From a bacterium (lineage in GTDB: Bacteria; UBA8248): DNA of 64,000 nt. Under the pieces are notes generated by a model. It ran no database searches. It worked only from the letters and a program-made list of their open reading frames with translations, and was not told the origin of the DNA. Shown here in pieces: positions 1 to 64,000 of this stretch; positions within the stretch are counted from its first letter, which is position 1, and each line of letters starts with the position of its first letter. The translations under genes and the position numbers were made by a program. The DNA lies in NCBI GenBank assembly GCA_963692865.2, contig OY843592.1:800001-864000 (forward strand), given 5' to 3'.

Positions 1-1062
1 CACGAAATCGACCAGATAGGCAAGCGGTTGAGCGGGCGAGCGGGCGACGCCGAAGCGTGGCGCGACGCGTGGTCCTGGATGTCGGACAAAACGCTGGCCC
101 GAGCGGAGGATGAGGAGCGAAAGGGTCACGAGCGAACCGCCATGGCGGCCTTTGTGCGAAGCGCGATTTACCGCTACGCGAGCGAGCGCTTCGTGCATCC
201 CGACGACCCGAGAAAATCCGAATCCTATAGCGAACTCCTGCCCCACTACGAGAAAGGGATGAAATTCCGCGTACCCGGCTTCGAGCGCGTGGACGTTCCC
301 TACGAGGAAGGTCCGCTGGCGGCGTATCTGCTTCCGCCGAAAAATCCGACGGGCAACGATCCCTACGTTGCGTTCTTCGATGGGCTGGATGGCTCCAAGG
401 AAATCACCGTCTTGTGGGGCGCGCTTGCGCTGATAGAGCGCGGCGTCGGAGTGCTCTGCGTAGACGGGCCCGGCCAGGGGGAGACGCTCAGGCTCAGGAA
501 GATACCGAGCCGTTTCGATTACGAGGTGGCGGGAACGGCGGCGTTCGATTTTCTGGACGCGCGTCCCGAGGTGGATTCTGAACGGGTCGGCTTGATGGCC
601 ATGAGCATGGGCGGCTACTACGCGCCGCGCATCGCCGCTTTCGAGCACCGCTACGCGGCCTGCCTCACCTGGGGAGCGCATTTCGACTATCACGAGGTCT
701 GGGTGCATCGGAGAAAGGTTTTGGAAAGCGGCGGCACCATCTCCTCTTCGGCCATCTGGCAGCTGCCCTGGGTGCTGGGCGCGCCGGACATGGATTCCGC
801 GATGGAAAAGTGCAAGGCCTACACCCTGGCTGGCGTCGCCGAGAGGATACGCATGCCGATTTGCATCACCCATGGCCAGGACGACAACATCGTGCCGGTC
901 GAGATGGCCCACAGGCTCTATGAGGCGTGCGGTTCCGAGGAGAAGGAACTCAAGATTTTCACCGTCGAGGACGGCGGCAGCCAGCACTGCGCCTTCGACA
1001 ACCTGCCGATGTGCGGGGAATGGATCGCGGACTGGTGGATGGACAGGTTCCAGACGGCTTAG
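1..1062 (+). CDS. Alpha/beta hydrolase, 2,6-dihydroxypseudooxynicotine-hydrolase/FrsA-like family (5' partial)
   Basis: Frame open from base 1 (HEIDQIGKRL...). Motifs DGLDGSKE, DGPGQGE, SMGGYYAPR (nucleophile elbow) and GGSQHC. Paralogous to 26636-27820 and 30155-31330. Confidence 0.85.
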   Translation, partial: HEIDQIGKRLSGRAGDAEAWRDAWSWMSDKTLARAEDEERKGHERTAMAAFVRSAIYRYASERFVHPDDPRKSESYSELLPHYEKGMKFRVPGFERVDVPYEEGPLAAYLLPPKNPTGNDPYVAFFDGLDGSKEITVLWGALALIERGVGVLCVDGPGQGETLRLRKIPSRFDYEVAGTAAFDFLDARPEVDSERVGLMAMSMGGYYAPRIAAFEHRYAACLTWGAHFDYHEVWVHRRKVLESGGTISSSAIWQLPWVLGAPDMDSAMEKCKAYTLAGVAERIRMPICITHGQDDNIVPVEMAHRLYEACGSEEKELKIFTVEDGGSQHCAFDNLPMCGEWIADWWMDRFQTA

Positions 1063-1075
1063 ACCGGCTTCTTTC

Positions 1076-1116
1076 GGCGGGGACTTCGCGCTTGCGAGGT
1101 CCCCGCCTTTATCTTG
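1076..1116 (+). terminator. Intrinsic terminator-like hairpin
   Basis: ggcggggacttcgc-gctt-gcgaggtccccgcc followed by tttatctt, just after the stop codon. Confidence 0.55.
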
Positions 1117-1135
1117 TTCGCTTAAGGAGAAGAAA

Positions 1136-1543
1136 ATGACGGAAGAAACAAGAGAGGAAAAAGTAAGGCGCATTACGGAGAAGATTCACGGCGACCGCGG
1201 TTTCGTTTACGACGTGCTCGGCTTCGGCGCGCAACTGGACCCGGATTATTTCGAGGTCTACTCGCAGATGCACTGGGGGTTTTTCAAGGAGAAGCCGCGC
1301 CATCTCGACCCCAAGACGCGCGAGCTCATCGAAATCGGCCTCCTCGCCTTCAAGGGCATGAAGCACGAGGTCTACACCCACACGAAAAAGGCCCTCCGCC
1401 TCGGCGCGACGATGGAGGAAGCGCTCGAGGCCTTCGAGGTGGCCAGCATCGGAGGCGGCGCGCCCGTGCTGATGGAAGGCCTCTACGCGCTCAAGCGCAT
1501 CGCCGACGAGCAGGCCGAGGAAGAGCGCGCGAATTCCTCCTGA
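1136..1543 (+). CDS. Carboxymuconolactone decarboxylase (CMD/AhpD) family protein
   Basis: RBS aaggag before ATG 1136; LDPKTRELI...H...ALRLGATMEE pattern. Confidence 0.8.
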   Translation: MTEETREEKVRRITEKIHGDRGFVYDVLGFGAQLDPDYFEVYSQMHWGFFKEKPRHLDPKTRELIEIGLLAFKGMKHEVYTHTKKALRLGATMEEALEAFEVASIGGGAPVLMEGLYALKRIADEQAEEERANSS

Positions 1544-1628
1544 TCGCTGGCCTAAGGCGGCGATTTGTGAGAGTCTTGAAATCTCCGAACCAGAAAATCC
1601 ATCCTCCCGCGTTTGAGGAGAACTTCTC

Positions 1629-2597
1629 TTGTCCGAAGAAAAAGCGCCTCTGAGCGACGAGCGCATGCAGGCGATGTACCGCGACATGCTGCGCATACGC
1701 CGCTTCGAGGAGACGGCGTTCGAGCTGTTCGAGCAAGGCGAGGTGGTGGGCGGCATCCACGTGAGCATCGGCCAGGAGGGATGCTCGGTCGGCGCGTGCA
1801 GCACGCTCCGGGAAGACGATGCGATTCTCACCACCCACCGGGGCCACGGCCACTCCATCGCCAAGGGGACGCGCCTGCCCGAGATGATGGCGGAGCTTCT
1901 GGGCAAGGCGACGGGGCTTTGCCACGCCAAGGGCGGTTCGATGCACATCGCCGACGTGTCGAAGGGCCACTACGGGGCGCACTCCATCGTGGGTTCGAAC
2001 ATGCCGATGGCGGTGGGCATCGGCCTCGCCTTTCATTTCGAGGGCAAGGGCCAGGTGGCGGTCGTCTTCTTCGGAGACGGCGCGGCGAACGAGGGCAGCT
2101 TTCACGAGTCGGTGAACCTGGCGTCGATATGGAAGCTGCCGGTCATTTTCTTTTGCGAGAACAACCATTTCGCCTCGAGCACGCGGGTGCAGTACGCCAC
2201 TTCGGTGGCGGACATCAGCGCGCGGGCGGCGGGATACGACATCCCCGGCGTGACGGTGGATGGCATGGACGTGCTGGCGGTCCATGAGGTGATGGTAGAA
2301 GCCGTCTCCCGCGCGAGGAAAGGTCTGGGGCCCAGCCTGGTCGAGGCGAAGACATACCGCTATTTCGGCCACTCGAGAAAAGACCCCCGGTTCGGGCCGT
2401 ACCGGACGGAGGAGGAATGGAGCGAGTGGAAGGCGAAAGACCCCCTCCTCGTGGCCGAGCGGATACTCGGCGTGAGCGGGTCGCAGAAAAAAGCGCACAC
2501 AGAAGCTGTCGAGAGCGAATTGAGAGATGCGCTCGCCTTCGCGCGGCAAAGCCCCGAACCCGCACCCGAAGAAGTGTATGAGGACCTCTATGCCTGA
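1629..2597 (+). CDS. TPP-dependent dehydrogenase E1 alpha subunit (AcoA/PdhA-like), copy 1
   Basis: HVSIGQEG, THRGHGH, KGGSMH, GDGA..N TPP motif, CENN. Confidence 0.9.
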   Translation: MSEEKAPLSDERMQAMYRDMLRIRRFEETAFELFEQGEVVGGIHVSIGQEGCSVGACSTLREDDAILTTHRGHGHSIAKGTRLPEMMAELLGKATGLCHAKGGSMHIADVSKGHYGAHSIVGSNMPMAVGIGLAFHFEGKGQVAVVFFGDGAANEGSFHESVNLASIWKLPVIFFCENNHFASSTRVQYATSVADISARAAGYDIPGVTVDGMDVLAVHEVMVEAVSRARKGLGPSLVEAKTYRYFGHSRKDPRFGPYRTEEEWSEWKAKDPLLVAERILGVSGSQKKAHTEAVESELRDALAFARQSPEPAPEEVYEDLYA

Positions 2598-3576
2598 GAC
2601 GAAGATGCGCACCATTTCGTATGCAACGGCGATAAACGAGGCTCTCCACGAGGAGATGGCGCGCGACGAGAAGGTCTTCCTGATGGGAGAGGACGTGGCG
2701 CTTTCCTCCATCTCGCCCGCCACGGCGGGTCTGGGTGACAGGTTCGGCCACGAACGGGTGCGCAACACGCCCATCAGTGAATTGGGCTTCACCGGAGCGG
2801 CCGTAGGCGCCGCGATGGCCGGTTACCGGCCCGTGCTCGACATGCGGCGCATCGATTTCATGATGCTGGCCATCGACCCCATCGCGAACCAGGCGGCCAA
2901 GCTGCGCTACATGCTCGGCGGCCAGGTGAGCGTGCCCCTGGTCATCCGGGCGCCCGAGGGCGGCGGCTCCCAGAACGGTCCCACGCACAGCCAGTGTCTC
3001 GAGGCCTGGTTCATTCAGGTGCCGGGCCTGCGCGTCATCGTGCCGAGCGACCCGGCGGACGCGAAGGGGCTCCTAAAGTCCGCCATCAGGGAGGACAACC
3101 CCGTGCTCTTCGTGGAATACCGGGCTCTTTACTCTCTGGAGGGCCCCGTGCCTGAGGGCGATCATACCGAGCCCATCGGAAGAGCGGCGGTGAAAAGAGA
3201 GGGAAGCGACATCACCCTCATCGGCATCGGAAGCCAGGCGCGAAGTTGTCTGGAAGCGGCGGATTTGCTCGCAGACGAGGGCGTGGACGCCGAGGTGGTG
3301 GACCCCAGGACCATCAATCCCCTCGACGTGGAGGGGCTTGCGGCGTCGGTCCGAAAGACGGGCCTTTGCGTCGTCGCCGAAGAAGGGCACAGGAGCGGCG
3401 GCGTGGGGGCGGAGATCGCCGCCTCGATTCAGGAAGCGGCCTTCGGCGCGCTCGAAGCGCCCGTCAGCCGCGTGGCGGCCCTCGACGTGCCCGTCCCCGT
3501 CCACACGAAACTCGAAGCCATCGTCCTCCCCAGCACGGAGAAAATCGTCGCGGCGGCGAAAAAGCTGCTTTCATAG
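2590..3576 (+). CDS. TPP-dependent dehydrogenase E1 beta subunit, copy 1
   Basis: MGEDV, NTPISE, GPTHSQ, DAKGLLKSAI; overlaps the alpha stop codon. Confidence 0.9.
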   Translation: MPETKMRTISYATAINEALHEEMARDEKVFLMGEDVALSSISPATAGLGDRFGHERVRNTPISELGFTGAAVGAAMAGYRPVLDMRRIDFMMLAIDPIANQAAKLRYMLGGQVSVPLVIRAPEGGGSQNGPTHSQCLEAWFIQVPGLRVIVPSDPADAKGLLKSAIREDNPVLFVEYRALYSLEGPVPEGDHTEPIGRAAVKREGSDITLIGIGSQARSCLEAADLLADEGVDAEVVDPRTINPLDVEGLAASVRKTGLCVVAEEGHRSGGVGAEIAASIQEAAFGALEAPVSRVAALDVPVPVHTKLEAIVLPSTEKIVAAAKKLLS

Positions 3577-3586
3577 AGGACCTCTT

Positions 3587-4555
3587 TTGGCCAGGGCGAC
3601 TTCACGATTGACCCGAAAACGTATGGGCGAGATGTACCGCGCGATGCTCCGGATCCGCCGCTTCGAGGAGACGGCGGATGATCTCTACATGGCGGGCAAG
3701 GTGGTGGGCGGCGTGCACGTGAGCATCGGCCAGGAGGCGTGCTCCGCTGGCGTGTGCGCGGCCTTGCGGGAGGACGACGCCGTGCTCACCACCCACCGGG
3801 GGCACGGACACTCCATCGCCAAGGGAACGCGCCTGCCCGAGATGCTGGCCGAACTGATGGGCAAGGTGACCGGCCTTTGCCGCTCCAAGGGCGGCTCCAT
3901 GCACATCGCCGACGTATCGAAGGGCCACTACGGCGCGCACTCCATCGTGGGCGCGAACATGCCGATGGCGGCGGGCATCGGACTCGCGTATCAACTCGAG
4001 GGGAAAGACCGCGTGGCTGTCGTCTTCTTCGGCGACGGGGCTTCGAACAACGGCGCGTTTCACGAGGCCATGAACCTGTGCGCCATCTGGAAACTGCCTG
4101 TGGTCTTCTTCTGTGAGAACAACCAGTACGCCGTCAGCGTGCCGGCGGAGTATTCCACCTCGGTGGACGACATCAGCGTGCGCTCGAAGGGGTACGACGC
4201 CCCCGGCCTGACGGTGGACGGCATGGACGTGGCGGCGGTGTACGAGGCGAGCCGTGAGGCCGTGGCCCACGCGCGCCGCGGCGCAGGGCCGAGCCTCGTC
4301 GAGGCGAAGACCTACCGCTTTTTCGGCCACTCGCGCGGCGACCCGCACTACGGCATGTACCGGACGAAAGAGGAGTGGGAGGGCTGGAAGGAGAGAGACC
4401 CGCTCATCGTGTGCGAGAAGATGCTCAAGATGACCGTGAAGCAAAAGAAGGCGCATGCCGACGCGGTGGAGGCGGAGATACGAGAGGCGATCGAGTTTGC
4501 GGAGAACAGCCCCGAGCCCGAGGAAAGCGTGGCGCTCGAGGACATCTTCGCCTGA
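3587..4555 (+). CDS. TPP-dependent dehydrogenase E1 alpha subunit, copy 2
   Basis: Same motifs as copy 1; TTG start after gagga RBS. Confidence 0.88.
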   Translation: MARATSRLTRKRMGEMYRAMLRIRRFEETADDLYMAGKVVGGVHVSIGQEACSAGVCAALREDDAVLTTHRGHGHSIAKGTRLPEMLAELMGKVTGLCRSKGGSMHIADVSKGHYGAHSIVGANMPMAAGIGLAYQLEGKDRVAVVFFGDGASNNGAFHEAMNLCAIWKLPVVFFCENNQYAVSVPAEYSTSVDDISVRSKGYDAPGLTVDGMDVAAVYEASREAVAHARRGAGPSLVEAKTYRFFGHSRGDPHYGMYRTKEEWEGWKERDPLIVCEKMLKMTVKQKKAHADAVEAEIREAIEFAENSPEPEESVALEDIFA

Positions 4556-4566
4556 GGGAATCCGGT

Positions 4567-5550
4567 ATGCCTGAACTCACATACGTCGAAGCCCTGAACG
4601 AGGCGCTCCATGAGGAGATGGCGCGCGACGAGAAGGTGTTCCTCATGGGCGAGGACGTGGCGTTCGATTATTTCGGCGTGTGCTCGGGGCTGGCCGACCG
4701 CTTCGGCCGCGACCGGGTGCGCGACACGCCCATCTGCGAACTCGGCTTCACGGGCGCGGGCGTGGGCGCGGCGATGGCGGGCTTTCGGCCCATCGTGGAT
4801 TTGCGCTTCATGGACTTCACCACCTACGCGCTCGACCCCATCGTGAACCAGGCGGCGAAGCTCCGCTACATGCTGGGCGGGCAGCTTTCGGTTCCCATGG
4901 TGGCGCGGATACCCAGCGGCGCGGGGCTTCAGTACGGCGCGACGCACGGGCAGTCGCTCGAGGCGTGGTTCATGCAGGTGCCGGGCCTGAAGGTCCTCTA
5001 CCCGAGTTGCGCGCCCGACGCCAAGGGGTTGCTCAAGGCCGCCGTCCGGGACGACAACCCGGTCATGTTCATCGAGCACAGGCTGCTCTATGCGCAAAAG
5101 ACGAAACAGGCCGTGCCCGAAGGCGATCACACCACGCCCATCGGGGTGGCCGACGTGAAGCGGGCGGGCGCGGACGCCACCATCGTGGGAATCGGCTATC
5201 AGATGGGCCATTGCCTGGAGGCGGCGGAAGCGCTTGCGGGAGAGGGAATCGAGTGCGAGGTCATCGACCCGCGTTCGCTCTCGCCTCTGGACGTGGAGAC
5301 CATCACGGCCTCCGTGCGCAAGACGAGCCGCTGCGTCATCGTGGAGGAGGGGCACCTGAGGAGCGGCGTGGGCGCCGAGATATCAGCCGCCATACAGGAG
5401 TCGGTGTTCGAATACCTGGACGCGCCCATCGGCCGCGTGGCCGCGCTCATGGCGCCGATTCCCGTTCAGACGAAGCTCGAGAAGTTCGTGCTCCCGAGCA
5501 CGGAGAAAGTCATCGCGGCGGTCCGCAAGACGCTGGGCGTCTCCGCCTGA
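4567..5550 (+). CDS. TPP-dependent dehydrogenase E1 beta subunit, copy 2
   Basis: MPELTYVEALNEAL, DTPICE, GATHGQS. Confidence 0.9.
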   Translation: MPELTYVEALNEALHEEMARDEKVFLMGEDVAFDYFGVCSGLADRFGRDRVRDTPICELGFTGAGVGAAMAGFRPIVDLRFMDFTTYALDPIVNQAAKLRYMLGGQLSVPMVARIPSGAGLQYGATHGQSLEAWFMQVPGLKVLYPSCAPDAKGLLKAAVRDDNPVMFIEHRLLYAQKTKQAVPEGDHTTPIGVADVKRAGADATIVGIGYQMGHCLEAAEALAGEGIECEVIDPRSLSPLDVETITASVRKTSRCVIVEEGHLRSGVGAEISAAIQESVFEYLDAPIGRVAALMAPIPVQTKLEKFVLPSTEKVIAAVRKTLGVSA

Positions 5551-5553
5551 TCC

Positions 5554-6537
5554 TCAGTCCTGGGCGACGATGGGGTTTCTCAACACCCCCACGTGCTCGA
5601 CCTCACACTCCACCACGTCTCCCGGCTTAAGCAAGTAAGGTTCCGGGTCTTCCTGCTCCAGGGCCACGCCGCAGAACGTGCCCGATGAGATGATGTCGCC
5701 CGGCTCCAGCGACATCTGGCTGTAGAAGGCGATGAGTTCTGGGATCTTGAAGATCATGTCGGTCAGAAGCTCGTCCTGGCGCGTCTCGCCGTTCACCCGG
5801 CATTGCACCCGCAGCGATTCGGGGTTCGGCACCTCGTCCGCCGTGACGATGTAGGGGCCGATGGGGTTGGTGGTGTCGAAGTTCTTGCCCAGGAACACGC
5901 CGCCAAGAGCGGCGGAGCGCTGCACTTCGCGCGCCGTGATGTCATTGTAGACCGTGTAGCCCATGATGACGTCGAAGGCGTTCTCGGGCTTCACGTCCTT
6001 GCAGTGTTTGCCGATGATGAAGCCGACCTCCACCTCGTAATCCAGCATTTTGGTCTGCCTGGGATAGAGCACCGGCTCCTCGTGGCCGACGAGCGAGGAG
6101 TCGAAGCGCGGCGCGCCGGGCACATTTTCGGGAACCGAATGACCCGTGTTCGCGACGTGCTTGTTCGAGTTGAGGCCTGTGTGGAAGAACTTGCCCGGGT
6201 GGGGGATCGGCGCTCTCAGGCGAACGTGCCTGTCTTTCAAGGCGGCGAACTCTCCGTCCGGCCCCGCAGGCTCTCCGCCTGAGACGATTATCGCCTCCGC
6301 GTGACCGAGCGCCGCGCCCGCCGCCGCCATGGCCGGTTCTCCGCCGCAGAGAAATTCGCGCATGTCCCGGGGAATCCGCGCGTTCGCCATGGCGTAGGGG
6401 CGTCCTTCACCCTCATTATCTGCGAGATAGCTCGCGTAGGCGAGTCTTAAGTCGAGCATCCTCCCGTCTTTCAGGACGGCGCCCAGGCGGTCTCCGGTGG
6501 CGCCCGGCGAGAGGTTCTGGTAGGTGGCGAGTTTCAT
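5554..6537 (-). CDS. Fumarylacetoacetate hydrolase family protein
   Basis: LDYEVE, YNDITARE, GKNFD, PGDIISSGT; ggag RBS before the start. Confidence 0.88.
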   Translation of the reverse strand: MKLATYQNLSPGATGDRLGAVLKDGRMLDLRLAYASYLADNEGEGRPYAMANARIPRDMREFLCGGEPAMAAAGAALGHAEAIIVSGGEPAGPDGEFAALKDRHVRLRAPIPHPGKFFHTGLNSNKHVANTGHSVPENVPGAPRFDSSLVGHEEPVLYPRQTKMLDYEVEVGFIIGKHCKDVKPENAFDVIMGYTVYNDITAREVQRSAALGGVFLGKNFDTTNPIGPYIVTADEVPNPESLRVQCRVNGETRQDELLTDMIFKIPELIAFYSQMSLEPGDIISSGTFCGVALEQEDPEPYLLKPGDVVECEVEHVGVLRNPIVAQD

Positions 6538-6793
6538 GGACGTCTCCTTTCGGTCATGAAAGACGAATAATCGCGCATGTTGGATGGAAGCGCATCGCAA
6601 TTTCCGCATCCTACAGAACGAAAGCGCACATTGTCCATGAAGCGGAGAGCCGTCCGGCGCATGAAGATTTGAAATGTTTTAGGCTATTCGCAAGTGTTGT
6701 GGCTCTTGACGAGCCGCCGAAAGAAGGGGATAAATAACCTCTCACGTACACGCGGCATGTTTGTTTTCAACCGTTTTCAGTCAAGGTTTCGCC

Positions 6794-7813
6794 ATGCGCA
6801 CTTATATCATCAGACGCTGTCTGCAAAGCTTCATCGTGTTCGGGGCGATCCTGATCATCGTGTTCTCGATGCTGCAGATCACGGGGAACCCAGCCGCTGT
6901 CCTGATGCCGCTCGATTCCACCGAAGAGGACATCCAGGCCTTCAGCAAGGAGATGGGCTTCGATCAGCCCATACCGATCCAGTTCGCCAAGTTCATGCTG
7001 GGCTCGGATCTGGTGGACGACCTGCTCGGCGCCGAACGAGAGAAAGAAAAGGTCGATGAACTCGAACGCGACCCCGATGCGCCCAAGATCGTGAGGACCA
7101 AGGGCGTGATTCGAGGGGATTTCGGCTTTTCCTACCGCCACGAGATTCCGGCGATGGGCCTCGTGCTCGAGCATTTCCCGAACACGGTTCTCCTCGCTTT
7201 GGCGGCGGTCCTGATAGCCGTGGTGATCTCCATACCCGCCGGGGTCTTGTCGGCGACTTTCCGCAATACGTGGATCGACTACACGAGTTCGGTCGGGGCG
7301 ATGTTCGGCCAGTCGATGCCGAACTTCTGGCTCGGTCTTTTGCTCATCATATTCTTCGCCGTGTATCTCGGCTGGCTGCCCACTTCGGGTTACGACGCCT
7401 GGTATTACATCATCCTGCCGGCGATTACGGCGGGGCTGTACGCCACCGCGCGCATCACGCGCCTCGTGCGCTCCCAGATGCTCGACGTGCTGGGGATGGA
7501 CTACGTGCGCACGGCGCGCTCGAAGGGAATCGTGGAGTGGATCGTGGTGGTGCGCCACGCGCTCAAGAACGCATCCATCCCGGTCGTCACCCTGGTGGGC
7601 TTCGAACTGGGCATTCTGCTCGGCGGCACGGTGGTGACGGAAGCCGTCTTCGCGTGGCCGGGGGTGGGTTTTCTGGTGGTGGACGCCATCAACAACCAGG
7701 ACTACCCCATCGTCCAGGCGGCGGTGGCCCTGTTGGCGTTCGTGTTCGTTTTCGTGAATCTCGTGGTCGACATTCTCTATGCATGGCTCGATCCGAGGAT
7801 TTCCTATAGCTAA
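6794..7813 (+). CDS. Peptide/nickel ABC transporter permease (DppB/OppB-like)
   Basis: GDFGFSY, MPNFWLG, DYVRTARSKG, VVTEAVFAWPGVG, LDPRI. Confidence 0.92.
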   Translation: MRTYIIRRCLQSFIVFGAILIIVFSMLQITGNPAAVLMPLDSTEEDIQAFSKEMGFDQPIPIQFAKFMLGSDLVDDLLGAEREKEKVDELERDPDAPKIVRTKGVIRGDFGFSYRHEIPAMGLVLEHFPNTVLLALAAVLIAVVISIPAGVLSATFRNTWIDYTSSVGAMFGQSMPNFWLGLLLIIFFAVYLGWLPTSGYDAWYYIILPAITAGLYATARITRLVRSQMLDVLGMDYVRTARSKGIVEWIVVVRHALKNASIPVVTLVGFELGILLGGTVVTEAVFAWPGVGFLVVDAINNQDYPIVQAAVALLAFVFVFVNLVVDILYAWLDPRISYS

Positions 7814-7828
7814 GGGGTAAGGCGCACG

Positions 7829-8758
7829 ATGGTTGTCGACGACAGGGCGGCGACGCTCGACATCGAAATCGATGAGGAAATGGAACGCGGGCCGAGCGAT
7901 TTCCAGTTGGCCATGCAGGAACTCAAGAGAAGGCCGCCGGCGATCTTCGGCGCGATTTTCGTATCTCTCGTCATCATCTTCGCCCTCATTCCCGAGTTGT
8001 TCTCCCCGCTGGACCCGCTCTCCCAGGACCTGGGGCGCTACCTCAAGGCGCCCGGCTACGTGGACAAGGCGGGAGACACCTACTGGCTCGGCACCGACCA
8101 GCAGGGCCGCGACATTCTGAGCCGCATCATCTGGGGCTCGCGCATTTCGCTCATCGTCGGCATCGCCGCCGTCATCGTGAGCGGACTCATCGGCATCACG
8201 GTCGGCATCTTCGCGGGCTATTTCGGCGGCTGGGTGGACACCATCATCAGCCGCATCATCGATACGGCCCTCGCCGTTCCCTTCATCCTGCTGGCCATCA
8301 GCCTGGTGGCGATACTGGGGCCGAGCCTTCAGAACATCGTCCTGGTCATCGCGCTCAGGACCTGGCTCGTCTACGCGCGGGTGGTGCGCGCGGAGGTCCT
8401 CTCCATCAAGGAGCACGAGTTCGTCACCGGGGCGAAGGCGACCGGCTGCGGCACGCTGCGGATACTGTTCCTCTACCTCTTCCCGAACGTGGCTTCCACG
8501 ACCATCGTCATCGCCACCCTGTACCTGGGCCGGATGATCATCATCGAATCCGCGCTCTCCTTCCTCGGGCTGGGCGTGCCGCCTCCCACGCCGACGTGGG
8601 GCGGAATGCTCGCCGACGGCAGGAGCTTCCTCGACACGGCCTGGTGGATAGCGCTCTTCCCGGGCCTCATCCTCATGCTCACGGTCCTGAGCGTGAACCT
8701 TCTGGGCGACTGGCTGCGCGACGTGCTCGATCCGAGGATGAAGCGCCTGGCCGACTAG
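7829..8758 (+). CDS. Peptide/nickel ABC transporter permease (DppC/OppC-like)
   Basis: LGTDQQGRDILSR, ESALSFLGLG, PTWGGML, GDWLRDVLDP. Confidence 0.92.
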   Translation: MVVDDRAATLDIEIDEEMERGPSDFQLAMQELKRRPPAIFGAIFVSLVIIFALIPELFSPLDPLSQDLGRYLKAPGYVDKAGDTYWLGTDQQGRDILSRIIWGSRISLIVGIAAVIVSGLIGITVGIFAGYFGGWVDTIISRIIDTALAVPFILLAISLVAILGPSLQNIVLVIALRTWLVYARVVRAEVLSIKEHEFVTGAKATGCGTLRILFLYLFPNVASTTIVIATLYLGRMIIIESALSFLGLGVPPPTPTWGGMLADGRSFLDTAWWIALFPGLILMLTVLSVNLLGDWLRDVLDPRMKRLAD

Positions 8759-8783
8759 CGCCCCCGGCGGGAGGATACCTTCC

Positions 8784-9776
8784 ATGTCGAACCCCGAACT
8801 TCCCCCGAGCGTTCTGGTGCGCGACGTCGTCATGCGCGACGGCATCCAGAACCTGAAACAGGTGCTGCCCACCGAACTCAAGGTCGAGATCATCGAAGGC
8901 CTGGCGGACGCAGGGGTCCGCCGCATCGAGGCCACGAGCTTCATGAACCCCAAGGCGGTGCCCGCCACGGCGGACGCGGACGAGGTGATGCGCCGCGTCA
9001 AGAGAAAGCCGGGCGTGCTGTATGAGTGCCTCGTCGCCAACGAGCGCGGCGCGCGCCGGGCGGTGGACGCAGGGAGCGACGGCGTGCAGCAGGTCATCTC
9101 CATCACGGACGTGCACAACCGCGCGAACGTGAACCGCTCCGTGAAGCAGAGCCTGGGGGAGATGGCCAAAATCTCCAAGATCGTGAAGGGCGCGGGGGTT
9201 CCCTTCAGCGGGGCGATCAGCCTCTCGACGGGGTGCCCCTACACCGGGCGCGTGGCGGAAGAGGTGGTCTACGACATCGCGGAAAAATACGACGGTCTGG
9301 GCGTGGACGAGTTTTTCCTGTGCGACTCGATGGGCATGGGCGATCCCGCGCGGATGACGCGCATGGTGAGCGAACTGCGCCGCCGCTGGCCGGAGAAGGG
9401 CCTCGTCGTCCACCTGCACAACACGCGCGGCATGGGCCTCGCCAACGCCCTGGCCTCGATGCAGGCGGGCGCCACGGTGCTGGACGGCTCTCTGGGCGGC
9501 ATCGGGGGCTGCCCCTTCGCGCCGAACGCCTCGGGCAACATTTCGACCGAGGACCTGGCCCACATGCTCTGGCTCATGGAGGTGGAAACGGGGGTCGACG
9601 TGGACGCCTTGATCCGCCTCGCGGAAAAGCTGGCCGACGCCATGGAGGCTCCCCTGCACGGCGCGGTGCTCAGGGCGGGCAAGAGCTTCGCCAAGACGCC
9701 GACGCCCGAATGGCTCCTGGTGGACGAGGACGCCCGCACCACCCAGGCGGTGGACGAGCTGGCCGTGCGGTTCTAG
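8784..9776 (+). CDS. Hydroxymethylglutaryl-CoA lyase family (DRE-TIM)
   Basis: RDGIQN, HLHNTRG, GGCPFAPNASGNISTEDL. Confidence 0.88.
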   Translation: MSNPELPPSVLVRDVVMRDGIQNLKQVLPTELKVEIIEGLADAGVRRIEATSFMNPKAVPATADADEVMRRVKRKPGVLYECLVANERGARRAVDAGSDGVQQVISITDVHNRANVNRSVKQSLGEMAKISKIVKGAGVPFSGAISLSTGCPYTGRVAEEVVYDIAEKYDGLGVDEFFLCDSMGMGDPARMTRMVSELRRRWPEKGLVVHLHNTRGMGLANALASMQAGATVLDGSLGGIGGCPFAPNASGNISTEDLAHMLWLMEVETGVDVDALIRLAEKLADAMEAPLHGAVLRAGKSFAKTPTPEWLLVDEDARTTQAVDELAVRF

Positions 9777-9796
9777 GCGGGCGGGACGAGGGTTTT

Positions 9797-10856
9797 GTAG
9801 GGGCGCTTCGTGAAGCGCCCGTTTTTCCGCCGGGCAGGGCCGTTCTCGAACGGCCCCTACGGGTAAAACGCGGTTGATCCGAGAGGGACAGGTTTTTCAA
9901 CGGCCCCGAGGAGGGAGGGTTCGCCGGGGCGTGCGGCGTTCGACTTTCCCCGCCCTTCGACAAGCTCGGGACAGGCCCCTTCGATACGCCGGCTACGGTC
10001 GCCGTTTTGTCGTTTCTGTTGTAGGGGTCGCATACCATGCGACCCGCATCGTGAGGGAAAGGCCGGGCCGCGGCTTATGCAAACGCTCGTTCCTCACTCG
10101 CGTTCGACCCCCCACGCATCAGCCTTCGCGTAAACCGCTCGGCTTCTGCTACTCCCCCTCAAGGGGGGAGTGTTTCCATACCGCATCGGTGCGGCCCGCG
10201 TCAGGCGGCGAAAAAGGCCGGGCCGCATGGTATGCGGCCCCTACGCTCCGAATGCGACCGTAGGGGCGCTTCGTGAAGCGCCCGTTTTTTCTCCGGGAAG
10301 GGCCGTTCGCGAACGGCCCCTACGGGTGAGGCGATGGTTTTGCGGGTCGGACATATACGTCCGGCCTGCGGGCAGAACGTGGTTGACGCGAGAGGAACGG
10401 GTTTTTCAACAGCCCCCTACGGGTAAAACGCGGCTGATCCGAGAGGGACAGGTTTTTCAACGGCCCCGAGGAGGGAGGGTTCGCCGGGGCGTGCGGCGTT
10501 CGACTTTCCCCGCCCTTCGACAAGCTCGGGACAGGCCCCTTCGATACGCTGGCTACGGTCGCCGTTTTGTCGTTTCTGTTGTAGGGGTCGCATATCATGC
10601 GACCCGCATCGTGAGGGAAAGGCCGGGCCGCATGGTATGCGGCCCCTACGACCCCTGCAAAGAAGCGCCCGTTTCTCCGCCGGGCAGGGCCGTTCGCGAA
10701 CGCCCCCTAACGGGTGAGGCGATGGTTTTGCGGGCCGGACATATTCGTCCGGCCTGCGGGCAGAACGTGGTTGACGCGAGAGGAACGGGTTTTTCAACAG
10801 CCCCCTACGGGTAAAACGCGGTTGATCCGAGAGGGACAGGTTTTTCAACAGCCCCT
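9797..10856. repeat. Mosaic array of GTAG-type REP hairpins with internal tandem duplications
   Basis: An ~218-bp module at ~9854-10071 is repeated at ~10414-10631; ~10320-10470 is repeated at ~10708-10855; multiple gtagggg...cccctac hairpins. Confidence 0.85.
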
Positions 10857-10879
10857 TCCCGGTCGCGATTGATCCGCCC

Positions 10880-12091
10880 TCAACCCAGGTCGATTCCCTC
10901 TTGCTCGAGTTTTTTTTCCGCGTAGCCGAGGCGCTCGATCAAGACCTCCCGGTTGCTGCTCCCTAACGGCTCGCCCGCGTGGCGCACCTTGCCGGGCGTG
11001 CGCGAGAGTTTGCCGAAGGCCTCCTGCATCCGCACCGGGCCGCCGAGTTCGGCATCCTCCACCTCGGCGATGTTCCCGCGCGCGACGACCTGTTCGTTCT
11101 CCACCACCATCTTCACGCTGTTGATGGGGGTGGCCGCGCCCTCGAATTGGGTCAAGCGCTCCATCACCTCACCGAGGGTCAAGGTGATTAAAGTCTTCTG
11201 GAGTTCGTCCTCGATGGCGTCGGCGTTCTTCATGCGCTCGCGGTTGTCGGCGAACCTCGGATCCGCGATCAAGTCCTCGCGCCCCAGTCCCTTGCAGATG
11301 TTCTCGAAGATGGACTGGTTCGAGCCCGCGATGAGCACCCAATGGCCGTCTTTGGTCTCGAAGTTGTTCCGGGGCACCGCGAACTCCAAGCGCGAGCCGC
11401 TCCTGCCCTGGATGAAGCCGAGCTGGTCGTAATAGATAACCTGGGGTCCCAGCATGGTGAGCAGCTGCTCGTAGATCGCGAGGTCTATCTGCTGGCCCGC
11501 GCCGCCCCTCCGGTCGCGCTCGTGGAGCGCGACCATCACCAGGAACGCCGCGCCGATGCCCGTGGAGCAATCCCCCAGGCCCCAGGAGGGGCTCAGGGGC
11601 GGGCCGTCGGGGTAGCCGTTGATGTGGCTGAATCCCGCGAAGGCCTCCGCCAGCGAGCCGAAGCCGGGGCGGTTCCTGTAAGGCCCCGTCCTGCCGAACC
11701 CCGTGATGGAGAGCATGATGACGGCGGGGTTCACCTCTTTGAGCGCGTCGTAGTCGAGTCCCCATTTTTCGAGCACGCCGGTGCGGTAGTTCTCGACGAC
11801 GACGTCGGCCTCGGCCACGAGTTTTTTCACCGCCTCGACGCCGAAGGGGGTTCTCAAGTCGAGCGTCACGCTCTTCTTGTTGCGGTTGATCATCTTGTAG
11901 TAGAGGCCCACGCCGTTCTTGTTGTGGCCCCAGAGGCGCATGGGGTCGCCGCCCCTGGGGTTTTCGATCTTGACGACCTCCGCCCCGTAGTCGGCGAGAT
12001 ACATGGCGCAGAGCGGCCCCGCCAGGTAGTTCGACATGTCCACGACCCGCACGCCCGCGAGAGGCATGCGCGCGGTTTGCTCATCGTCCAT
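10880..12091 (-). CDS. Family III CoA transferase (CaiB/BaiF)
   Basis: LAGP...LADYGAEVVKIE, NRNKKSVTLDL, VVENYR, ITGFGRTGPY. Confidence 0.92.
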   Translation of the reverse strand: MDDEQTARMPLAGVRVVDMSNYLAGPLCAMYLADYGAEVVKIENPRGGDPMRLWGHNKNGVGLYYKMINRNKKSVTLDLRTPFGVEAVKKLVAEADVVVENYRTGVLEKWGLDYDALKEVNPAVIMLSITGFGRTGPYRNRPGFGSLAEAFAGFSHINGYPDGPPLSPSWGLGDCSTGIGAAFLVMVALHERDRRGGAGQQIDLAIYEQLLTMLGPQVIYYDQLGFIQGRSGSRLEFAVPRNNFETKDGHWVLIAGSNQSIFENICKGLGREDLIADPRFADNRERMKNADAIEDELQKTLITLTLGEVMERLTQFEGAATPINSVKMVVENEQVVARGNIAEVEDAELGGPVRMQEAFGKLSRTPGKVRHAGEPLGSSNREVLIERLGYAEKKLEQEGIDLG

Positions 12092-12199
12092 GGGTTGTCC
12101 TCACGAGAAAGCCTTCGCCCGCGTGTTCAGGAAACGGGGGGAATGCTATCATCCGGCGAAGCCTTTTGGAATCAACCGAACGCCTTGCGGGGAGGAAAC

Positions 12200-13312
12200 A
12201 TGGGCTACCGGGGAATGCACGTCGTGGACGCCGACGCGCACTATCTCGAGGAAATCCGCGATTTCGCCAGGTATCTCGATGGCCCTTCCGTCGAGCGCTT
12301 CGCCGACTGGAGCGGGCGGTACCACATGCCCGCCCTGGTGGGGGATCAGTACGACGTCATGCTGCATGGGCGCACCGTGCGGGGCGCTGAGGCGGGCAAG
12401 GGCGATCAGGACGAGATGCTCGGCATGTCGAGTCCCGCCGACATCCCCGTCGTGATGGAGCGCTTCGGGGTCGACACCATCGTCATGATCCCCACCTACA
12501 TGCTCATGGTCGAGTTCGTGCGAAACGCGAACCACGCGATGGACATCTGCAACGGCTACATCGACTACATGCTGGACGGCGTGTGCGCCCCCGAGGAGGG
12601 AATCTACACGCTGGTGGTGGCCGCGGGCCGCGACCCCGAGCGCGCCGCGAAGATGATAGACCGCGTGGCGGGCCACCCGGCCGTGTGCGGGGTGGAGATG
12701 CTCGGAAGCGCCGAGCTTCCCCTGGGGGCGGAGGCGTACAACCCCATCTACGAGGCGGCCCAGCACCACGGACTCCCTATCGTCCTGCACGCGAACTTCC
12801 TGGGGCCGGATCTGTCCAGCTTCGCCAAGTTTCCCACCTTCGTCGAGAGCCACGCGCTGGACATGACCTGGTGCAACCAGGTGCAGCTCGTGAGCATGGT
12901 GATGGAGGGCGTGCCCGAGCGCTTCCCGGATCTCAAGATCGTCTTTCAGGAAAGCGGCATCACCTGGGTGGCGGGCCTCATGTACCGCCTCGACACCGAA
13001 TACATGCGCCGCCGCGCCGAGGCGCCTCTGCTCAGGAAGCTGCCGAGCGAATACGTCAGGGATTTCTATTTCGGCACCCAGCCGATGGAGGAGATGCCGA
13101 GGAAGCACTTGAAGATGTTCTTCGACCTGCTGGACGGTGAGAACGCCTTCATCTACGCGAGCGACTGGCCCCATTTCGATTACGACGAGCCATCGGCGGT
13201 CGCCGACCTCCCGTTCCTGAGCGAGTCGGGCCGCCGCAAGATCATGGGCGAGAACGCGCTGGGCGTCTTTCGCTTCACGGAAAAGACGGTGAACCTGGAG
13301 GTGGGCGCCTAG
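12200..13312 (+). CDS. Amidohydrolase_2 family protein
   Basis: ggagg RBS; VVDADAH (metal-binding), FPDLKIVFQESG, ASDWPHFD. Confidence 0.88.
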   Translation: MGYRGMHVVDADAHYLEEIRDFARYLDGPSVERFADWSGRYHMPALVGDQYDVMLHGRTVRGAEAGKGDQDEMLGMSSPADIPVVMERFGVDTIVMIPTYMLMVEFVRNANHAMDICNGYIDYMLDGVCAPEEGIYTLVVAAGRDPERAAKMIDRVAGHPAVCGVEMLGSAELPLGAEAYNPIYEAAQHHGLPIVLHANFLGPDLSSFAKFPTFVESHALDMTWCNQVQLVSMVMEGVPERFPDLKIVFQESGITWVAGLMYRLDTEYMRRRAEAPLLRKLPSEYVRDFYFGTQPMEEMPRKHLKMFFDLLDGENAFIYASDWPHFDYDEPSAVADLPFLSESGRRKIMGENALGVFRFTEKTVNLEVGA

Positions 13313-13690
13313 ATGGCGAGGCGGCTCTGGGCGGCGCGCGCCTCCGAAATCGGCCCCGGCGAGCGGATTCGCCTGGAACTCGGCGGCCTCAAGCTCGGCA
13401 TTTTCCGGCTGATCGACGGCTTTTTCGCGCTGGAGGACAAATGCCCCCACCAGCAGGGCCCCGTCTGTTCCGGGAACGTCTTCCGCGAGATCACGGCTTA
13501 CGTTGGCGATGACGGCAGGGTGCGCGAGCGCTACGCGCGTGATGAGGCGGACGTGGTCGCGTGCCCCATGCACGGCTGGGAGTTCGAGATCAGGACGGGG
13601 GAGTGCCTCGCCGACCGCCAGCGGAAAGTCCGGCGCTTTCCCGTGGAAGTCGACGGGGAGGACCTCTACGTCCTCCTGCCTGGAGGGTGA
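13313..13690 (+). CDS. Rieske [2Fe-2S] ferredoxin
   Basis: CPH and CPMHGWEF boxes separated by a long insert; starts immediately after the amidohydrolase stop. Confidence 0.88.
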   Translation: MARRLWAARASEIGPGERIRLELGGLKLGIFRLIDGFFALEDKCPHQQGPVCSGNVFREITAYVGDDGRVRERYARDEADVVACPMHGWEFEIRTGECLADRQRKVRRFPVEVDGEDLYVLLPGG

Positions 13691-13807
13691 GGGGGGCTGA
13701 ACTAGCCAGTTAATGTTAAATGTTATACATGTTTTTGTATGATTTCCCTTAAAATTTCATTTTGTTGAATAATTCAGAAACGAATCTCCGCAGGAGGGAT
13801 ATAGAAA

Positions 13808-14743
13808 ATGGATGTCCTTGAATTTGGTCTGGCAAATGGTGTTGTAATTATTGTGGTCTTGTTCGCTTTGTTGATTATCAAGAAAGGCGTAAAAATTGTT
13901 CCGCAGTCGGAGGTCTTCATAGTAGAAAGGTTTGGTAAATACACACGGACACTGACAGCAGGGCTGAACCTTGTCGTACCTTTCCTTGACAAGATATCCC
14001 GTCGGATATCAATACTCGAACGCCAGCTTCCAGAATTCTCGATTAGTGTGATTACACGAGACAACGTCGAAGTTAGTCTTGAATCCACAGTTTTTTATCG
14101 AATTGTCGACGCCGCTCGTTCTGTGTACCGAATTCGAGATGTTGATTCGGCCCTTCACACTGAGGCATCGTCGATTGTGCGCTCGGCGGCTGGCCGTCTT
14201 GAACTAGATGAGTTGCAATCGTCGCGCGAATCAATGAACCAAGAAATTGGCGAGAACCTCCAAGCCAAATCAGACGAATGGGGCCTCGAAATTACTTCGA
14301 CGGCGATAATTGATGTTGTGGTCGACAATCAGACTAAAGATGCACAGCGTCAGCAGTTGAATGCCGAGCGTGAACGACGCGCCGCGATCGCTCGTGCGGA
14401 AGGAGACAGGCGCGCTGTTGAGTTGGCAGCAGAAGCCAAACTGTTCGAAGCGCAGAAAGAGGCAGAAGCGCTTCGCCTGACTGCCGATGCCGAAGCCTAC
14501 TCGGTACGTGTAAAGGCAGAGGCAGATGCTGAACAAACCCGACTTATCGCCTTAGCAATTGCTGAAAACGGTCAGCCAGCCATCAATTTTGAAGTGTTAA
14601 AGCGTCAAGTCGATGCTCTTGGCCAACTCGCTTCCTCACCAAACGCCAAGACTGTTGTGGTGCCAACCGATATCACGGGTGTCATCGGTTCTCTGCAATT
14701 ACTTGCAGAAAACTTTCAAAGGCCGACAAATGGGAATACTTAG
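13808..14743 (+). CDS. SPFH/stomatin (band 7) family protein
   Basis: N-terminal TM helix, VERFGKY, ITRDNV, AERERRA coiled coil; AT-richer than the flanks. Confidence 0.9.
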   Translation: MDVLEFGLANGVVIIVVLFALLIIKKGVKIVPQSEVFIVERFGKYTRTLTAGLNLVVPFLDKISRRISILERQLPEFSISVITRDNVEVSLESTVFYRIVDAARSVYRIRDVDSALHTEASSIVRSAAGRLELDELQSSRESMNQEIGENLQAKSDEWGLEITSTAIIDVVVDNQTKDAQRQQLNAERERRAAIARAEGDRRAVELAAEAKLFEAQKEAEALRLTADAEAYSVRVKAEADAEQTRLIALAIAENGQPAINFEVLKRQVDALGQLASSPNAKTVVVPTDITGVIGSLQLLAENFQRPTNGNT

Positions 14744-15038
14744 CGCCATAACATATTGGGTATTTTTGCCTGAAACTTGGGTGCTTCTCGCGCTTGTTCT
14801 GATTTGCGCCGATATTTTGCTTGCCTTTGATTTCTTCGTATTGTCAATAGGTATTGCTGCCCTAATTCTTGCTGGCCTTTTGTTCATGGAAAGAAATCTT
14901 TGGCTGGGTGATATCATGTTATTCCAGACTTGGCGTGATATCGCTTTTTGGTTTGCCGGTCTGTCGATTGGTTCAACAATTCTTATACGATTGATGTTGC
15001 AACGTCGCCATGTTGATTCGGATATCAATGAATACTGA
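14730..15038 (+). CDS. Short NfeD-like membrane protein (no OB domain)
   Basis: Hydrophobic ~102 aa, overlaps the SPFH 3' end; SPFH-NfeD pairing is well known. Confidence 0.65.
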   Translation: MGILSAITYWVFLPETWVLLALVLICADILLAFDFFVLSIGIAALILAGLLFMERNLWLGDIMLFQTWRDIAFWFAGLSIGSTILIRLMLQRRHVDSDINEY

Positions 15039-15116
15039 TACTGAAATACTTGCGAGCCGATAAAGACCCGGTTAAGAGAAGGAAATTATCTAAAGGCGCA
15101 ATCTGGAGGGGAAACG

Positions 15117-15509
15117 ATGTCCATGCCCGCCTACGGATACGATCACTTACACTTTCGAAGCGAGGACCCCCGCGCCGCCGCAAAGTTCTGGGAGGAGATG
15201 TTCGGCGCGAAGGTGGTGGACGAGGGCGACCTGGGCGGCTCGCCGATTTTCAGCTTCGATCTGAACGGGATGCGTTTCCTGGTCTCGGGCCGTGCGGAGG
15301 GCGAGAACCCCGTGCGCACGACGAGCGACCCGCGCTACGGGCTGGACCATTTCGGCCTCGTCGTCGACGACATGGATGCGGCCGAGGCCGACCTGCGCGC
15401 GAAGGGGGCCGACTTCATCTGCGACCCGTGGGAGATCGGCCCGGGCACGAAGATCGCCTTCATCAGAGGGCCGGACGACATCAGCATCGAGCTCGTCTCG
15501 CGCGGCTAA
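15117..15509 (+). CDS. VOC/glyoxalase family protein
   Basis: YDHLH, LDHFGLVVDD, FIRGPDDISIEL. Confidence 0.88.
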   Translation: MSMPAYGYDHLHFRSEDPRAAAKFWEEMFGAKVVDEGDLGGSPIFSFDLNGMRFLVSGRAEGENPVRTTSDPRYGLDHFGLVVDDMDAAEADLRAKGADFICDPWEIGPGTKIAFIRGPDDISIELVSRG

Positions 15510-15573
15510 GGCATGAGCCTCGGCCTTGGGATAATGCCAAGCCGGGCGAGGTTTCCCTGAAACCTGCCGAAAA

Positions 15574-16268
15574 GGGGCTGTTGGAGAAAAATCCGTTTAT
15601 GGCCCCTGTCGGTGAGGTGATGATCCCGTAGTGACAGCCCCTCCTGGGGCCTGTTCCTACACACGTCGTTCGAGTGGCGGTGTAGGGGCCGGTGTAGGGG
15701 CCGCATATCATGCGGCCCGGCCTTTCCGCCTTCACGATGCGGGTCGCATGGTATGCGACCCCTACAACAGAAACGACAAAACGGCGACCGTAGCCGGACA
15801 GACGCGGAGGCCCGTCCCGAGCTTGTCGAAGGGCGGGGAAGTCGAACGCCGCGCGCCCCGGCGAACCCTCCCTCATCGGGGTTGTTCCTACACACTTCGT
15901 TCGAGTGGCGGTGTAGGGGCCGCATATCATGCGGCCCTGCCTTTCCTTCACGATGCGGGTCGCATGATATGCGACCCCTACAACAGAAACGACAAAACGG
16001 CGACCGTAGCCGGACAGACGCGGAGGCCTGTCCCGAGCTTGTCGAAGGGCGGGGAAAGTCGAACGCCACGCGCCCCGGCGAACCCTCCCTCCTGGGGCCT
16101 GTTCCTACACACGTCGTTCGAGTGGCGGTGTATGTCGGACATATATGTCCGACCTACAACAGAAACGACAAAACGGCGACCGTAGCCGGACAGACGCGGA
16201 GGCCCGTCCCGAGCTTGTCGAAGGGCGGGGAAAGTCGAACGCCGCGCGCCCCGGCGAACCCTCCCTCA
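15574..16268. repeat. Three tandem copies of the REP module, inverted relative to 9854-10631
   Basis: ctacaacagaaacgacaaaacggcgaccgtagcc...gcccttcgacaagctc-complement...ggcgaaccctccctc at ~15762, ~15978 and ~16154. Confidence 0.85.
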
Positions 16269-16609
16269 TCTCATCAGGGTCTCCCGAAAAGCGCAAAATT
16301 GACAGATGAAGGAAATCCTGCTAGCGTTTTTCCATAGTTACGGAACCAGTCGAGGTTGGTTGAGGATTTTTCGAACGCCGGAGAGTGGGAATCGCGAACC
16401 GGTGGTATCGTCGCCTCCAGGGCCATCGCGCCCCGTTTCGCCTCCCGCCGTGAGAACGCTTCCCATTTCTTCGTCTGAAATTCGGGTGAACCGAGAGGCC
16501 CGGCCCAGGGCTTCTCGATTGGCGTTGTGGTTTGGTTCTGCCCCCGATGGCGGATCGCCCGTGCCACGGGGAGCGCAAGTTCTCCTTGGGCGACGATGGA
16601 GGGTTGACC

Positions 16610-17947
16610 ATGAAAGAACTCGGATTGAGTCGTCGGAAACTCCTTCGCAATGCCGCACTTGGAACGGCCGCCCTGGCCTTGCCCGTCTCGCGGGCGGCGC
16701 CCTCGGCGGCGGCGGTGAAAAAGCTCAACTTCTACAGCTGGACCTACGGCATCAGCTTCGTGAAGCAGCGCATCGCCGAATTCGAGAAACTCGCCAAGGT
16801 CAAGATCAACTACGGCAACACGCCGGGCAGCAAGTACCACGACACGCTGGTCGTCAAGTTCACGGGCGGAGCCCCCCTGGACGTCATCTACATGATCGAC
16901 GGGCACCTCGCCGAGTTCGTCGAGGCGGGCTGGCTGGCTCCCATCGATGAATTTCCCCGGGTGGATGAGTACCGCAAGGAGTTCATCGGCCCGACCGCCG
17001 ACGCGCTCACCTACGAAGGCAAGCTCTACGGCCTGCCCTACTACGTGGGCCACATGGCGTTCCTCTACAACGAGGAGCATCTGGAGAAGGCGGGCATCGG
17101 CGCTCCTCCCAAGACCTGGGACGAGGTGGTCCAGCAGAGCCTCCAGATCAAGAGCAAGGGGATTCAGGAGTATCCCTTCCTCCAGTTCCTGAAAGCCGAC
17201 TTCTGGATGGGCGAGTTGCTCTTCACCATGATGTACAGCCGGGGCGGGAGGTTCGTTGACGAGAAATACAACGTGATGAACTACGACAAGGAGGGCTCCG
17301 CGGCGGCGCAGGCCATCCAGTGGATCATCGACGCGGCCAAGAAGCACAAGATCACGCAGCCCGGCTTCCTGGAGCTCAACGAGGTCGCCGCGCTCAAGGC
17401 CTTCAGCAGCGGCACGGGCAGTTTCGCCATCCTGCCGAACTACCGGCTGCGGGCGGCGAACGAGCCCAAATCCTCCAAGGTGGCCGGCAAGGTCAAGATG
17501 GCGCTCATACCCACCGCCAACAACGCCAAGCCCAACGTGTGCGGCTGGACGAGGTGCTACAGCATGACCGCCCAGGCCGCGAAGGACCCCGCGCGCAAGG
17601 CGATGTCCTGGAAGATGGTGGACTTCCTGGGCGGCAAGGACAAATCCGGCACCTACCGCACCGCGAAGAAGTGGTTCACCGAGTTCGGTCTGGGCTTCGG
17701 CCACGCGCCGCTGTTCAAGGACCCCGATATCATCAAGGCTGCGAACAGTTGGGGCGAGGCGAAGCTGTTCGAGAGCCAGATGGCGCTCAGCAAGCCCAAG
17801 GACGGGCAGAAGGCCGTCTGGTACGCGGAGTGGGATCAGTTCATGCGTCCGCGCGTCCACAAGGCGATCCTGGGCCAGGCCGACATCGTGGGCACGCTCA
17901 AGACCCTGACCAAGCAGTGGAACAGGCTGAAACGTCGTTACGGTTAG
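16610..17947 (+). CDS. Sugar-family (CUT1) ABC substrate-binding protein, Tat-exported
   Basis: SRRKLL twin-arginine signal; GKLYGLPY, PPKTWDE. Confidence 0.88.
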   Translation: MKELGLSRRKLLRNAALGTAALALPVSRAAPSAAAVKKLNFYSWTYGISFVKQRIAEFEKLAKVKINYGNTPGSKYHDTLVVKFTGGAPLDVIYMIDGHLAEFVEAGWLAPIDEFPRVDEYRKEFIGPTADALTYEGKLYGLPYYVGHMAFLYNEEHLEKAGIGAPPKTWDEVVQQSLQIKSKGIQEYPFLQFLKADFWMGELLFTMMYSRGGRFVDEKYNVMNYDKEGSAAAQAIQWIIDAAKKHKITQPGFLELNEVAALKAFSSGTGSFAILPNYRLRAANEPKSSKVAGKVKMALIPTANNAKPNVCGWTRCYSMTAQAAKDPARKAMSWKMVDFLGGKDKSGTYRTAKKWFTEFGLGFGHAPLFKDPDIIKAANSWGEAKLFESQMALSKPKDGQKAVWYAEWDQFMRPRVHKAILGQADIVGTLKTLTKQWNRLKRRYG

Positions 17948-17958
17948 ACGTAAAGAGT

Positions 17959-17992
17959 CGCCTCCCCCGGCGATGCCCTGCCGGGGGAGGCG
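17959..17992 (+). promoter_or_regulatory. Strong intercistronic hairpin after the SBP gene
   Basis: cgcctcccccggc-gatgccct-gccgggggaggcg, no U-tract; plausible mRNA-stabilising element. Confidence 0.5.
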
Positions 17993-18007
17993 CGATGGAG
18001 GTTATCC

Positions 18008-18961
18008 TTGGCGAATATCCTGTCCGCCGAAGGGGTAGAGCCGGCCGCGCAGGCGGGCGCGAGGGGCTGGTTCGCCCGGCGCATGCAGACCGAAGGCGGC
18101 ATCGCGGCGTTCTTCGTGGGGCCTGCGCTGCTCCTCATGGTGCTGCTCAACATCTATCCCATCCTGCATTCGTTCTACGTCAGCGTCCACGTCTATAACC
18201 TCAAGCGGCCCCACAGAAACCCCTTCGTGGGTTTCGAGAACTACGTCATGTTCCTGGAGAGCGAGGATTTCTACAACGCGCTCATCAACACGGTCATCTT
18301 CGTCGTGGTGTCGGTGATCGCCGTGGCCATTCTCGGCCTCATCTTCTCCCTGGCGCTGAACGAACTGGGAGCAGGTGTGCGCAGGTGGGTGGTGCCGCTC
18401 ATCCTCGTTCCCTGGGCGGTGCCCTACGTGGCGAACGGCCTGATCTGGGAGTGGATCTACCATTCGGACTACGGGGTGCTGAACGGGCTTCTGGTTGCCC
18501 TTGGCGTCATCGACAAGTACCAGACGTGGCTCAGCAACCCGGACCGCGCGCTTTATGCCCTCGTGAACGCCTTCGTCTGGAAGGAGGTGCCCCTGGCCAC
18601 CGTCCTGTTCCTGACGGCGCTCCAGGCGATTCCCGAGGACCTCTACAGCGCGGCCAAGATCGATCAGGCGGGCGCGTCGAGGCGGTTCTGGCACATCACC
18701 CTGCCCGCGCTCAAGCTGGCGTTTCTGCTCGTTCTGGTCTACACGTCGATCATCTCCATCAAGACCTTTGATCTCGTATACATCCTCACAGAGGGAGGAC
18801 CGGGCGACGCGACGGCGCTCGTCTCCTGGTACACCTACGTGGAGACCTTCCGGAACCTGCAGTTCGGCTCCGGCGCGTCGATTTCCTATGTGATCGCCAT
18901 CGCCACCTTCATCCTGGCGATCGGCTACATCAAGATCCTCTACAGGCCGCAGGAGAATTGA
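18008..18961 (+). CDS. Carbohydrate ABC permease (MalF-like)
   Basis: FVGFENY, YGVLNGLL, YSAAKIDQA (EAA-type loop), TEGGPG. Confidence 0.9.
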   Translation: MANILSAEGVEPAAQAGARGWFARRMQTEGGIAAFFVGPALLLMVLLNIYPILHSFYVSVHVYNLKRPHRNPFVGFENYVMFLESEDFYNALINTVIFVVVSVIAVAILGLIFSLALNELGAGVRRWVVPLILVPWAVPYVANGLIWEWIYHSDYGVLNGLLVALGVIDKYQTWLSNPDRALYALVNAFVWKEVPLATVLFLTALQAIPEDLYSAAKIDQAGASRRFWHITLPALKLAFLLVLVYTSIISIKTFDLVYILTEGGPGDATALVSWYTYVETFRNLQFGSGASISYVIAIATFILAIGYIKILYRPQEN

Positions 18962-18963
18962 TC

Positions 18964-19902
18964 ATGGCTGCCCCGAGCGTTCCCGACATCAAGGAAATTC
19001 AGAGATACCGCCAGGCCGCCGTCCTGGGGCGGGTCGCCCTCTACCTCATCGTCGCCGCCATGCTCTTCTATGCGATATCGCCCTTCTACTGGATGTTGAA
19101 CTCGAGCCTGCAGTTCGAAAAGGACGTTGTGTCGGTTCCGCCCAACTGGGTTCCGCCCAAGCTCAACGTCGGCAATTTCGAGGAGATAATCTTAAGAAAA
19201 CCCGCGGATACGAGCGTCGCGTTCGACAAGAAGATGGCCGGATACTCCACGTTCCCCACGGCTGACGTGCTGCCCTCGATGTGGAACAGCTTCGTCGTGG
19301 CGCTGGGCGTCACCATCATCAACGTCATCCTGGGATGTCTGGCGGCGTACGGCTTCGCGCGTCTTTACTTCAAGGGGAAGCAGTCCCTTTTCTACGTCGT
19401 GCTGGCGTCGCGCATCGTGCCCGAGGTGTCGTTGATCGTCCCGTTCTACCTGATGATCCGCGGGCTGGGGCTGCTGGACACCTACATGGGCCTCATCGTG
19501 GCCTACATTCCGATATCGCTTCCCCTGGCGATCTTCGTGCTGGTCGCCTATTTCGAGACCGTTCCGCAGGAGATCGAGAGTGCCGCCCGCGTGGACGGCT
19601 GCAACCGCTTCCAGACGCTCTGGCGGGTGATCCTGCCGCTCTCGGCGCCCGCCATCGTCACGGCGGGGGTGTTCGTATTCCTCACGAGCTGGAACGAGTT
19701 CCTCTTCCCGCTCGTCCTGACCCAGACGATGAACACCCGGCCCATCACGGTGACGCTGCTCGATTTCGTCTCCGAGTTCTCGGTGAGCTACGCGCGGATG
19801 AACGCCGCGGGCGTCGCCTGCGTCATCATTCCCGTCGCCCTGGCCCTCATGTTCCAGCGCTACTTCGTGCGCGGGCTGACGGCGGGCGCGGTGAAGGGCT
19901 AG
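18964..19902 (+). CDS. Carbohydrate ABC permease (MalG-like)
   Basis: ESAARVDGC, SWNEFLF, GLTAGAVKG. Confidence 0.9.
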   Translation: MAAPSVPDIKEIQRYRQAAVLGRVALYLIVAAMLFYAISPFYWMLNSSLQFEKDVVSVPPNWVPPKLNVGNFEEIILRKPADTSVAFDKKMAGYSTFPTADVLPSMWNSFVVALGVTIINVILGCLAAYGFARLYFKGKQSLFYVVLASRIVPEVSLIVPFYLMIRGLGLLDTYMGLIVAYIPISLPLAIFVLVAYFETVPQEIESAARVDGCNRFQTLWRVILPLSAPAIVTAGVFVFLTSWNEFLFPLVLTQTMNTRPITVTLLDFVSEFSVSYARMNAAGVACVIIPVALALMFQRYFVRGLTAGAVKG

Positions 19903-19922
19903 CCGGTTTTCCATAGGAGCGC

Positions 19923-21017
19923 ATGAGAATGGCGAAGGTCGTTTTGGAGAACTTGAGCAAGAATTACGGCGAGGTGGTCGCGGTCGACAACGTGGACCTG
20001 GAGATCGAAGACGGCAGATTCGTCGTCCTCCTGGGTCCTTCGGGGTGCGGGAAGACCACCATCCTGAACGTGGTGGCGGGCCTGCTGGAGCCGACCGAGG
20101 GGGCGATACTCATCGACGGGGTGGACGTTCGCCACATTCCGGCCCACAAGCGCAACATGGCCATGGTGTTCCAGAGCTACGCCCTGTATCCCCACCTCCG
20201 GGTGCGGGACAACCTGGCCTTCCCGCTCCGGATGATGAAGATGTCCAGGGCGGAAGTCGAGGAGAAAGTCCGCTGGGCGGCCGAGGCGCTGAACATCGAG
20301 GAGCTTCTGGCGCGAAGGCCGCGCGAACTCTCGGGCGGACAGCGCCAGCGGGTGGCGCTGGGCCGGGCCATCGTCCGCGAACCCTGGGCGTTCCTGATGG
20401 ACGAGCCGCTCTCGAACCTCGACGCCGCGCTCCGGGTCGAGATGCGCGCGGAACTCAAAAAGCTCCACCGGCGTCTCGAGACCACCATGATCTACGTTAC
20501 CCACGATCAGGTGGAGGCGCTCAACATGGCGGACGAGATCGCGCTCTTAAAAGACGGCGTGCTCCAGCAGTACGCCTCCCCCTACGCCGTCTACCACGAA
20601 CCGGCCAACACCTTCGTGGCGCAGTTCGTGGGCACGCCGCCGATGAACCTCATTCCCGGCGCCCTGGAGCAGGAGAACGGGAGGCTGCGCTTCCGCTACG
20701 GGAATTTCGCCGTGGAGCCTTCGCCGGCGCTACGCGAGCGATTGGAAGAGAAGGCGAGGGATAAGGTGATCCTGGGGATTCGCCCCGAGGACGTCACCGT
20801 GGAAGCCGCAGGCGGCGACGGGGACGGCCACCTGAGCAAGGTGCTGCTGCTGGAGCCTTACGGGGCGGATCAGGTGCTCGAACTCGCCTTCGAGGACGTA
20901 TCGATCATGGCGCGCACCCCCTCCACCTTGAGAGTCGACATGGGGGACGAGGCCCGGGTGGGAATGCGCGGGGACAACCTCTTCTTCTTCGACGCCGAGA
21001 CCCAACTGGCCATCTGA
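19923..21017 (+). CDS. Carbohydrate ABC ATP-binding protein (MalK/UgpC-like)
   Basis: GPSGCGKT, LSGGQRQR, DEPLSNLD, YVTHDQVEA. Confidence 0.93.
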   Translation: MRMAKVVLENLSKNYGEVVAVDNVDLEIEDGRFVVLLGPSGCGKTTILNVVAGLLEPTEGAILIDGVDVRHIPAHKRNMAMVFQSYALYPHLRVRDNLAFPLRMMKMSRAEVEEKVRWAAEALNIEELLARRPRELSGGQRQRVALGRAIVREPWAFLMDEPLSNLDAALRVEMRAELKKLHRRLETTMIYVTHDQVEALNMADEIALLKDGVLQQYASPYAVYHEPANTFVAQFVGTPPMNLIPGALEQENGRLRFRYGNFAVEPSPALRERLEEKARDKVILGIRPEDVTVEAAGGDGDGHLSKVLLLEPYGADQVLELAFEDVSIMARTPSTLRVDMGDEARVGMRGDNLFFFDAETQLAI

Positions 21018-21087
21018 TCCTGAATCGGCCTTCGCACAAACCGCTTGGCCTCTGTCGGGCTTTCCCCTCGGGAAGCCCGACTCTCAC

Positions 21088-21412
21088 GGGGCTGTTGAAA
21101 AAGTCCTCTTTGCCTCATCCTGAGTAGCGGCGAAGCCGCGTATCGAAGGATGCCCTCTCGCCCGGTGCGAGCGCGTGTGATTGGTCGTGTAGGGGTCGCA
21201 TATATGCGACCCTGCATTATTCGCGTCTTCACAGACATGGGCCGCATATATGCGGCCCCTACACTAGGCTTGCGACCAAAACGACGTGCGGGGGAGGACA
21301 CACAGGTCCTCCCCTACAAAACCATCGTGTCTCGCGTAGCCGGACAGGCGCAGGGGCCTGTCCGGGGACCTATGTGTCCGCCCAGTCTCGAAACAGGCTT
21401 TTTAATAACCCC
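21088..21412. mobile_element. MITE-like element with GGGCTGTTGAAAAA-type terminal inverted repeats enclosing REP hairpins
   Basis: Left end ggggctgttgaaaaag, right end ctttttaataacccc; internal gtaggggtcgcatatatgcgaccc hairpins. Confidence 0.55.
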
Positions 21413-21413
21413 T

Positions 21414-22187
21414 TTACGTGTAAACCTCCTGAATACCAAAATAGTCCGGGTTGAAGTTCTCCACTATCTCGACCACCTTGTTCACGCAGGCCTCGAAATA
21501 CCGGCGGCCCTTCTCCGGCGTGGCCCGGCGCGGGTCGCCGTAGACGCCGTTGTGCACCCGGCTGTCCGGCAGGCGGACGACCGAGGTCACCCCGTGCTGG
21601 TAGGAGAGAACGAGTTCGGGCTTGTACTCCCAGTCGCCCAGCCTGTCCACGCGCACCATGTCCGGGCGGATGTGCATCATGAAGGCCGTCTCGAACTCGT
21701 TCGCGTGGGTGCCCTCGCGGAAGTTGTCGCCGATGGCGTCGCACGCCTCCTTGTCCACCATGAAGTAGCTCCCGGCGACGATGAGTTTGTCTCCGTCCCT
21801 GCCGTAGCGGTCCATGAGCCTGAACATCATGGTCTGGAGCAGGGGCAGGTTGGGGTTGTGGCCGTTCAGGAAGAAAATCCGCTTGAAGCCGTTGCGAATG
21901 AGGCTCTCGGTGATCTCGCCGACACAGGTCATGAAGGTATCGGCCGTGAAGCTGATGGTGCCGGGAAAATTCTCCCACACCTCCGAGTAGCCGTAGGGAA
22001 GCGGCGGGGCGACGAGGCAGCCCGTGCGGTCGCCGACGGCCTTCGCGACTTCGAACGCGCTCGATATGTCCACCTGAACCGGCAGGTGCGGGCCGTGCTG
22101 TTCGGTCGAGCCCACGGGTTGGATGATGACGGGGTTCTCGGGAATCAGGTCGCGGATTTCCATCCAGGTCAGATCGCTCAGCATCAT
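21414..22187 (-). CDS. Creatininase family protein
   Basis: PVGSTEQHGPHLP..D, NGH..N, HANEFET, GVYGDP..AT.EKG. Confidence 0.9.
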   Translation of the reverse strand: MMLSDLTWMEIRDLIPENPVIIQPVGSTEQHGPHLPVQVDISSAFEVAKAVGDRTGCLVAPPLPYGYSEVWENFPGTISFTADTFMTCVGEITESLIRNGFKRIFFLNGHNPNLPLLQTMMFRLMDRYGRDGDKLIVAGSYFMVDKEACDAIGDNFREGTHANEFETAFMMHIRPDMVRVDRLGDWEYKPELVLSYQHGVTSVVRLPDSRVHNGVYGDPRRATPEKGRRYFEACVNKVVEIVENFNPDYFGIQEVYT

Positions 22188-22216
22188 GGCGTCGTTCCCT
22201 CCATATAGTTTCGGAC

Positions 22217-22687
22217 TCAGCCGGAGACGGCCTCGGCGGGTTCTCCCTCATACATTTTGAACAGGGCCAGATCGAAGCCGTCCGGATCGTAGAAGATGGC
22301 GGCCCGCCAGTAGCGGCCCGGGCCGCGCCACGTCACCTGGGGCGGGGTGGCGAACCGCACGCCCTTGGCCACCAACTCCTCGTAGGCGGCGTCCATGTCT
22401 TCGGGCTCGAAGGCGATGTGGCTGCTGCCCACGTCGTTCAGGGCCGGCGGATTGTCGTAGGGCTTCCCCTCCGCTTTCAGGAACTGGATGAGCTCCACGA
22501 CCGCGCCTCCCGCCTGGAGCATGACGATCCGAAGCCGGCTCTCGGGCGTGGTCGAGGCGTACTGGATCCCCTCCTCGTCGGAGGAGATGTCCTCCACCAC
22601 CTCGAAGCCCAGGGTGTCGCGGTAAAACGCGATGGACCTTTCGATGTCCGAAACCGTTCTGCTGGAATGGTGCATGGGACCTATCAT
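22217..22687 (-). CDS. VOC/glyoxalase family protein
   Basis: HHSSRTVSD..RSIAFY, HIAF, DPDG; ggggag RBS. Confidence 0.85.
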   Translation of the reverse strand: MIGPMHHSSRTVSDIERSIAFYRDTLGFEVVEDISSDEEGIQYASTTPESRLRIVMLQAGGAVVELIQFLKAEGKPYDNPPALNDVGSSHIAFEPEDMDAAYEELVAKGVRFATPPQVTWRGPGRYWRAAIFYDPDGFDLALFKMYEGEPAEAVSG

Positions 22688-22889
22688 GACGATCTCCCCC
22701 CATTGGTCTTGAGAAAACCTTGCGGGCCTACCGTCTTTCGGGATGGTGCCCGTACCGGAAACTTCATGTACGAGATGTGGATGAAGTGTAGCACAAATCT
22801 TTTTGAGGAGCACAAAACGCTCTATGCAAAGGGCTGTTGAAAAAGCCCCGGAAAGCGATATTGCTTTTCGCGCATGCCTTTGAAGTTCA

Positions 22890-23085
22890 CTCCCCCCTTG
22901 AGGGTCTGGCTTCCCGAGGGGAAAGCCAGACGATGAGGCCGAGCCCTTGGGCGAAGGCCGATTCGGTGGGGGGACATGTCACGGGAAAGCTCCCCCCACC
23001 GAATCGCTTGCGGGCTTACGCCCTTACCTCGTCGACTCCCCCTCAAGGGGGGAGTGGTTGGTTGGCGTTCTGCAAGGGGGGAGTG
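22890..23085. repeat. Palindromic element bounded by CCCCCCTTGAGGG...CCCTCAAGGGGGGAG
   Basis: Related copies at ~10150, 33740-33908 plus 35378-35445 (IS-interrupted) and ~61414. Confidence 0.7.
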
Positions 23086-23137
23086 ATTTTCCACTACTCG
23101 GTTGCCGTCGGGCTTCCACTAAATTGCCGAACGCTTC

Positions 23138-23935
23138 TCAACTCCCCCTGAAGTTCGGTTTGCGTTTTTCGTGAAAGGCCTCCACGCCCTCTTTGAAATC
23201 ATCCGACTGGCGAAGCCGCGAATAGCAATGCCCTTCGAGCTGGATTCCTAACGACAAGAAGGTGTCTTCGGTTTCGTTGAGCAGACGCTTGGCCGTTCGC
23301 TGCGCGAGCGGGGCGAACTGGCGGAGCTCGGCCACCAGGGCGTCTGTGGCTTTTTCCAGTTCCTCGTCCGGCACGACCTCGGTGACGACTCCCCACTCAT
23401 GCGCCTGTCTGCCGCCGATGCGCTTCGAGCGCATGACGATGTGCTTCGTCCGCGTGATGCCGATCATCTTCTGCAGGCGCGCCGAGCCGCCCGAACCCGG
23501 AATCTGCCCCAGGCGCTGTTCGGGCAGGGCGTAGAGCGCCGACTCCGACGCGATGCGGAAATCACACGCGAGCGAAATCTCGAAGCCGACGCCGAAGCAG
23601 TAGCCGCGGTTGGCTGCGATGGTCGGTTTTTCGCAGCGCGCCGGCGCCGCGATGTTGTCCGCCAGTTTCGAGACGTGCTCGGGCGAGGCCTCCATGAAGC
23701 CGCGGATGAATCCCCCCGAGGAGAAGTTGGGTCCCAGAGCGCGCAGCACGATCACGCGCACGCGATCGTCGAGGTCCAGGTTCTCGAACGCGGCGCGCAG
23801 CTCCTCGCGCTGGCCCATGCTGATCGTGTTCATCTCGCCGCGGTCGAGGATGATGTCGCCGCGCTGCCCTTCCGCGTCCACTTCGACCGTGAAGCCGTCG
23901 AAACTGGCGCCGTGCAGGTCTTCGCCGTGTCCCAT
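23138..23935 (-). CDS. hmfE: Crotonase-family hydrolase resembling 2-oxoglutaroyl-CoA hydrolase
   Basis: EASPEHVSKLA, RGYCFGVGFEISLACDFRIAS, LGQIPGSGGSARL, LEGHCYSRLR match my recollection of the HmfE subfamily; not verified by search. Confidence 0.6.
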   Translation of the reverse strand: MGHGEDLHGASFDGFTVEVDAEGQRGDIILDRGEMNTISMGQREELRAAFENLDLDDRVRVIVLRALGPNFSSGGFIRGFMEASPEHVSKLADNIAAPARCEKPTIAANRGYCFGVGFEISLACDFRIASESALYALPEQRLGQIPGSGGSARLQKMIGITRTKHIVMRSKRIGGRQAHEWGVVTEVVPDEELEKATDALVAELRQFAPLAQRTAKRLLNETEDTFLSLGIQLEGHCYSRLRQSDDFKEGVEAFHEKRKPNFRGS

Positions 23936-23969
23936 CGTCAAGATTCTCCTTCGTCTCGGATTTTCGTTT

Positions 23970-25583
23970 CTATTCAGCTGGCGCCATTTGCAGCAGCGCC
24001 TTCTTGTCGATCTTGTCGCTCGCGACGCGGGGGAATTCGCCGAGTTCGATGAACCGCGCCGGTATCTTGTAGGTGGCGAGGCCGCTCGTTCGGAGCGCCT
24101 CGGCGAGAGCTTCCGCGTCGAGGCTTCTGCCCGCATGGGGCTGGACGAACGCCCAGGGCGCCTCGCCGTATTCGGGGTCGGGCGCCGCGACCACGGCGCA
24201 CTCGAAGACGTCGGGGTGCTTGGCGATCTCGCGCTCGACCTCGACCGGCAGAATCTTCTGGCCGCTGCGGTTGATGACCTCCTTGCTGCGGCCGAGCAAC
24301 CTCAAGCGGCCGTCCTCGTCTATCGCCGCGATGTCGCCGGTCGCGTTCCAGCCCTCCGACCAGACCGCCATCGTCGCATCCTCGTCCTTCCAGTAGCCCG
24401 AAGACGCGTAAGGGGCCGAGAGTTTGAAGTGGCCGACGCTCCCCCGGGGCAGCGCGTTTCCCTCCTCATCCTCGATTCGCCAGCGGCATCCCCGGTGCGG
24501 GGGGCCGATGCTGCCGTTGAGCCTGAGCGCGGCGGGATCGTTCACGTCCGCGTGCGCGAAGCCGGGGGTTTCCATGCTGCCCGCCGCGAGGACGACGCGA
24601 GCGCCGGTGAGGCGCTCGAAGCGGCGCGCCGCATCGAGATCCGCCGCCGCCGTGCCGATTCTGATGGCGCGCAGCGAGCGCAGGTCGAAGGAACCCGTGT
24701 CTTCCTGCGCCAGACGGTTCAGGATGACGGGCACGGTCGTCGCCACGGTGATCTTCTCGCTCTCGATGAGCGTCAGCAAAGCCCGCGCGTTATAGGATTC
24801 GGGGAACGTGAAGGCGCACGGCGTCATGCCCGACGTCACCCAGACCAGCAGGCCCGCGCCCCCCGCCATCGGCGCGAAAACGCCGACGTTGTCTTGCTCG
24901 CTGATGCGCAATCGCGCGCCGTTTGCGCGGGCGAGACACATCTGCGCCCCTTCGGGCCATTCGCACAGCTTCGAAAAGCCGCTGGAGCCGCTCGAGACCG
25001 TGATCATGGAGATCTCATCGAAGCGGAAAGCCCGGGAGGCGATTTCCTCCATCGCTCCCGCGTTCTCGGGCGGCCGGGTCAGCTCGGCCCAGGGCAGCCA
25101 ACCCTCGGGAGATTCTTCGGAGAGATCGACGCGAAGCGTGCGCGCGGTGACGCCTGCCGCCTCATCCGGCCAGGCATTCGGCTCATCGCGGCCCGCTCCT
25201 GGCGAGGAGAAGATGACGCCCGGCGCCAGTTCCTGATGCGCGTAGCCGAGTTCCTTGCTTCGCCACTGCATGGGTGCGAAGCAGCCGATGATTCCCGCTT
25301 TCTTGAATGCGATGCGAAGCACCATCTCGCGGTTCGAGGACGCCATCTGCACCAGGGCGCGGGCGTCGCGCTCGATTCCTCTGGCGATCAGGTTTGCGGA
25401 GATGCGGTCGGTGCGTTCATCCAGCCCCCGCCAGGTGATCTCCTCTTGCGCGTCTCGGCAGGCGATTTTATCGGGAAAGTCCCGCGCATAGGCGGCGTAG
25501 CGCTCCACCATCGTCTCGCGCGTCCAGTATCCGGCGGCGAGGTAGGCTTCTATTTTTTCCTGGTCAAGAAAAGTAGGTTTCAT
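23970..25583 (-). CDS. AMP-dependent acyl/aryl-CoA ligase
   Basis: SSGSSGFSK P-loop, TGD, GRSKEVINRSGQK, YKIP. Confidence 0.88.
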   Translation of the reverse strand: MKPTFLDQEKIEAYLAAGYWTRETMVERYAAYARDFPDKIACRDAQEEITWRGLDERTDRISANLIARGIERDARALVQMASSNREMVLRIAFKKAGIIGCFAPMQWRSKELGYAHQELAPGVIFSSPGAGRDEPNAWPDEAAGVTARTLRVDLSEESPEGWLPWAELTRPPENAGAMEEIASRAFRFDEISMITVSSGSSGFSKLCEWPEGAQMCLARANGARLRISEQDNVGVFAPMAGGAGLLVWVTSGMTPCAFTFPESYNARALLTLIESEKITVATTVPVILNRLAQEDTGSFDLRSLRAIRIGTAAADLDAARRFERLTGARVVLAAGSMETPGFAHADVNDPAALRLNGSIGPPHRGCRWRIEDEEGNALPRGSVGHFKLSAPYASSGYWKDEDATMAVWSEGWNATGDIAAIDEDGRLRLLGRSKEVINRSGQKILPVEVEREIAKHPDVFECAVVAAPDPEYGEAPWAFVQPHAGRSLDAEALAEALRTSGLATYKIPARFIELGEFPRVASDKIDKKALLQMAPAE

Positions 25584-25597
25584 GTTTTGTTCCGGAA

Positions 25598-26383
25598 TCA
25601 GCGGCCCTTGTACTCAGGCGCGCGTTTTTCGGCATAGGCTTTCAAGGCCTCGCGGCTGTCCTCGGTCGCCATGCAGATGGCGTAGAGCTTGCGCTCGAAG
25701 TCGATGCCCGCCAGAAGCTCGGTTTCCGTGGAGCGCAATACGGCGTCGCGCCCGGCGACGAACGCCATGGGGGCCTGCGCTCCGAGAAGACGGGCCAGCT
25801 CCTTCGCGCGGGGCATCAGGTCGGCCGGCGGCAGGACCTCGGTGACCAGGCCGATAGCGCATGCGGTCTCGGCGTCGACGCGCTGCCCCGTCAGGATCAT
25901 CTGCATGGCCCAGCCCAGCCCCACGAACCGGTAGAGGCGCTGCGTGCCGCCTGAGCCGGGAATCTGGCCCAGGTTTATCTCCGGCAGCCCGAGCAGGGCG
26001 TTCTCGCTCGCGATGCGGACCGTGCAGCCCATCGAGAATTCCAGCCCCGCACCGAAGCAGTAGCCGTTAATCGCGGCGACGCTCGGCTTGCCGAGGCGCT
26101 CGATGGCGGTCGGCAGCTCCTTGCGCAGCGTCGCCGAGGGGCCCATCTCCGAGACCAGCGTGCGCTGCTCCAGTTCGGGAATGTTGGCGCCGGCGCAAAA
26201 CGACTTCTCCCCGTGCCCGGTGAAGACGATGGCCTTCACCGCCTCGTCGGTCTCGGCGCGGCGGGCGCAGTCGAGCAGGTCGACCCGCATCTGGTGCGTC
26301 ATGGCGTTTCGCTTCTCGGGCCGGTGCAGCGTGACTATCAGCAACTCGCCGTCCATTTCGGTGCGCACGTTCTCGTAGTTCAT
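25598..26383 (-). CDS. Enoyl-CoA hydratase/isomerase
   Basis: FCAGANI, GYCFGAGLE, PEINLGQIPGSGGTQRL. Confidence 0.9.
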   Translation of the reverse strand: MNYENVRTEMDGELLIVTLHRPEKRNAMTHQMRVDLLDCARRAETDEAVKAIVFTGHGEKSFCAGANIPELEQRTLVSEMGPSATLRKELPTAIERLGKPSVAAINGYCFGAGLEFSMGCTVRIASENALLGLPEINLGQIPGSGGTQRLYRFVGLGWAMQMILTGQRVDAETACAIGLVTEVLPPADLMPRAKELARLLGAQAPMAFVAGRDAVLRSTETELLAGIDFERKLYAICMATEDSREALKAYAEKRAPEYKGR

Positions 26384-26635
26384 GTCGGCTCCGCCCCCCT
26401 GTCATGGGTTTTCTCATCGACGCAGGCGTCGTCCGCATCGACGCGCGCCCACGCTCCCATTGTAATCACCATCCGCGCGGCTCAAGTCAACCGGCGTTTG
26501 GACGGTTTCGCGAATGCGCAGTGTGTCCGTGAAAAACGCCGGACGAAAAAAGCGTTCACCCCGGCGTCCCGGCCCTCCTGCGAGAGAGCCGGGACGCCGG
26601 GGCGGGCTGTGAAGGAAAGTATGCGTTCGGTCCCG

Positions 26636-27820
26636 CTATGCGCCCAGCTTCAACTTCAGCCAGTCGAAAATCTCGTGCGCGTAGGGGGGCACGTTGTCCA
26701 TCTGGCAGTGCTGGGCGCCCGTTTCGGTCCCCTTGACGACCCGGAAGGTCTTGTCCTTCGATCCCGAGGCGCCAAAAAGATTTTTTGCGTCGGCGAGGGG
26801 GATCTGCTGGTCGCCTTCCCCGTGGATCAGCAGAAACGGGCAGCGCATGTTCTGCACCACGCCGTCGAGCTTGAAATCGGCGAGCAGGTCGAGGCACTCC
26901 TCGGTGGAGTCGGAGTTGAAAATCCACTCCAGGTGATGGCCGGGAACCGAGAGGGCGGTCTTGTAGGCGGCGGCGATACGGTCCTGCCACACCCGCTGGT
27001 AGTCCCAGATCGCCCCCCAGGCCACGCACGCCTTGAAGCGGTGCTCCATGCTGGCGTTTCGGGGCGCGTAGTAGCCGCCGAGGCTTATCGCCATGACGCC
27101 GGCGCGCTTCGCGTCCACGTCGTTTCTGCCTTCGAGATAGTCGAGGGCCGCCCCTCCCGCGACCTCGTGATCGTGGCGCAGGAAGAGCTTCCGGAAGCGG
27201 ATGGCTTCCCCGTTTCCGGGCGCGTCCACGGCGAGCACGCTCATCCCGCGGCGTACGAGGTCTTCCGCGCCCAGGATGTATTGAATCTCCTTCGAGACGT
27301 CGAAGCCGTCGAAGGAGACCACAACGGGCGGTTTCCGCTTCCTCGTGTTCTGCGCGTGAATGAGGATTCCGGGCAGCGTCTTTTTGCCCTCGAAGGGGAT
27401 TTCCACGTGCTCGATGCGCGGCGCGTCCGTGAGCGCGGCGAAGCGCTTGAAGGAATCCAGCGATTTGCGGTACGCGGCGTTCGCCGCCTTGTCCTTGGGC
27501 GTGCGGAACCGCTCGCCGAGCTGGTAGTAGAAACACGCGCGCTTGAAGAAAGCGGCGGCGGAGAGGTCGTTCTTCTTCCGCGCCGCGGCCATCCCGAGGG
27601 CGCGCATCCTGTCGGCCTCGCTCACCCATTCGGCGAACCAGGCGTCGTCGTCGCCTATCTTGCCCTTTAACTTGCGGCAGACCCTGTCGACCTCGCCCAT
27701 CGTGGACGAACCCCAGAAGGACGTGGAATAGGCGATCCCCACGCCTGCGGACCAGCGGTAGTCATTCGGGAAATACGCGAACCACGGTTCCTTGCGGACG
27801 GCTTTTGCTGCTTTTGCCAT
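26636..27820 (-). CDS. Alpha/beta hydrolase, DHPON-hydrolase-like, paralog 2
   Basis: DGFDVSKE, SLGGYYAPR, GAQHCQ. Confidence 0.88.
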   Translation of the reverse strand: MAKAAKAVRKEPWFAYFPNDYRWSAGVGIAYSTSFWGSSTMGEVDRVCRKLKGKIGDDDAWFAEWVSEADRMRALGMAAARKKNDLSAAAFFKRACFYYQLGERFRTPKDKAANAAYRKSLDSFKRFAALTDAPRIEHVEIPFEGKKTLPGILIHAQNTRKRKPPVVVSFDGFDVSKEIQYILGAEDLVRRGMSVLAVDAPGNGEAIRFRKLFLRHDHEVAGGAALDYLEGRNDVDAKRAGVMAISLGGYYAPRNASMEHRFKACVAWGAIWDYQRVWQDRIAAAYKTALSVPGHHLEWIFNSDSTEECLDLLADFKLDGVVQNMRCPFLLIHGEGDQQIPLADAKNLFGASGSKDKTFRVVKGTETGAQHCQMDNVPPYAHEIFDWLKLKLGA

Positions 27821-28226
27821 GAGGCGTTCTCCTTAAAGAAGTAGAAGAATATCGTGTACGTATCTGTTGAGGGGTGGCGCGGGAAAATCGAGAAAAACGG
27901 ATTCTTGAATCCGGCAGTTCTTCGAAATTCAGGCTTCCTCGTATCGTTGTTCCAATGGCGGGAGTTATATCACAGGGTCGTTCCGCCCGTCATGGGCGGT
28001 GGGTGTTTAGTAGGGACAGGTCGCGACCTGTCCGTTCCGTATTCATCTTGAGGAGGAAGAAATTCGGAGGCAGACAACACAAACGTGTTACTCCTTGACG
28101 ATTGGATTCATCCACCATGCCGTCATTCCGGCGAATGCCGGAATCCAGTGACTTTGTCTCTGTTTTTGTCTTTTCGTTTTTATTGTTTTTGGGGTTGTCC
28201 TGCGATACAGGTATTCCCGTTGGTTC

Positions 28227-28321
28227 TGGATTCCGGCATTCGCCGGAATGACGAATAAAACCGCTCCGCCCCGTAGTGGGCCGTTCTTGTGAACGGCTCA
28301 AGGTCGCGACCTGTCCTTACA
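28227..28321 (+). repeat. 95-bp direct repeat, copy 1 (REP-derived)
   Basis: Nearly identical to 29986-30080. Confidence 0.85.
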
Positions 28322-28423
28322 AAGACAATCTTGGAGGAGGACAATCTAGTTGAGTCGCCTATCGAATGATTGCATTGTGATTATTGGGCAGGGTAGAAAC
28401 TGGAACACAAGGAGGGCTTCACC

Positions 28424-28666
28424 ATGGCGAGCATCACGATCCGCAATCTCGACGACGACGTGAAAACACGCCTTCGCGTAAGGGCGGCGGAGAACGGTCG
28501 CTCCATGGAGGAAGAAGCGCGGGTGATCCTGCGCGAGGCCGTCGGACGTGAGGACGTGCCTGCAAAGGGTTTGGGTACGGCGATCCATGAGTTGTTCAAG
28601 CCCTTCGGCGGCGTCGAGCTGGAGTTGCCGCCGCGCGAGTCGATGCGCGAACCGCCCATACGTTGA
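28424..28666 (+). CDS. FitA/StbC-like ribbon-helix-helix antitoxin
   Basis: MASITIRNLDD..K.RLRVRAAENGRSMEEEAR; ggagg RBS. Confidence 0.85.
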   Translation: MASITIRNLDDDVKTRLRVRAAENGRSMEEEARVILREAVGREDVPAKGLGTAIHELFKPFGGVELELPPRESMREPPIR

Positions 28667-28936
28667 GTAGATGGGTTCTTCCACGACGCTGTTTCTGGCG
28701 ACGGCCTACCAGATGGCGTCTTTAGTCGGAAGTTGGGGGATCGGCGTCGAGTGCGCCGACCAGTCGACAGTAATTAAAAAATTTCTTTGTCAACTTTGCT
28801 TAATTAGTCCCATATAATTCCCTCTGAATTCCTTGAACAGAAGTGTTTCCAAACTCATTGTTGTATCCAATGACGAGGCTTTGGGGCTCAAATATCAACA
28901 CATGAAACTTCCATATAATTTCAAAAAGGCCTGCTA

Positions 28937-29824
28937 ATGAGATTTGAGACCGTATTTTGCATTGACGGGAGTGGTGAGAAAAATCAAGAAAGAGCAAAAG
29001 TTAAACGACCCATTTACCGACTCGATGTAAAAAGGAGAAAAATAACGCGCGAAAATAATGAGGAATCCGGGTTGAGTTTCTTCACTCGTCAGATTAAGGG
29101 TATGTCAGTTCCCAAGCCGATATTGGTCGTCGTTGATTGTCCCATCGGATTGCCTGTACAACCTCGAGACGTACACAGTGGGAATCAAACATTCCTGGAA
29201 TGGCTCGAATCAACGGCTCGACGACTTCCGAATGAGGAAGCTTGGAGAGATAGGCTAATTGCCAAGGGAATCGGGGACCGATCAAAATCAAAGCCTTTTG
29301 TAGAGCACAGAAAAGGAGAAGAAAAAAAGGAAATCTACGGACGGCGTAAATGTGATGAAGAAAGTAATGGCGAAAGTGTTTATTTCTTACTGGGGAGTAA
29401 ACAGGTTGGGAAAGCGGCTCTACAATTTTGGTTTGAGGTTCTCCAGCCCCTACGAGAGCGATTTCAGAATCGCTTGGTGGTATGGCCGTTTGAGTCGCTT
29501 CGAAACGGGGATATTGTTGTCGCCGAATGTTACCCTGCTTTGTATGTTAAGCCAGTATACGGGTCTAGAATTTCCAACAAGGGAAACAAAACTGAGCGAG
29601 AAAAAGCGTTGAGTCATTTACGTGCTAACAACAGGGCAAGATGTGAGGTTACAAACAAGACATGGAATGATGCCGCTTCTTCTGATCACAGTTTCGACAT
29701 GTTCACAACTGCCTATTATATTTTGCAAGAGATGGACAAAGGTCGCGAAAATATTCTGTTGTATCCGAAGGATAACCTAGAATGCGAAACTATTGAGGGT
29801 TGGATGCTTGGTTTGAAACCGTAG
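28937..29824 (+). CDS. Putative RNase H-like nuclease (DUF429-like), low GC
   Basis: CIDGSG, VDCPIGLP, AECYPA, FDMF acidic motifs. Confidence 0.55.
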   Translation: MRFETVFCIDGSGEKNQERAKVKRPIYRLDVKRRKITRENNEESGLSFFTRQIKGMSVPKPILVVVDCPIGLPVQPRDVHSGNQTFLEWLESTARRLPNEEAWRDRLIAKGIGDRSKSKPFVEHRKGEEKKEIYGRRKCDEESNGESVYFLLGSKQVGKAALQFWFEVLQPLRERFQNRLVVWPFESLRNGDIVVAECYPALYVKPVYGSRISNKGNKTEREKALSHLRANNRARCEVTNKTWNDAASSDHSFDMFTTAYYILQEMDKGRENILLYPKDNLECETIEGWMLGLKP

Positions 29825-29985
29825 CAGAAAAAGAGAAATTCATGTTTTAATTTTGGGAATTACTGGAGCAGGGAATTTGATTCACCTATCGTATGTACAG
29901 AGTGTAGGGACAGGCCTCCGTGCCTGTCCAACACCTGCGCTGGCCTGCCGACTTTAAGGGCCGTTCGTTCTCCCGCACCCGCAAA

Positions 29986-30080
29986 TGGATTCCGGCATTC
30001 GCCGGAATGACGAATAAAACCGCCCCGCCCCGTAGTGGGCCGTTCTTGTGAACGGCTCAAGGTCGCGACCTGTCCCTACA
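29986..30080 (+). repeat. 95-bp direct repeat, copy 2
   Basis: Matches 28227-28321. Confidence 0.85.
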
Positions 30081-30154
30081 GAAACGATTGCGGGGCAAGG
30101 ACAGGCACGGAGGCCTGTCCCTACAAGAAATTCTGCGTCGGGCGAGTCTCATCC

Positions 30155-31330
30155 CTACCCGCAGAGTTTCTCCTGCATCCAGTCGAACATGTAGGTCGCC
30201 CCGATGGCGTAGTTGTCGCGCTGGCAGTGCTGGGCGCCGCCTTCCTTCACGGTGAAGACCTTGAGCGTCTTGTCCTTCGAGCCCACGGCGTTATAGAGCG
30301 CCTTGGCGTCTCTGAGCGGAATCTGTTTGTCGTCCGCCCCGTGCGTGACGAGGAAGGGGCACCGCATGTTCTGCACGACGCCGTCGAGCCGGAAGCCCTC
30401 GAGCTTGACCAGGGCGTCGTCGAGCGAGTCGGCGTTCAGGATCCACTGGATGTGATGGCCCGGTACGGAGAGTTCCGCCTTGAACGATGCGTCGATGCGC
30501 TTTTTCCAGGTGGCGTAGTAGTCCCAGATCGCCCCCCAGGCCAGGCACGCCTTGTAGCGCGGCTCCATGCTGGCAATGCGCGGCGCGTAGTAGCCGCCCA
30601 GGCTGATGGCCATGACGCCGGCGTTCTTGGCGTCCACGTCGTTTCTGGTTTCGAGGTAATCGAGCGCCGCCGAGCCCGCCACCTCATAGTCGGGGCGCAG
30701 GTAGATGTTGCGCAGGCGGATGGCCTCGCCCGTGCCGGGGCCGTCCATCACCAGACAGCTCATGCCCCGGCGCACCAGGTCCTCCACGCCGCGCGTGAAC
30801 TGGAGCTCCTTGGTGACGTCGAGCCCGTCGAAGAAGACCACGACGGGGGGTTTTCTCTTCCGCGTGTTCTCGGCATGCACGAGATAGCCGGGGAGTTTCT
30901 TCCTGCCCTCGAAGGGAACTTCCACGGCCTCGATTCGGGGCCTGTCCGTCAGGCGCACGAAGCGGCGGAAGGTGTCGAGCGATTTCTTGAACGTACTGAG
31001 GGCGCGCTTGTCCTTGGGCGTCCGGAAGCGCTCGCCCATCTGGTAGTAGCAGGTGGCGCGCTTGTAGTGGGAGGCGGCGGAGAGGTTGCGCTTCTTGCGC
31101 TCGGCGGCGCGGCCCAGGTCCCTCACGGTGTCGCCCATGCGGTCCCACTCGCGGAACCACAGGTTGTCGTCGCCGAGCTTCTTGTAGAGGCGGCGGCAGA
31201 CCTTGTCGACCTCGCCGATCTCTGTCCCGCCCCACTGCGCGCTCGAGACCATGCCGCAGATGGCGGCCGACCAGCGGTAGTCCTCGGGAAAGTAGGTGAA
31301 CCAGTTCGTGTTCGCGGGTGCTTCGGGCAT
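30155..31330 (-). CDS. Alpha/beta hydrolase, DHPON-hydrolase-like, paralog 3
   Basis: DGLDVTKE, DGPGTGE, SLGGYYAPR, GGAQHCQ; aggagg RBS. Confidence 0.88.
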   Translation of the reverse strand: MPEAPANTNWFTYFPEDYRWSAAICGMVSSAQWGGTEIGEVDKVCRRLYKKLGDDNLWFREWDRMGDTVRDLGRAAERKKRNLSAASHYKRATCYYQMGERFRTPKDKRALSTFKKSLDTFRRFVRLTDRPRIEAVEVPFEGRKKLPGYLVHAENTRKRKPPVVVFFDGLDVTKELQFTRGVEDLVRRGMSCLVMDGPGTGEAIRLRNIYLRPDYEVAGSAALDYLETRNDVDAKNAGVMAISLGGYYAPRIASMEPRYKACLAWGAIWDYYATWKKRIDASFKAELSVPGHHIQWILNADSLDDALVKLEGFRLDGVVQNMRCPFLVTHGADDKQIPLRDAKALYNAVGSKDKTLKVFTVKEGGAQHCQRDNYAIGATYMFDWMQEKLCG

Positions 31331-31504
31331 GGATGGCCTCCTTTGGGCCGCATCCGGGCCGCGCAGGCGCGCATGGACGCCCGGGTCTAAGTCGCGCGGA
31401 TGCGGGTTTTCGGGTTGAATGTAAGCGTGCGGGATCATATCTTTGTTCCACGCTGATAATCAAACCGATGAGCCGACCGCGGGCGTCTCAAGGAGGAGTG
31501 TGTG

Positions 31505-32869
31505 ATGAGCGAAGGAAGCGACTTCCAGAAAGTGCTGGACTACATCGATCAGAACGCGGAGCGCACCGTGGCCGATCTGCAGGAACTCTGCCGCCAGCCG
31601 AGCATCTCGACGACCAACGTGGGCATCAGGGAGATGGCGGCCCTGCTCGAGGCCCGCGTGGCGCGCTCGGGACTCGAGACGACGCTCCATGAGACGGGCG
31701 GCAACCCGATTCTCACGGCGCGCTTGGGAGGCGGGGGAGACAAGACGCTCCTCTTCTACAACCACTACGACGTGCAGCCCGCGGAGCCGCTTTCCGAGTG
31801 GGACACGCCGCCGTTCGAGGCGCATATCGTGGACGGCGCCGTGATCGCGCGGGGCGCGACGGACAACAAGGGCAACATCATGAGCCGACTGGCGGCGTTC
31901 GAGGCGTTTCTCGCGGTGCGCGGCGAGTTGCCGTGTTCGGTCAAGTACATCATCGAGGGCGAGGAGGAGGTGGGAAGCCCCTCGCTCGAACCCTTCGTCA
32001 AGGAAAACGCCGACCTGCTCGCGGCGGACGGCTGCGTCTGGGAGGACAACACCACGCGCGTTGACACCCCCGTGCTTTCGCTCGGCAACAAGGGGCTTTG
32101 CTACATGGAGCTCACCTGCCGGACGGCGAACGTGGATTTCCACAGCTCGAACGCCCAGATATACGAGAACGCGGCCTGGCGGATGACGTGGGCGCTCTCG
32201 ACCATGAAGGACCAGGACGAGAACGTGCTCGTCGAGGGGTTTTATGACGACGTGCTGCCGATCACCGAGATCGAGGACGAGCTCATCCGCCGCGTGCTGC
32301 CCTACAACGGGGCGGAACGGGTCGAGAAGTTCGAGTTGCGAAAATTTCTCCTCGACATGAAGGACGAGGACCTCCCCCGCCGCCACCTCGCGAACCCGAC
32401 CTTCAACATCGCCGGTTTCGACGGCGGCTACACCGGCGATGGGGTGAAGACCATCGTCTCCGCGCGCGCGCGGGCCAAGATAGACTGCCGCCTCGTGCCG
32501 AACCAGGACCCTTACAAGATAAGGGACTGCGTGCGCGCGCACCTGGACAGGCACGGCTTCGAGGACATCGGCGTGGAGCTCCTGTTCACCTCCTACCCGG
32601 CGAAGAGCGACCCCGAGGCCGACATCGTGAAGGCGTGCAACGCGGCGTCGCACAGACTCTACGGGGAAGACGCCATCATCAACCCCTTCGGCAACGGCAG
32701 CACGCCGACGTATATCGTCTTGAAGCATCTGGGGGTTCCGCTTTCCTCCACCGGCGTGGGCCGCATCACCTCGCGCACGCACAGCGCGAACGAGAACCTG
32801 AAAGTCGCGGACCTGATCGACGGGGCCAAGTGGATGGCCGCCATCTGCGAGGAGTTCAGCCGGTTATAG
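31505..32869 (+). CDS. M20 family metallopeptidase/dipeptidase
   Basis: YNHYDVQP, ARGATDNKG, EGEEEVGSP, HSANEN. Confidence 0.92.
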   Translation: MSEGSDFQKVLDYIDQNAERTVADLQELCRQPSISTTNVGIREMAALLEARVARSGLETTLHETGGNPILTARLGGGGDKTLLFYNHYDVQPAEPLSEWDTPPFEAHIVDGAVIARGATDNKGNIMSRLAAFEAFLAVRGELPCSVKYIIEGEEEVGSPSLEPFVKENADLLAADGCVWEDNTTRVDTPVLSLGNKGLCYMELTCRTANVDFHSSNAQIYENAAWRMTWALSTMKDQDENVLVEGFYDDVLPITEIEDELIRRVLPYNGAERVEKFELRKFLLDMKDEDLPRRHLANPTFNIAGFDGGYTGDGVKTIVSARARAKIDCRLVPNQDPYKIRDCVRAHLDRHGFEDIGVELLFTSYPAKSDPEADIVKACNAASHRLYGEDAIINPFGNGSTPTYIVLKHLGVPLSSTGVGRITSRTHSANENLKVADLIDGAKWMAAICEEFSRL

Positions 32870-32940
32870 AGTGAGTTCATGGGGGCCGCGTCTGCGCGCC
32901 CGTTTCTGGAATTGTGGAACCACGCACACAGGAGAAGAAG

Positions 32941-33336
32941 ATGCACGTTTTCGATCTGGAAAAGGAAAAGGAATTCAGCACCGAAAAGCACGTGGAGAAG
33001 ATTCTGGGCCGCTACGAGGAGGGCGACGTGACGGTGGCCTGCTGGGAGCCCGGCCAGGTGAGCCCCTACCACTGCCATCCCTACGCGACGGAGATCTATT
33101 TCTGCTACAAGGGCGGCGGCAGGATGAAGACCCCCACCGGCGAGGTCGACGTGATCCCCGGTTCCTTCATCGTCCATCCCCCGGGCGAGCTCCATGAGTA
33201 CACGAACGGCTCGGAGCGCACGCTCCTCTACCGGGTGCGCTACGGGGGAGACAAGGTCTCGCGCCACAAGGAATGGCCCACCAACCCGAACTGGAAGGCC
33301 AGGCCCGAGGACGAAGAGTATTTCAAGGGCGAGTAG
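32941..33336 (+). CDS. Cupin domain protein
   Basis: HCHP..TEIY, PPGELH. Confidence 0.85.
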   Translation: MHVFDLEKEKEFSTEKHVEKILGRYEEGDVTVACWEPGQVSPYHCHPYATEIYFCYKGGGRMKTPTGEVDVIPGSFIVHPPGELHEYTNGSERTLLYRVRYGGDKVSRHKEWPTNPNWKARPEDEEYFKGE

Positions 33337-33339
33337 GCG

Positions 33340-33700
33340 TCCATGAATCGAAGGGGCGGTTCGAGAACGGTCCCTGCAAAACCCGCAAACCCTACCAATT
33401 GCCGATATGCGCGCGGAGTAGGGACAACCCCTCCTCGGGGTTGTCCTGCCCCCGTGGTTGTCCCTTGCAGAACGCACCATCGGACAGGCACGGGGGCCTG
33501 TCCCTACAAACGAGAGAAGGTCTTGATCGTCATTCCGGCCTTGAGCCGGAATCGATTTGCGGGTGCGGGTGAATGAACGACGGCGTTTCAATTCCCGCCG
33601 ATGTGCGGGAATCCTGACGAAAGGCAAAAGACATAAAATGGATTCCGGCTCAAGGCCGGAATGACGGCAATCCTGGCAATCCAGGGTTTTCAACAGTTCC
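33340..33700. repeat. REP cluster (GTAGGGACA and GTCATTCCGGC types)
   Basis: gtagggacaacc...gcctgtccctac; gtcattccggccttgagccggaatc...ggattccggctcaaggccggaatgac. Confidence 0.7.
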
Positions 33701-34023
33701 TTGAGGGTTGCCGGCAACTGATGAAGAAGGAAGAATCATTCCCCCCTTGAGGGGGTCGGGCTTCCCGAGGGGAAAGCCCGACAGAGGCCGAGCGGTTTGT
33801 GCGAAGGCCGATGTGGTGGGGGACATACCACAGGGTAAAATCTCCCCCCACCAGTTCGCTTTCGGGCTTACGCCTTCAGCTCACTGTCGGCCTTCCCGAG
33901 GAGGAAAGATGGGGTAATCGGGTTGGTCTGCGAACTACCGCGTGTGGCGGATGTTCCTCTGCCTTATGATTCGAGGCGAGGCCGGGATGGTCCGGTCTCT
34001 ACGCGCCCGCAGGAGGAGCAGTC

Positions 34024-35064
34024 ATGAACTACTTTGCAGGACTCGACGTGTCGTTGGAGTGGACGAGTGTGTGCGTGGTGGACGCGGAGGGCGGGATCGT
34101 CCGGGAGGCGAAGGTCGCGAGCGAACCCGCGGCCCTCGTGGCGTTCTTCACCGGACTGGCCTTCGGCGTAACGCGCATCTGCCTGGAGGCGGGGCCGCTG
34201 TCACAGTGGCTCCATGACGGTCTGGCCGAGGCCGGGTTCCCGGTGGTTTGCGCCGAGACGCGGCAACTGAAGGCGGTGCTCTCGGCGACGGTGAACAAGA
34301 GCGACCGCGACGACGCGCGCGGCATCGCCCAGTTGGTTCGCGCGAACCTGATTCGCCCGGTGCACGTGAAGACGGTGTCGAGCCAGGAAAAACGCATGCT
34401 CCTCGCCAACCGCAGGTTCATGCTGAAGCAGTTGTGCGACGCCGAGGCCCACATCCGGGGCACGCTGCGCAACTTCGGGCTGAAGATGGGCAAGGTCACC
34501 CGTCGCGGTTTGGAGGCGCGTGTAGGGTGTCTGGTCGCGGAGCGCCCGGAGTTGGCGCGCCTGGTGGCGCCGATGCTGCGGGCTCGCTCTGCGCTGCTGG
34601 CGGAATACGTCCGGCTGCACAGGATGATGCTGGAGGCGGCGCGAGCCGATCCGGTCTGCCGGCGCCTGATGACGGTTCCCGGCGTGGGTCCGGTGACGGC
34701 GCTCACCTTCCGGGCGAGCGTCGACGTGCCATCGCGTTTTGCGCGCTCGCGCTCGGTGGGCGCGCACTTCGGGCTTGTGCCTCGCAAATGGCAATCCGGA
34801 GAGGTCGACCGCACGGGAAGCATCTCCAAATGCGGCGACGCGATGATGCGCGCGGCGCTCTACGAAGCCGCCAACGTCTTGCTCGGGCGCACGACGCGGT
34901 GGTCATGGCTGAAAGCCTGGGCGATGGGTGTGGCGAAGCGTCGCGGCAAGTCGCGCGCGAAGGTTGCGCTCGCCCGCCGGCTCGGCGTCATCATGCACCG
35001 CATGTGGATGGATGGCAGTGAGTTCCGCTGGAAGCGCGACGGCGCGGATGCTTCGGCTGCCTGA
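34024..35064 (+). CDS. IS110-family DEDD transposase/recombinase
   Basis: GLDVS, LEAG, KSDRDDA, VPGVG, GLVP..QSGE, ISKCGD; aggagg RBS. Confidence 0.95.
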   Translation: MNYFAGLDVSLEWTSVCVVDAEGGIVREAKVASEPAALVAFFTGLAFGVTRICLEAGPLSQWLHDGLAEAGFPVVCAETRQLKAVLSATVNKSDRDDARGIAQLVRANLIRPVHVKTVSSQEKRMLLANRRFMLKQLCDAEAHIRGTLRNFGLKMGKVTRRGLEARVGCLVAERPELARLVAPMLRARSALLAEYVRLHRMMLEAARADPVCRRLMTVPGVGPVTALTFRASVDVPSRFARSRSVGAHFGLVPRKWQSGEVDRTGSISKCGDAMMRAALYEAANVLLGRTTRWSWLKAWAMGVAKRRGKSRAKVALARRLGVIMHRMWMDGSEFRWKRDGADASAA

Positions 35065-35099
35065 GGTCGAGACACTGAAGAAGGAGGACCACAGACAAA

Positions 35100-35350
35100 C
35101 CCTGTAGCTTCCGCCTCGGCGGGGGATGCTCCCGTGGGGACGAGGGACGAAGTGAGTACGCTGTCGGCCTAGCCCCGCTGCGTCGGTGACGATGCGAGGG
35201 CGCAGGAAAGATTGTTCCACTTCGTTCTCCGATCCCATCCTGTTGACGGCCCCCGGCTCGGGAGTCGATCACGAAGAGAAGCGAGACCCCCATGGAGCGT
35301 CATCTGCAGCCAAAGGCGGAACAGGTCTGACAGAACCAGGGGAGAGGAAC
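35100..35350 (+). ncRNA. Predicted seekRNA/bridge RNA in the IS right non-coding region (ends approximate)
   Basis: Stem acgaagtg (35147-54)/cacttcgt (35218-25) encloses gtcggcct and aggaaag, which match the two target strands; cccatc and agagaag match the donor junction. Confidence 0.65.
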
Positions 35351-35492
35351 TTGACTTGCCCTACCCGATTAGAGAAGGCCGACCCTCAAGGGGGGAGTGA
35401 TTTCCACTCTCGTCGGAAGGCAAGAACCCTCAAGGGGGGAGTGAATTTCTTCTCTACTCGGTCGGGTTCGGCCCCCCACCCGGAGTGCGCCC

Positions 35493-36281
35493 GTGAGCGA
35501 TACGATGGATTTCGATGAGCGCGCCTCGCGCCAGGCCGAGGTCATGTACCTGACGCCGGACTTGACCGAGGTGAGACGCCGGACGATAGAGGCGCTCGGT
35601 CTCACCTCCGGCGCGCGCGTCCTGGACGTGGGTTCCGGCCCCGGCCTCTTCGCCGACGAGATAGCGCAGACGGTCGGCCCGACGGGTTGCGTGCGCGGGG
35701 TGGATATCAGCGAGTCGATGATCGGGCTCGCCCGGGCGCGATGCGCCGATAAGCCCTGGGTCGACTTTCAAATCGCCGACGCCGTATCACTTCCCTTCGA
35801 AGATGAGTATTTCGACGCCTGCGTGAGCGTGCAGACGCTCGAGTTCGTGGCTGACTTGGATGCGGCCTTGCGCGAGATGCACCGCGTATTGAAGCCCGGT
35901 GGACGACTCGCGGTGAGCGACGCCGACTGGGGCGCCACGTCGTGGCGCTGTGAGGATGCGGCGCTCTGCGAGCGGGTGATGGCCAGCTGGCTTGCGGGCT
36001 TCGCCCACCTGAGGCTGCCGCTCACGCTCAAGCCCGGGATCGAGGCGGCGGGCTTCGCCGATGTTTCCGCCCGCGCGATCCCCGTTCTCAACACCGCCTG
36101 CGAACCCGAGAGCTTCAGTTTTCAATTCATTCGTCAGGTTCAGGGCGTCGTCCCCGCCAGGACGGACCTGACGCAAGAGGAAGTAGACGCATGGGCGAGT
36201 GAATTGCGCGGCCTGGACGAGAGGGGCGCATATTTTTTCTCGCAGACGAGATATCTGTTCTCAGCCGATAAGCCGCGCTGA
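35493..36281 (+). CDS. Class I SAM-dependent methyltransferase (UbiE-like)
   Basis: VLDVGSGPG, LPFEDEYFD, RVLKPGG. Confidence 0.88.
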   Translation: MSDTMDFDERASRQAEVMYLTPDLTEVRRRTIEALGLTSGARVLDVGSGPGLFADEIAQTVGPTGCVRGVDISESMIGLARARCADKPWVDFQIADAVSLPFEDEYFDACVSVQTLEFVADLDAALREMHRVLKPGGRLAVSDADWGATSWRCEDAALCERVMASWLAGFAHLRLPLTLKPGIEAAGFADVSARAIPVLNTACEPESFSFQFIRQVQGVVPARTDLTQEEVDAWASELRGLDERGAYFFSQTRYLFSADKPR

Positions 36282-36282
36282 A

Positions 36283-36999
36283 TCAACTCTCTTTCGGCTT
36301 AAACTTCTTGTAGACCACGGGGATGAGCGAGAGAACCGCGAGACCCACCAGGGCGATCATGACCTGGGGCGTCAGGATCCCCTTGGCGGAGAACTCGCCT
36401 CCCGCCTCGAATATGCTGCCGAGGCCCGCGCCCACCGAGGCGAAGACGAACGATCCGGGAATGATGCCCAACAACGTGCCGATAACGTAGACGCTCGGGG
36501 ACACCCCCAGAAAGGCGGGCACGAGGTTCACCACGAAAAAGGGGAACAGGGGCACGAGCCTTAAAACCAGCAGGTAGCTCAGCGCGTTTTCCTGAAAGCC
36601 TTCCTCCATCTTCTGGAGCCAGGGGCCGGCCTTCGCCCGCAGGGGGTCGCCGAGCGAGGTCTTGGCCGCGATGAAGAGAATCGTCGCCCCCGCCGTCGCG
36701 CCCACGACGATGTAGAGCGCGCCCCAGACGGTCCCGAACAGAAAACCGCCCGTGATGCTCATCACCGCCCCGCCGGGAAGGGAGAATATCGTCACCGCCG
36801 CGTAGACGAGCATGTAGGCGACCACGGCGAGCGCGCCGTTGGCGCGCACCCATGTCTTCAATGCCTCCTGGTTTTCCCGCAGGGTTTCGAAGGAGAGGTA
36901 GCGCCCCAGGCCCGAGTAGAAGAAGGCGACGATCACGAGGACCAGAATCAGCGGGATGATGAAGTTTTTATACGATAATTTTCTTTCGGATTCGCTCAT
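36283..36999 (-). CDS. TVP38/TMEM64 (DedA/VTT) membrane protein
   Basis: LPGG...GGFLFG, LRLVPLFPFFVVN, GIIPG. Confidence 0.88.
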   Translation of the reverse strand: MSESERKLSYKNFIIPLILVLVIVAFFYSGLGRYLSFETLRENQEALKTWVRANGALAVVAYMLVYAAVTIFSLPGGAVMSITGGFLFGTVWGALYIVVGATAGATILFIAAKTSLGDPLRAKAGPWLQKMEEGFQENALSYLLVLRLVPLFPFFVVNLVPAFLGVSPSVYVIGTLLGIIPGSFVFASVGAGLGSIFEAGGEFSAKGILTPQVMIALVGLAVLSLIPVVYKKFKPKES

Positions 37000-37145
37000 T
37001 TTCGGCCGGTTGCTTTCCAGGTTTGGGGTTGTGGCGCGAGAGGAGGCGGCTGCCTCGAATGGTTCCCGATCCGACGCATGGCGTCCGAACCGCGCTTCGC
37101 TTCTATCACATTTCGCGCGCGGGTGAAATCGCCCCGCGTTTTTGA

Positions 37146-37493
37146 GGGTTGTCGAAAAAGCCTCTCCTCGCTTGTAATTGACCACCACCGTCATTCCGGC
37201 AAATGTCGGAATCCAGAGCAGACGGGGACACCGAATCGCAGGACGACCCCTAAAAACGATAAAGCGAAAAGACAAATACAAAAGAAAAGTCCCTGGATTC
37301 CGGCATTTGCCGGAATGACGATCAAAAGCGAGGAGCAAAACCACCATCCCTCCTCGGTCGAGAGGGCATCCTTCGATACGGCGCTTACGCGCCTACTCAG
37401 GATGAGGCAGGTGGGGGGACGGCGAAGCCTGCCCTGAGCCTGTCGAAGGGCCGCTACTCAGGATGAGGCGGCGAAGGGTTTTTCAACAACCCC
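37146..37493. mobile_element. MITE-like TIR element carrying REP hairpins
   Basis: gggttgtcgaaaaag ... tttttcaacaacccc; internal gtcattccggc...ggaatgac. Confidence 0.55.
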
Positions 37494-37563
37494 TTGTGCC
37501 AGGGGTGGCGATATCCGCGCGATTGCGAGAAAATGACCTTTTACGTCGATTGGGAGCGAATCG

Positions 37564-38028
37564 GTGAACCCGAGACTGAGGCCGTATCAGACATACGGAA
37601 TCACCCTGCTTCGCGTTTCTCTGGGCGTCTACTACGTTCTCCACGCCTATTACGGTTTTCTGGTGGTCGGCGTGGAGCGCTTAGCCGCCCTCAACGCGTC
37701 GATGGGCGTTCCTCTGCCGGCCTTCGGCGCGTGGGCCGTCGTGCTGGGTCATCTGGTCGGCGGAGCGCTGCTGATCATCGGGTTCTACGCCCGTCTCGGC
37801 GCCTTGATGAACGCTCTCATCATGGCGGGCGCGGCCTTGCTGGTGCATTTCGACCAGGGTTTTTTCATGCGCGGGATCGTCACGAACCCGAAGACCGGCG
37901 CCGCCGCCGCCGGGGGATACGAATACGCCCTCTTCCTTCTTCTCGCCACGGTCGCGGCGCTCTTCCTCGGAAGCGGCCCCCTCTCCCTCGACGCCGGCGC
38001 GAGAAGCAGAATGCGTATGGGGGAGTAG
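37564..38028 (+). CDS. DoxX family membrane protein
   Basis: LLRV.LG...H, GGYEY, GSGPLSLD. Confidence 0.85.
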   Translation: MNPRLRPYQTYGITLLRVSLGVYYVLHAYYGFLVVGVERLAALNASMGVPLPAFGAWAVVLGHLVGGALLIIGFYARLGALMNALIMAGAALLVHFDQGFFMRGIVTNPKTGAAAAGGYEYALFLLLATVAALFLGSGPLSLDAGARSRMRMGE

Positions 38029-38117
38029 GAAACTACCCTAAGTTCAGAAGTCTCACATCACCGATGAAACTTTCGAGGGACATCGATTCGGGGCGGGAAG
38101 GCGGCCCTGGCGGCATT

Positions 38118-41248
<3,131 letters not shown>

Positions 41249-41252
<4 letters not shown>

Positions 41253-41899
41253 TCATCTTCTCCAATGCCTCCAGCGTGATTTCCCAAAAGCCGGATGCCT
41301 AAATCTCGATATGCGACCGGATCGATAGAGAATAGAAGTTCACTTGCGTAGTATTCTTCTTCGCAAACTTGAATTAATCCATATATGCCATCGATTGCGA
41401 TGTCGAAGCGTCGTTCGGGATTTGGAGATGCAGACTGCAACCTTGCGAGTATTTCTTTCTCAAGTTCTTCTTCCGCGTTTGGCACATCGAATAAAAAACC
41501 AAAAATCCAGAGCGAACTCTTGCGAATAATCTGCAATACTTGGATTTCAGGTGTACCCTTATGACCTCCGTGATATTGCTCGTTCCTATGTTCATGTGCC
41601 CAAATGACAGATGCTCGATCTATCCCTAACTGAACTGAGCGACTTTGGCATTCATGTTCTATGAAATCGAGCTTGGTATGATAGGTTTTCAACCATTGGT
41701 CAACTTGGGCGCGTTGATATTCACGATTGCTTCTCTGAATAGGATGCAATGAAAGATAAGTTGAGATCGCTACTTCAATAGCATTGTCAAAAGAGATTAG
41801 CGCAATGCGACGATCAAAGTCGTCACCATTTTGCAGATGGCCTTCTGCATGAAGCAGCAGTTCGAATGGCCCTTGGGCCCACGGATGAATAGTACTCAT
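41249..41899 (-). CDS. Low-GC protein with a HEPN-like Rx4H motif, inside the R-M operon
   Basis: [12 protein letters not shown] helix and RNEQYH; stop overlaps the hsdR start (ATGA). Confidence 0.6.
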
Positions 41900-41951
41900 T
41901 GTAATATACTCAAAATTTATTGTTAAAGTAGCGTAAACACGGGTTTGATCA

Positions 41952-43193
41952 TCAGACCACCCTAGCGAGAAACGCCTCGGCATCTTTAATCTGCAATTCG
42001 CCCGACACCAGCTTCGGAAGTAACGCATCATGAAGGCTGGTTAGTATTTTCGTCTCGTTCTGAGCCTGCGCTAAACGTCGGAACAAAGATTCCAAAAACT
42101 TGCGAAATGTTTCAAGGATTGAATCAACTGGTGCGATTAAATTCATCGCACCCAAATCAGAGTTCGAGATAAAGGGTTGAGCTGCTCCCTTCTTGATCAA
42201 ATCTATATCCAAGTTTCTAAGAGAAAGTAATAACCATTCTCCCGAAATACCTTCATTTTGCGCAATAATTGAAGCATTGTTGTTGATCCATGCTCGTCCT
42301 TGGTATGAGAAAAACTGTCCACAATAGGCCCCAACCCTGCCAACTGTTATGACATCCCCATCGGCGTTGTAGTCATCTGTGTACCCCATTAGACCAGCAC
42401 CGCCGAATACCGGCACTGATCCATTGTCAACGAACTTATCTTTTGGAAGCTGCTTACCTCCTTTTATCGAAGCAAAATCCGACACGACTTTCACCTCCCA
42501 TCCCTCCGGTATCTTACCCAATTCGGAATCCACCAGCTGATCGGGGAAGAGGTCGGCGATGTGCCTGGGCAGTCCGGTGTCAAGGCCTGCCATTTTGGCG
42601 CGGACTGGGTCGAAATCCACGAACCACGACTTGAACAGCGCGCGCGCCGTCGACTCTAGGGTCTCATTTATCTGGTGATTAAGTTCTATTTTGTCGTCCA
42701 GCGTTCCGAGGACATGCGCGATGGCACGCTGTTCGGAGAGGGGAGGAAGGAGGAATCGCAATTCGTCGAGGGTTTGTAGGTTTATGTTGTCTTGTACACT
42801 GCCAGTCCCAACATTCTCCTGCTGAATCTTATTTCGGAGGAGACGAAATGTGTACTCTACAAACCGGACATCGCAAATGGATTCATTGGCAATGAACCCA
42901 ATTACACTATCAGGAAAACAAGCTGGGTAAGTAAGAATAGCCGTCTCGGCAATGTTAGCTGCAATGGTAATAACCATCGTGTTGATGGGCCATAGACGAC
43001 TCTGCGCCAGTCCAACTTCGTTGTAAGTTTGTTTATGAGAGGTGATTCTACCCCCAGAAGATTTGATATCACCCGTCTGAACGAAGGGGTACGGACCACC
43101 ATAAAGCTTGGGAGCATTTCTAGGGCGATGTCTCGATCGACCTCGATTTACTTCTCCCAACTCTCCAAGTTTTACCTCACGCCAATTGCTCAT
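41952..43193 (-). CDS. hsdS: Type I R-M specificity subunit
   Basis: PPLSEQRAIA..L..LDDKIELN, LFKSWFVDF, LHDALLPKLVSGE; two AT-rich TRDs. Confidence 0.92.
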   Translation of the reverse strand: MSNWREVKLGELGEVNRGRSRHRPRNAPKLYGGPYPFVQTGDIKSSGGRITSHKQTYNEVGLAQSRLWPINTMVITIAANIAETAILTYPACFPDSVIGFIANESICDVRFVEYTFRLLRNKIQQENVGTGSVQDNINLQTLDELRFLLPPLSEQRAIAHVLGTLDDKIELNHQINETLESTARALFKSWFVDFDPVRAKMAGLDTGLPRHIADLFPDQLVDSELGKIPEGWEVKVVSDFASIKGGKQLPKDKFVDNGSVPVFGGAGLMGYTDDYNADGDVITVGRVGAYCGQFFSYQGRAWINNNASIIAQNEGISGEWLLLSLRNLDIDLIKKGAAQPFISNSDLGAMNLIAPVDSILETFRKFLESLFRRLAQAQNETKILTSLHDALLPKLVSGELQIKDAEAFLARVV

Positions 43194-43303
43194 CAACCCC
43201 GAATCCCACTTAGCGGACGATTTGTCCTTTCTTGTCAGCAACACATAATTCCTCTCTATCCCCTTCCGAAAAACTCTCGGACGCGCTCACCTAGTCCACG
43301 ACA

Positions 43304-43384
43304 TCAACCTTTCGGCTTCTTGCGTTCGAATATGACGTCATAGCGCCGAATGCCGTAGAAGTATTTCCCGGCTTCAAGACGCAT
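43304..43384 (-). pseudogene. Truncated HepT/DUF86 toxin remnant
   Basis: MRLEAGKYFYGIRR... resembles a DUF86 N-terminus, overlaps the MNT stop and ends after 26 aa. Confidence 0.55.
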
Positions 43385-43682
43385 AGACGGGGGTCCTCGT
43401 CTTCTCTACCGACTCCAGGAAATACGGATTCCTGATGGCCGAGCCGATCACCAAATCGACCGGTTTTCCGAAGAGCCGCTCCAGGGACTCCAGCAAACCG
43501 AAATAAGCATCCGCATAGGTTGGAAGAACCTCCGGCCCGAACTCGACCACGAAGTCCAGGTCGCTCTCGCCCGCGTCGTACCGATCCGTCGAGGCCGACC
43601 CGAACAGGTCGAGCCGCTGCACGCCATGTCGGATGCACAGACGCTTCAGATCGTCCATTCTTTCCTCGACGGCGGGAATCAT
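43374..43682 (-). CDS. Minimal nucleotidyltransferase (MntA-like antitoxin)
   Basis: LFGSA......SDLDFVVEF, LERLFGKPVDL, NPYF. Confidence 0.85.
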   Translation of the reverse strand: MIPAVEERMDDLKRLCIRHGVQRLDLFGSASTDRYDAGESDLDFVVEFGPEVLPTYADAYFGLLESLERLFGKPVDLVIGSAIRNPYFLESVEKTRTPVYAS

Positions 43683-43702
43683 CGTTCCTCCCCCACGTTT
43701 CT

Positions 43703-43948
43703 TCAGTTGGACGTGCGGCGGAGAACCAGCGCCTCGACGACCTCGGCGCCCTCCGGGGTATCTTCCGCCGGATAGGGCGGGTCTCCGTGCCGACCCTCCC
43801 ACTCGTGCTTCCCCGTGTTCAGACTGATCTTCATCGTGGATATCCGATCCGGCGTCAGATCGTCGTAGCCTTCTTCGTAGCCGTTCACCACGACGCGCAG
43901 GTCTGCGGGGTATCGCCGAAGCGTTTCGATCAACTCGCTGACCAACAT
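43703..43948 (-). CDS. Small acidic hypothetical protein
   Basis: aggag RBS; MLVSELIETLRRYPADLRVVVNGYEEGYDD. Confidence 0.6.
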   Translation of the reverse strand: MLVSELIETLRRYPADLRVVVNGYEEGYDDLTPDRISTMKISLNTGKHEWEGRHGDPPYPAEDTPEGAEVVEALVLRRTSN

Positions 43949-43959
43949 GTATGCTCTCC

Positions 43960-45513
43960 TCACATCGGGTATCCCAACATCTTCAGGTTCCCGGCGATGG
44001 CGGCGTCCAGTTTCGCGCCCTCTTTCTGTTGCTCGCGAAGCTCGGCGGCGAGGCGCTTCATTTTTTCATCGAACGGCTCGGTATCTTCTTCCTGCGCCTC
44101 CGCGCCCACGTAGCGGCCGGGCGTCAGCACGCAGCCGTGCTTTCGCACCTCGTCAATGCTCGCGCTCTTGCAGAAGCCCGGAACGTCGGCGTATTCCTCG
44201 CCGCCGCGCCAGGCATGATAGGTATCGGCGATACGCGTGATGTCTTCTTCCGTCAACTCGCGGTGGGTGCGGTCGACCATGCGGCCCAGCTTGCGCGCGT
44301 CGATGAAGAGGATTTCGCCGCCTCGCTTCCTCTCCCGCGCTAGGAACCACAGGCAGGCGGGAATCTGCGTCGAATAGAAAAGCTGCCCCGGCAGGGCGAC
44401 CATGCAGTCCACGAGTCCCGCCTCGATCAGATTCTTGCGAATCCCGCCTTCGCCCGACTGGTTCGAGGACATCGAACCGTTGGCCAGGACGAAACCCGCG
44501 GCGCCGCCCGGCGCCAGATGATGAACCATGTGCTGCACCCAGGCGAAGTTGGCATTGCCCCTGGGCGGGACACCGTACCGCCAGCGCTTATCATCCGTGA
44601 GCCGCTCGCCGCCCCAGTCGGAGACGTTGAAAGGGGGATTGGCGAGTATGAAATCCGCCTTTAAGTCGGGATGGCGATCGTTGTGAAAGCTATCCCCATG
44701 AGTGATCTGCCCCTCGATGCCGCGAATGGCGAGGTTCATCTTCGCGAGTCGCCAGGTCGTGTAGTTCGACTCCTGGCCGTAGATGCTGATGTCGCCGCTT
44801 GCTCTGCCTCCATTGCCGTTGCCGCTGGCGTGCGCATCGATGAACTCGACCGACTGAACGAACATGCCCGAGGAGCCACAGCAAGGGTCGTAGACCCGGC
44901 CTTTGTAGGGCTCGAGCATTTCGACCAGGAGCTTTACGACGCAGCGCGGAGTGTAGAATTCCCCACCCTTCTTGCCCTCCGCGCTAGCAAATTGTGACAG
45001 AAAATACTCGTAGACACGACCAAGCACATCCTTGGATTGAGCGTCTGCATCATTGGCTTGGATGTTACTGATGCGATCAATCAACTGGCCGAGACGTTCC
45101 TTGTCGAGCGCGGGGCGGGCGTAGTCCTTGGGCAGCACGTCCTTGACAGCGGGGTTCTCACGCTCGATCGCCGCCATTGCGCCATCGACGATTTGGCCGA
45201 TGGTGGGCTGCCGCGCCTGGGCCTTGAGATTCGCCCAGCGCGCCTCTGGCGGAACCCAGAAGATGTTCTCGGCGATGTATTCGTCACGATCCTCTGCGGC
45301 GTTTTCACCCCATTCAGCGAGAATCTCCGCGCGGCGTCCCTCGAAAGCGTCGGAAATGTATTTTAAAAAGATGAGGCCCAGGACGACGTGCTTGTATTCG
45401 GCGGCATCCATTGAGCCGCGTAAGTTGTTAGCCATTTGCCAGAGTTCGTGCTCATAGCCCGTTACGGCTCCGCTGCCGGGTTCCTGGGTCTTTTTCGATG
45501 CTTTTCGCGCCAT
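43960..45513 (-). CDS. hsdM: Type I R-M N6-adenine methyltransferase
   Basis: [21 protein letters not shown]. Confidence 0.95.
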
Positions 45514-45743
45514 GGTTCCTTCATCCCTTTTGCCAAGCGTCGTCAATAGATATGCAATTCGCCCCCGCGCAGTTTACAAACCGGGGCGGTGGTTGTCATC
45601 CGGGGAATCGGGTGAGGCGGAAGCGGTATTGCTGGCTGAACGATTCCTGCTTTCATTGGATTGTTGAAAAAGTCCACTTTTCAGTAGGTAGAAGAGATGC
45701 CCCCCTCGGCTGGAAAAGCAACCCCCCCTACCCCCCTTTTTCA

Positions 45744-45952
45744 GGATTGTTGAAAAAGGCCATGTATCCCCTCGGTCGGCGATGTGATGATCCAGTAGGG
45801 ACAGGCCCCCGCGCCTGTCCTGCTACGCAAAACGTGATGGTATTGTAGGGGCCGTATAGTATGCGGCCCTGATTTTCGCCTCCACAAAGCGGGCCGCATA
45901 CTATGCGGCCCCTACGAACAAATTGTCTCTCTCCGGCTTTTTCAACAGCCCC
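45744..45952. mobile_element. MITE-like TIR element; inverted relative of 61238-61418
   Basis: ggattgttgaaaaagg...ctttttcaacagcccc; internal sequence shared with 61238-61418. Confidence 0.65.
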
Positions 45953-46218
45953 GAGAAAGGAGCGTTTGCATCGAAGGGTTTGACCCTCCCTCCTCGGTCG
46001 GCATTAATTGCCGGAATGACGGCAATCTGCGGTTACGGGTTCGTAAGGACAGGCCGCGACCTCGGGCGGACACATGGGTCCGCCCCTACAAAGAGCATCC
46101 AAAATCGCCAACATCCCCTCCCCCGAGTGCATGCAACGCCCCGTTGCGATAGAGTTCTGCGCTGGTTCATGGGATGGACGCCGCCGAATCACGATCTCCC
46201 GACCGACAGGACGATTCG

Positions 46219-47019
46219 ATGAGCTTGCGCAGGTGGAAGGACAGGATGGCGGCGCGCCTTTTGACGCGCTATCCGGGGCTGGTGAAACGATGGGCGGGCG
46301 GCAGGGACTTCTCCGCCGAGATGGCCGGCCTGCGCGCGGGGCCCGCGTTCACGCCCTGGACGCCGCTCGTGAAGCCCGTGCGCGAGTGCAAGGTCGCGCT
46401 GGTGACGACCGGCGGGGTGCATCTCAGGACGCAAACGCCTTTCGACATGGAAAACCCCGACGGCGACCCGACGTTCCGCGAGATTCCGGGCGGCGCCGCG
46501 CGCGGGGCGCTCACGATAACGCACGACTACTACGACCACCGCGGGGCGGATGCGGATTTGAACGTCGTCTTCCCGCACGAGCGGCTCGCCGAGATGGCGG
46601 CCGAGGGCGCGATAGGCGGGGTCTCGCCCGTCCACCTGAGCTTCATGGGCCACATCGATAAGGATCTCGTCGAGCGGCTCGTGGAGGAGACGGCCCCGGC
46701 CGCGGCGCGGCGGCTGCGCGAGGCGGGGGCGGAGGCCGCGCTGCTCGCGCCCGCGTGAGGGCTGTGCAACCGCTCGGTCGGGCTGATTCAGAACGCGGTG
46801 GAGCGGGAGGGCATATCCACCGCCTCGGTGAGCATCGTGAAGGAGATAACGGCTGCGCTTGCGCCGCCGCGGGCGGTGTTCGTGCCCTGGCCGCTGGGCC
46901 ATCCCTTCGGCAAAGCGGGAAATCTTGAACAGCAGCGCGCCGTGCTGTATGATATGATCGCGTTGCTTGAGACGGCCGAGGCGCCCGGCGCGCTGGTCGA
47001 GCGGAACCATCCCTGGTGA
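46219..47019 (+). CDS. PrdB/GrdB-like (glycine/betaine/proline reductase B family) selenoprotein, Sec at TGA 46756-46758
   Basis: VALVTTGGVH, GDPTFREIP, H.YYDH..AD.DLNVVFP. The in-frame TGA gives APA-U-GLC (UxxC), and the frame continues with family sequence (PPRAVFVPWPLGHPFG). Confidence 0.85.
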
Positions 47020-47138
47020 GTTTTCGGGGACCTTGAATAGGCGAATCGGGGGGAGCGAAGCCGCCCTTGAGCCTGCCCAAGGGGAGGAGTCAGCTTCGGG
47101 CCGAAGCGTCGGCGCCGGACCGGGCCTCGCGGAATCGT

Positions 47139-47322
47139 CCGGGACGGAGATGCCCGGACGAGCCTCACGGAGACTGAAGGCGGCGAGTCATCTTCAGCCG
47201 GAACCATCGGCGCCGGATTGTCCGGGACGGCGCTTGTGTTTCGGGGCGGGTTCATGCGGTTCCGGTCGCGGGGAAGGCGCCCGGGACGGAGACGCCCGGA
47301 CGAGCCTCATGGAGACCGAGGG
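47139..47322 (+). repeat. 42-bp imperfect direct repeat pair
   Basis: ccgggacggagaYgcccggacgagcctcaYggagac at 47139 and 47281. Confidence 0.75.
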
Positions 47323-47370
47323 AAGCGCCCGGGAATAATAAAAATTATCGATATCATGAAAATAGCAATT

Positions 47371-47419
47371 TCTGAAAATATGTATAAAATTGGATAAATT
47401 CACGGGGTTTTTCGATAAA
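47371..47419 (+). repeat. 49-bp AT-rich site, left copy of a long-range inverted repeat
   Basis: tctgaaaatatgtataaaattggataaatt-cac-ggggtttttcgataaa; 47/49 identical to the reverse complement of 60628-60676. Confidence 0.92.
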
Positions 47420-47484
47420 AAACGGGCAATTTATCTTATTGAATATGAAGGCGTTATCCCGATTTCAGCGATCAGGAGGCCGCC

Positions 47485-48069
47485 ATGGACACAGTTGCAA
47501 CCCCCATCACCCGCCTCGCGGAAGACCTTGCGGGCGTCTACGATCACGGCGCCCGCGGCCGGGAGTTCATCCGCGCCGCCGAACCCGCTCTCAAGCGCTT
47601 GCTGGGCGCGGGTTCCTTTCTCCCGCCCGAGGCGCTCGAACCCTCCGATGAAGGATATGCGCGTCATCTGTTGTACCGCGACCCCGGGGAGCGCTTCGTC
47701 GTGGCGGCCATGGTGTGGAAGCCCGGCCAGGGCACGCCGATTCACGATCATGACGGCGCCTGGGGAATGCTCGGCATGGTGGAGGGCGGTCTGGAAGTCG
47801 TTAATTATTTTGCGGATGCGGAGATTGCCGAGGGTGAAGTCACGCTCAGGAGCGATGCGCCCCACAACCCTTCGGCAGGCGCACGGGATTCGGTTTGCGG
47901 CTGCGCGGACATCCATACGGTGCGCAACCGGCGCGGCGACGTGGCGGTTTCCATTCACGTGTATCCGCGCGATTTGGAAGCGTGTCATTTCTTCGAACCC
48001 ATGGCCGGTGGAGAAAATCGCTTCCGCGCGCGCCGCGTCTCGATTTCCTACACGGGCGAGTCTTCCTGA
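47485..48069 (+). CDS. Cysteine dioxygenase-like cupin
   Basis: YARHLLY, W.PGQGTPIHDH, IH.V.N, SIHVY; aggagg RBS. Confidence 0.85.
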   Translation: MDTVATPITRLAEDLAGVYDHGARGREFIRAAEPALKRLLGAGSFLPPEALEPSDEGYARHLLYRDPGERFVVAAMVWKPGQGTPIHDHDGAWGMLGMVEGGLEVVNYFADAEIAEGEVTLRSDAPHNPSAGARDSVCGCADIHTVRNRRGDVAVSIHVYPRDLEACHFFEPMAGGENRFRARRVSISYTGESS

Positions 48070-48286
48070 GCGATTTCCGAACTACGACCAAAAAGCCATA
48101 GAATCAGGTGGAAAATCGAGAAACGGGGTTTCTTTGCTCGCGCTTTGCGAGGTCTCAAGTCCGGTGGTTTGCCGAGCGGGCGGGGTGCGGCTTATCGGCC
48201 AATCCTTCAGCAGGAGAATGAAACATCGTTTTCCCGGATTGACAAGATTCCTTGCATAAATCCACTTCTCATCCAAAGAGGTTTAT

Positions 48287-49150
48287 ATGCGCGGCAAAGG
48301 CGGCTGGTATGCTGGTTTCGAGGCTGTATCGAATTTTCAAATGTTCTTTCGGGACTGGAGGCCGGCCGGGAAAGGCGTGTTTTTGCCCGTTATCGCATTG
48401 CATGGCTCGCTGAGCCAGAGCGGCATGTGGAACGCTGTGGCGGAAGGCGCGGTTTCGATACGCATGGTATGTCCGGATCAAAGAGGATACGGGAGAACGG
48501 ATGACCCGGGTGGAAGTGATGCCGCTGCGGATTTCGCCAGGGACGTGATTGGCCTCGCCGACGCGCTTTTGCTGGACCGTTTCGTGGTGATGGGGCATTC
48601 CTTCGCCGGTTCAATCGCCCTGGCCGTCGCGGCGAAACGTCCGGAGCGCGTCGCCGCGACCGTGTTGATGGATCCGGCGGTTGGCGTTGACTCGGACGCC
48701 GATGCGAACCTGGAAGCGGCGCGGAATCGGCCGATGGAGTTCAAGAATCTCGCGCAGGCGCAGAAATTTCTCACGGAGAATGAAGAAGGACATTGGCCGC
48801 CTGCCCGGACGAGGCGGTTCTTAAGCGATGTTTTGGCGTGCGATGGATCAAATGGCGTTTGCAGGGTTCCTTATGAGAAAGATAGATTTCTGAGGCTGCG
48901 GGAATTTCAGGCCTCCGCCGAGAACGATTACGACCCCGTTTCTTGGGCCGAGAGGACAAAGTGCCCTTCTCTGGTGTTTCGTGGAGGAGAAAGCAAGCGA
49001 TTCAGCGAGAAGTCGGAAAAATTACTGGTGAATGCGCTATCCGCGAAATCAAGAGTGGTCGTGTGTGCGAAAGCCGGTCATTTCCCGAGCGTTTCGGAGC
49101 CAACCATCGTGCAGCGAGAACTCAAGGCGTTTTTGGCAGATCTGAAATGA
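48287..49150 (+). CDS. Alpha/beta hydrolase
   Basis: LHGS, DQRGYG, GHSFAG, AGHF. Confidence 0.88.
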   Translation: MRGKGGWYAGFEAVSNFQMFFRDWRPAGKGVFLPVIALHGSLSQSGMWNAVAEGAVSIRMVCPDQRGYGRTDDPGGSDAAADFARDVIGLADALLLDRFVVMGHSFAGSIALAVAAKRPERVAATVLMDPAVGVDSDADANLEAARNRPMEFKNLAQAQKFLTENEEGHWPPARTRRFLSDVLACDGSNGVCRVPYEKDRFLRLREFQASAENDYDPVSWAERTKCPSLVFRGGESKRFSEKSEKLLVNALSAKSRVVVCAKAGHFPSVSEPTIVQRELKAFLADLK

Positions 49151-51357
49151 ACAAACGAAACGGCGACAATCTGCATATTGAGACCGAGCTCAGCCGGGAT
49201 TTAGGGCTCGCATCAGCACTATCTATCGGCGTCGGCACGATGATTGCGGCGGGTATTTTTACGTTATCCGGCCTTGCCGTCAGGGACGTCGGGTCATCGG
49301 CCGTCATCGCTTTTCTCCTTGCCGCGCTTGTCGCCGGGTTTACTGCGCTCACCTATTGCGAATTCTCATCTCTGTATCCGGAGTCCGGAGAAGGATATCT
49401 CTATGCGAGAAGAACGTTTCCTCCGCCACTTGCCTACCTTGTAGGGTGGACGTTGGTGCTCGGCTACACTTCTTCATGCGCCTTCTACATCAGCAGCCTT
49501 TCTTCTTATTTCAATGAATTTATCTGGCATTCGCCTTATGAGCAAATATCGGGAACCGTGGGACTCATCTGTCTCGTATTGCTTAATATCAAGGGAACGA
49601 AAGAATCGGCTCGTTTTCAAGTTCTCATTACCGCCGGAAAGGTCATCCTTTTGTTTTGGTTTGTTTATGGTGGGTTGGGGAATTTGGATACAAAAGCCCT
49701 TGTCGAGAGAATGACCACGGACATTCCAAGAATTGGCGCGACGGCTGGTTTGGTCTTCATTACTTTTTTCGGATTTTCGGCAATTGCGGCATCGGCAGGA
49801 GAAGTCGTGAATCCCACGAAGACAATTCCTCGCGCGATATTTCTATCTATGGCAATTGTGACTATTTTATATACTTTGGTGGTCTTCGTAATCATTACCG
49901 CCAACCTCACGGAATATACGGAAGCGGCGATGGGTAACGCGGCGCGTCTTTTCCTGGGTCCTATCGGCGGCATGGTGATCGTCGTAGGCGCGCTTTTCTC
50001 AATGATTTCCGCATCTAACGCATCGATTTTGGCGGGTTCGCGGGTTGTTTTGTCTATGGCGCAACTGGGACACTTGCCCTCTGGAATCGCCGCGATCAAT
50101 TCCGAAACGCGCACACCCATTATTTCACTTATTTTAGTAGGAGGAGCCATAGTTCTTTTTGCACAAAGTTTTCATTTGGAGAAACTAGCGCACTTCGCGG
50201 ACACTATTCTTTTGTTAGCGCTGATTTTGGTGAATCTGGCGCTCATCTATCACCGGAGGAAATTTCCAAACCTGCCGAGACCTTTCCGTGTTCCCTTCGT
50301 GCCGTTGTTGCCGCTTATGGGAATTACCGCAAATATATATTTACTCTCACTGATATTTCGGCACCCTGAGCCGGTTGTCATGGCCGCTCTATGGCTGATC
50401 GTGGGGATGCTCGGTTTCTTGGCCTGGAAAGGCTCTCAGGCCGAGGAGGAATTTCTGCCGGGTGAACCATCTCGCGTAGCGCAGGTCAACACTGAGGGGC
50501 AGGAGAGTGATTTCCGCGTATTGGTTCCCATTGCAAACCCGACAAACGTCGCCCCCCTGATAGATATGGCTTCGGCGATTGCCAAAGAAAATGACGGTGA
50601 AATCATCGCCATGCGGGTTGTATCTTTGCCTGAGCAGGCACCGACGAGTCGCGAGACTTCATACGTTGAACGAGAAAGAAGAATTTTGGAGCAGGCCCAT
50701 GTTCGCGCCAAAACGAATGGTGTCAAAATTAGTTCTTTAGTAACAATTGGGCGTAATCCGGCGCGCGCCATCCTGGAGACGGCGAGAGAGCGCTATTGCG
50801 ATCTGATTGTGCTTGGCTGGAAAGGTTATACTTCTACCGCAAATCGAATTTTGGGTGAAGTAGTGGATGATGTCGTGAATCTTGCGCGAGCGGACATCAT
50901 GTTGGTGAAACTTGTAGGTGAGATGAAACTAAAAAATATTCTTTTACCGACAACCGGGGGAATTCATGCGCGTTTGGCGGAGCGATACACGGCCCCGATC
51001 GCAAGCGCTTACAATGCCAGACTTGTTGTATCGACCGTTGTTTCTCCAGAAGCTGGAACAACTCATAAACATTCTATCGAACAAGGACTCAGTGAGGCGG
51101 TAGGGAGAATCAACGATGAGAGCAGCGTTCATGTGGAGAGCCGAATCATCACGCACAAATCTGTTTCCGTGGGAATTATCCAAGCGTCAGAAGAATATGA
51201 CGCCATTGCCATGGGTGCAGCTGGCGAGAGTTTCTATAAACAGATTCTTTTTGGTTCTATTCCTGAAAACGTTGCGAAACACACGGACAAAACCGTAATC
51301 GTGTATAAACAATATTCTCCAGTGAAAGCGTTGGTGGGACGAGTGATGGAAAGCTGA
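49147..51357 (+). CDS. APC amino acid permease fused to two universal-stress (USP) domains
   Basis: GTMIAAGIF, G.GY.Y, FFGFSAIA, RPFRVP; C-terminal VLVPIANP and ILLPTTGG...FGSIPE. Confidence 0.88.
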   Translation: MNKRNGDNLHIETELSRDLGLASALSIGVGTMIAAGIFTLSGLAVRDVGSSAVIAFLLAALVAGFTALTYCEFSSLYPESGEGYLYARRTFPPPLAYLVGWTLVLGYTSSCAFYISSLSSYFNEFIWHSPYEQISGTVGLICLVLLNIKGTKESARFQVLITAGKVILLFWFVYGGLGNLDTKALVERMTTDIPRIGATAGLVFITFFGFSAIAASAGEVVNPTKTIPRAIFLSMAIVTILYTLVVFVIITANLTEYTEAAMGNAARLFLGPIGGMVIVVGALFSMISASNASILAGSRVVLSMAQLGHLPSGIAAINSETRTPIISLILVGGAIVLFAQSFHLEKLAHFADTILLLALILVNLALIYHRRKFPNLPRPFRVPFVPLLPLMGITANIYLLSLIFRHPEPVVMAALWLIVGMLGFLAWKGSQAEEEFLPGEPSRVAQVNTEGQESDFRVLVPIANPTNVAPLIDMASAIAKENDGEIIAMRVVSLPEQAPTSRETSYVERERRILEQAHVRAKTNGVKISSLVTIGRNPARAILETARERYCDLIVLGWKGYTSTANRILGEVVDDVVNLARADIMLVKLVGEMKLKNILLPTTGGIHARLAERYTAPIASAYNARLVVSTVVSPEAGTTHKHSIEQGLSEAVGRINDESSVHVESRIITHKSVSVGIIQASEEYDAIAMGAAGESFYKQILFGSIPENVAKHTDKTVIVYKQYSPVKALVGRVMES

Positions 51358-51442
51358 CCAAATCACACCGGTGTATTGACATGCAAATGCATGAGCATTT
51401 CGAGTAAGAGCAATTAAAATTTTTGTCGTTGAGGTGGTTCAT

Positions 51443-52162
51443 TTGTCTAAAATGGTATCGAGTTCCATGGAAGCCGTTTCGGATATTCCCAGAGGCGCAT
51501 CGATTCTTATCGGCGGGTTTGGCATATGTGGAATGGCGCATAATTTGTGTAAAGCACTGAGCAAACGAAAAGGTGTCGGCGATTTCCATTTGATATCGAA
51601 TGCGGGTGGAATGGACGGTTGGGGCGTGGGCCTGATGTTTGAAAACCGTCAGATCCGCTCCATTATCGCCAGCCGTGTGGGTCCGGCGTGTAAGGCCTAT
51701 GAAGAGCAAGCCTTGGAAGGGAAAATCGAAGTTGAACTCTCGCCTCAAGGAACATTCACTGAACGAATTCGGGCAGGTGGAGCCGGCATCGGTGGTTTCT
51801 TTACACCAACGGGAGCAGGGACCGTCGTAGCAGAAGGAAAAGAAACGAGAATCATTGAAGGACGAGAACACATTTTTGAAGAACCTATTCGGGCGGATTA
51901 TGCTTTCATCAAGGCTTGGAGGGGAGACGAGAGAGGGAATCTGATATACAGAATGAGCGCGCGGAATTTTAATCCCATCATGGCCACTGCCGCCGAGGTG
52001 ACTATCGCTGAAGTAGAAGAAATTGTTTCCGTAGGTGAAATTGCGCCAGAAAATATACATACGCCAGGGATTTTTGTGCAACGGTTGGTTTTGGGCGAAG
52101 ACTTGGAGAAACCTATTGAAATTATGACGAATCGACCCCGAAGTAATCCTAGGGGGAGTTGA
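51443..52162 (+). CDS. scoA: 3-oxoacid CoA-transferase subunit A
   Basis: [32 protein letters not shown]. Confidence 0.85.
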
Positions 52163-52163
52163 A

Positions 52164-52826
52164 TTGCCTTTAAGTAGACACGATATTGCCAGGCGTGCAG
52201 CCATGGAAGTGCCCCGGGGGGGTTATGTAAATCTCGGGCTCGGCATACCCACGCTGGTGAGCAATTACATACCGGAAGAATACGGTGTCACCATCCACTC
52301 GGAAAACGGTGTCTTGGGTGTGGGCCCATTTCCATACGAAGGAGATGAAGACCCCGATTTGCTGAATGCCAGCAAAGAAACCGTGACGCTTATGCCTGGA
52401 GGTTCGTATTTTGACAGCGCTACGTCATTTTCCATGGTCAGGGGCGGGCATATAGACGTCACCATACTCGGTGCAATGGAAGTCGCTGGTAATGGCGACC
52501 TGGCGAATTGGGCGATACCAGGCAAGATGATATCTGGCATGGGCGGTGCTATGGATCTCGTCGTGGGCGCCCGAAAAGTTATCCTCACCATGGAACATGT
52601 TTCAAGGAGAGGGGCGCCTAAGATCGTAGAAGCGTGCACACTGCCCTTGACCGGCAAAGGCGTGGTGGATGTCATCATTACCGATCTAGCGGTTATTACG
52701 GTAGAGACTGGCGGACTCTTGCTGCGTGAACTCGCTCCTGGCGTGAATGAGAGTGAGGTGCGGGAAAAAACCGCTACGCCTTTACGTGCGGCTTCGAACT
52801 TGTGTGAAATGTTTGCGAATGTTTGA
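52164..52826 (+). CDS. scoB: 3-oxoacid CoA-transferase subunit B
   Basis: [14 protein letters not shown] (catalytic Glu), [14 protein letters not shown]. Confidence 0.88.
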
Positions 52827-52835
52827 GTTTCCATA

Positions 52836-53753
52836 ATGGTTGATCTTGAACAATACACTCGAGAATACCGGGGATTGATGCGCCAACACGCCTATCGACT
52901 CACAGGCAACGTTTTGGATGCAGATGATATCGTGCAAGATACAATGTTGCGAGCGATTGAAATGGGCTCGGCTCTCGAGAATATCGATGATCACCATGAG
53001 TGGCTCTATTCCGCATGTACAGAAGAGGCGCTTTCTCGATTACGAGAGAGAAAACCTTTGCAGTTGAATGAATTCGACCTTCCTGATTTGGTCCAGACTG
53101 CAGACTCAAGCACGAACGGAGAGATCCAATCCATAGAGGCTAGCTCTGCATGGCCAAGCGTTGCGATCGAGTTTTTATTCCCCCTCCAATACATGACGCC
53201 CGAACAGCGCGTTGTTGTCGTGCTCAGGGATGGGGTAGAGGATGGTGACCGGATTGCGGCATCCGCAATGGAAATCAAAATTCAAGAGGTTTTCAAAATT
53301 GCCGACAGTGCGGATAAAAAACGAGCTCAAATTCAAAAATACTGGGAGAGAAATGTTTTTTTCGCCTCCACCAAGAATCAGACCCAGGCAGCGCGAGTGT
53401 TCGAGCGATTCGTGGAGGCGCTTGGTTTTCGAGACAAAGTGTTGTTGCAAGGACTAATGGCGCCGGATGTAGAGCTTATCGTCCGAGATGAGCGGAGAAC
53501 GGGTGACGATTTTGTGGCTGTGGCTTGCACGGAGTTGCTCGGCCAGATGGGGGAAAAGCTGACATTCAGCCCTGTTTGGTTTAACGGTTGTCGGGGCGTT
53601 CTGATCTGGACGTGGCGAACAAGAAGAAACGAATGGCTAAAATGCGGCGCCGTCACGGTTTTAAGTGATAATTCGAACATAAAAGCAATGAAATGGTATT
53701 TGGATGGACATCTTTTGCGCGCTATTCATACCGAAGCGCCCCAAGCTTCTTGA
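52836..53753 (+). CDS. Divergent ECF sigma factor with SnoaL-like C-terminus (SigG/SigJ-like)
   Basis: HAYRLTG..DADDIVQDT.LRA (region 2), LQYMTPEQR.VVVLRD, F..A....D...L..L.APDV. Confidence 0.65.
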   Translation: MVDLEQYTREYRGLMRQHAYRLTGNVLDADDIVQDTMLRAIEMGSALENIDDHHEWLYSACTEEALSRLRERKPLQLNEFDLPDLVQTADSSTNGEIQSIEASSAWPSVAIEFLFPLQYMTPEQRVVVVLRDGVEDGDRIAASAMEIKIQEVFKIADSADKKRAQIQKYWERNVFFASTKNQTQAARVFERFVEALGFRDKVLLQGLMAPDVELIVRDERRTGDDFVAVACTELLGQMGEKLTFSPVWFNGCRGVLIWTWRTRRNEWLKCGAVTVLSDNSNIKAMKWYLDGHLLRAIHTEAPQAS

Positions 53754-53905
53754 ATCTTGAAACTTCGCGTCGGGACAACAGAAGTCTTCAAACCAAGTGG
53801 TTGAGCAACCAAAAGCACTCATCTCTGTTGCGTAACCAAGATTTATATTGCGCCGTCCGACCTCTCTGGATTTTTCAACCATCCCTATCCAAACGGTAGG
53901 CATTA

Positions 53906-56161
53906 TTATTTGTTTTCAGTAATTTTTCCGAGCGCCTTGCATATGTGGTGCGGACCCACCGGGATCTCGAAAAATCGAATTCCCACCGCATCGGCGATGG
54001 CATTCATGATGGCCGCGGGAGCAGCGAGTATGGGTGGTTCACCGACGCCCCTCATGCCATAAGGCGTATCATCCGCTTTGTTCTCAATCATTACAGTTTT
54101 CAGTTCAGGAACATCCATGCTGGTGGGTAAAAGGTATTCATGGAGAGTTCCGCCATGGATATTGCCAGTCCGGTCACGAGGTTGTTCTTCCATTAGCACC
54201 AAACCGATTCCCTGAAGCATCCCGCCTTCCATTTGGCCGATCACCGAGATTGGATTCATCGCAAAACCCACATCCTGCGAACAAGTCAGCCTCAAAACTT
54301 TTACCTCGCCCGAATCCATGTTTACGGCCACTTCCGCTATCTGCGCCGTGTAGATGGGGCAAGGCTCCGGCGCCTGTGTTTCCCCTTGGCCCATGATATA
54401 ACCTGAAATCCCAGGGGCCGCTTTCGCTATTTCGTTTAGTGAAATGGTTCGTTCGGGTGTGGATTGCGAGAAAACGCGCCCTCCTTCAATCGTCAGATCA
54501 GCTGGATCGGCTTCAAGTTTCTCAGCGGCGATAACTCGAATTTTTTCTTTCAAGTTGTTTATGGCAACGATAACGGCGGCACCCATCGAGCGGGTTACCA
54601 TACTGCCTGCCGCGCGAACCGATTCAGGCGCGGTGTCGGTATCGCCGCTGTCGAAAGACACTCGCTCGATGTCGATATCCATTTCTTCCGCAGCAATTTG
54701 GCGCATTGAGGTTGTTGCTCCCGTGAGGTTCACGGAGCCACTGAGGAGTTGGACGCTTCCGTCCGCGTTCAGACGTGCTGTACATGCAGAAGCTCCGCCG
54801 TTTCCGCGCCAAAAGCTAACGGCAAGGCCTCGACCGAATTTCCAGCCGGAGCCTTCTAAATTCACGTTCGTCTTGATGGTGTCGCCCCAGTTTCCTTCTT
54901 TGGCGATGCTTTCCAAAACTTTGATCATACCGTCGTCTTTTTGCATCCCGAATAATCCGACGTCGCCTTTGCGGATGGCGTTTTTTCGCCTGATTTCAAG
55001 AGGGTCGATACCTAACTCGCGCGCAATGATGTCGAGATGCACTTCCGTTGCGAAGAAACACTGAGGGCCACATGGTCCTCTTACCGAGCCGCATATGGGC
55101 CCGTTGGTGTAGACGCTCACCATTTTCACGGAAGAATGAGGGATATTGTAGCAGCTAGTGAACATCGGAATGCGAGAACTCGCCTGAGTCGGAGCGCCGG
55201 GGCCATATGCGCCATGGTCGACAATGATGTCCGCTTCGCGCGCTATTATAGTGCCATCAGAGGTTACCCCTGTTTTTAATTTTATTCGCAATCCTTGTCT
55301 GGGGCTGATGCCATTATGGTCGTCTTCACGCGTCATCTCGTGGCGCACGGCTCGCCCGCTTTTGAGAGCAAGCAATGCAATGATGTGTTCGATAAACGAA
55401 TGAATTTTCCCTCCGAATCCACCACCGATTTCTGTGGGGATGACTCTGACTTGCGAGAGCGGAACGCCTAGCGCCTCGGCGACTTGTTCTCGGATAGCGA
55501 AAGGCGCTTGCGTTGTTGTCGAAATGGTGATTTTTCCATCGGCACCTGGTTCCGCCATGCAAGCATGGGGTTCGATATATCCAGAGTGCGCGTATGGAGT
55601 ATGAAATGTGTGTTCAAATATATGATCCGCCTTTTTCATTGCGGCATCCACATCGCCCATGGATTTTTCATAGCGACCAATCACATTTCCTTCTCCATTG
55701 GGACCTAAGCCTATTTTTTCCCAGTCTTCGTGAACAAGTGGGCCATTGCCATCGCGCGCCGCTAAAAGGTCCACCACGGGCTCAAGTACTTTGTAACGTA
55801 CTTCTATGGAGTCTAGCGCCGCTTGGGCGGCATCCATTGATTCCGCCGCAACCGCTGCAACAGGGTCTCCGATATATCGGACGTAACCATCACGGGCTAG
55901 CCAACAGATATCTTTGACCTCAAGCCCGAAATGGTGTGGGGGACAATCATTACCGATTAACACGGTCCGCACGCCGGGTATTTTTCTGGCTTTCTGCGTG
56001 TTTATGGAAATTATATTGGCATGTGGGTGTGGGCTTCTGAGTACCAAACTAACCAGGGGTTGGACGGTGGTAACGTCTGCCGCGAATTTGGCCGTGCCTA
56101 CAGCTTTATCTGGCAGATCATATCTGGGGATACTTTTGCCGGCTACTTTCAGTTCACTCAT
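53906..56161 (-). CDS. Xanthine dehydrogenase family molybdopterin-binding subunit
   Basis: LRSPHPHA, IGGGFGGK, GQMEGG..QGIG, RGVGEPP. Confidence 0.9.
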   Translation of the reverse strand: MSELKVAGKSIPRYDLPDKAVGTAKFAADVTTVQPLVSLVLRSPHPHANIISINTQKARKIPGVRTVLIGNDCPPHHFGLEVKDICWLARDGYVRYIGDPVAAVAAESMDAAQAALDSIEVRYKVLEPVVDLLAARDGNGPLVHEDWEKIGLGPNGEGNVIGRYEKSMGDVDAAMKKADHIFEHTFHTPYAHSGYIEPHACMAEPGADGKITISTTTQAPFAIREQVAEALGVPLSQVRVIPTEIGGGFGGKIHSFIEHIIALLALKSGRAVRHEMTREDDHNGISPRQGLRIKLKTGVTSDGTIIAREADIIVDHGAYGPGAPTQASSRIPMFTSCYNIPHSSVKMVSVYTNGPICGSVRGPCGPQCFFATEVHLDIIARELGIDPLEIRRKNAIRKGDVGLFGMQKDDGMIKVLESIAKEGNWGDTIKTNVNLEGSGWKFGRGLAVSFWRGNGGASACTARLNADGSVQLLSGSVNLTGATTSMRQIAAEEMDIDIERVSFDSGDTDTAPESVRAAGSMVTRSMGAAVIVAINNLKEKIRVIAAEKLEADPADLTIEGGRVFSQSTPERTISLNEIAKAAPGISGYIMGQGETQAPEPCPIYTAQIAEVAVNMDSGEVKVLRLTCSQDVGFAMNPISVIGQMEGGMLQGIGLVLMEEQPRDRTGNIHGGTLHEYLLPTSMDVPELKTVMIENKADDTPYGMRGVGEPPILAAPAAIMNAIADAVGIRFFEIPVGPHHICKALGKITENK

Positions 56162-56373
56162 GGAGCCCTCAAAATGTATAGTGTATATGAGCGCTTCGTA
56201 TTTCGTGTTGACAATGTTGAGTCTTGTGGGATTTCAACCCCTAAAGAGATGCGATCATATCCCGATTGCGAATGGGTGCCGAAAACCCTAGTTTATCGTA
56301 TATATCGGAATAGCGACAGGTTGTGCACGCCAAGGACATATGACCAGAGGAAATGCCTTTAAGGAGAACACTT

Positions 56374-57252
56374 ATGCCTAATCCGATCCCACTGGGTGTT
56401 CTTGGGTATCCGGCAGGCCATATTTTGTCACCTGTATTACATAATAAAGCGGCTGAAGTTTTAGGCGTGAATTATCACTATCTTTCCTATGAAGTACACC
56501 CGGATTATTTAGAAGAAGCTGTGTGGGGAGCACGGGCGATGGGATTTCGCGGACTCACAATTACGATTCCGCACAAGGTGGCTGCCGCCAAGTTGATGGA
56601 TGAACTCAGCGAGGACGCCCGGTTGATGGGCGCTGTGAACACGATAGTTTTTGAAGAAGACGGACGCCTGATTGGTCACAACACGGATGGTGTCGGTTGG
56701 CTCCGATTTTTGGAGGAAACAACAGGAGAACATCCCAAGGGAAAAAAATGTCTTGTTTTGGGTGCGGGAGGGGCCGCGAGAGCCATTGCGGTCAAAATAG
56801 CTCAATGTGGAGCGACTCATCTCGAAATCAGAAATCGGACGCCTGAGAAAGCTTTGGAGTTAGCGCGCTTTGTGGAGAAAAGCATTCCTTCTTCTATAGC
56901 GACCGGCGGTGGCTTGAACGAGCTTTATTCGGCGGCTGATGGTTGTGGGATAATCGTGAATACAACAAGCCTCGGGATGTGGGGAGACACGGAACGTATG
57001 GCTACAAACCCTATTCCCGAAGACGCTATCCCGAAAGGTTGTATCTGTTCGGATGCAGTTTATATTCCACCTGATACGGAATTTCTAAAAGCAGCCGGAC
57101 GGTCTGGGGCTCAAATTGTTCGCGGAACGGGCTGGTTGGTGTATCAAGCAGCGGCTGCTTGGAAAATATGGACGGGAGTGGATATGCCTACGGATATAGT
57201 GATGGAAGTTCTACACGAAGCTTTGGAATCACGCCTAAGTGGCGAAGATTAG
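56374..57252 (+). CDS. aroE: Shikimate dehydrogenase
   Basis: HILSP.LHN, TIPHK, GAVNT, NTDG.G, GAGGAAR, NRT; aggag RBS. Confidence 0.85.
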   Translation: MPNPIPLGVLGYPAGHILSPVLHNKAAEVLGVNYHYLSYEVHPDYLEEAVWGARAMGFRGLTITIPHKVAAAKLMDELSEDARLMGAVNTIVFEEDGRLIGHNTDGVGWLRFLEETTGEHPKGKKCLVLGAGGAARAIAVKIAQCGATHLEIRNRTPEKALELARFVEKSIPSSIATGGGLNELYSAADGCGIIVNTTSLGMWGDTERMATNPIPEDAIPKGCICSDAVYIPPDTEFLKAAGRSGAQIVRGTGWLVYQAAAAWKIWTGVDMPTDIVMEVLHEALESRLSGED

Positions 57253-57521
57253 CCGTCGAATGTTTGTCGCTTTTTTACACGTTCTTCACATGGTGTCGCC
57301 GCATCGTTGCCCAGCCACAAGTCCCATGCGCCGTGATGGCCGATATCCACGCCTTCTCTTTGAGCTTTTTGTTGTAGAGCGATTTGCAATTCATCCATGA
57401 ACTCGCTATCCATAAGCTCAAGATGTTCTCCAATATGGCGATGCAGTACTCTATATATTAGTTTCATATCCTCTACTGATGTCTCGAATGAATACGACTC
57501 GCCTTGTTCTGAGAAAGCCAT
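57249..57521 (-). CDS. Small hypothetical protein
   Basis: 90-aa protein-like ORF whose stop overlaps the aroE stop. Confidence 0.65.
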   Translation of the reverse strand: MAFSEQGESYSFETSVEDMKLIYRVLHRHIGEHLELMDSEFMDELQIALQQKAQREGVDIGHHGAWDLWLGNDAATPCEERVKKRQTFDG

Positions 57522-57692
57522 TTTTTTCCTGTGAAATAAAGGATTTTGAAATGGGGCGGATAAACCTATCCCATTTTAACTGATTATTGTTGATAATAAA
57601 ATCTCGCTACAGTGATTCTATGCGGGGAGGGCCGGGAGCCCGGTATTGCGCATGGGGCCGGGCCCCCGGCTGGGGGGTGGTGCTCGTGAAGA

Positions 57693-58730
57693 TCAGTTCA
57701 GACACACTTGCTTGAAATCTTTTAAGTGGTCTAGTACGTGGCCAGTTCCACGGACGACTGTGGTCAGTGGGTCTTTTACTCTATAAATTGGAAGGCCGGT
57801 CTCATCATGGAGCCTCGTTCCGAGTCCTTTTAAGAGTGAACCCCCGCCCGCTAACACGATTCCTCGTCGGTAAATATCCGAAGCGATCTCGGGACTCGTT
57901 TTGGCCAGAGCTTTTTTGATGGATTCAACCATGGCTTTTATGGGACCGTCGAGAGCTTCTCGCACCGATTCATCGGTCAGCTTGATGGTGCGGGGCAAGC
58001 CAGTGGAAACGTCTGCGCCTGAAACTTCCATTTGAAGCGGCTCGGAAAGCGGGGCTGCTGATCCAATCTCCATTTTGACGCGTTCGGCCTCGAATGAGCC
58101 GATCGATAGACCGTGGTGTCTTTTGATATAGCGTTGGATGCATTCGTCCATGGCGTCTCCCGCCATGCGCAGAGATTCCGAATATGCAATGACGTACTGG
58201 GAGATGACGGCCATTTCGGTTGTTCCTCCCCCGATATCGACTATCATGGAGCCTGCGATTTCATGAATCGGAAGTTTGCTTCCAATGGCCGCCGCCATGG
58301 GTTCTTCAATTAGATGGACCTTGCCGGCCCCGCATTGGGTAGCTGAATCGATCACGGCTTTCATTTCGACACTGGTAATTCCCGAGGGAACGCAGACCAT
58401 CATTGTAGGTCGGCTGAAAGACCTTTTGGGCACGATTGCTCGAACGAAATGGCGAATCATGGCTTTGGTAACGTCGAAATCGGCGATTACCCCGTCTTTC
58501 ATGGGGCGAATCGTCCGAATCGAGCCTGAAGTCCGACCGTACATTTCCTTGGCTTTTTTCCCCACCGCGAGAACGCCTCCCCCGTTTTTTGAGTTCAAGG
58601 CGACAACAGAGGGTTCATCAAGAACGATTCCGGCATTTTTTGTGTAAACCAGAGTGTTCGCCGTCCCGAGGTCCATAGCGATATTGGGCCCCATCCAGGA
58701 TCTGAGGCGCTTCAAAAAATGAAATTTCAT
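57693..58730 (-). CDS. mreB: Rod shape-determining protein MreB (likely paralog; no mreCD)
   Basis: MDLGTANT, RPMKDGVIADF, IEEPMAAAIG, VDIGGGTTE, GGGSLLKG. Confidence 0.9.
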   Translation of the reverse strand: MKFHFLKRLRSWMGPNIAMDLGTANTLVYTKNAGIVLDEPSVVALNSKNGGGVLAVGKKAKEMYGRTSGSIRTIRPMKDGVIADFDVTKAMIRHFVRAIVPKRSFSRPTMMVCVPSGITSVEMKAVIDSATQCGAGKVHLIEEPMAAAIGSKLPIHEIAGSMIVDIGGGTTEMAVISQYVIAYSESLRMAGDAMDECIQRYIKRHHGLSIGSFEAERVKMEIGSAAPLSEPLQMEVSGADVSTGLPRTIKLTDESVREALDGPIKAMVESIKKALAKTSPEIASDIYRRGIVLAGGGSLLKGLGTRLHDETGLPIYRVKDPLTTVVRGTGHVLDHLKDFKQVCLN

Positions 58731-60181
58731 GATTCATCTCCCCCCACAAAGCAAAGTTGATTTATCGCGCTCCCCTTTTGGGCGAACCCTAGTGCTTCAA
58801 GAGATAACCTGATAAGGCTTTTTGGGCTTCGAGCAGTTTCGGGGAAACATGCAGCGCCTATTGAAATTGTGATTTCGAACTCTTTTCCGCCGAGATGGAA
58901 GGGAGTGTGATGAACGACGTTGATTATTCGTTGCGCAACGGCTTCCGCATATTCCTGGGAGGAATCTCGCAATAACAAGAGAAAACGCGGCCCCTCATGC
59001 CGCACCAAAATATCATCTCCGGCAGCGAATTGTTTAAGCGAATTCGAGAGCTGAAGAATGACTTCTTCTTCGGACGTATTCTTGAATTCCGATGAAGCGT
59101 CGGGGGCGATGCTCAGCAAGGCGAGTTGGCGTCCTTTTGCGTCCGCCTCGCAGATGATTTCATGAAGGCGAGAATATAGATATTGTGCATTTTGCTCGCC
59201 GGTAAGAGGATCGATTTCTAAACGCGCTTGCCATCGCAACTCGTTTTTCCGGTTTGCAACGGCATCCGCCACCAGAGCCGCGATGATTTCTCCGCGCTGG
59301 ATGGAAGAAGCGTCAAATTGGGCCCGGCGTTTGCTTGTAAATCCCAGACAACCGAGAATTTCACCTCTTGAAGCGAGGGGAATGCATGCTGCGGAACGCG
59401 CTTCGAACCGAGGCTCGTCCTGATGGAAGAGAGGCCGGGTTCCTTTTTTCCCTTTCAGGTCCGTGAGCCTTAAGCTTTCTTTTTTGCTTAATACGTATCC
59501 CGCCAGACTCGAGCGTTCGCTGATGACGACTTCGCCCAGGAAGAGCTCCCCGAACCCCGAGGTTCGAACGAGGCGGGGGACGCCTGCTTCCTCGTCGATG
59601 AGAACGAGGAAGCAGGCGTCGAAGGGAAGCAATTCGCGCGGCACCTGACATACCGCATTCAACAATTGATCTTCGTTTTCGCTTGCGCGAAGCGAAGTCA
59701 GGTATCTGCCGAAGGCGGGAACGCTCATGGAGCGCCGCTCCGTTTGAACGCTCCTCAAGGCGCCGTCTGCAAGATAGGCGAATTGCTGGGCGAACCCCGC
59801 GAGAATTTTTTGGTCTCTGGACGTGAAACACCAGCTTTTCTTGCTGTCGATGGCGAGCGCCCCTTTATTGATCGATGAGGGCAGGGGAGTCGCCATGAAG
59901 GACTTGATATCCTCGTTTCTGCTGTAATAGCCGAGAACCAGGGTGTCTTTGTCGAACTGGTTGACGCTTAAGGGTTCGTTGTTCTCCAGAACCCAGCCCA
60001 TGAAGCCCTGTCCCACGTCGACCGAGGCGTCCGTGAGTATGTAGGGGCTGAGGCTGTGGTATGTGGTGAGCTGGTAGGTCTTGCGGCGTTTGTTTTCAAG
60101 GAACAGGCAGGCGGAGTAGGCTTCCGTCACGTTGCTGACGAGCGTGATGAGGGAGAAAAGGTCTCTTTCCAGATTCGTCAT
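58727..60181 (-). CDS. GAF-GAF-degenerate GGDEF protein
   Basis: G.GFMGWV...IKSFMA.PL (GAF1), SLAGYV..SAACIPL (GAF2), DPLTG and TISIG.A.FP; RHEGPRF in place of RxGGDEF. Confidence 0.8.
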   Translation of the reverse strand: MTNLERDLFSLITLVSNVTEAYSACLFLENKRRKTYQLTTYHSLSPYILTDASVDVGQGFMGWVLENNEPLSVNQFDKDTLVLGYYSRNEDIKSFMATPLPSSINKGALAIDSKKSWCFTSRDQKILAGFAQQFAYLADGALRSVQTERRSMSVPAFGRYLTSLRASENEDQLLNAVCQVPRELLPFDACFLVLIDEEAGVPRLVRTSGFGELFLGEVVISERSSLAGYVLSKKESLRLTDLKGKKGTRPLFHQDEPRFEARSAACIPLASRGEILGCLGFTSKRRAQFDASSIQRGEIIAALVADAVANRKNELRWQARLEIDPLTGEQNAQYLYSRLHEIICEADAKGRQLALLSIAPDASSEFKNTSEEEVILQLSNSLKQFAAGDDILVRHEGPRFLLLLRDSSQEYAEAVAQRIINVVHHTPFHLGGKEFEITISIGAACFPETARSPKSLIRLSLEALGFAQKGSAINQLCFVGGDES

Positions 60182-60432
60182 TGCCGGCACCCAATGGGAC
60201 GGATTGGGACGTTGCGGAATATACCAAGGCCGGGAAATATATTTCAAGTAGTTTTTTCATTAGCATTCGTATCTGATTGTATTTATTGATTTTATGAGAA
60301 TTAAAAAAATGAGCCCCCTGAACGGAATTAAAGTGGTTTCTGCAATAATTTTTATAAACTATTGATATTTAACGGATTACTATTATGAAATTGACTCGCG
60401 AATTGGTTTCCGCCTCGTTGCGGCGAGGAAAG

Positions 60433-60480
60433 CCCACCTGTTGTGTGGGAAATCTTTTTGTGGAACTACATGTTGTGGTG
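60433..60480. promoter_or_regulatory. Tandem NrdR-box-like sites
   Basis: ccacctgttgtg (60434) and ctacatgttgtg (60466), 32 bp apart. Confidence 0.4.
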
Positions 60481-60627
60481 TCCGCGGACGCCGGGCCGGG
60501 CGCCCGCACGGGATTTCACCCCCGCAATTCCCCGCATTTGCCGTTGCGCGCCCGCCTGGGGCGTCGTGGTATCCTCGCCGTGTTCCCTTCGCCGGAGGGG
60601 GAGTTGCGCCTCCGGGCGGCGCGGAAA

Positions 60628-60676
60628 TTTATCGAAAAACCCCCTTAATTTATCCAATTTTATACATATTTTCAGA
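60628..60676 (-). repeat. 49-bp AT-rich site, right copy of the long-range inverted repeat
   Basis: Reverse complement of 47371-47419 with 2 mismatches. Confidence 0.92.
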
Positions 60677-60710
60677 TATTCTTTCGGGGGCGGCGAGAGG
60701 GTTTCCCGCC

Positions 60711-61064
60711 CTAGCGCTCATACGCCTTGGTGGCGCTCACGGGGATCATGCAGACGAACTCCATGGTCTCGTCCGAATCGTTGTGGAAGGTGTGGTTCTC
60801 GCCCGGCGCCACGAATACGGCCGCGCCCGGCGCGATGGCCTCGGTCTCGCCCTCGACTATCACCCGCCCCTCGCCCTTGAGCATGAACACCTGATGCTCC
60901 CAGGGATGGGCGTGGTCGGGCGTCTGCCCGCCCGCCTCAATCTCGATGACCCGCATCGCCATTCCGGTCTCGCCGTCGCGCTCGCTGAGCAGCCAGCGGA
61001 TGCCCGCGCCCCTGGCCGCCTTCTCCGCCTTCAGTTCCGCGTCCTTGTAGTTCATCACCTTCAT
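60711..61064 (-). CDS. Cupin domain protein
   Basis: GGQTPDHAHPWEH, PGENHTF; aggagg RBS. Confidence 0.88.
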   Translation of the reverse strand: MKVMNYKDAELKAEKAARGAGIRWLLSERDGETGMAMRVIEIEAGGQTPDHAHPWEHQVFMLKGEGRVIVEGETEAIAPGAAVFVAPGENHTFHNDSDETMEFVCMIPVSATKAYER

Positions 61065-61237
61065 GGCGTCGCGCCTCCTATGGTTTGATTCGGCCTTTAC
61101 GTCCCCGGCCGGGAAGCGCGAATCTTACCACATCCCGGCTCAAGCGTGTCAAAACCGCCGCCGGGCGAGAAGAGAGAAACCACTCTCCTTTGAGGAGCAA
61201 TCGCGACCGATGAAGGAGTGATTGACGCGACCGCAGA

Positions 61238-61418
61238 GGGGCTGTTGAAAAAGCCGGAGAGAGGCAATTTGTTTGTAGGGGCCGCATGATCTGTCAGACA
61301 TATATGTCTGACCTACAATGCCATCGCGTTTTGCGTAGCAGGACAGGCACGGAGACCTGTCCCTACGGGATCATCACGTCGCCGACCGAGGGGATACATG
61401 GCCTTTTTCAACAACCCC
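61238..61418. mobile_element. MITE-like TIR element
   Basis: ggggctgttgaaaaag...ctttttcaacaacccc; inverted relative of 45744-45952. Confidence 0.65.
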
Positions 61419-61538
61419 CTCAAGGGGGGAGTGGTGCTCTTCTCTCTTGTCGGTCGGCAATGCCGTTCTGGGGCGAAGCCCACAGTCGCATCGGTAGGGT
61501 GTAAATCCGTTTCGATTTTTGCGTAGGGGTGTCGGGTT

Positions 61539-61943
61539 TCACCGTAGGGGCGGACCCATGTGTCCGCCCTGGTTTTGGTGTTGTTGATTTTCTGCATATC
61601 GTTGAGGTTCATCCGATTCACGATCTTCGCCTTTCGGGCGGACACATGGGTCTGTGGGACAGCCCCGAGGAGGGGCTGTCACTACGATGGCAACGACGCC
61701 GTGAATGTGATTCGGCATGAGGACATACGCACCCAATTCGACATGCGGAAATTTGCTTTCCGTCTTGCGCCACCAACGGTCGCCCATTTGCCCCGCCCGG
61801 TTCAGAACCATCCGGCCCGCGTCGATTTCACCGAACAAGCACTGCCTGCCCTGCGCGCAAACCGTCACGAAGTAGTGCCTCGCCCGCGAATAATCGTACC
61901 CCTTCAACCGGTTCGGTTTCCGCCGTCTTTCGCTCAAACCCAT
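61539..61943 (-). pseudogene. Truncated REP-associated tyrosine transposase (RAYT, Y1-HUH)
   Basis: RLKGYDYS...YFVTVC, MPNHIHG (HUH). The ORF runs into REP sequence and stops before any catalytic-Tyr half; flanked by gtaggggcggaccc REPs. Confidence 0.8.
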
Positions 61944-62192
61944 AATCCCGACATATTCTCCCCGTGGTCATGGTCTCGAACCATTGATGGCCTCCTGTAG
62001 GGGCGGACCCGCGTGTCCGCCCTGGTTTTTGTGCGGTTGACGTTCTCCCCGTCGTTGATCTCGCCCCTTGCGGTTCGCTCGATTTGCGATTTTCGCGTTT
62101 CGGGCGGACACATGGGTCCGCCCCTACGGGCGAATGCGGTTTTGTTCGTCATTCCGGCGGGCGGCGAACTCCGGGCGAGAAGGTTTCCCCCC

Positions 62193-63089
62193 CTACCGCC
62201 TCAACTTCGGATCGAGCGCGTCGCGCAGGCCGTCGCCCAGCAGGTTGAAGGAGAGCACCACCCCCATGAGGGCGAAGCCGGGGATGGCGAGCAGGTGCGG
62301 CGCCAGCGCCATGTAGGAGCGCGCGTCGGCGAGCATGGTGCCCCATTCGGGCGTGGGCGGCGGCACGCCGATGCCCAGGAAGCTCAGGCCCGCCGCCACG
62401 CGGATGGAGGTCGCGATGAGGAAGGTGGACTGCACGACGATGGGGCCGAGCGTCCCCGGAAAGATGTGGAGGAACAGGACGCGGCGGCTCGAGGCGCCCA
62501 TGGCTTGGGCCGCCTCCACGAATTCGGTCTCCTTCAGGACGAGGACCGAACTGCGCACCAGCCGGGCGTAGGTCGGGATGGCGAAGATGCCCACCGCCAG
62601 CATGATGTTCTCCATCCCCGTGCCGATGATGGCGATGAGGAGAATGGAGAGCAGGATGCGCGGGAAGGTGAGCATGATGTCCACCGTCCGCATGATGAGG
62701 TTGTCGATCCATCCCCCCAGGTATCCGCCGACGAGCCCCAGCAGCACGCCCCCGAACGCGGCGATGAGCACGGAGAACACCCCGATGAGCAGCGAGGTGC
62801 GCGCCCCGTAGATGATGCGGCTGAACACGTCGCGGCCGAAATGGTCCGTCCCGAAAGGATGCGCGAGGGAAGGAAACTTGAGCGCCGCCTGAAAGTTCGC
62901 CTCTACGGGATTGTATGGGCTTATGAGCGGCGCCAGCAGGGAGGCGGCGACGAAGATCGAGACGAATACGCACCCCACGACCGCGATGCGGTGCTTGAGC
63001 AGGCGGCGCCAGGTGTCCGTCCACATGCCGTAAATCGGCTCGCTTTCCATTTCATGGGAAACGGGTTCGACTTCGGCGGCCGGGCTCAT
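62193..63089 (-). CDS. Peptide ABC permease (DppC-like)
   Basis: HPFGTDHFGRD, LSFLGIG, PEWG, GDGLRDALDP. Confidence 0.92.
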   Translation of the reverse strand: MSPAAEVEPVSHEMESEPIYGMWTDTWRRLLKHRIAVVGCVFVSIFVAASLLAPLISPYNPVEANFQAALKFPSLAHPFGTDHFGRDVFSRIIYGARTSLLIGVFSVLIAAFGGVLLGLVGGYLGGWIDNLIMRTVDIMLTFPRILLSILLIAIIGTGMENIMLAVGIFAIPTYARLVRSSVLVLKETEFVEAAQAMGASSRRVLFLHIFPGTLGPIVVQSTFLIATSIRVAAGLSFLGIGVPPPTPEWGTMLADARSYMALAPHLLAIPGFALMGVVLSFNLLGDGLRDALDPKLRR

Positions 63090-64000
63090 TCCCTCGACCC
63101 CCCGTAGCGGATGCGCGGGTTGAAGACCGCGTAGAGGAGGTCGACCGTCAGGTTCACCACGGCGAACGTGAGCGCGAAGAACAGCAGCGAGCCCTGCACC
63201 GCGGCGTAGTCGCGCAGCTTGATGGCCTCGACGATGTAGCGTCCCAGGCCCGGCCAGGCGAACACCGATTCCGTGATCACGGAGCCGCCCAGCAGGTACC
63301 CCGACTGAAGCCCGACGACGGTGATGACGGGAAGCAGGGCGTTCTTGAGCGCGTGGACGTAATGGACCTTTCCGCTCGCCAGACCCTTCGAGCGCGCCGT
63401 GGTGATGTATTCGCTGCCCGTGATCTCGAGCATCGTGTTGCGCGTCATGCGCGCGATGAGGCCCGCGCCGGTCAGGCCGAGCGTGACCACCGGCATGATG
63501 AGGTGGGCCGCCGTGCCCTTGCCCCCCGCCGGGAGCCATCCGAGATAGACGGAGAAGAACCCCATGAGTATCAGGCCGAACCAGAACGAGGGCATGGATA
63601 TGCCGAGCAATGCGCCCGTCATGCTCCCGTAGTCGAACTTCGAATAGGGGTGTGTCGCAGACAACACGCCTGCCAGCAGACCCACAATGGTGGCGAGAAG
63701 CACGGCCCAGAAAGCGAGTTGAAGCGTGTTCAGGAAGCGGGTCCAGACTTCGCCCAGCACGGGCCTGTCGGAGAGGATCGAGCGGCCCAGGTCCCCCTGG
63801 AGGGCCCGCTTCATGAACATGCCGTACTGGACGTGGAGGGGCTGGTCCAGTCCGTATATCCGGCGTATTTCCGCAATGTACTCGTCGTCCGCGAACTCGC
63901 CCGCCAGGGCTTCCGCCGGGTCTCCCGGCACGAGGCGGATGGAGAGGAAGATGACGAGGGAGACGCCGATGAGAACCGGGATGAGAAGGAACACTCTCCG
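63086..64000 (-). CDS. Peptide ABC permease (DppB-like), 5' partial
   Basis: PGDPA, GDLGRS, MPSFW, TARSKG, ITESVFAWPGLG. Confidence 0.9.
   Translation of the reverse strand, partial: RRVFLLIPVLIGVSLVIFLSIRLVPGDPAEALAGEFADDEYIAEIRRIYGLDQPLHVQYGMFMKRALQGDLGRSILSDRPVLGEVWTRFLNTLQLAFWAVLLATIVGLLAGVLSATHPYSKFDYGSMTGALLGISMPSFWFGLILMGFFSVYLGWLPAGGKGTAAHLIMPVVTLGLTGAGLIARMTRNTMLEITGSEYITTARSKGLASGKVHYVHALKNALLPVITVVGLQSGYLLGGSVITESVFAWPGLGRYIVEAIKLRDYAAVQGSLLFFALTFAVVNLTVDLLYAVFNPRIRYGGSRE

Follow-up and report, generated by a model that had tools for sequence, protein, structure and literature searches.

The window, by which we mean the whole 64,000-nucleotide stretch of DNA analyzed here, carries an insertion sequence that is intact and probably recently active. 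As judged from its protein, ends, and noncoding region, the element is very probably an intact, RNA-guided member of the IS1111 group of the IS110 family. It is a clear new example of the mechanism described in 2024, here targeting a REP-like repeat, and not a new kind of system. An earlier note had proposed an RNA-guided IS1111-type element, and this was borne out by the family profile, the subterminal repeats, the order of the guides, and the covariation of guides with flanks. The features are collected in Table 1.

Table 1. Features of the element, its predicted RNA, and the adjoining host repeat (window positions)
Feature	Position	Strand	Remark
Left part of MITE-like host repeat	33737-33908	+	terminal inverted repeat cattccccccttgaggg at 33737-33753
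First hairpin of repeat, unused variant	33755-33782	+	
Target hairpin, left arm and loop	33886-33908	+	core AG at 33907-33908
IS1111-type insertion sequence	33909-35377	+	1469 bp, one AG core copy counted at right end
Left terminal extension ATGGGG	33909-33914	+	right side of donor (circle) junction
Left subterminal inverted repeat TAATCGGGTTGGTC	33915-33928	+	complementary to 35358-35371 at 12/14
Transposase gene, 346 aa	34024-35064	+	proposed catalytic D8, E55, D94, D97, S258-G259
Predicted long bridge/seekRNA, 164 nt	35132-35295	+	closed by outer stem P1; RNAalifold, 14 homologues
Target-binding arm, 83 nt ("short seekRNA" size)	35145-35227	+	stem 35145-35160 with 35213-35227
Top-strand target guide GUCGGCCU	35163-35170	+	complement of core AG and right target GCCGAC
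Bottom-strand target guide AGGAAAG	35204-35210	+	equals left target and core; then conserved AUUGUUCC
Proposed top-strand donor guide UCCCAUC	35233-35239	+	complement of G|ATGGGG, one G:U pair
Proposed bottom-strand donor guide AGAGAAG	35275-35281	+	equals last 7 nt of element
TTGACT, -35-like hexamer	35351-35356	+	21 nt from right end
Right subterminal inverted repeat GCCCTACCCGATTA	35358-35371	+	partner of 33915-33928
Right terminal extension GAGAAG	35372-35377	+	ends in core AG
Target hairpin right arm gccgac (35378-35383) and right terminal inverted repeat cctcaaggggggagtga	35378-35400	+	

The left junction reads ...gaggaggaaAG|ATGGGGTAAT, with 33909 as the first base of the element, and the right junction ...GATTAGAGAAG|gccgac, with 35377 as the last. 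The span of 33886–35383 given in the earlier note is too wide, as 33886–33908 and 35378–35383 are target flank. The genome contains six copies, each 1469 bp in length and 100% identical, and these are its only IS110-family genes. In a DNA contig of X1, position 33905 is joined to 35375, skipping 1469 letters with three ambiguous (shared) ones. Insertion is site and orientation specific and produces no target duplication, as seen in the six copies and in an orthologous empty site having a single AAG. The unitig of the element had a depth of 218.7 in X1 and 97.4 in X4 versus 30–52 for the unique right flank, a depth that is not to be read as a copy number.

The subterminal inverted repeats are 14 nt in length and have 6-nt extensions on both sides; homologues are built likewise, with complementarity at 14/14 positions in L036, and most keep the left terminal extension as ATGGGGTA. 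Of 30 loci, 24 (our own count) have TTGAC at 20–22 nt from the end, and TTGACT is a candidate promoter half that would be completed upon joining of the element ends. A promoter scan with the consensus yielded 0 sites, and of three terminator-like sites found, none is placed so as to end the RNA. The noncoding region downstream of the transposase gene has 313 nt versus 115 nt upstream. The joined ends occur in no contig of the four sequencing runs examined (contigs only). Contigs of RNA runs X22 and X23 match 34635–34904 of the transposase gene and scraps of the repeat, none of them within 35132–35295; at 90–97% likeness, these matches are probably from relatives.

The transposase matches Pfam PF01548 (DEDD_Tnp_IS110, E 7e-13) and PF02371 (Transposase_20, E 3e-21), and scores 237 bits against NCBIfam NF033542, "IS110 family RNA-guided transposase" (cut-off 140). 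Members of the IS1111 group have transposases of 330–350 aa with a GL-P----S(T)G motif (PMC11187229), and the sequence GLVPRKWQSG at residues 250–259, which includes S258-G259, fits this motif. The other group features are also present, namely subterminal repeats of the 7–17 bp class, a downstream noncoding region, and the guide order. Alignment with the ISCro4 transposase (9t56) pairs LDVS with IDVS, LEA with MEA, KSDrdDA with KTDavDA, and SG with SG, an equivalence by motif and not by structure. The IS621 structure 8wt6, in which the catalytic residues are D11, E60, D102, D105, and S241 (PMC11208158), matches residues 174–335 (E 3e-14). IS5075 and IS4321, named IS1111-family elements of plasmids, are ~26% identical across residues 50–323; in the plasmid search for named relatives, the close matches (~60% identity) bear only the generic name "IS110 family transposase."

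The element resides in an intergenic host repeat, a MITE-like unit of ~200 bp with terminal inverted repeats. This unit flanks four of the six copies on both sides and a fifth on its left side only. Four copies occupy the same hairpin position in the same orientation within separate repeat units whose outer flanks are unlike. One copy lies at a nonrepeat site, aAGGGAAG|GTCGAT, whose right side differs from GCCGAC by two C-to-T changes only, both opposite G's of the guide (G:T wobble), and whose left side is one base off. The copy at C1:3895393 has a cognate left flank and an unrelated right flank. An exchange of flanks by recombination between C1:3895393 and C1:1823985 was considered and dropped, because the swapped flanks rebuild no hairpin.

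The target rebuilt in the earlier note exists: at the orthologous locus of the same-genus L062, ...ctgtcggccttcccgaggaggaaaggccgaccctcaagg... runs uninterrupted beside the same unique flank. The orthologous site in L063 is likewise empty and has the variant gtcggtc...gaccgac. The repeat hairpin is indeed the landing site, but the description of it as abundant does not apply to the cognate variant, which is rare (~15 sites, 5 occupied). The genome has 0 perfect empty sites left, the best empty ones having one mismatch in the 29-nt hairpin. Near-cognate empty sites had been placed at 21054–21081, 22904–22931, and 33755–33782; they do exist there, but belong to a different hairpin variant (GGGAAAG|CCCGAC or CCAGAC), with one mismatch to each target guide, and the site at 21054 is in the opposite orientation. 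This sister hairpin is the abundant variant, with ~60 copies in the genome, none occupied. One scar-like hairpin carrying the last nine bases of the element was found in this genome, and none elsewhere in a search of 23 genomes of the genus.

Four guide matches had been read in the 3' noncoding region (gtcggcct, 35163–35170; aggaaag, 35204–35210; cccatc, 35234–35239; and agagaag, 35275–35281), and their coordinates proved exact. Each motif occurs only once in the 286-nt stretch 35065–35350. In 20,000 dinucleotide-preserving shuffles of this stretch, the single motifs appeared in 0.7%, 4.5%, 7.7%, and 9.5%, at least three together in 7, and all four in 0. The top-strand target match lies 5' of the bottom-strand match, and the two overlap at AG. 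The core had been proposed as AG/AAG; AG is common to homologues, but AAG does not hold, since the base preceding AG varies among them. A counterpart of the IS621 handshake positions was sought 3' of the top-strand guides and not found; the AG that follows GUCGGCCU is complementary neither to the target nor to the left side of the donor.

Homologues keep the scaffold, and their guide positions vary in step with the flanks. Covariation of guides and targets, which the earlier note had named as a check, extends over 22 target specificities, across which the target guides track the element's own flanks. For the 14 loci in which guides were assigned by their position, a guide matches the target of its own element at an average of 6.64 nt (top-strand guide) and 5.36 nt (bottom-strand guide), versus 3.30 and 2.41 nt for the targets of other elements. 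The observed total was reached in 0 of 100,000 permutations, as it was in an alignment-free test of the 22 specificity groups (0/100,000), both tests counting related elements as independent. Flanks fit guides in 12 of the 14 loci, the misfits (L012 and L013) being short MAG contigs. Contrary to the idea that other copies insert at sites unrelated to these guides, other copies in this genome and in another genome occupy sites matching their own guides. G013 has four copies with other guides (ATGAGAG / CUGUCGGCUC), all at fitting sites, three exactly or nearly so and one with a mismatch per side, and G014 provides a further guide–target pair. Elements that are 90–97% identical bear different guide–target pairs. 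Relative to the scaffold, the top-strand guide is shifted in register by 1 nt between the window element (WIN), L014, L019, and L022 on the one hand and L010 and L074 on the other.

The 8-bp enclosing stem described in the earlier note was recovered as P1, in which 35132–35139 pairs with 35288–35295; both partners have changed in three of its eight pairs, with 98% of cells paired. The stem of the target arm surrounds an inner hairpin and the two target guides, and consists of 12 pairs, three with changes on both sides and 97% paired. For the predicted scaffold as a whole, 96.8% of cells are paired versus 39–52% when the 3' partners are slid, and 7 of 29 pairs are changed on both sides (compensatory). 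The covariation score is 0.281 versus 0.203 in shuffles, with 0 of 500 shuffles reaching it. Single-sequence folds of the noncoding region are no stabler than shuffles (z -0.84 and 0.05). An Rfam search of 33500–35800 (E≤1) returned only two matches, far below the gathering score; they are to unrelated sRNA families and lie in the repeat unit, the noncoding region having none. Another possible stem closing the donor arm, UCUC/GAGA, has no clear advantage and competes with the base of the stem of the target arm.

In most homologues, an internal xAGAGAAG lies ~95 nt ahead of the terminal TAGAGAAG. A different right end goes together with the same difference in the internal segment: L026 has the right end TACAGAAG and the internal segment ACAGAAG, and L036 has TAAAGAAG and AAAGAAG. 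The left-end segment follows in part (ATCCCG with GGAUC, and ATGAGG with CCUCAaC). The proposed top-strand donor guide is conserved in the family, occurs as CCCCAUC in L010 and L011, and partly covaries in L026 and L036. Because the element ends are nearly invariant, covariation of the donor arm comes from L026 and L036 only. The internal segment has one mismatch to the right end in L014 and likewise in L035/L043/L051.

We infer that the RNA is made and bound, that a circular intermediate forms, that a promoter arises at the joined ends, and that the donor arm has a role. In the mechanism we propose, the DEDD/Ser recombinase would be loaded with RNA from the 3' noncoding region, composed of an outer stem and two arms, one for the target and one for the donor. 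Within the first arm, GUCGGCCU would pair with the top strand of AG and GCCGAC, and AGGAAAG with the bottom strand opposite AGGAAAG. The donor-arm segments UCCCAUC and AGAGAAG would likewise read the two sides of the junction formed by the element ends in the excised circle. Recombination at the common AG would then bring the element between the loop and the right arm of one hairpin variant, in a single orientation and without target duplication, within a MITE-like intergenic repeat.

Taken jointly, the observations admit a reading that we hold tentatively, as quite possible if short of probable. The 164-nt RNA would be a genuine IS1111-group bridge RNA with two arms, the donor arm reading the 6-nt extensions outside the subterminal repeats. 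Elements 85–96% identical in DNA, from one genus of sponge-associated bacteria, would have been re-aimed at five or more targets through changes restricted to ~17 guide positions, including a 1-nt register shift of the top-strand guide. All perfect sites of the rare hairpin variant are filled, and the hairpin with the last nine bases of the element would be a possible excision scar. If this is true, the donor arm gives a role to the "long seekRNA," which PMC11187229 left open, and the relatives form a natural reprogramming series.

It is rather unlikely, although well worth weighing, that only the target arm acts as an RNA guide and that the protein recognizes the ends through the subterminal inverted repeats, UCCCAUC and AGAGAAG being conserved scaffold that resembles the ends. 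PMC11187229 reports that an 82-nt short seekRNA by itself sufficed for ISEc11 to move, and assigns no established role to the long form. The near invariance of the ends makes their agreement with the internal segments mostly conservation rather than covariation, and the mismatches in L014 and L035/L043/L051 also favor this account. Against it, the right-end differences of L026 and L036 are mirrored internally and those of the left end partly so, the outer stem around both arms has compensatory changes, and IS1111-group loops complementary to target and donor have been reported (PMC11208160).

For some copies, the common insertion site could also be a copied site, had an element-bearing repeat unit been moved or duplicated whole. 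Three copies (C1:11682, 1957424, and 1780176) indeed share an identical repeat body of ~170 nt on the left, but both their flanks differ beyond the repeat unit, as expected of separate repeat units. The copy in the window and that at C1:3895393 lie in other unit subtypes, the one at C1:1823985 lies outside any unit, two related genomes have the window's unit without an insertion, and at C1:868910 and 3606989 units of the same subtype lack the element. In G013 and G014, moreover, different guides direct the targeting. Such passenger spread is very improbable. We give almost no credence to direct reading of the hairpin by the protein, with the matches arising by chance or as remnants of captured targets. 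The unremarkable single-sequence folding would suit this explanation, which is disfavored because guides covary with flanks, both in the 12 of 14 position-defined loci and across the 22 specificities. The failure of any shuffle to produce all four motifs, the different guide–target pairs of elements 90–97% identical, and the assignment to NF033542, a family of RNA-guided transposases, argue against it as well.

As the mechanism is already known, the value lies in the example, which adds no new principle. In this clean, multicopy case, which comes from an uncultured lineage, sequence alone shows the guides, the target, an empty site, a wobble-tolerated off-target, and many unused near-cognates. 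Close relatives with different guide–target pairs on a nearly unchanged scaffold are usable for learning how IS1111-group RNAs pair (guide length, G:U tolerance, register, and importance of the donor arm), the rules being known in less detail than for IS621.

The element most resembles ISEc11, ISKpn4, ISPa11, and ISPst6 (Siddiquee et al. 2024, PMC11187229), with which it shares a transposase of 330–350 aa, the GL-P----SG motif, and subterminal repeats with short extensions. As in the ISEc11 set, there is a long downstream noncoding region, stem-loop matches overlap at the insertion point, and close relatives are naturally reprogrammed (PMC11187229). IS1111 seekRNAs are encoded downstream in a short form of 70–100 nt and a long form of 145–170 nt, and their top-strand match precedes (is 5' of) the bottom-strand match (PMC11187229), an architecture that the present element fits. 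Unlike these four elements, the present one is distant in sequence and has a new target. Comparison here also indicates a second loop with matches to the ends of the element itself, and an outer stem around both arms, whereas in that paper the role of the long RNA is left open. IS621 (Durrant et al. 2024, PMC11208160; Hiraizumi et al. 2024, PMC11208158) likewise combines DEDD and Ser and makes no target duplication; its RNA has two loops, one for the target and one for the donor, that each read both strands around a 2-nt core, as predicted for the element here. The IS621 target is of REP type, according to the title of a reference. IS621 differs in having its RNA upstream of the gene, the reverse guide order, a CT rather than AG core, and subterminal repeats of 2–3 bp. 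ISPpu9 and ISPpu10 of Pseudomonas putida are likewise found in multiple copies, inserted at a single point of an extragenic palindromic repeat (PMC12288879), the latter element being named in an Extended Data legend of PMC11208160. ISPpu9 also has an AG dinucleotide at both ends, but it belongs to the IS110 group, lacks subterminal repeats, and has its RNA upstream (PMC12288879). Unlike ISPpu9/ISPpu10, the present element uses only one rare hairpin variant, within a host repeat unit of ~200 bp that has terminal inverted repeats.

The element comprises 1469 bp, including one copy of the core, with ...cccgaggaggaaAG abutting ATGGGGTAATCGGGT at its left junction and ...ACCCGATTAGAGAAG abutting gccgaccctcaagg at its right. 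It lies inside the interval 33886-35383 proposed in an earlier note, whose outer 23 nt on the left and 6 nt on the right are target and not element. The transposase contains the domains PF01548 and PF02371 and scores 237 bits against the NCBIfam model NF033542 ('IS110 family RNA-guided transposase'; cut-off 140 bits). Its closest solved structures are the ISCro4 (9t56) and IS621 (8wt6) transposases, and its motifs LDVS, LEA, KSDrdDA, and SG align with those of ISCro4. By analogy with the catalytic residues given for IS621 (D11/E60/D102/D105/S241, PMC11208158), the catalytic set would be D8, E55, D94, D97, and S258. The non-coding DNA measures 313 nt 3' of the gene versus 115 nt 5'.

Features of the element, its copies, and its homologues (C1, contig of the window genome, G000; bare coordinates, window; IS, element; slash, junction)
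Feature	Position	Strand	Detail
Element	33909-35377		
Transposase ORF	34024-35064	+	346 aa; AGGAGG 8 bases upstream; single ORF of element
Subterminal inverted repeats	33915-33928 and 35358-35371		12 of 14 positions complementary; each 6 nt from element end
Outer stem	35132-35139 with 35288-35295		RNAalifold prediction
Target-arm stem	35145-35160 with 35213-35227		RNAalifold prediction
Inner hairpin			RNAalifold prediction
Donor top-strand segment	35233-35239		UCCCAUC; complementary to G/ATGGGG, one G:U pair
Donor bottom-strand segment	35275-35281		AGAGAAG; equals element's last 7 nt
Repeat unit around window copy	33737-33908 and 35378-35400		
Further repeat-unit sites	21054-21081, 22904-22931		
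Copies	C1:11682, C1:833909 (window), C1:1780176		site ...gtcggccttcccgaggaggaaAG/IS/gccgaccctcaagg
Copy	C1:1957424		hairpin as at C1:833909; right side accgac
Copy	C1:3895393		left flank cognate (gagggaAG); right flank unrelated
Copy	C1:1823985		AT-rich DNA outside repeats; aaccgaaagggaAG/IS/gtcgat
Second palindromic family	right flanks of C1:1958892 and C1:1780176 copies; also C1:868940		outside window
Homologue L009			bottom-strand guide ACGGAAG; left flank ttcACGGAAG
Homologue L011			bottom-strand guide AUGAGAG; left flank tagATGAGAG
Homologue L015			bottom-strand guide UCAAAAAG; left flank gtTCAAAAAG
Homologue L018			bottom-strand guide CCAAUAG; left flank gtgCCAATAG
Homologue L014			top-strand guide AUCCAGCCU; right flank gctggat
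Homologue L019			top-strand guide ACCGUCCCU; right flank ggacggt
Homologue L022			top-strand guide UUCGAGUCU; right flank actcgaa

The rebuilt target of the earlier note exists in nature: a same-genus orthologous locus (L062), which shares the unique right flank, lacks the element and reads ...ctgtcggccttcccgaggaggaaaggccgaccctcaagg... The orthologous site of a second genome (L063) is also empty, with the variant gtcggtc...gaccgac. A contig of one DNA run links 33905 directly to 35375 and so omits 1469 bases (3 ambiguous letters); its shorter side has just 21 letters, so it may derive from a different unit of the repeat or from a relative of the organism. Of the proposed core, AG or AAG, only AG is shared, since the preceding base differs among homologues.

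Four short strings (gtcggcct and aggaaag for the target, cccatc and agagaag for the donor) were all found where the earlier note had placed them, once each in 35065-35350. None of 20,000 dinucleotide-preserving shuffles of this region contained all four, and seven contained three or more. A homologue scan of one genome per species yielded 52 loci, 41 of which were tabulated (11 partial matches, L023, L045, L049, and L052-L059, were left out); both ends were placeable by conserved motifs in 28. The homologues share the ends ..AG/ATGGGGTA.. and ..TAGAGAAG/... as well as a 3' scaffold, consisting of GGGACGAnGGAyGAGGUGAGUUCG, ~10 variable nt, the inner hairpin, GGCG, ~7 variable nt ending in AG, and AUUGUUCC, followed by gaUCCCAUC, an inner stem, and AGAGAAGcgag. 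The variable stretches track each homologue's own flanks, the top-strand guide reading the right flank and the bottom-strand guide the left. At 14 loci with position-defined guides, matches to the own target averaged 6.64 nt (top-strand) and 5.36 nt (bottom-strand), versus 3.30 and 2.41 nt to other elements' targets. The covariation of guides with targets anticipated in the earlier note was thus found, the observed total being reached in 0 of 100,000 permutations, as in an alignment-free test of 22 specificity groups (0 of 100,000), figures that are overstated because related elements count as independent. The pattern can nonetheless be seen at individual loci.

Two loci on short MAG contigs do not fit, L012 (guides as in L009, different flanks) and L013. 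Both (L012 and L013/L077) may be assembly chimeras at a repeat, decayed copies, or off-target insertions; the left end of L013 is altered to ATGGGA. Of 23 genomes in the window's genus, six have the element (85-100% DNA identity). In genome G013, all four copies carry AUGAGAG and CUGUCGGCUC as guides, three of them in a matching repeated site and the fourth within a tandem repeat, with one mismatch on each side; G014 has a different guide-target pair, AUGCGAG and CUUCCUGCCC. Copies at sites unrelated to the guides would speak against guidance, and the outcome in these two genomes favors it. One sister-element copy (L071, G013:C2, ~559000) borders an array of tandem repeats, agccgag-agccgag-agccgag, which presents its right-target sequence repeatedly.

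The top-strand guide lies one position more 3' relative to the scaffold in L010, L011, and L070-L074 than in the window (35161-35172). In these relatives the last paired guide base meets the core G and the next is unpaired; the window guide pairs with both core bases. After the bottom-strand guide, the AU opening AUUGUUCC (35211-35212) equals the first two left-end bases, AT; as both are conserved family-wide, covariation does not separate pairing after strand exchange from a scaffold role.

RNAalifold, applied to 14 non-redundant homologues, predicted a target arm of 83 nt within an RNA of 164 nt. On the alignment, 96.8% of cells are paired, versus 39-52% with the 3' partners slid, and both partners vary in 7 of 29 pairs (including three in the outer and three in the target-arm stem). 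The covariation score was 0.281, versus 0.203 in shuffles, none of 500 reaching it. By hand count, 24 of 30 loci have TTGAC close to the right end, at a distance of 20-22 nt; joined ends would place this motif 17-18 nt before GAAGAT (the last four and first two element bases), forming a candidate junction promoter. A consensus scan detected no promoter in the linear sequence.

The donor segments agree with the element ends mostly through conservation, as these ends hardly vary. Covariation comes from two lineages. In L026, an internal ACAGAAG accompanies the right end TACAGAAG, and GGAUC the left end ATCCCG; in L036, AAAGAAG accompanies TAAAGAAG, and CCUCAaC accompanies ATGAGG. In L010 and L011, the counterpart of UCCCAUC is CCCCAUC, and in L014 and L035/L043/L051 the internal segment has one mismatch to the right end. 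Given near-invariant ends, two covarying lineages, and these mismatches, the putative donor arm probably, and not more firmly than that, reads the element ends. The less likely reading, still a considerable one, is that the protein recognizes them through the subterminal repeats; in its favor, a short RNA alone is described as sufficient for ISEc11 (PMC11187229).

The target hairpin is the right-hand of two same-sense hairpins in a MITE-like or REP-like repeat unit of roughly 200 bp, bounded by terminal inverted repeats CACTCCCCCCTTGAGGG ... CCCTCAAGGGGGGAGTG. Across G000, the 15-nt terminal repeat has 364 matches (≤2 mismatches) and the loop motif CTTCCCGAGG 101 sites. By hand count, ~60 of the latter belong to the left-hand variant (GAGGGGAAAG/CCCGAC or CCAGAC), which mismatches each guide once and is never occupied, and ~15 to the right-hand variant, with five occupied. 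G000 has no perfect empty site, the best being off by one position of the 29-nt hairpin. The repeat family is therefore as abundant as the earlier note held, but the actual target is a rare variant within it; the three near-cognate sites listed in the note are empty and all of the left-hand variant that the element never uses. Short forms of the unit have a single hairpin between two terminal repeats, and a second palindromic family (gtaggggccgcatatcatgcggccc ... gacatatatgtc) adjoins several units. Another short repeat (ggattccggctcaaggccggaatgacggcaatcctggcaatccaggg) lies within 33640-33700; L063 has it at the orthologous place, with the loop changed.

G000 holds six copies, identical along all 1469 bp, which are its sole IS110-family genes. 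At C1:1823985, two C-to-T changes separate the right side from gccgac; each faces a guide G, so that pairing would persist through G:T wobble. The left side is one base off aggaaag. The copy at C1:3895393-3896861 has a cognate repeat unit at left and unrelated cgcccctacggg... at right, which suggests a deletion or rearrangement beside it. A complete repeat unit at C1:3606989-3607017 (L079) has the right hairpin GTCGGCCTTCCCGA-TTAGAGAAG-GCCGAC, in whose loop the final 9 bases of the element, core included, take the place of GGAGGAAAG. Aligned in register, the final 14 nt of the left target match those of the element at 10 positions, and both contain CCCGA. Imprecise excision may have left this hairpin as a scar, or it may stem from a deletion between the two CCCGA; the 23 genomes of the genus hold no second instance.

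RNA-guided targeting has been described for both groups of the IS110 family (PMC11187229, PMC11208160); in the IS1111 group, the RNA is encoded downstream of the transposase, has loops complementary to target and donor alike, and is predicted in 93% of elements (PMC11208160). Family insertion into extragenic palindromic repeats has long been known (Tobes and Pareja 2006; Choi et al. 2003; ISPpu9, PMC12288879). The predicted 83 and 164 nt fall within the size ranges that PMC11187229 gives for short (70-100 nt) and long (145-170 nt) seekRNAs, and the TTGAC/GAAGAT layout fits the junction promoter proposed there. By its sequence features, the element is an IS1111-group member of the known RNA-guided kind, showing every group feature examined; among named members, the closest found are IS5075 and IS4321 (~26% identical). 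The element is new and its mechanism known, making it a further member of the described IS1111-group RNA-guided elements.

Follow-up and report, generated by a model that had tools for sequence, protein, structure and literature searches.

Results

The 13.3-kb block and its arms

The window, that is the whole stretch of DNA analysed, comprises 64,000 nucleotides (positions 800,001 to 864,000 of a 3.94-Mb contig), and the coordinates of genes and arms at this locus are counted from its first base. It contains a 49-base sequence in two inverted copies, the left arm at 47371-47419 (+) and the right arm at 60628-60676 (-), and comparison of the two confirmed that 47 of the 49 bases are identical (30/30, 1/3 and 16/16). 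No target-site duplication is visible on reading both flanks (...AAATAGC stands before one arm, CTTTCGGG... after the other), in agreement with the preliminary description of this DNA.

The first gene after the left arm encodes a CDO_I-type cupin (47485-48069, +), with a third-position GC (GC3) still at 0.73; it is followed by an alpha/beta hydrolase gene (48287-49150, +; GC3 0.63, declining along the gene) and by an amino-acid permease fused to two Usp domains (48943-51357, +), the open reading frame of which was listed from a TTG, while the true start is probably near 49200. According to Pfam, two CoA-transferase subunit genes of the scoA/scoB type (51434-52826, +), a 305-aa protein whose only domain is sigma-70 region 2 (52836-53753, +) and the large subunit of a molybdenum hydroxylase of the xanthine dehydrogenase family (53906-56161, -) come next. 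A shikimate dehydrogenase gene (aroE type; 56353-57252, +) precedes a MreB paralogue (57693-58730, -), which is the second of the genome's two full-length MreB matches, and a GAF-GGDEF protein gene (58727-60247, -) situated 375 bp downstream of the right arm. As noted earlier, all these genes are directed toward approximately 53.8 kb with the exception of aroE, the sole outward-pointing gene of the block. It had also been remarked that the cargo lacks integrases and transposases, and indeed none of the 10 open reading frames analysed by Pfam carries a recombinase domain; the tRNA search at 40000-64000 gave no hit.

The reported compositional shift was reproduced. GC falls between the arms from 0.61-0.68 per kb to 0.48-0.53 and returns to 0.66, and GC3, which is 0.70-0.92 in the flanking genes, is down to 0.44-0.55 within the block. 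The change is gradual within the boundary genes, as GC3 declines from 0.78 to 0.67 along the cupin gene and from 0.68 to 0.58 along the hydrolase gene, and amounts to 0.72 in the 5' half of the GAF-GGDEF gene versus 0.48 in its 3' half.

On the outer (5') side of the left arm there is a GC-rich spacer (47011-47365) with an internal 45-bp direct repeat, which could not be aligned in the related genome G010. Outside the right arm a Cupin_2 gene (60711-61064, -) keeps its linkage to the block in the relatives. Beyond it, a REP-rich spacer (61100-62200) holds a RAYT-like gene fragment (61539-61967, -), which has no Pfam match and stands among GC-rich REPs, a family different from the arms.

The arms belong to a dispersed polar repeat family

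The statement that the arms have no other copy in the window proved to be correct, since a 30-mer (up to 3 mismatches) matches twice in the window and in none of 100 shuffled versions. Genome-wide the arms are not unique: a profile gave 66 matches at E < 1e-5, 63 of them on the 3.94-Mb contig, with the two arms matched at 47366-47425 and 60622-60681. The arms are members, two among about 60, of a one-directional AT-rich repeat that lies at the borders of conserved gene blocks and occurs in a group of sponge-associated bacteria. The core pattern was present in 49-72 copies in 15 of the 22 other genomes of the genus, and in 7 copies and 1 copy in two more; these genomes are kin, so that the counts are not independent replicates. 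It had 0 copies in 28 genomes of 14 other genera, and the reversed control pattern gave 0 in all genomes scanned. Furthermore, an exact 27-mer of the repeat was found in at least 105 loci of related metagenome-assembled genomes.

Each copy is an array of 56-70 bp consisting of three or four GATAAATT boxes phased at 10-11 bp, and the exact TCGATAAATT is present within the right arm. Information in the consensus is high over positions 1-56 and absent before position 1, so that the 5' edge of the repeat is sharp; conservation extends over the entire 56-bp array as one unit, the GC-containing spacer CACGGGG included. None of four single-stranded DNA folds of the repeat formed a hairpin (z-scores from -0.81 to +0.49), no match to the repeat was obtained in Rfam 15 or in plasmid and phage collections, and no IHF consensus was recognised in it.

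Chromosomal position and the fork trap model

Two inverted polar sites with genes converging between them offer a local picture that fits a replication fork trap analogous to Tus/Ter or RTP/Ter; this was the leading model of the preliminary description, which had named the lack of a skew inversion here as its refutation. The cumulative GC skew of the contig is lowest near 700 kb and highest near 2.52 Mb, which places the origin at the former and the terminus at the latter position. The window is thus origin-proximal, and the skew climbs steadily through it, at 800-864 kb, with no sign change. The contig copies are dispersed with no replichore bias (12+/18- vs 15+/18-, by tally), and the Tus and RTP domains (PF05472, PF02334) had no match in the genome, which was rated 97% complete; both controls matched, although an unrelated terminator protein would escape such a domain search. 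The model is refuted by its own skew test, and with the skew profile and the copy distribution together excluding it, its probability is next to nil.

Origin of the low GC content

The polar sites had further been credited with delimiting a domain of its own mutational regime. The generic part of this claim, polar sites at the edge of a domain, was borne out: copies are strand-polar, stand at block edges and face each other when close. The causal part failed. The block is GC-poor in all nine relatives' loci fetched (GC 0.46-0.52), equally so in G010, which lacks the repeat, and in G004, which retains 7 copies of a decayed family; in addition, 36 of 50 low-GC blocks have no copy at the edge, and only 5 of 50 are bracketed on both sides. 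Therefore the repeat is not the cause of the low GC.

An old horizontally acquired island in slow amelioration, whose ends survive as the arms, would be expected to show low GC and GC3 that change gradually at its edges, as seen here. However, at 72-86% identity the block is collinear with its left flank in 12 of 12 relatives of the genus, its place and orientation unchanged, the GC of the relatives is just as low, no tRNA, integrase or direct repeat lies at the block, and analogous blocks contain nusA, the only one in the genome, with infB, truB and pnp, as well as lepA, lepB and ksgA. An island origin is accordingly very improbable, and the 13.3-kb block is ordinary vertically inherited chromosome near the replication origin, GC-poor from before the repeat. 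It was also observed that GC-poor blocks of native housekeeping operons diverge faster than the GC-rich remainder.

Placement and orientation of the copies

Judged by gene calls from a home-made codon model, 63 of the 66 copies overlap no called gene, and the repeat is intergenic irrespective of gene direction. The gene on its 3' side, which is the inside, is convergent at 41 of the 66 copies, ending at a median of 135 bp from the repeat, and co-oriented at 25; on the 5' side a co-oriented gene ends in 32 of 66.

These figures bear on the proposal that each copy is a promoter or operator of one regulator, the arms being the co-regulated promoters of two inward operons. The proposal suits the 13.3-kb locus itself, where each arm is followed downstream by a string of genes that face inward; a start codon preceded by AGGAGG stands 60 bp after the left arm, the conservation of this arm relative to orthologues extends to that start codon at 47485, and the stretch between arm and start is conserved in 8 species. 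In approximately 13 of the 66 copies the first 20 nt are replaced by a different sequence, which we take to be Fur-box-like, and a partial copy stands approximately 230 bp upstream of three integrase operons. It fits no wider, however: neither convergent 3'-side genes nor co-oriented genes ending on the 5' side suit promoters, the core of either arm has no sigma-70 consensus, and a regulon would predict neither the facing of close copies nor the variable 5' side. We consider this explanation distinctly unlikely for the family.

The two sides of the repeat differ. Of 54 loci, 51 have a conserved inside flank and 28 a conserved outside flank. REP-type 16-mers account for 6.9% of the sequence in the kb outside, compared with 0.4% in the kb inside and 1.4% in random windows. 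The 3' side is thus conserved lower-GC DNA that includes housekeeping genes, and the 5' side is variable and REP-rich. GC is lower 3' of the repeat for paired and solo copies alike, with the drop starting 1-3 kb inside the copy and not at it; about 10 copies face the wrong way relative to low-GC blocks.

When neighbouring copies less than 25 kb apart were scored, they were facing (+/-) in 13 of 14 close pairs in the genome analysed here (G000) and, among three further closed genomes, in 12 of 15 in G008, 10 of 10 in G011 and, by hand tally, 11 of 12 in G026; the relatives' loci with two copies were facing in 4 of 4 cases. Since close copies face each other, gene modules are bracketed by them. 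Homologous recombination alone does not account for the fact that close pairs are +/- and almost never -/+.

Rearrangements at the repeat

Some modules differ between species by inversion or a new position, and the breaks fall at the copies. When flanks were centred on the motif, 20 loci were collinear and 18 broken; at control points 3.2 kb away the figures were 45 and 8. In G008, bracket 1369180-1383097 lies inverted between its two flanks when compared with G000 and G011, and bracket 2203777-2209017 is inverted with respect to its left flank. The genome of L038 shows a 45-kb +/- segment inverted at one junction; two of these three inversions have support at one junction only. At bracket 429167-439294 both flanks differ in G008. 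The partner copy is the closest relative in the genome for 4 of 13 pairs, and homology with the orthologue stops within 20 bp of the 5' edge of the repeat in 21 of 50 alignments. At the 13.3-kb locus no inversion was seen among the 12 relatives, and the public runs covering this bracket are contigs that stop in the repeat, so that no within-population flipping could be shown. Right-hand synteny with several relatives breaks 0.5-1.5 kb outside the right arm, in the REP-rich spacer and not at the arm; hence REP arrays rather than the repeat may be the real breakpoints.

An invertible segment acted on in trans, another earlier suggestion, thus gains indirect support from other brackets and none from the 13.3-kb locus. 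In its general form the copies would serve a trans-acting tyrosine recombinase as its sites or as arm-type binding clusters, and facing pairs would be the ends of invertible or mobilisable cassettes in a chromosome-wide shufflon-like system. Besides the inverted or relocated brackets and the abrupt loss of homology, this is consistent with the sharp outer edge at position 1 and the subterminal direct boxes. Tandem P4-type integrases with arm-binding domains are multi-copy, the genome has 11 tyrosine-recombinase matches elsewhere, integrase pairs occur in 16 of 16 genomes with at least 49 copies and are absent from 5 of 7 with few or none, and in L037 an integrase pair begins 720 bp from a repeat copy. 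However, this co-occurrence tracks phylogeny and may reflect a single event, G004 retains an open integrase pair despite its decayed repeat family, and in G000, G008 and G011 the integrase pairs mostly do not adjoin copies. Neither a resolvase nor an rve transposase was found in the genome, the arms have no target duplication, brackets hold the only nusA, and the 13.3-kb block is fixed in all relatives. Recombinase sites are therefore an unlikely candidate.

Discussion

The repeat is most likely a protein-binding boundary repeat which is also a recombination substrate. We hold it slightly better than an even chance that the two arms are neighbouring members of a lineage-specific polar AT-rich repeat, serving as putative protein platform and recombination substrate and bracketing modules, among them the inherited 13.3-kb block. 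The phased box array would be the platform for a sequence-specific DNA-binding protein, and the copies might act as substrates of homologous or integrase-mediated recombination, which could shuffle modules and homogenise paired copies; the 13.3-kb block is one such module, fixed in place and orientation in the genus.

A bolder proposal, which we rate as quite improbable, is that the repeat is an orientation-dependent boundary, where a box-bound protein blocks a tracking process from one side only. The process stopped might be loop extrusion, the extension of recombination tracts or supercoil diffusion, and facing pairs would insulate small chromosomal modules. If true, bacteria would have a counterpart to the convergent-site rule known from eukaryotic loop anchors, and the recombination-cold, GC-poor, faster-diverging interiors would be explained. 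In a variant of the proposal, an integrase would invert modules throughout the chromosome, with the pairs as its sites.

Dispersed extragenic repeats are common. In our searches of the open-access literature, which were not aimed at orientation rules, no strand-polar repeat was found that parts conserved from variable DNA with close copies facing each other. Should the facing rule be functional, it would give a sequence handle on the division of the bacterial chromosome into modules, and natural experiments are on offer, since a single genus comprises species that carry the repeat, lack it or have it in decayed form. Faster-diverging GC-poor housekeeping blocks also bear on the debate on biased gene conversion (PMC4450053). 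The 13.3-kb locus itself is an ordinary inherited gene block near the origin.

Compared with known systems, the repeat shares with Tus/Ter and RTP/Ter polar DNA sites for protein binding in opposed orientation, but here they are origin-proximal, number about 60, show no replichore bias and come with no Tus or RTP found. Site-specific inversion systems (Hin/Gin/Cin, the Rci shufflon, Fim-type invertons) likewise have a segment set between inverted polar sites, and the differing orientation of some of our brackets between species is a second likeness; in contrast, the present segments measure 2.4-25 kb, contain essential genes and have no recombinase encoded in or beside them, and the 13.3-kb bracket never differs among the 12 relatives. 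Mobile insertion cassettes and MITE-bounded composites have terminal inverted repeats with a sharp outer edge and a cargo without transposase, as here, whereas here no target duplication and no cognate transposase were found, the 13.3-kb cargo is conserved and syntenic across the genus, and single-copy core genes are part of the cargo.

The BIME-1 or RIB (RIP) elements of Escherichia coli are REP mosaics with an IHF site in the linker. Both they and the present repeat are dispersed, extragenic, strain-variable, present in tens of copies and often placed at the 3' ends of transcription units, and both pair GC-rich REP units with an AT-rich, here putative, protein-binding site. However, the AT-rich unit is here a separate polar array of 56-70 bp beside REPs and not between two, with no palindrome and with a facing rule over 2-25 kb. 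Many dispersed extragenic copies are shared with REP, BIME and REPIN elements in general, but their palindromic hairpin unit is absent. According to PMC3333891, REP/BIME bind IHF, Pol I and gyrase, and are topological insulators and insertion-sequence targets.

Finally, a nucleoid-associated protein might use the copies as high-affinity sites, for nucleation or as a barrier, with facing pairs anchoring or delimiting AT-rich domains by H-NS-like spreading or bridging or by an orientation-dependent loop barrier; this explanation carries a small probability. The repeat box equals the H-NS high-affinity motif, the 10-bp tCGATAAATT given by Lang et al. 2007 (PMC2094087). There are 37 exact occurrences of this 10-mer in place of 1.6 expected, 31 of the 37 in or beside family copies; it is present in the right arm, and the left arm has TCGATAAAAA. 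Phased A-tracts, transcription-independent placement, the one-sided lower GC and the facing rule point the same way. Against it, H-NS (PF00816) and Lsr2 (PF11774) were not found in the genome rated 97% complete, most low-GC blocks have no sites, and the GC drop does not start at the copy. The likeness to H-NS nucleation sites consists in the shared 10-bp box, clustered phased sites and AT-richer neighbouring DNA, but here the whole array, spacer included, is conserved, and the flanked genes are native housekeeping genes and not silenced foreign DNA.

Inverted arms and the GC-poor block

The inverted repeat that had been seen by inspection proved to be real: its two arms, at 47371-47419 on the plus strand and 60628-60676 on the minus strand, are identical at 47 of 49 positions, and the 30-mer they share is matched at two places in the window but in none of 100 shuffled sequences. 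The GC content of the 13.3-kb block between the arms drops per kb from 0.61-0.68 to 0.48-0.53 and then returns up to 0.66, and third-position GC (GC3) is 0.44-0.55 within the block versus 0.70-0.92 in the flanking genes. The slope of GC3 is gradual inside the cupin, hydrolase and GAF-GGDEF genes, which confirms the gradual fall and recovery reported in the preliminary description. Its statement on the contents was also correct: the 10 ORFs encode ordinary functions in metabolism and cell shape and include no recombinase, and no target duplication was found in the sequence flanking the arms, nor any tRNA near the block. Two full-length MreB copies are present in the genome, the one in the window being the second. 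Scans for sigma-70 promoters and terminators at both arms revealed no site inside either arm. Among public sequencing runs, none of RNA was listed as containing the sequence. Four runs consist of contigs ending in the repeat; a single joint spans the block, and one of its sides measures 30 nt.

Three more GC-poor patches (0.45-0.51) were recognized in the window, at 13000-15000, 28000-30000 and 41000-43500, and their edges carry no repeat copy. The last of these adjoins a gene with HsdM_N and N6_Mtase domains (43960-45546, minus strand), the methylase subunit of a type I restriction-modification system.

A dispersed AT-rich repeat family

On its 3.94-Mb contig the window spans 800001-864000; the assembly comprises 4.15 Mb with 61% GC. 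The genome-wide search identified the arms as members of a larger family: with a profile derived from BLAST seeds, 66 copies were found in the genome at E below 1e-5, and 63 of these do not overlap called genes. The ungapped consensus is gAATTcCTGAAAAaTTGgATAAAaTTGGATAAATTCACGggGTTTTTCGATAAATT; conservation begins abruptly at position 1 and fades past about position 56-70, and the unit consists of successive GATAAATT-type boxes that recur every 10-11 bp. Folded as a single strand, neither strand of either arm did better than shuffled sequence, no Rfam family matched the whole window at gathering thresholds, and BLAST of the arm sequence against plasmid and phage collections gave no match. None of the papers listed by a literature search on sponge Nitrospinota genomes pointed to such a repeat.

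An exact 27-mer of the repeat is present at at least 105 loci in MAGs labelled Nitrospinota, several of them with sponge-type bin names. Counts across genomes were made with a 26-nt degenerate pattern allowing up to 2 mismatches, with the reversed pattern as control. Among 22 other genomes of the genus, 15 hold 49-72 copies each, one holds 7, one holds a single copy and five hold none; none of 28 genomes examined from 14 further genera of the class has the pattern, and the control was zero in every genome. The family is decayed or missing in G004, G010, G009, G001, G007, G033 and G034, and G006 is among the repeat-rich genomes.

In a subfamily the first 20 or so nucleotides are replaced by GATAATGAAAATAATGAT, as in the copies on the main contig (G000:C1) at 3647821, 1546788, 1894079, 3613219, 1782360, 3113127, 646010 and 1156848, among others. 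This head resembles the enterobacterial Fur box consensus. About 13 copies have such a Fur-box-like head; a Fur-type regulator is a candidate for binding the repeat, and the GATAATGAAAATAATGAT-headed copies may be iron-regulated variants.

A 7.5-kb segment with both of its arms is present twice, at 1539265-1546847 of the main contig and at 3803-11385 of the 28.7-kb contig C8, with 98.6-99% identity; this reflects a recent duplication or else a variant that the assembly did not resolve.

Facing rule and polarity of the copies

On the main contig 14 adjacent pairs of copies lie less than 25 kb apart, against 20.4 +/- 3.1 expected, which is no excess over chance; their orientation, however, is strongly restricted. 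Thirteen of these close pairs are of the facing type (+/-) and the remaining one is -/-, with -/+ and +/+ both missing, while the four orientation classes comprise 18, 18, 18 and 8 of all 62 adjacent pairs. Taking a quarter for each class, the binomial probability of 13 facing pairs in 14 is about 2e-7. The arms at 47371-47419 and 60628-60676 form one of these facing brackets. Facing pairs also account for 12 of 15 close pairs in G008, 10 of 10 in G011, 11 of 12 in G026 (manual tally) and 4 of 4 relatives' loci with two copies, but since the genomes are kin and many brackets are orthologous, these counts are replicates and not independent tests.

The repeat is polar at the level of DNA and not at that of transcription. 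According to gene calls made with a two-class codon model, the gene on the inside (3' side of the repeat) is convergent at 41 of 66 copies and co-oriented at 25, at a median distance of 135-159 bp, and the outside gene, at a median of 556 bp, points in either direction (34 versus 32). High-copy 16-mers of the REP type occupy 6.9% of the outside kb, 0.4% of the inside kb and 1.4% of random windows, their content being higher outside at 44 of 66 copies and higher inside at 8. Furthermore, when copy-bearing loci of relatives were compared with the genome of the window, an orthologue was found for the inside flank in 51 of 54 cases versus 28 of 54 for the outside flank, and in 21 of 50 inside-anchored alignments the homology ends no more than 20 bp from the 5' edge of the repeat. 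Around paired copies the mean GC is lower on the inner side over a stretch of roughly +2 to +15 kb (0.54-0.58 versus 0.60-0.63 outside); solo copies have the same deficit in a weaker form.

Rearrangements at the copies

The copies mark rearrangements. When the two flanks of a copy in relatives' loci were mapped to the genome of the window, 20 flank pairs were collinear and 18 apart, versus 45 and 8 at control points 3.2 kb off the copy. Comparison of bracket ends by tile maps in G008 and G011 revealed that in G008 the 13.9-kb bracket at 1369180-1383097 lies inverted between its two flanks, while G011 has it collinear. Also in G008, the 5.1-kb bracket at 2203777-2209017 is turned round with respect to the left flank, and the 10-kb bracket at 429167-439294 has two different flanks; in several further brackets one flank is changed. 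In one relative (locus L038) the only junction seen shows a 45-kb +/- segment (646010-691369) in inverted order; another relative (L039) is collinear. Where the genome of the window has no copy, alignments of the 'empty site' exhibit replaced sequence and not a clean deletion.

In 4 of 13 pairs no copy in the genome is closer to an arm than its partner, the inverted repeat being extended to 0.4 and 1.2 kb in two of the four. Within G000, the genome of the window, and within G006 the left and right arms differ less from each other than orthologous arms do across species. These similarities indicate conversion between partners.

Conservation of the block and origin of low GC

With a 19.9-kb query the block was recovered, at 72-86% identity, from each of 12 genomes of the genus, and the synteny comparison proposed earlier showed it kept beside the left flanking gene, on the same strand, in all 12. 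The block in G009 is without the Mo-hydroxylase and aroE part, and that in G010 is split across two contigs. On the right, synteny with G002, G004, G006, G008 and G010 stops 0.5-1.5 kb past the arm, in REP-rich DNA (61100-62200). This spacer contains a stop-to-stop ORF (61539-61967, minus strand) that has a RAYT-like N-terminal half (YFVTVC...LMPNHIHG) and continues into a REP unit; the ORF is probably a truncated REP-associated transposase because it had no Pfam match. The block is an ordinary, vertically inherited gene module.

Its GC content is 0.46-0.52 in all nine relatives' loci examined. In G010 the degenerate pattern found no family copy, and the arm has only a diverged relative in the orthologous spacer, one in which the CACGGGGTTTTTCGATAAA part is missing. 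In G004 the left arm (L111) is replaced by four GGTGAAAAAT-type boxes with an 11-bp period; this variant occurs six times in that genome (G004:C2:1458925-1458942 and five others) and in none of G006, G010, G009 and G001. The G004 arm has kept its architecture with altered boxes. Since the block is equally GC-poor without a family copy and with a replaced arm, its low GC predates the repeat and does not depend on it, contrary to the earlier proposal that the repeat delimits a mutational regime.

Across the cargos of the 14 brackets no common recombinase, or any common gene, was found. A Pfam scan of two other GC-poor brackets identified ksgA, lepB, lepA, htrA, dGTPase, gdh and tal, as well as rimP-side nusA, infB, truB, pnp and pyruvate dehydrogenase E1. 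Since NusA is single-copy in the genome, the genes of these two brackets are native and belong to the core, and were not imported. GC-poor blocks (0.48-0.55 in a genome of 61% GC) such as 2646300-2660700 and 2912700-2922900 of the main contig contain native single-copy housekeeping operons (nusA-infB-truB-pnp, lepA-lepB, ksgA), and such blocks diverge between species faster than GC-rich DNA.

The contig has 50 blocks of at least 3 kb with GC below 0.555, together 11.6% of its length. Inward-facing copies stand at both edges of 5, at one edge of 9 and at neither edge of 36, and about 10 copies lie at a block edge in the wrong orientation; the association is real but loose. In 558 tiles of 500 bp interspecies identity rises from 83.0% at GC 0.40-0.50 up to 88.8% at GC 0.65-0.75 (r = 0.35). 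Inside tiles are retained in 90-95% of cases, yet are more diverged (about 85% identity), whereas outside tiles are retained in 27-56% and are less diverged where kept (87-88%). Taken with the GC3 gradient, which runs 1-3 kb inward from the arms, this divergence would, we infer, be compatible with interiors that are poor in recombination in a genome subject to GC-biased gene conversion, a process on which PMC4450053 bears.

Candidate binding proteins and comparison with known systems

The 11 tyrosine-recombinase matches in the genome include P4-type integrases in which an arm-binding domain (Arm-DNA-bind_3) accompanies Phage_integrase, arranged as four tandem pairs at 204740-207135, 3258800-3261200, 3428313-3430727 and 3806860-3809250 of the main contig (L128-L130), and a single integrase gene lies at 1532626-1534053 (L131). 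These pairs are candidates for binding or cutting the repeat, as the family is present in 16 of 16 genomes with at least 49 copies versus 2 of 7 with few or none, and the first 28 or so nucleotides of the repeat stand upstream of three pairs. However, this co-occurrence follows phylogeny, in G004 an open pair persists despite the decay of the repeat, and most pairs have no copy next to them. They are 73-89% alike, with 3-27 matches in every repeat-rich genome of the genus, and have no obvious terminal repeats; no convincing inverted repeats were found around two of them. They look like a compact two-recombinase mobile element. Resolvase and rve domains were not found by Pfam in the genome.

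No mechanism tested explains the facing rule fully, and the repeat family together with this rule is the interesting object.

The leading model of the preliminary description, a replication fork trap, was rejected; the observation behind it was true. The cumulative GC skew of the contig has its minimum at about 700 kb and its maximum at about 2.52 Mb, which places the window 100-160 kb from the putative origin, and the skew climbs across the whole window with no sign change. Copies are spread round the chromosome without bias between replichores (12+/18- and 15+/18-, manual tally), and Pfam detected neither Tus nor RTP domains in the genome. In contrast to Tus/Ter and RTP/Ter, the arms are origin-proximal, copies occur chromosome-wide, and neither protein was detected.

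An H-NS-like protein is another candidate binder. The box of the repeat equals tCGATAAATT, the H-NS high-affinity motif of PMC2094087, and this exact 10-mer occurs 37 times versus 1.6 expected, 31 of these in or beside the family. The box motif is shared with H-NS high-affinity sites, whereas here Pfam found no H-NS or Lsr2 domain in the genome and the flanked genes are housekeeping genes.
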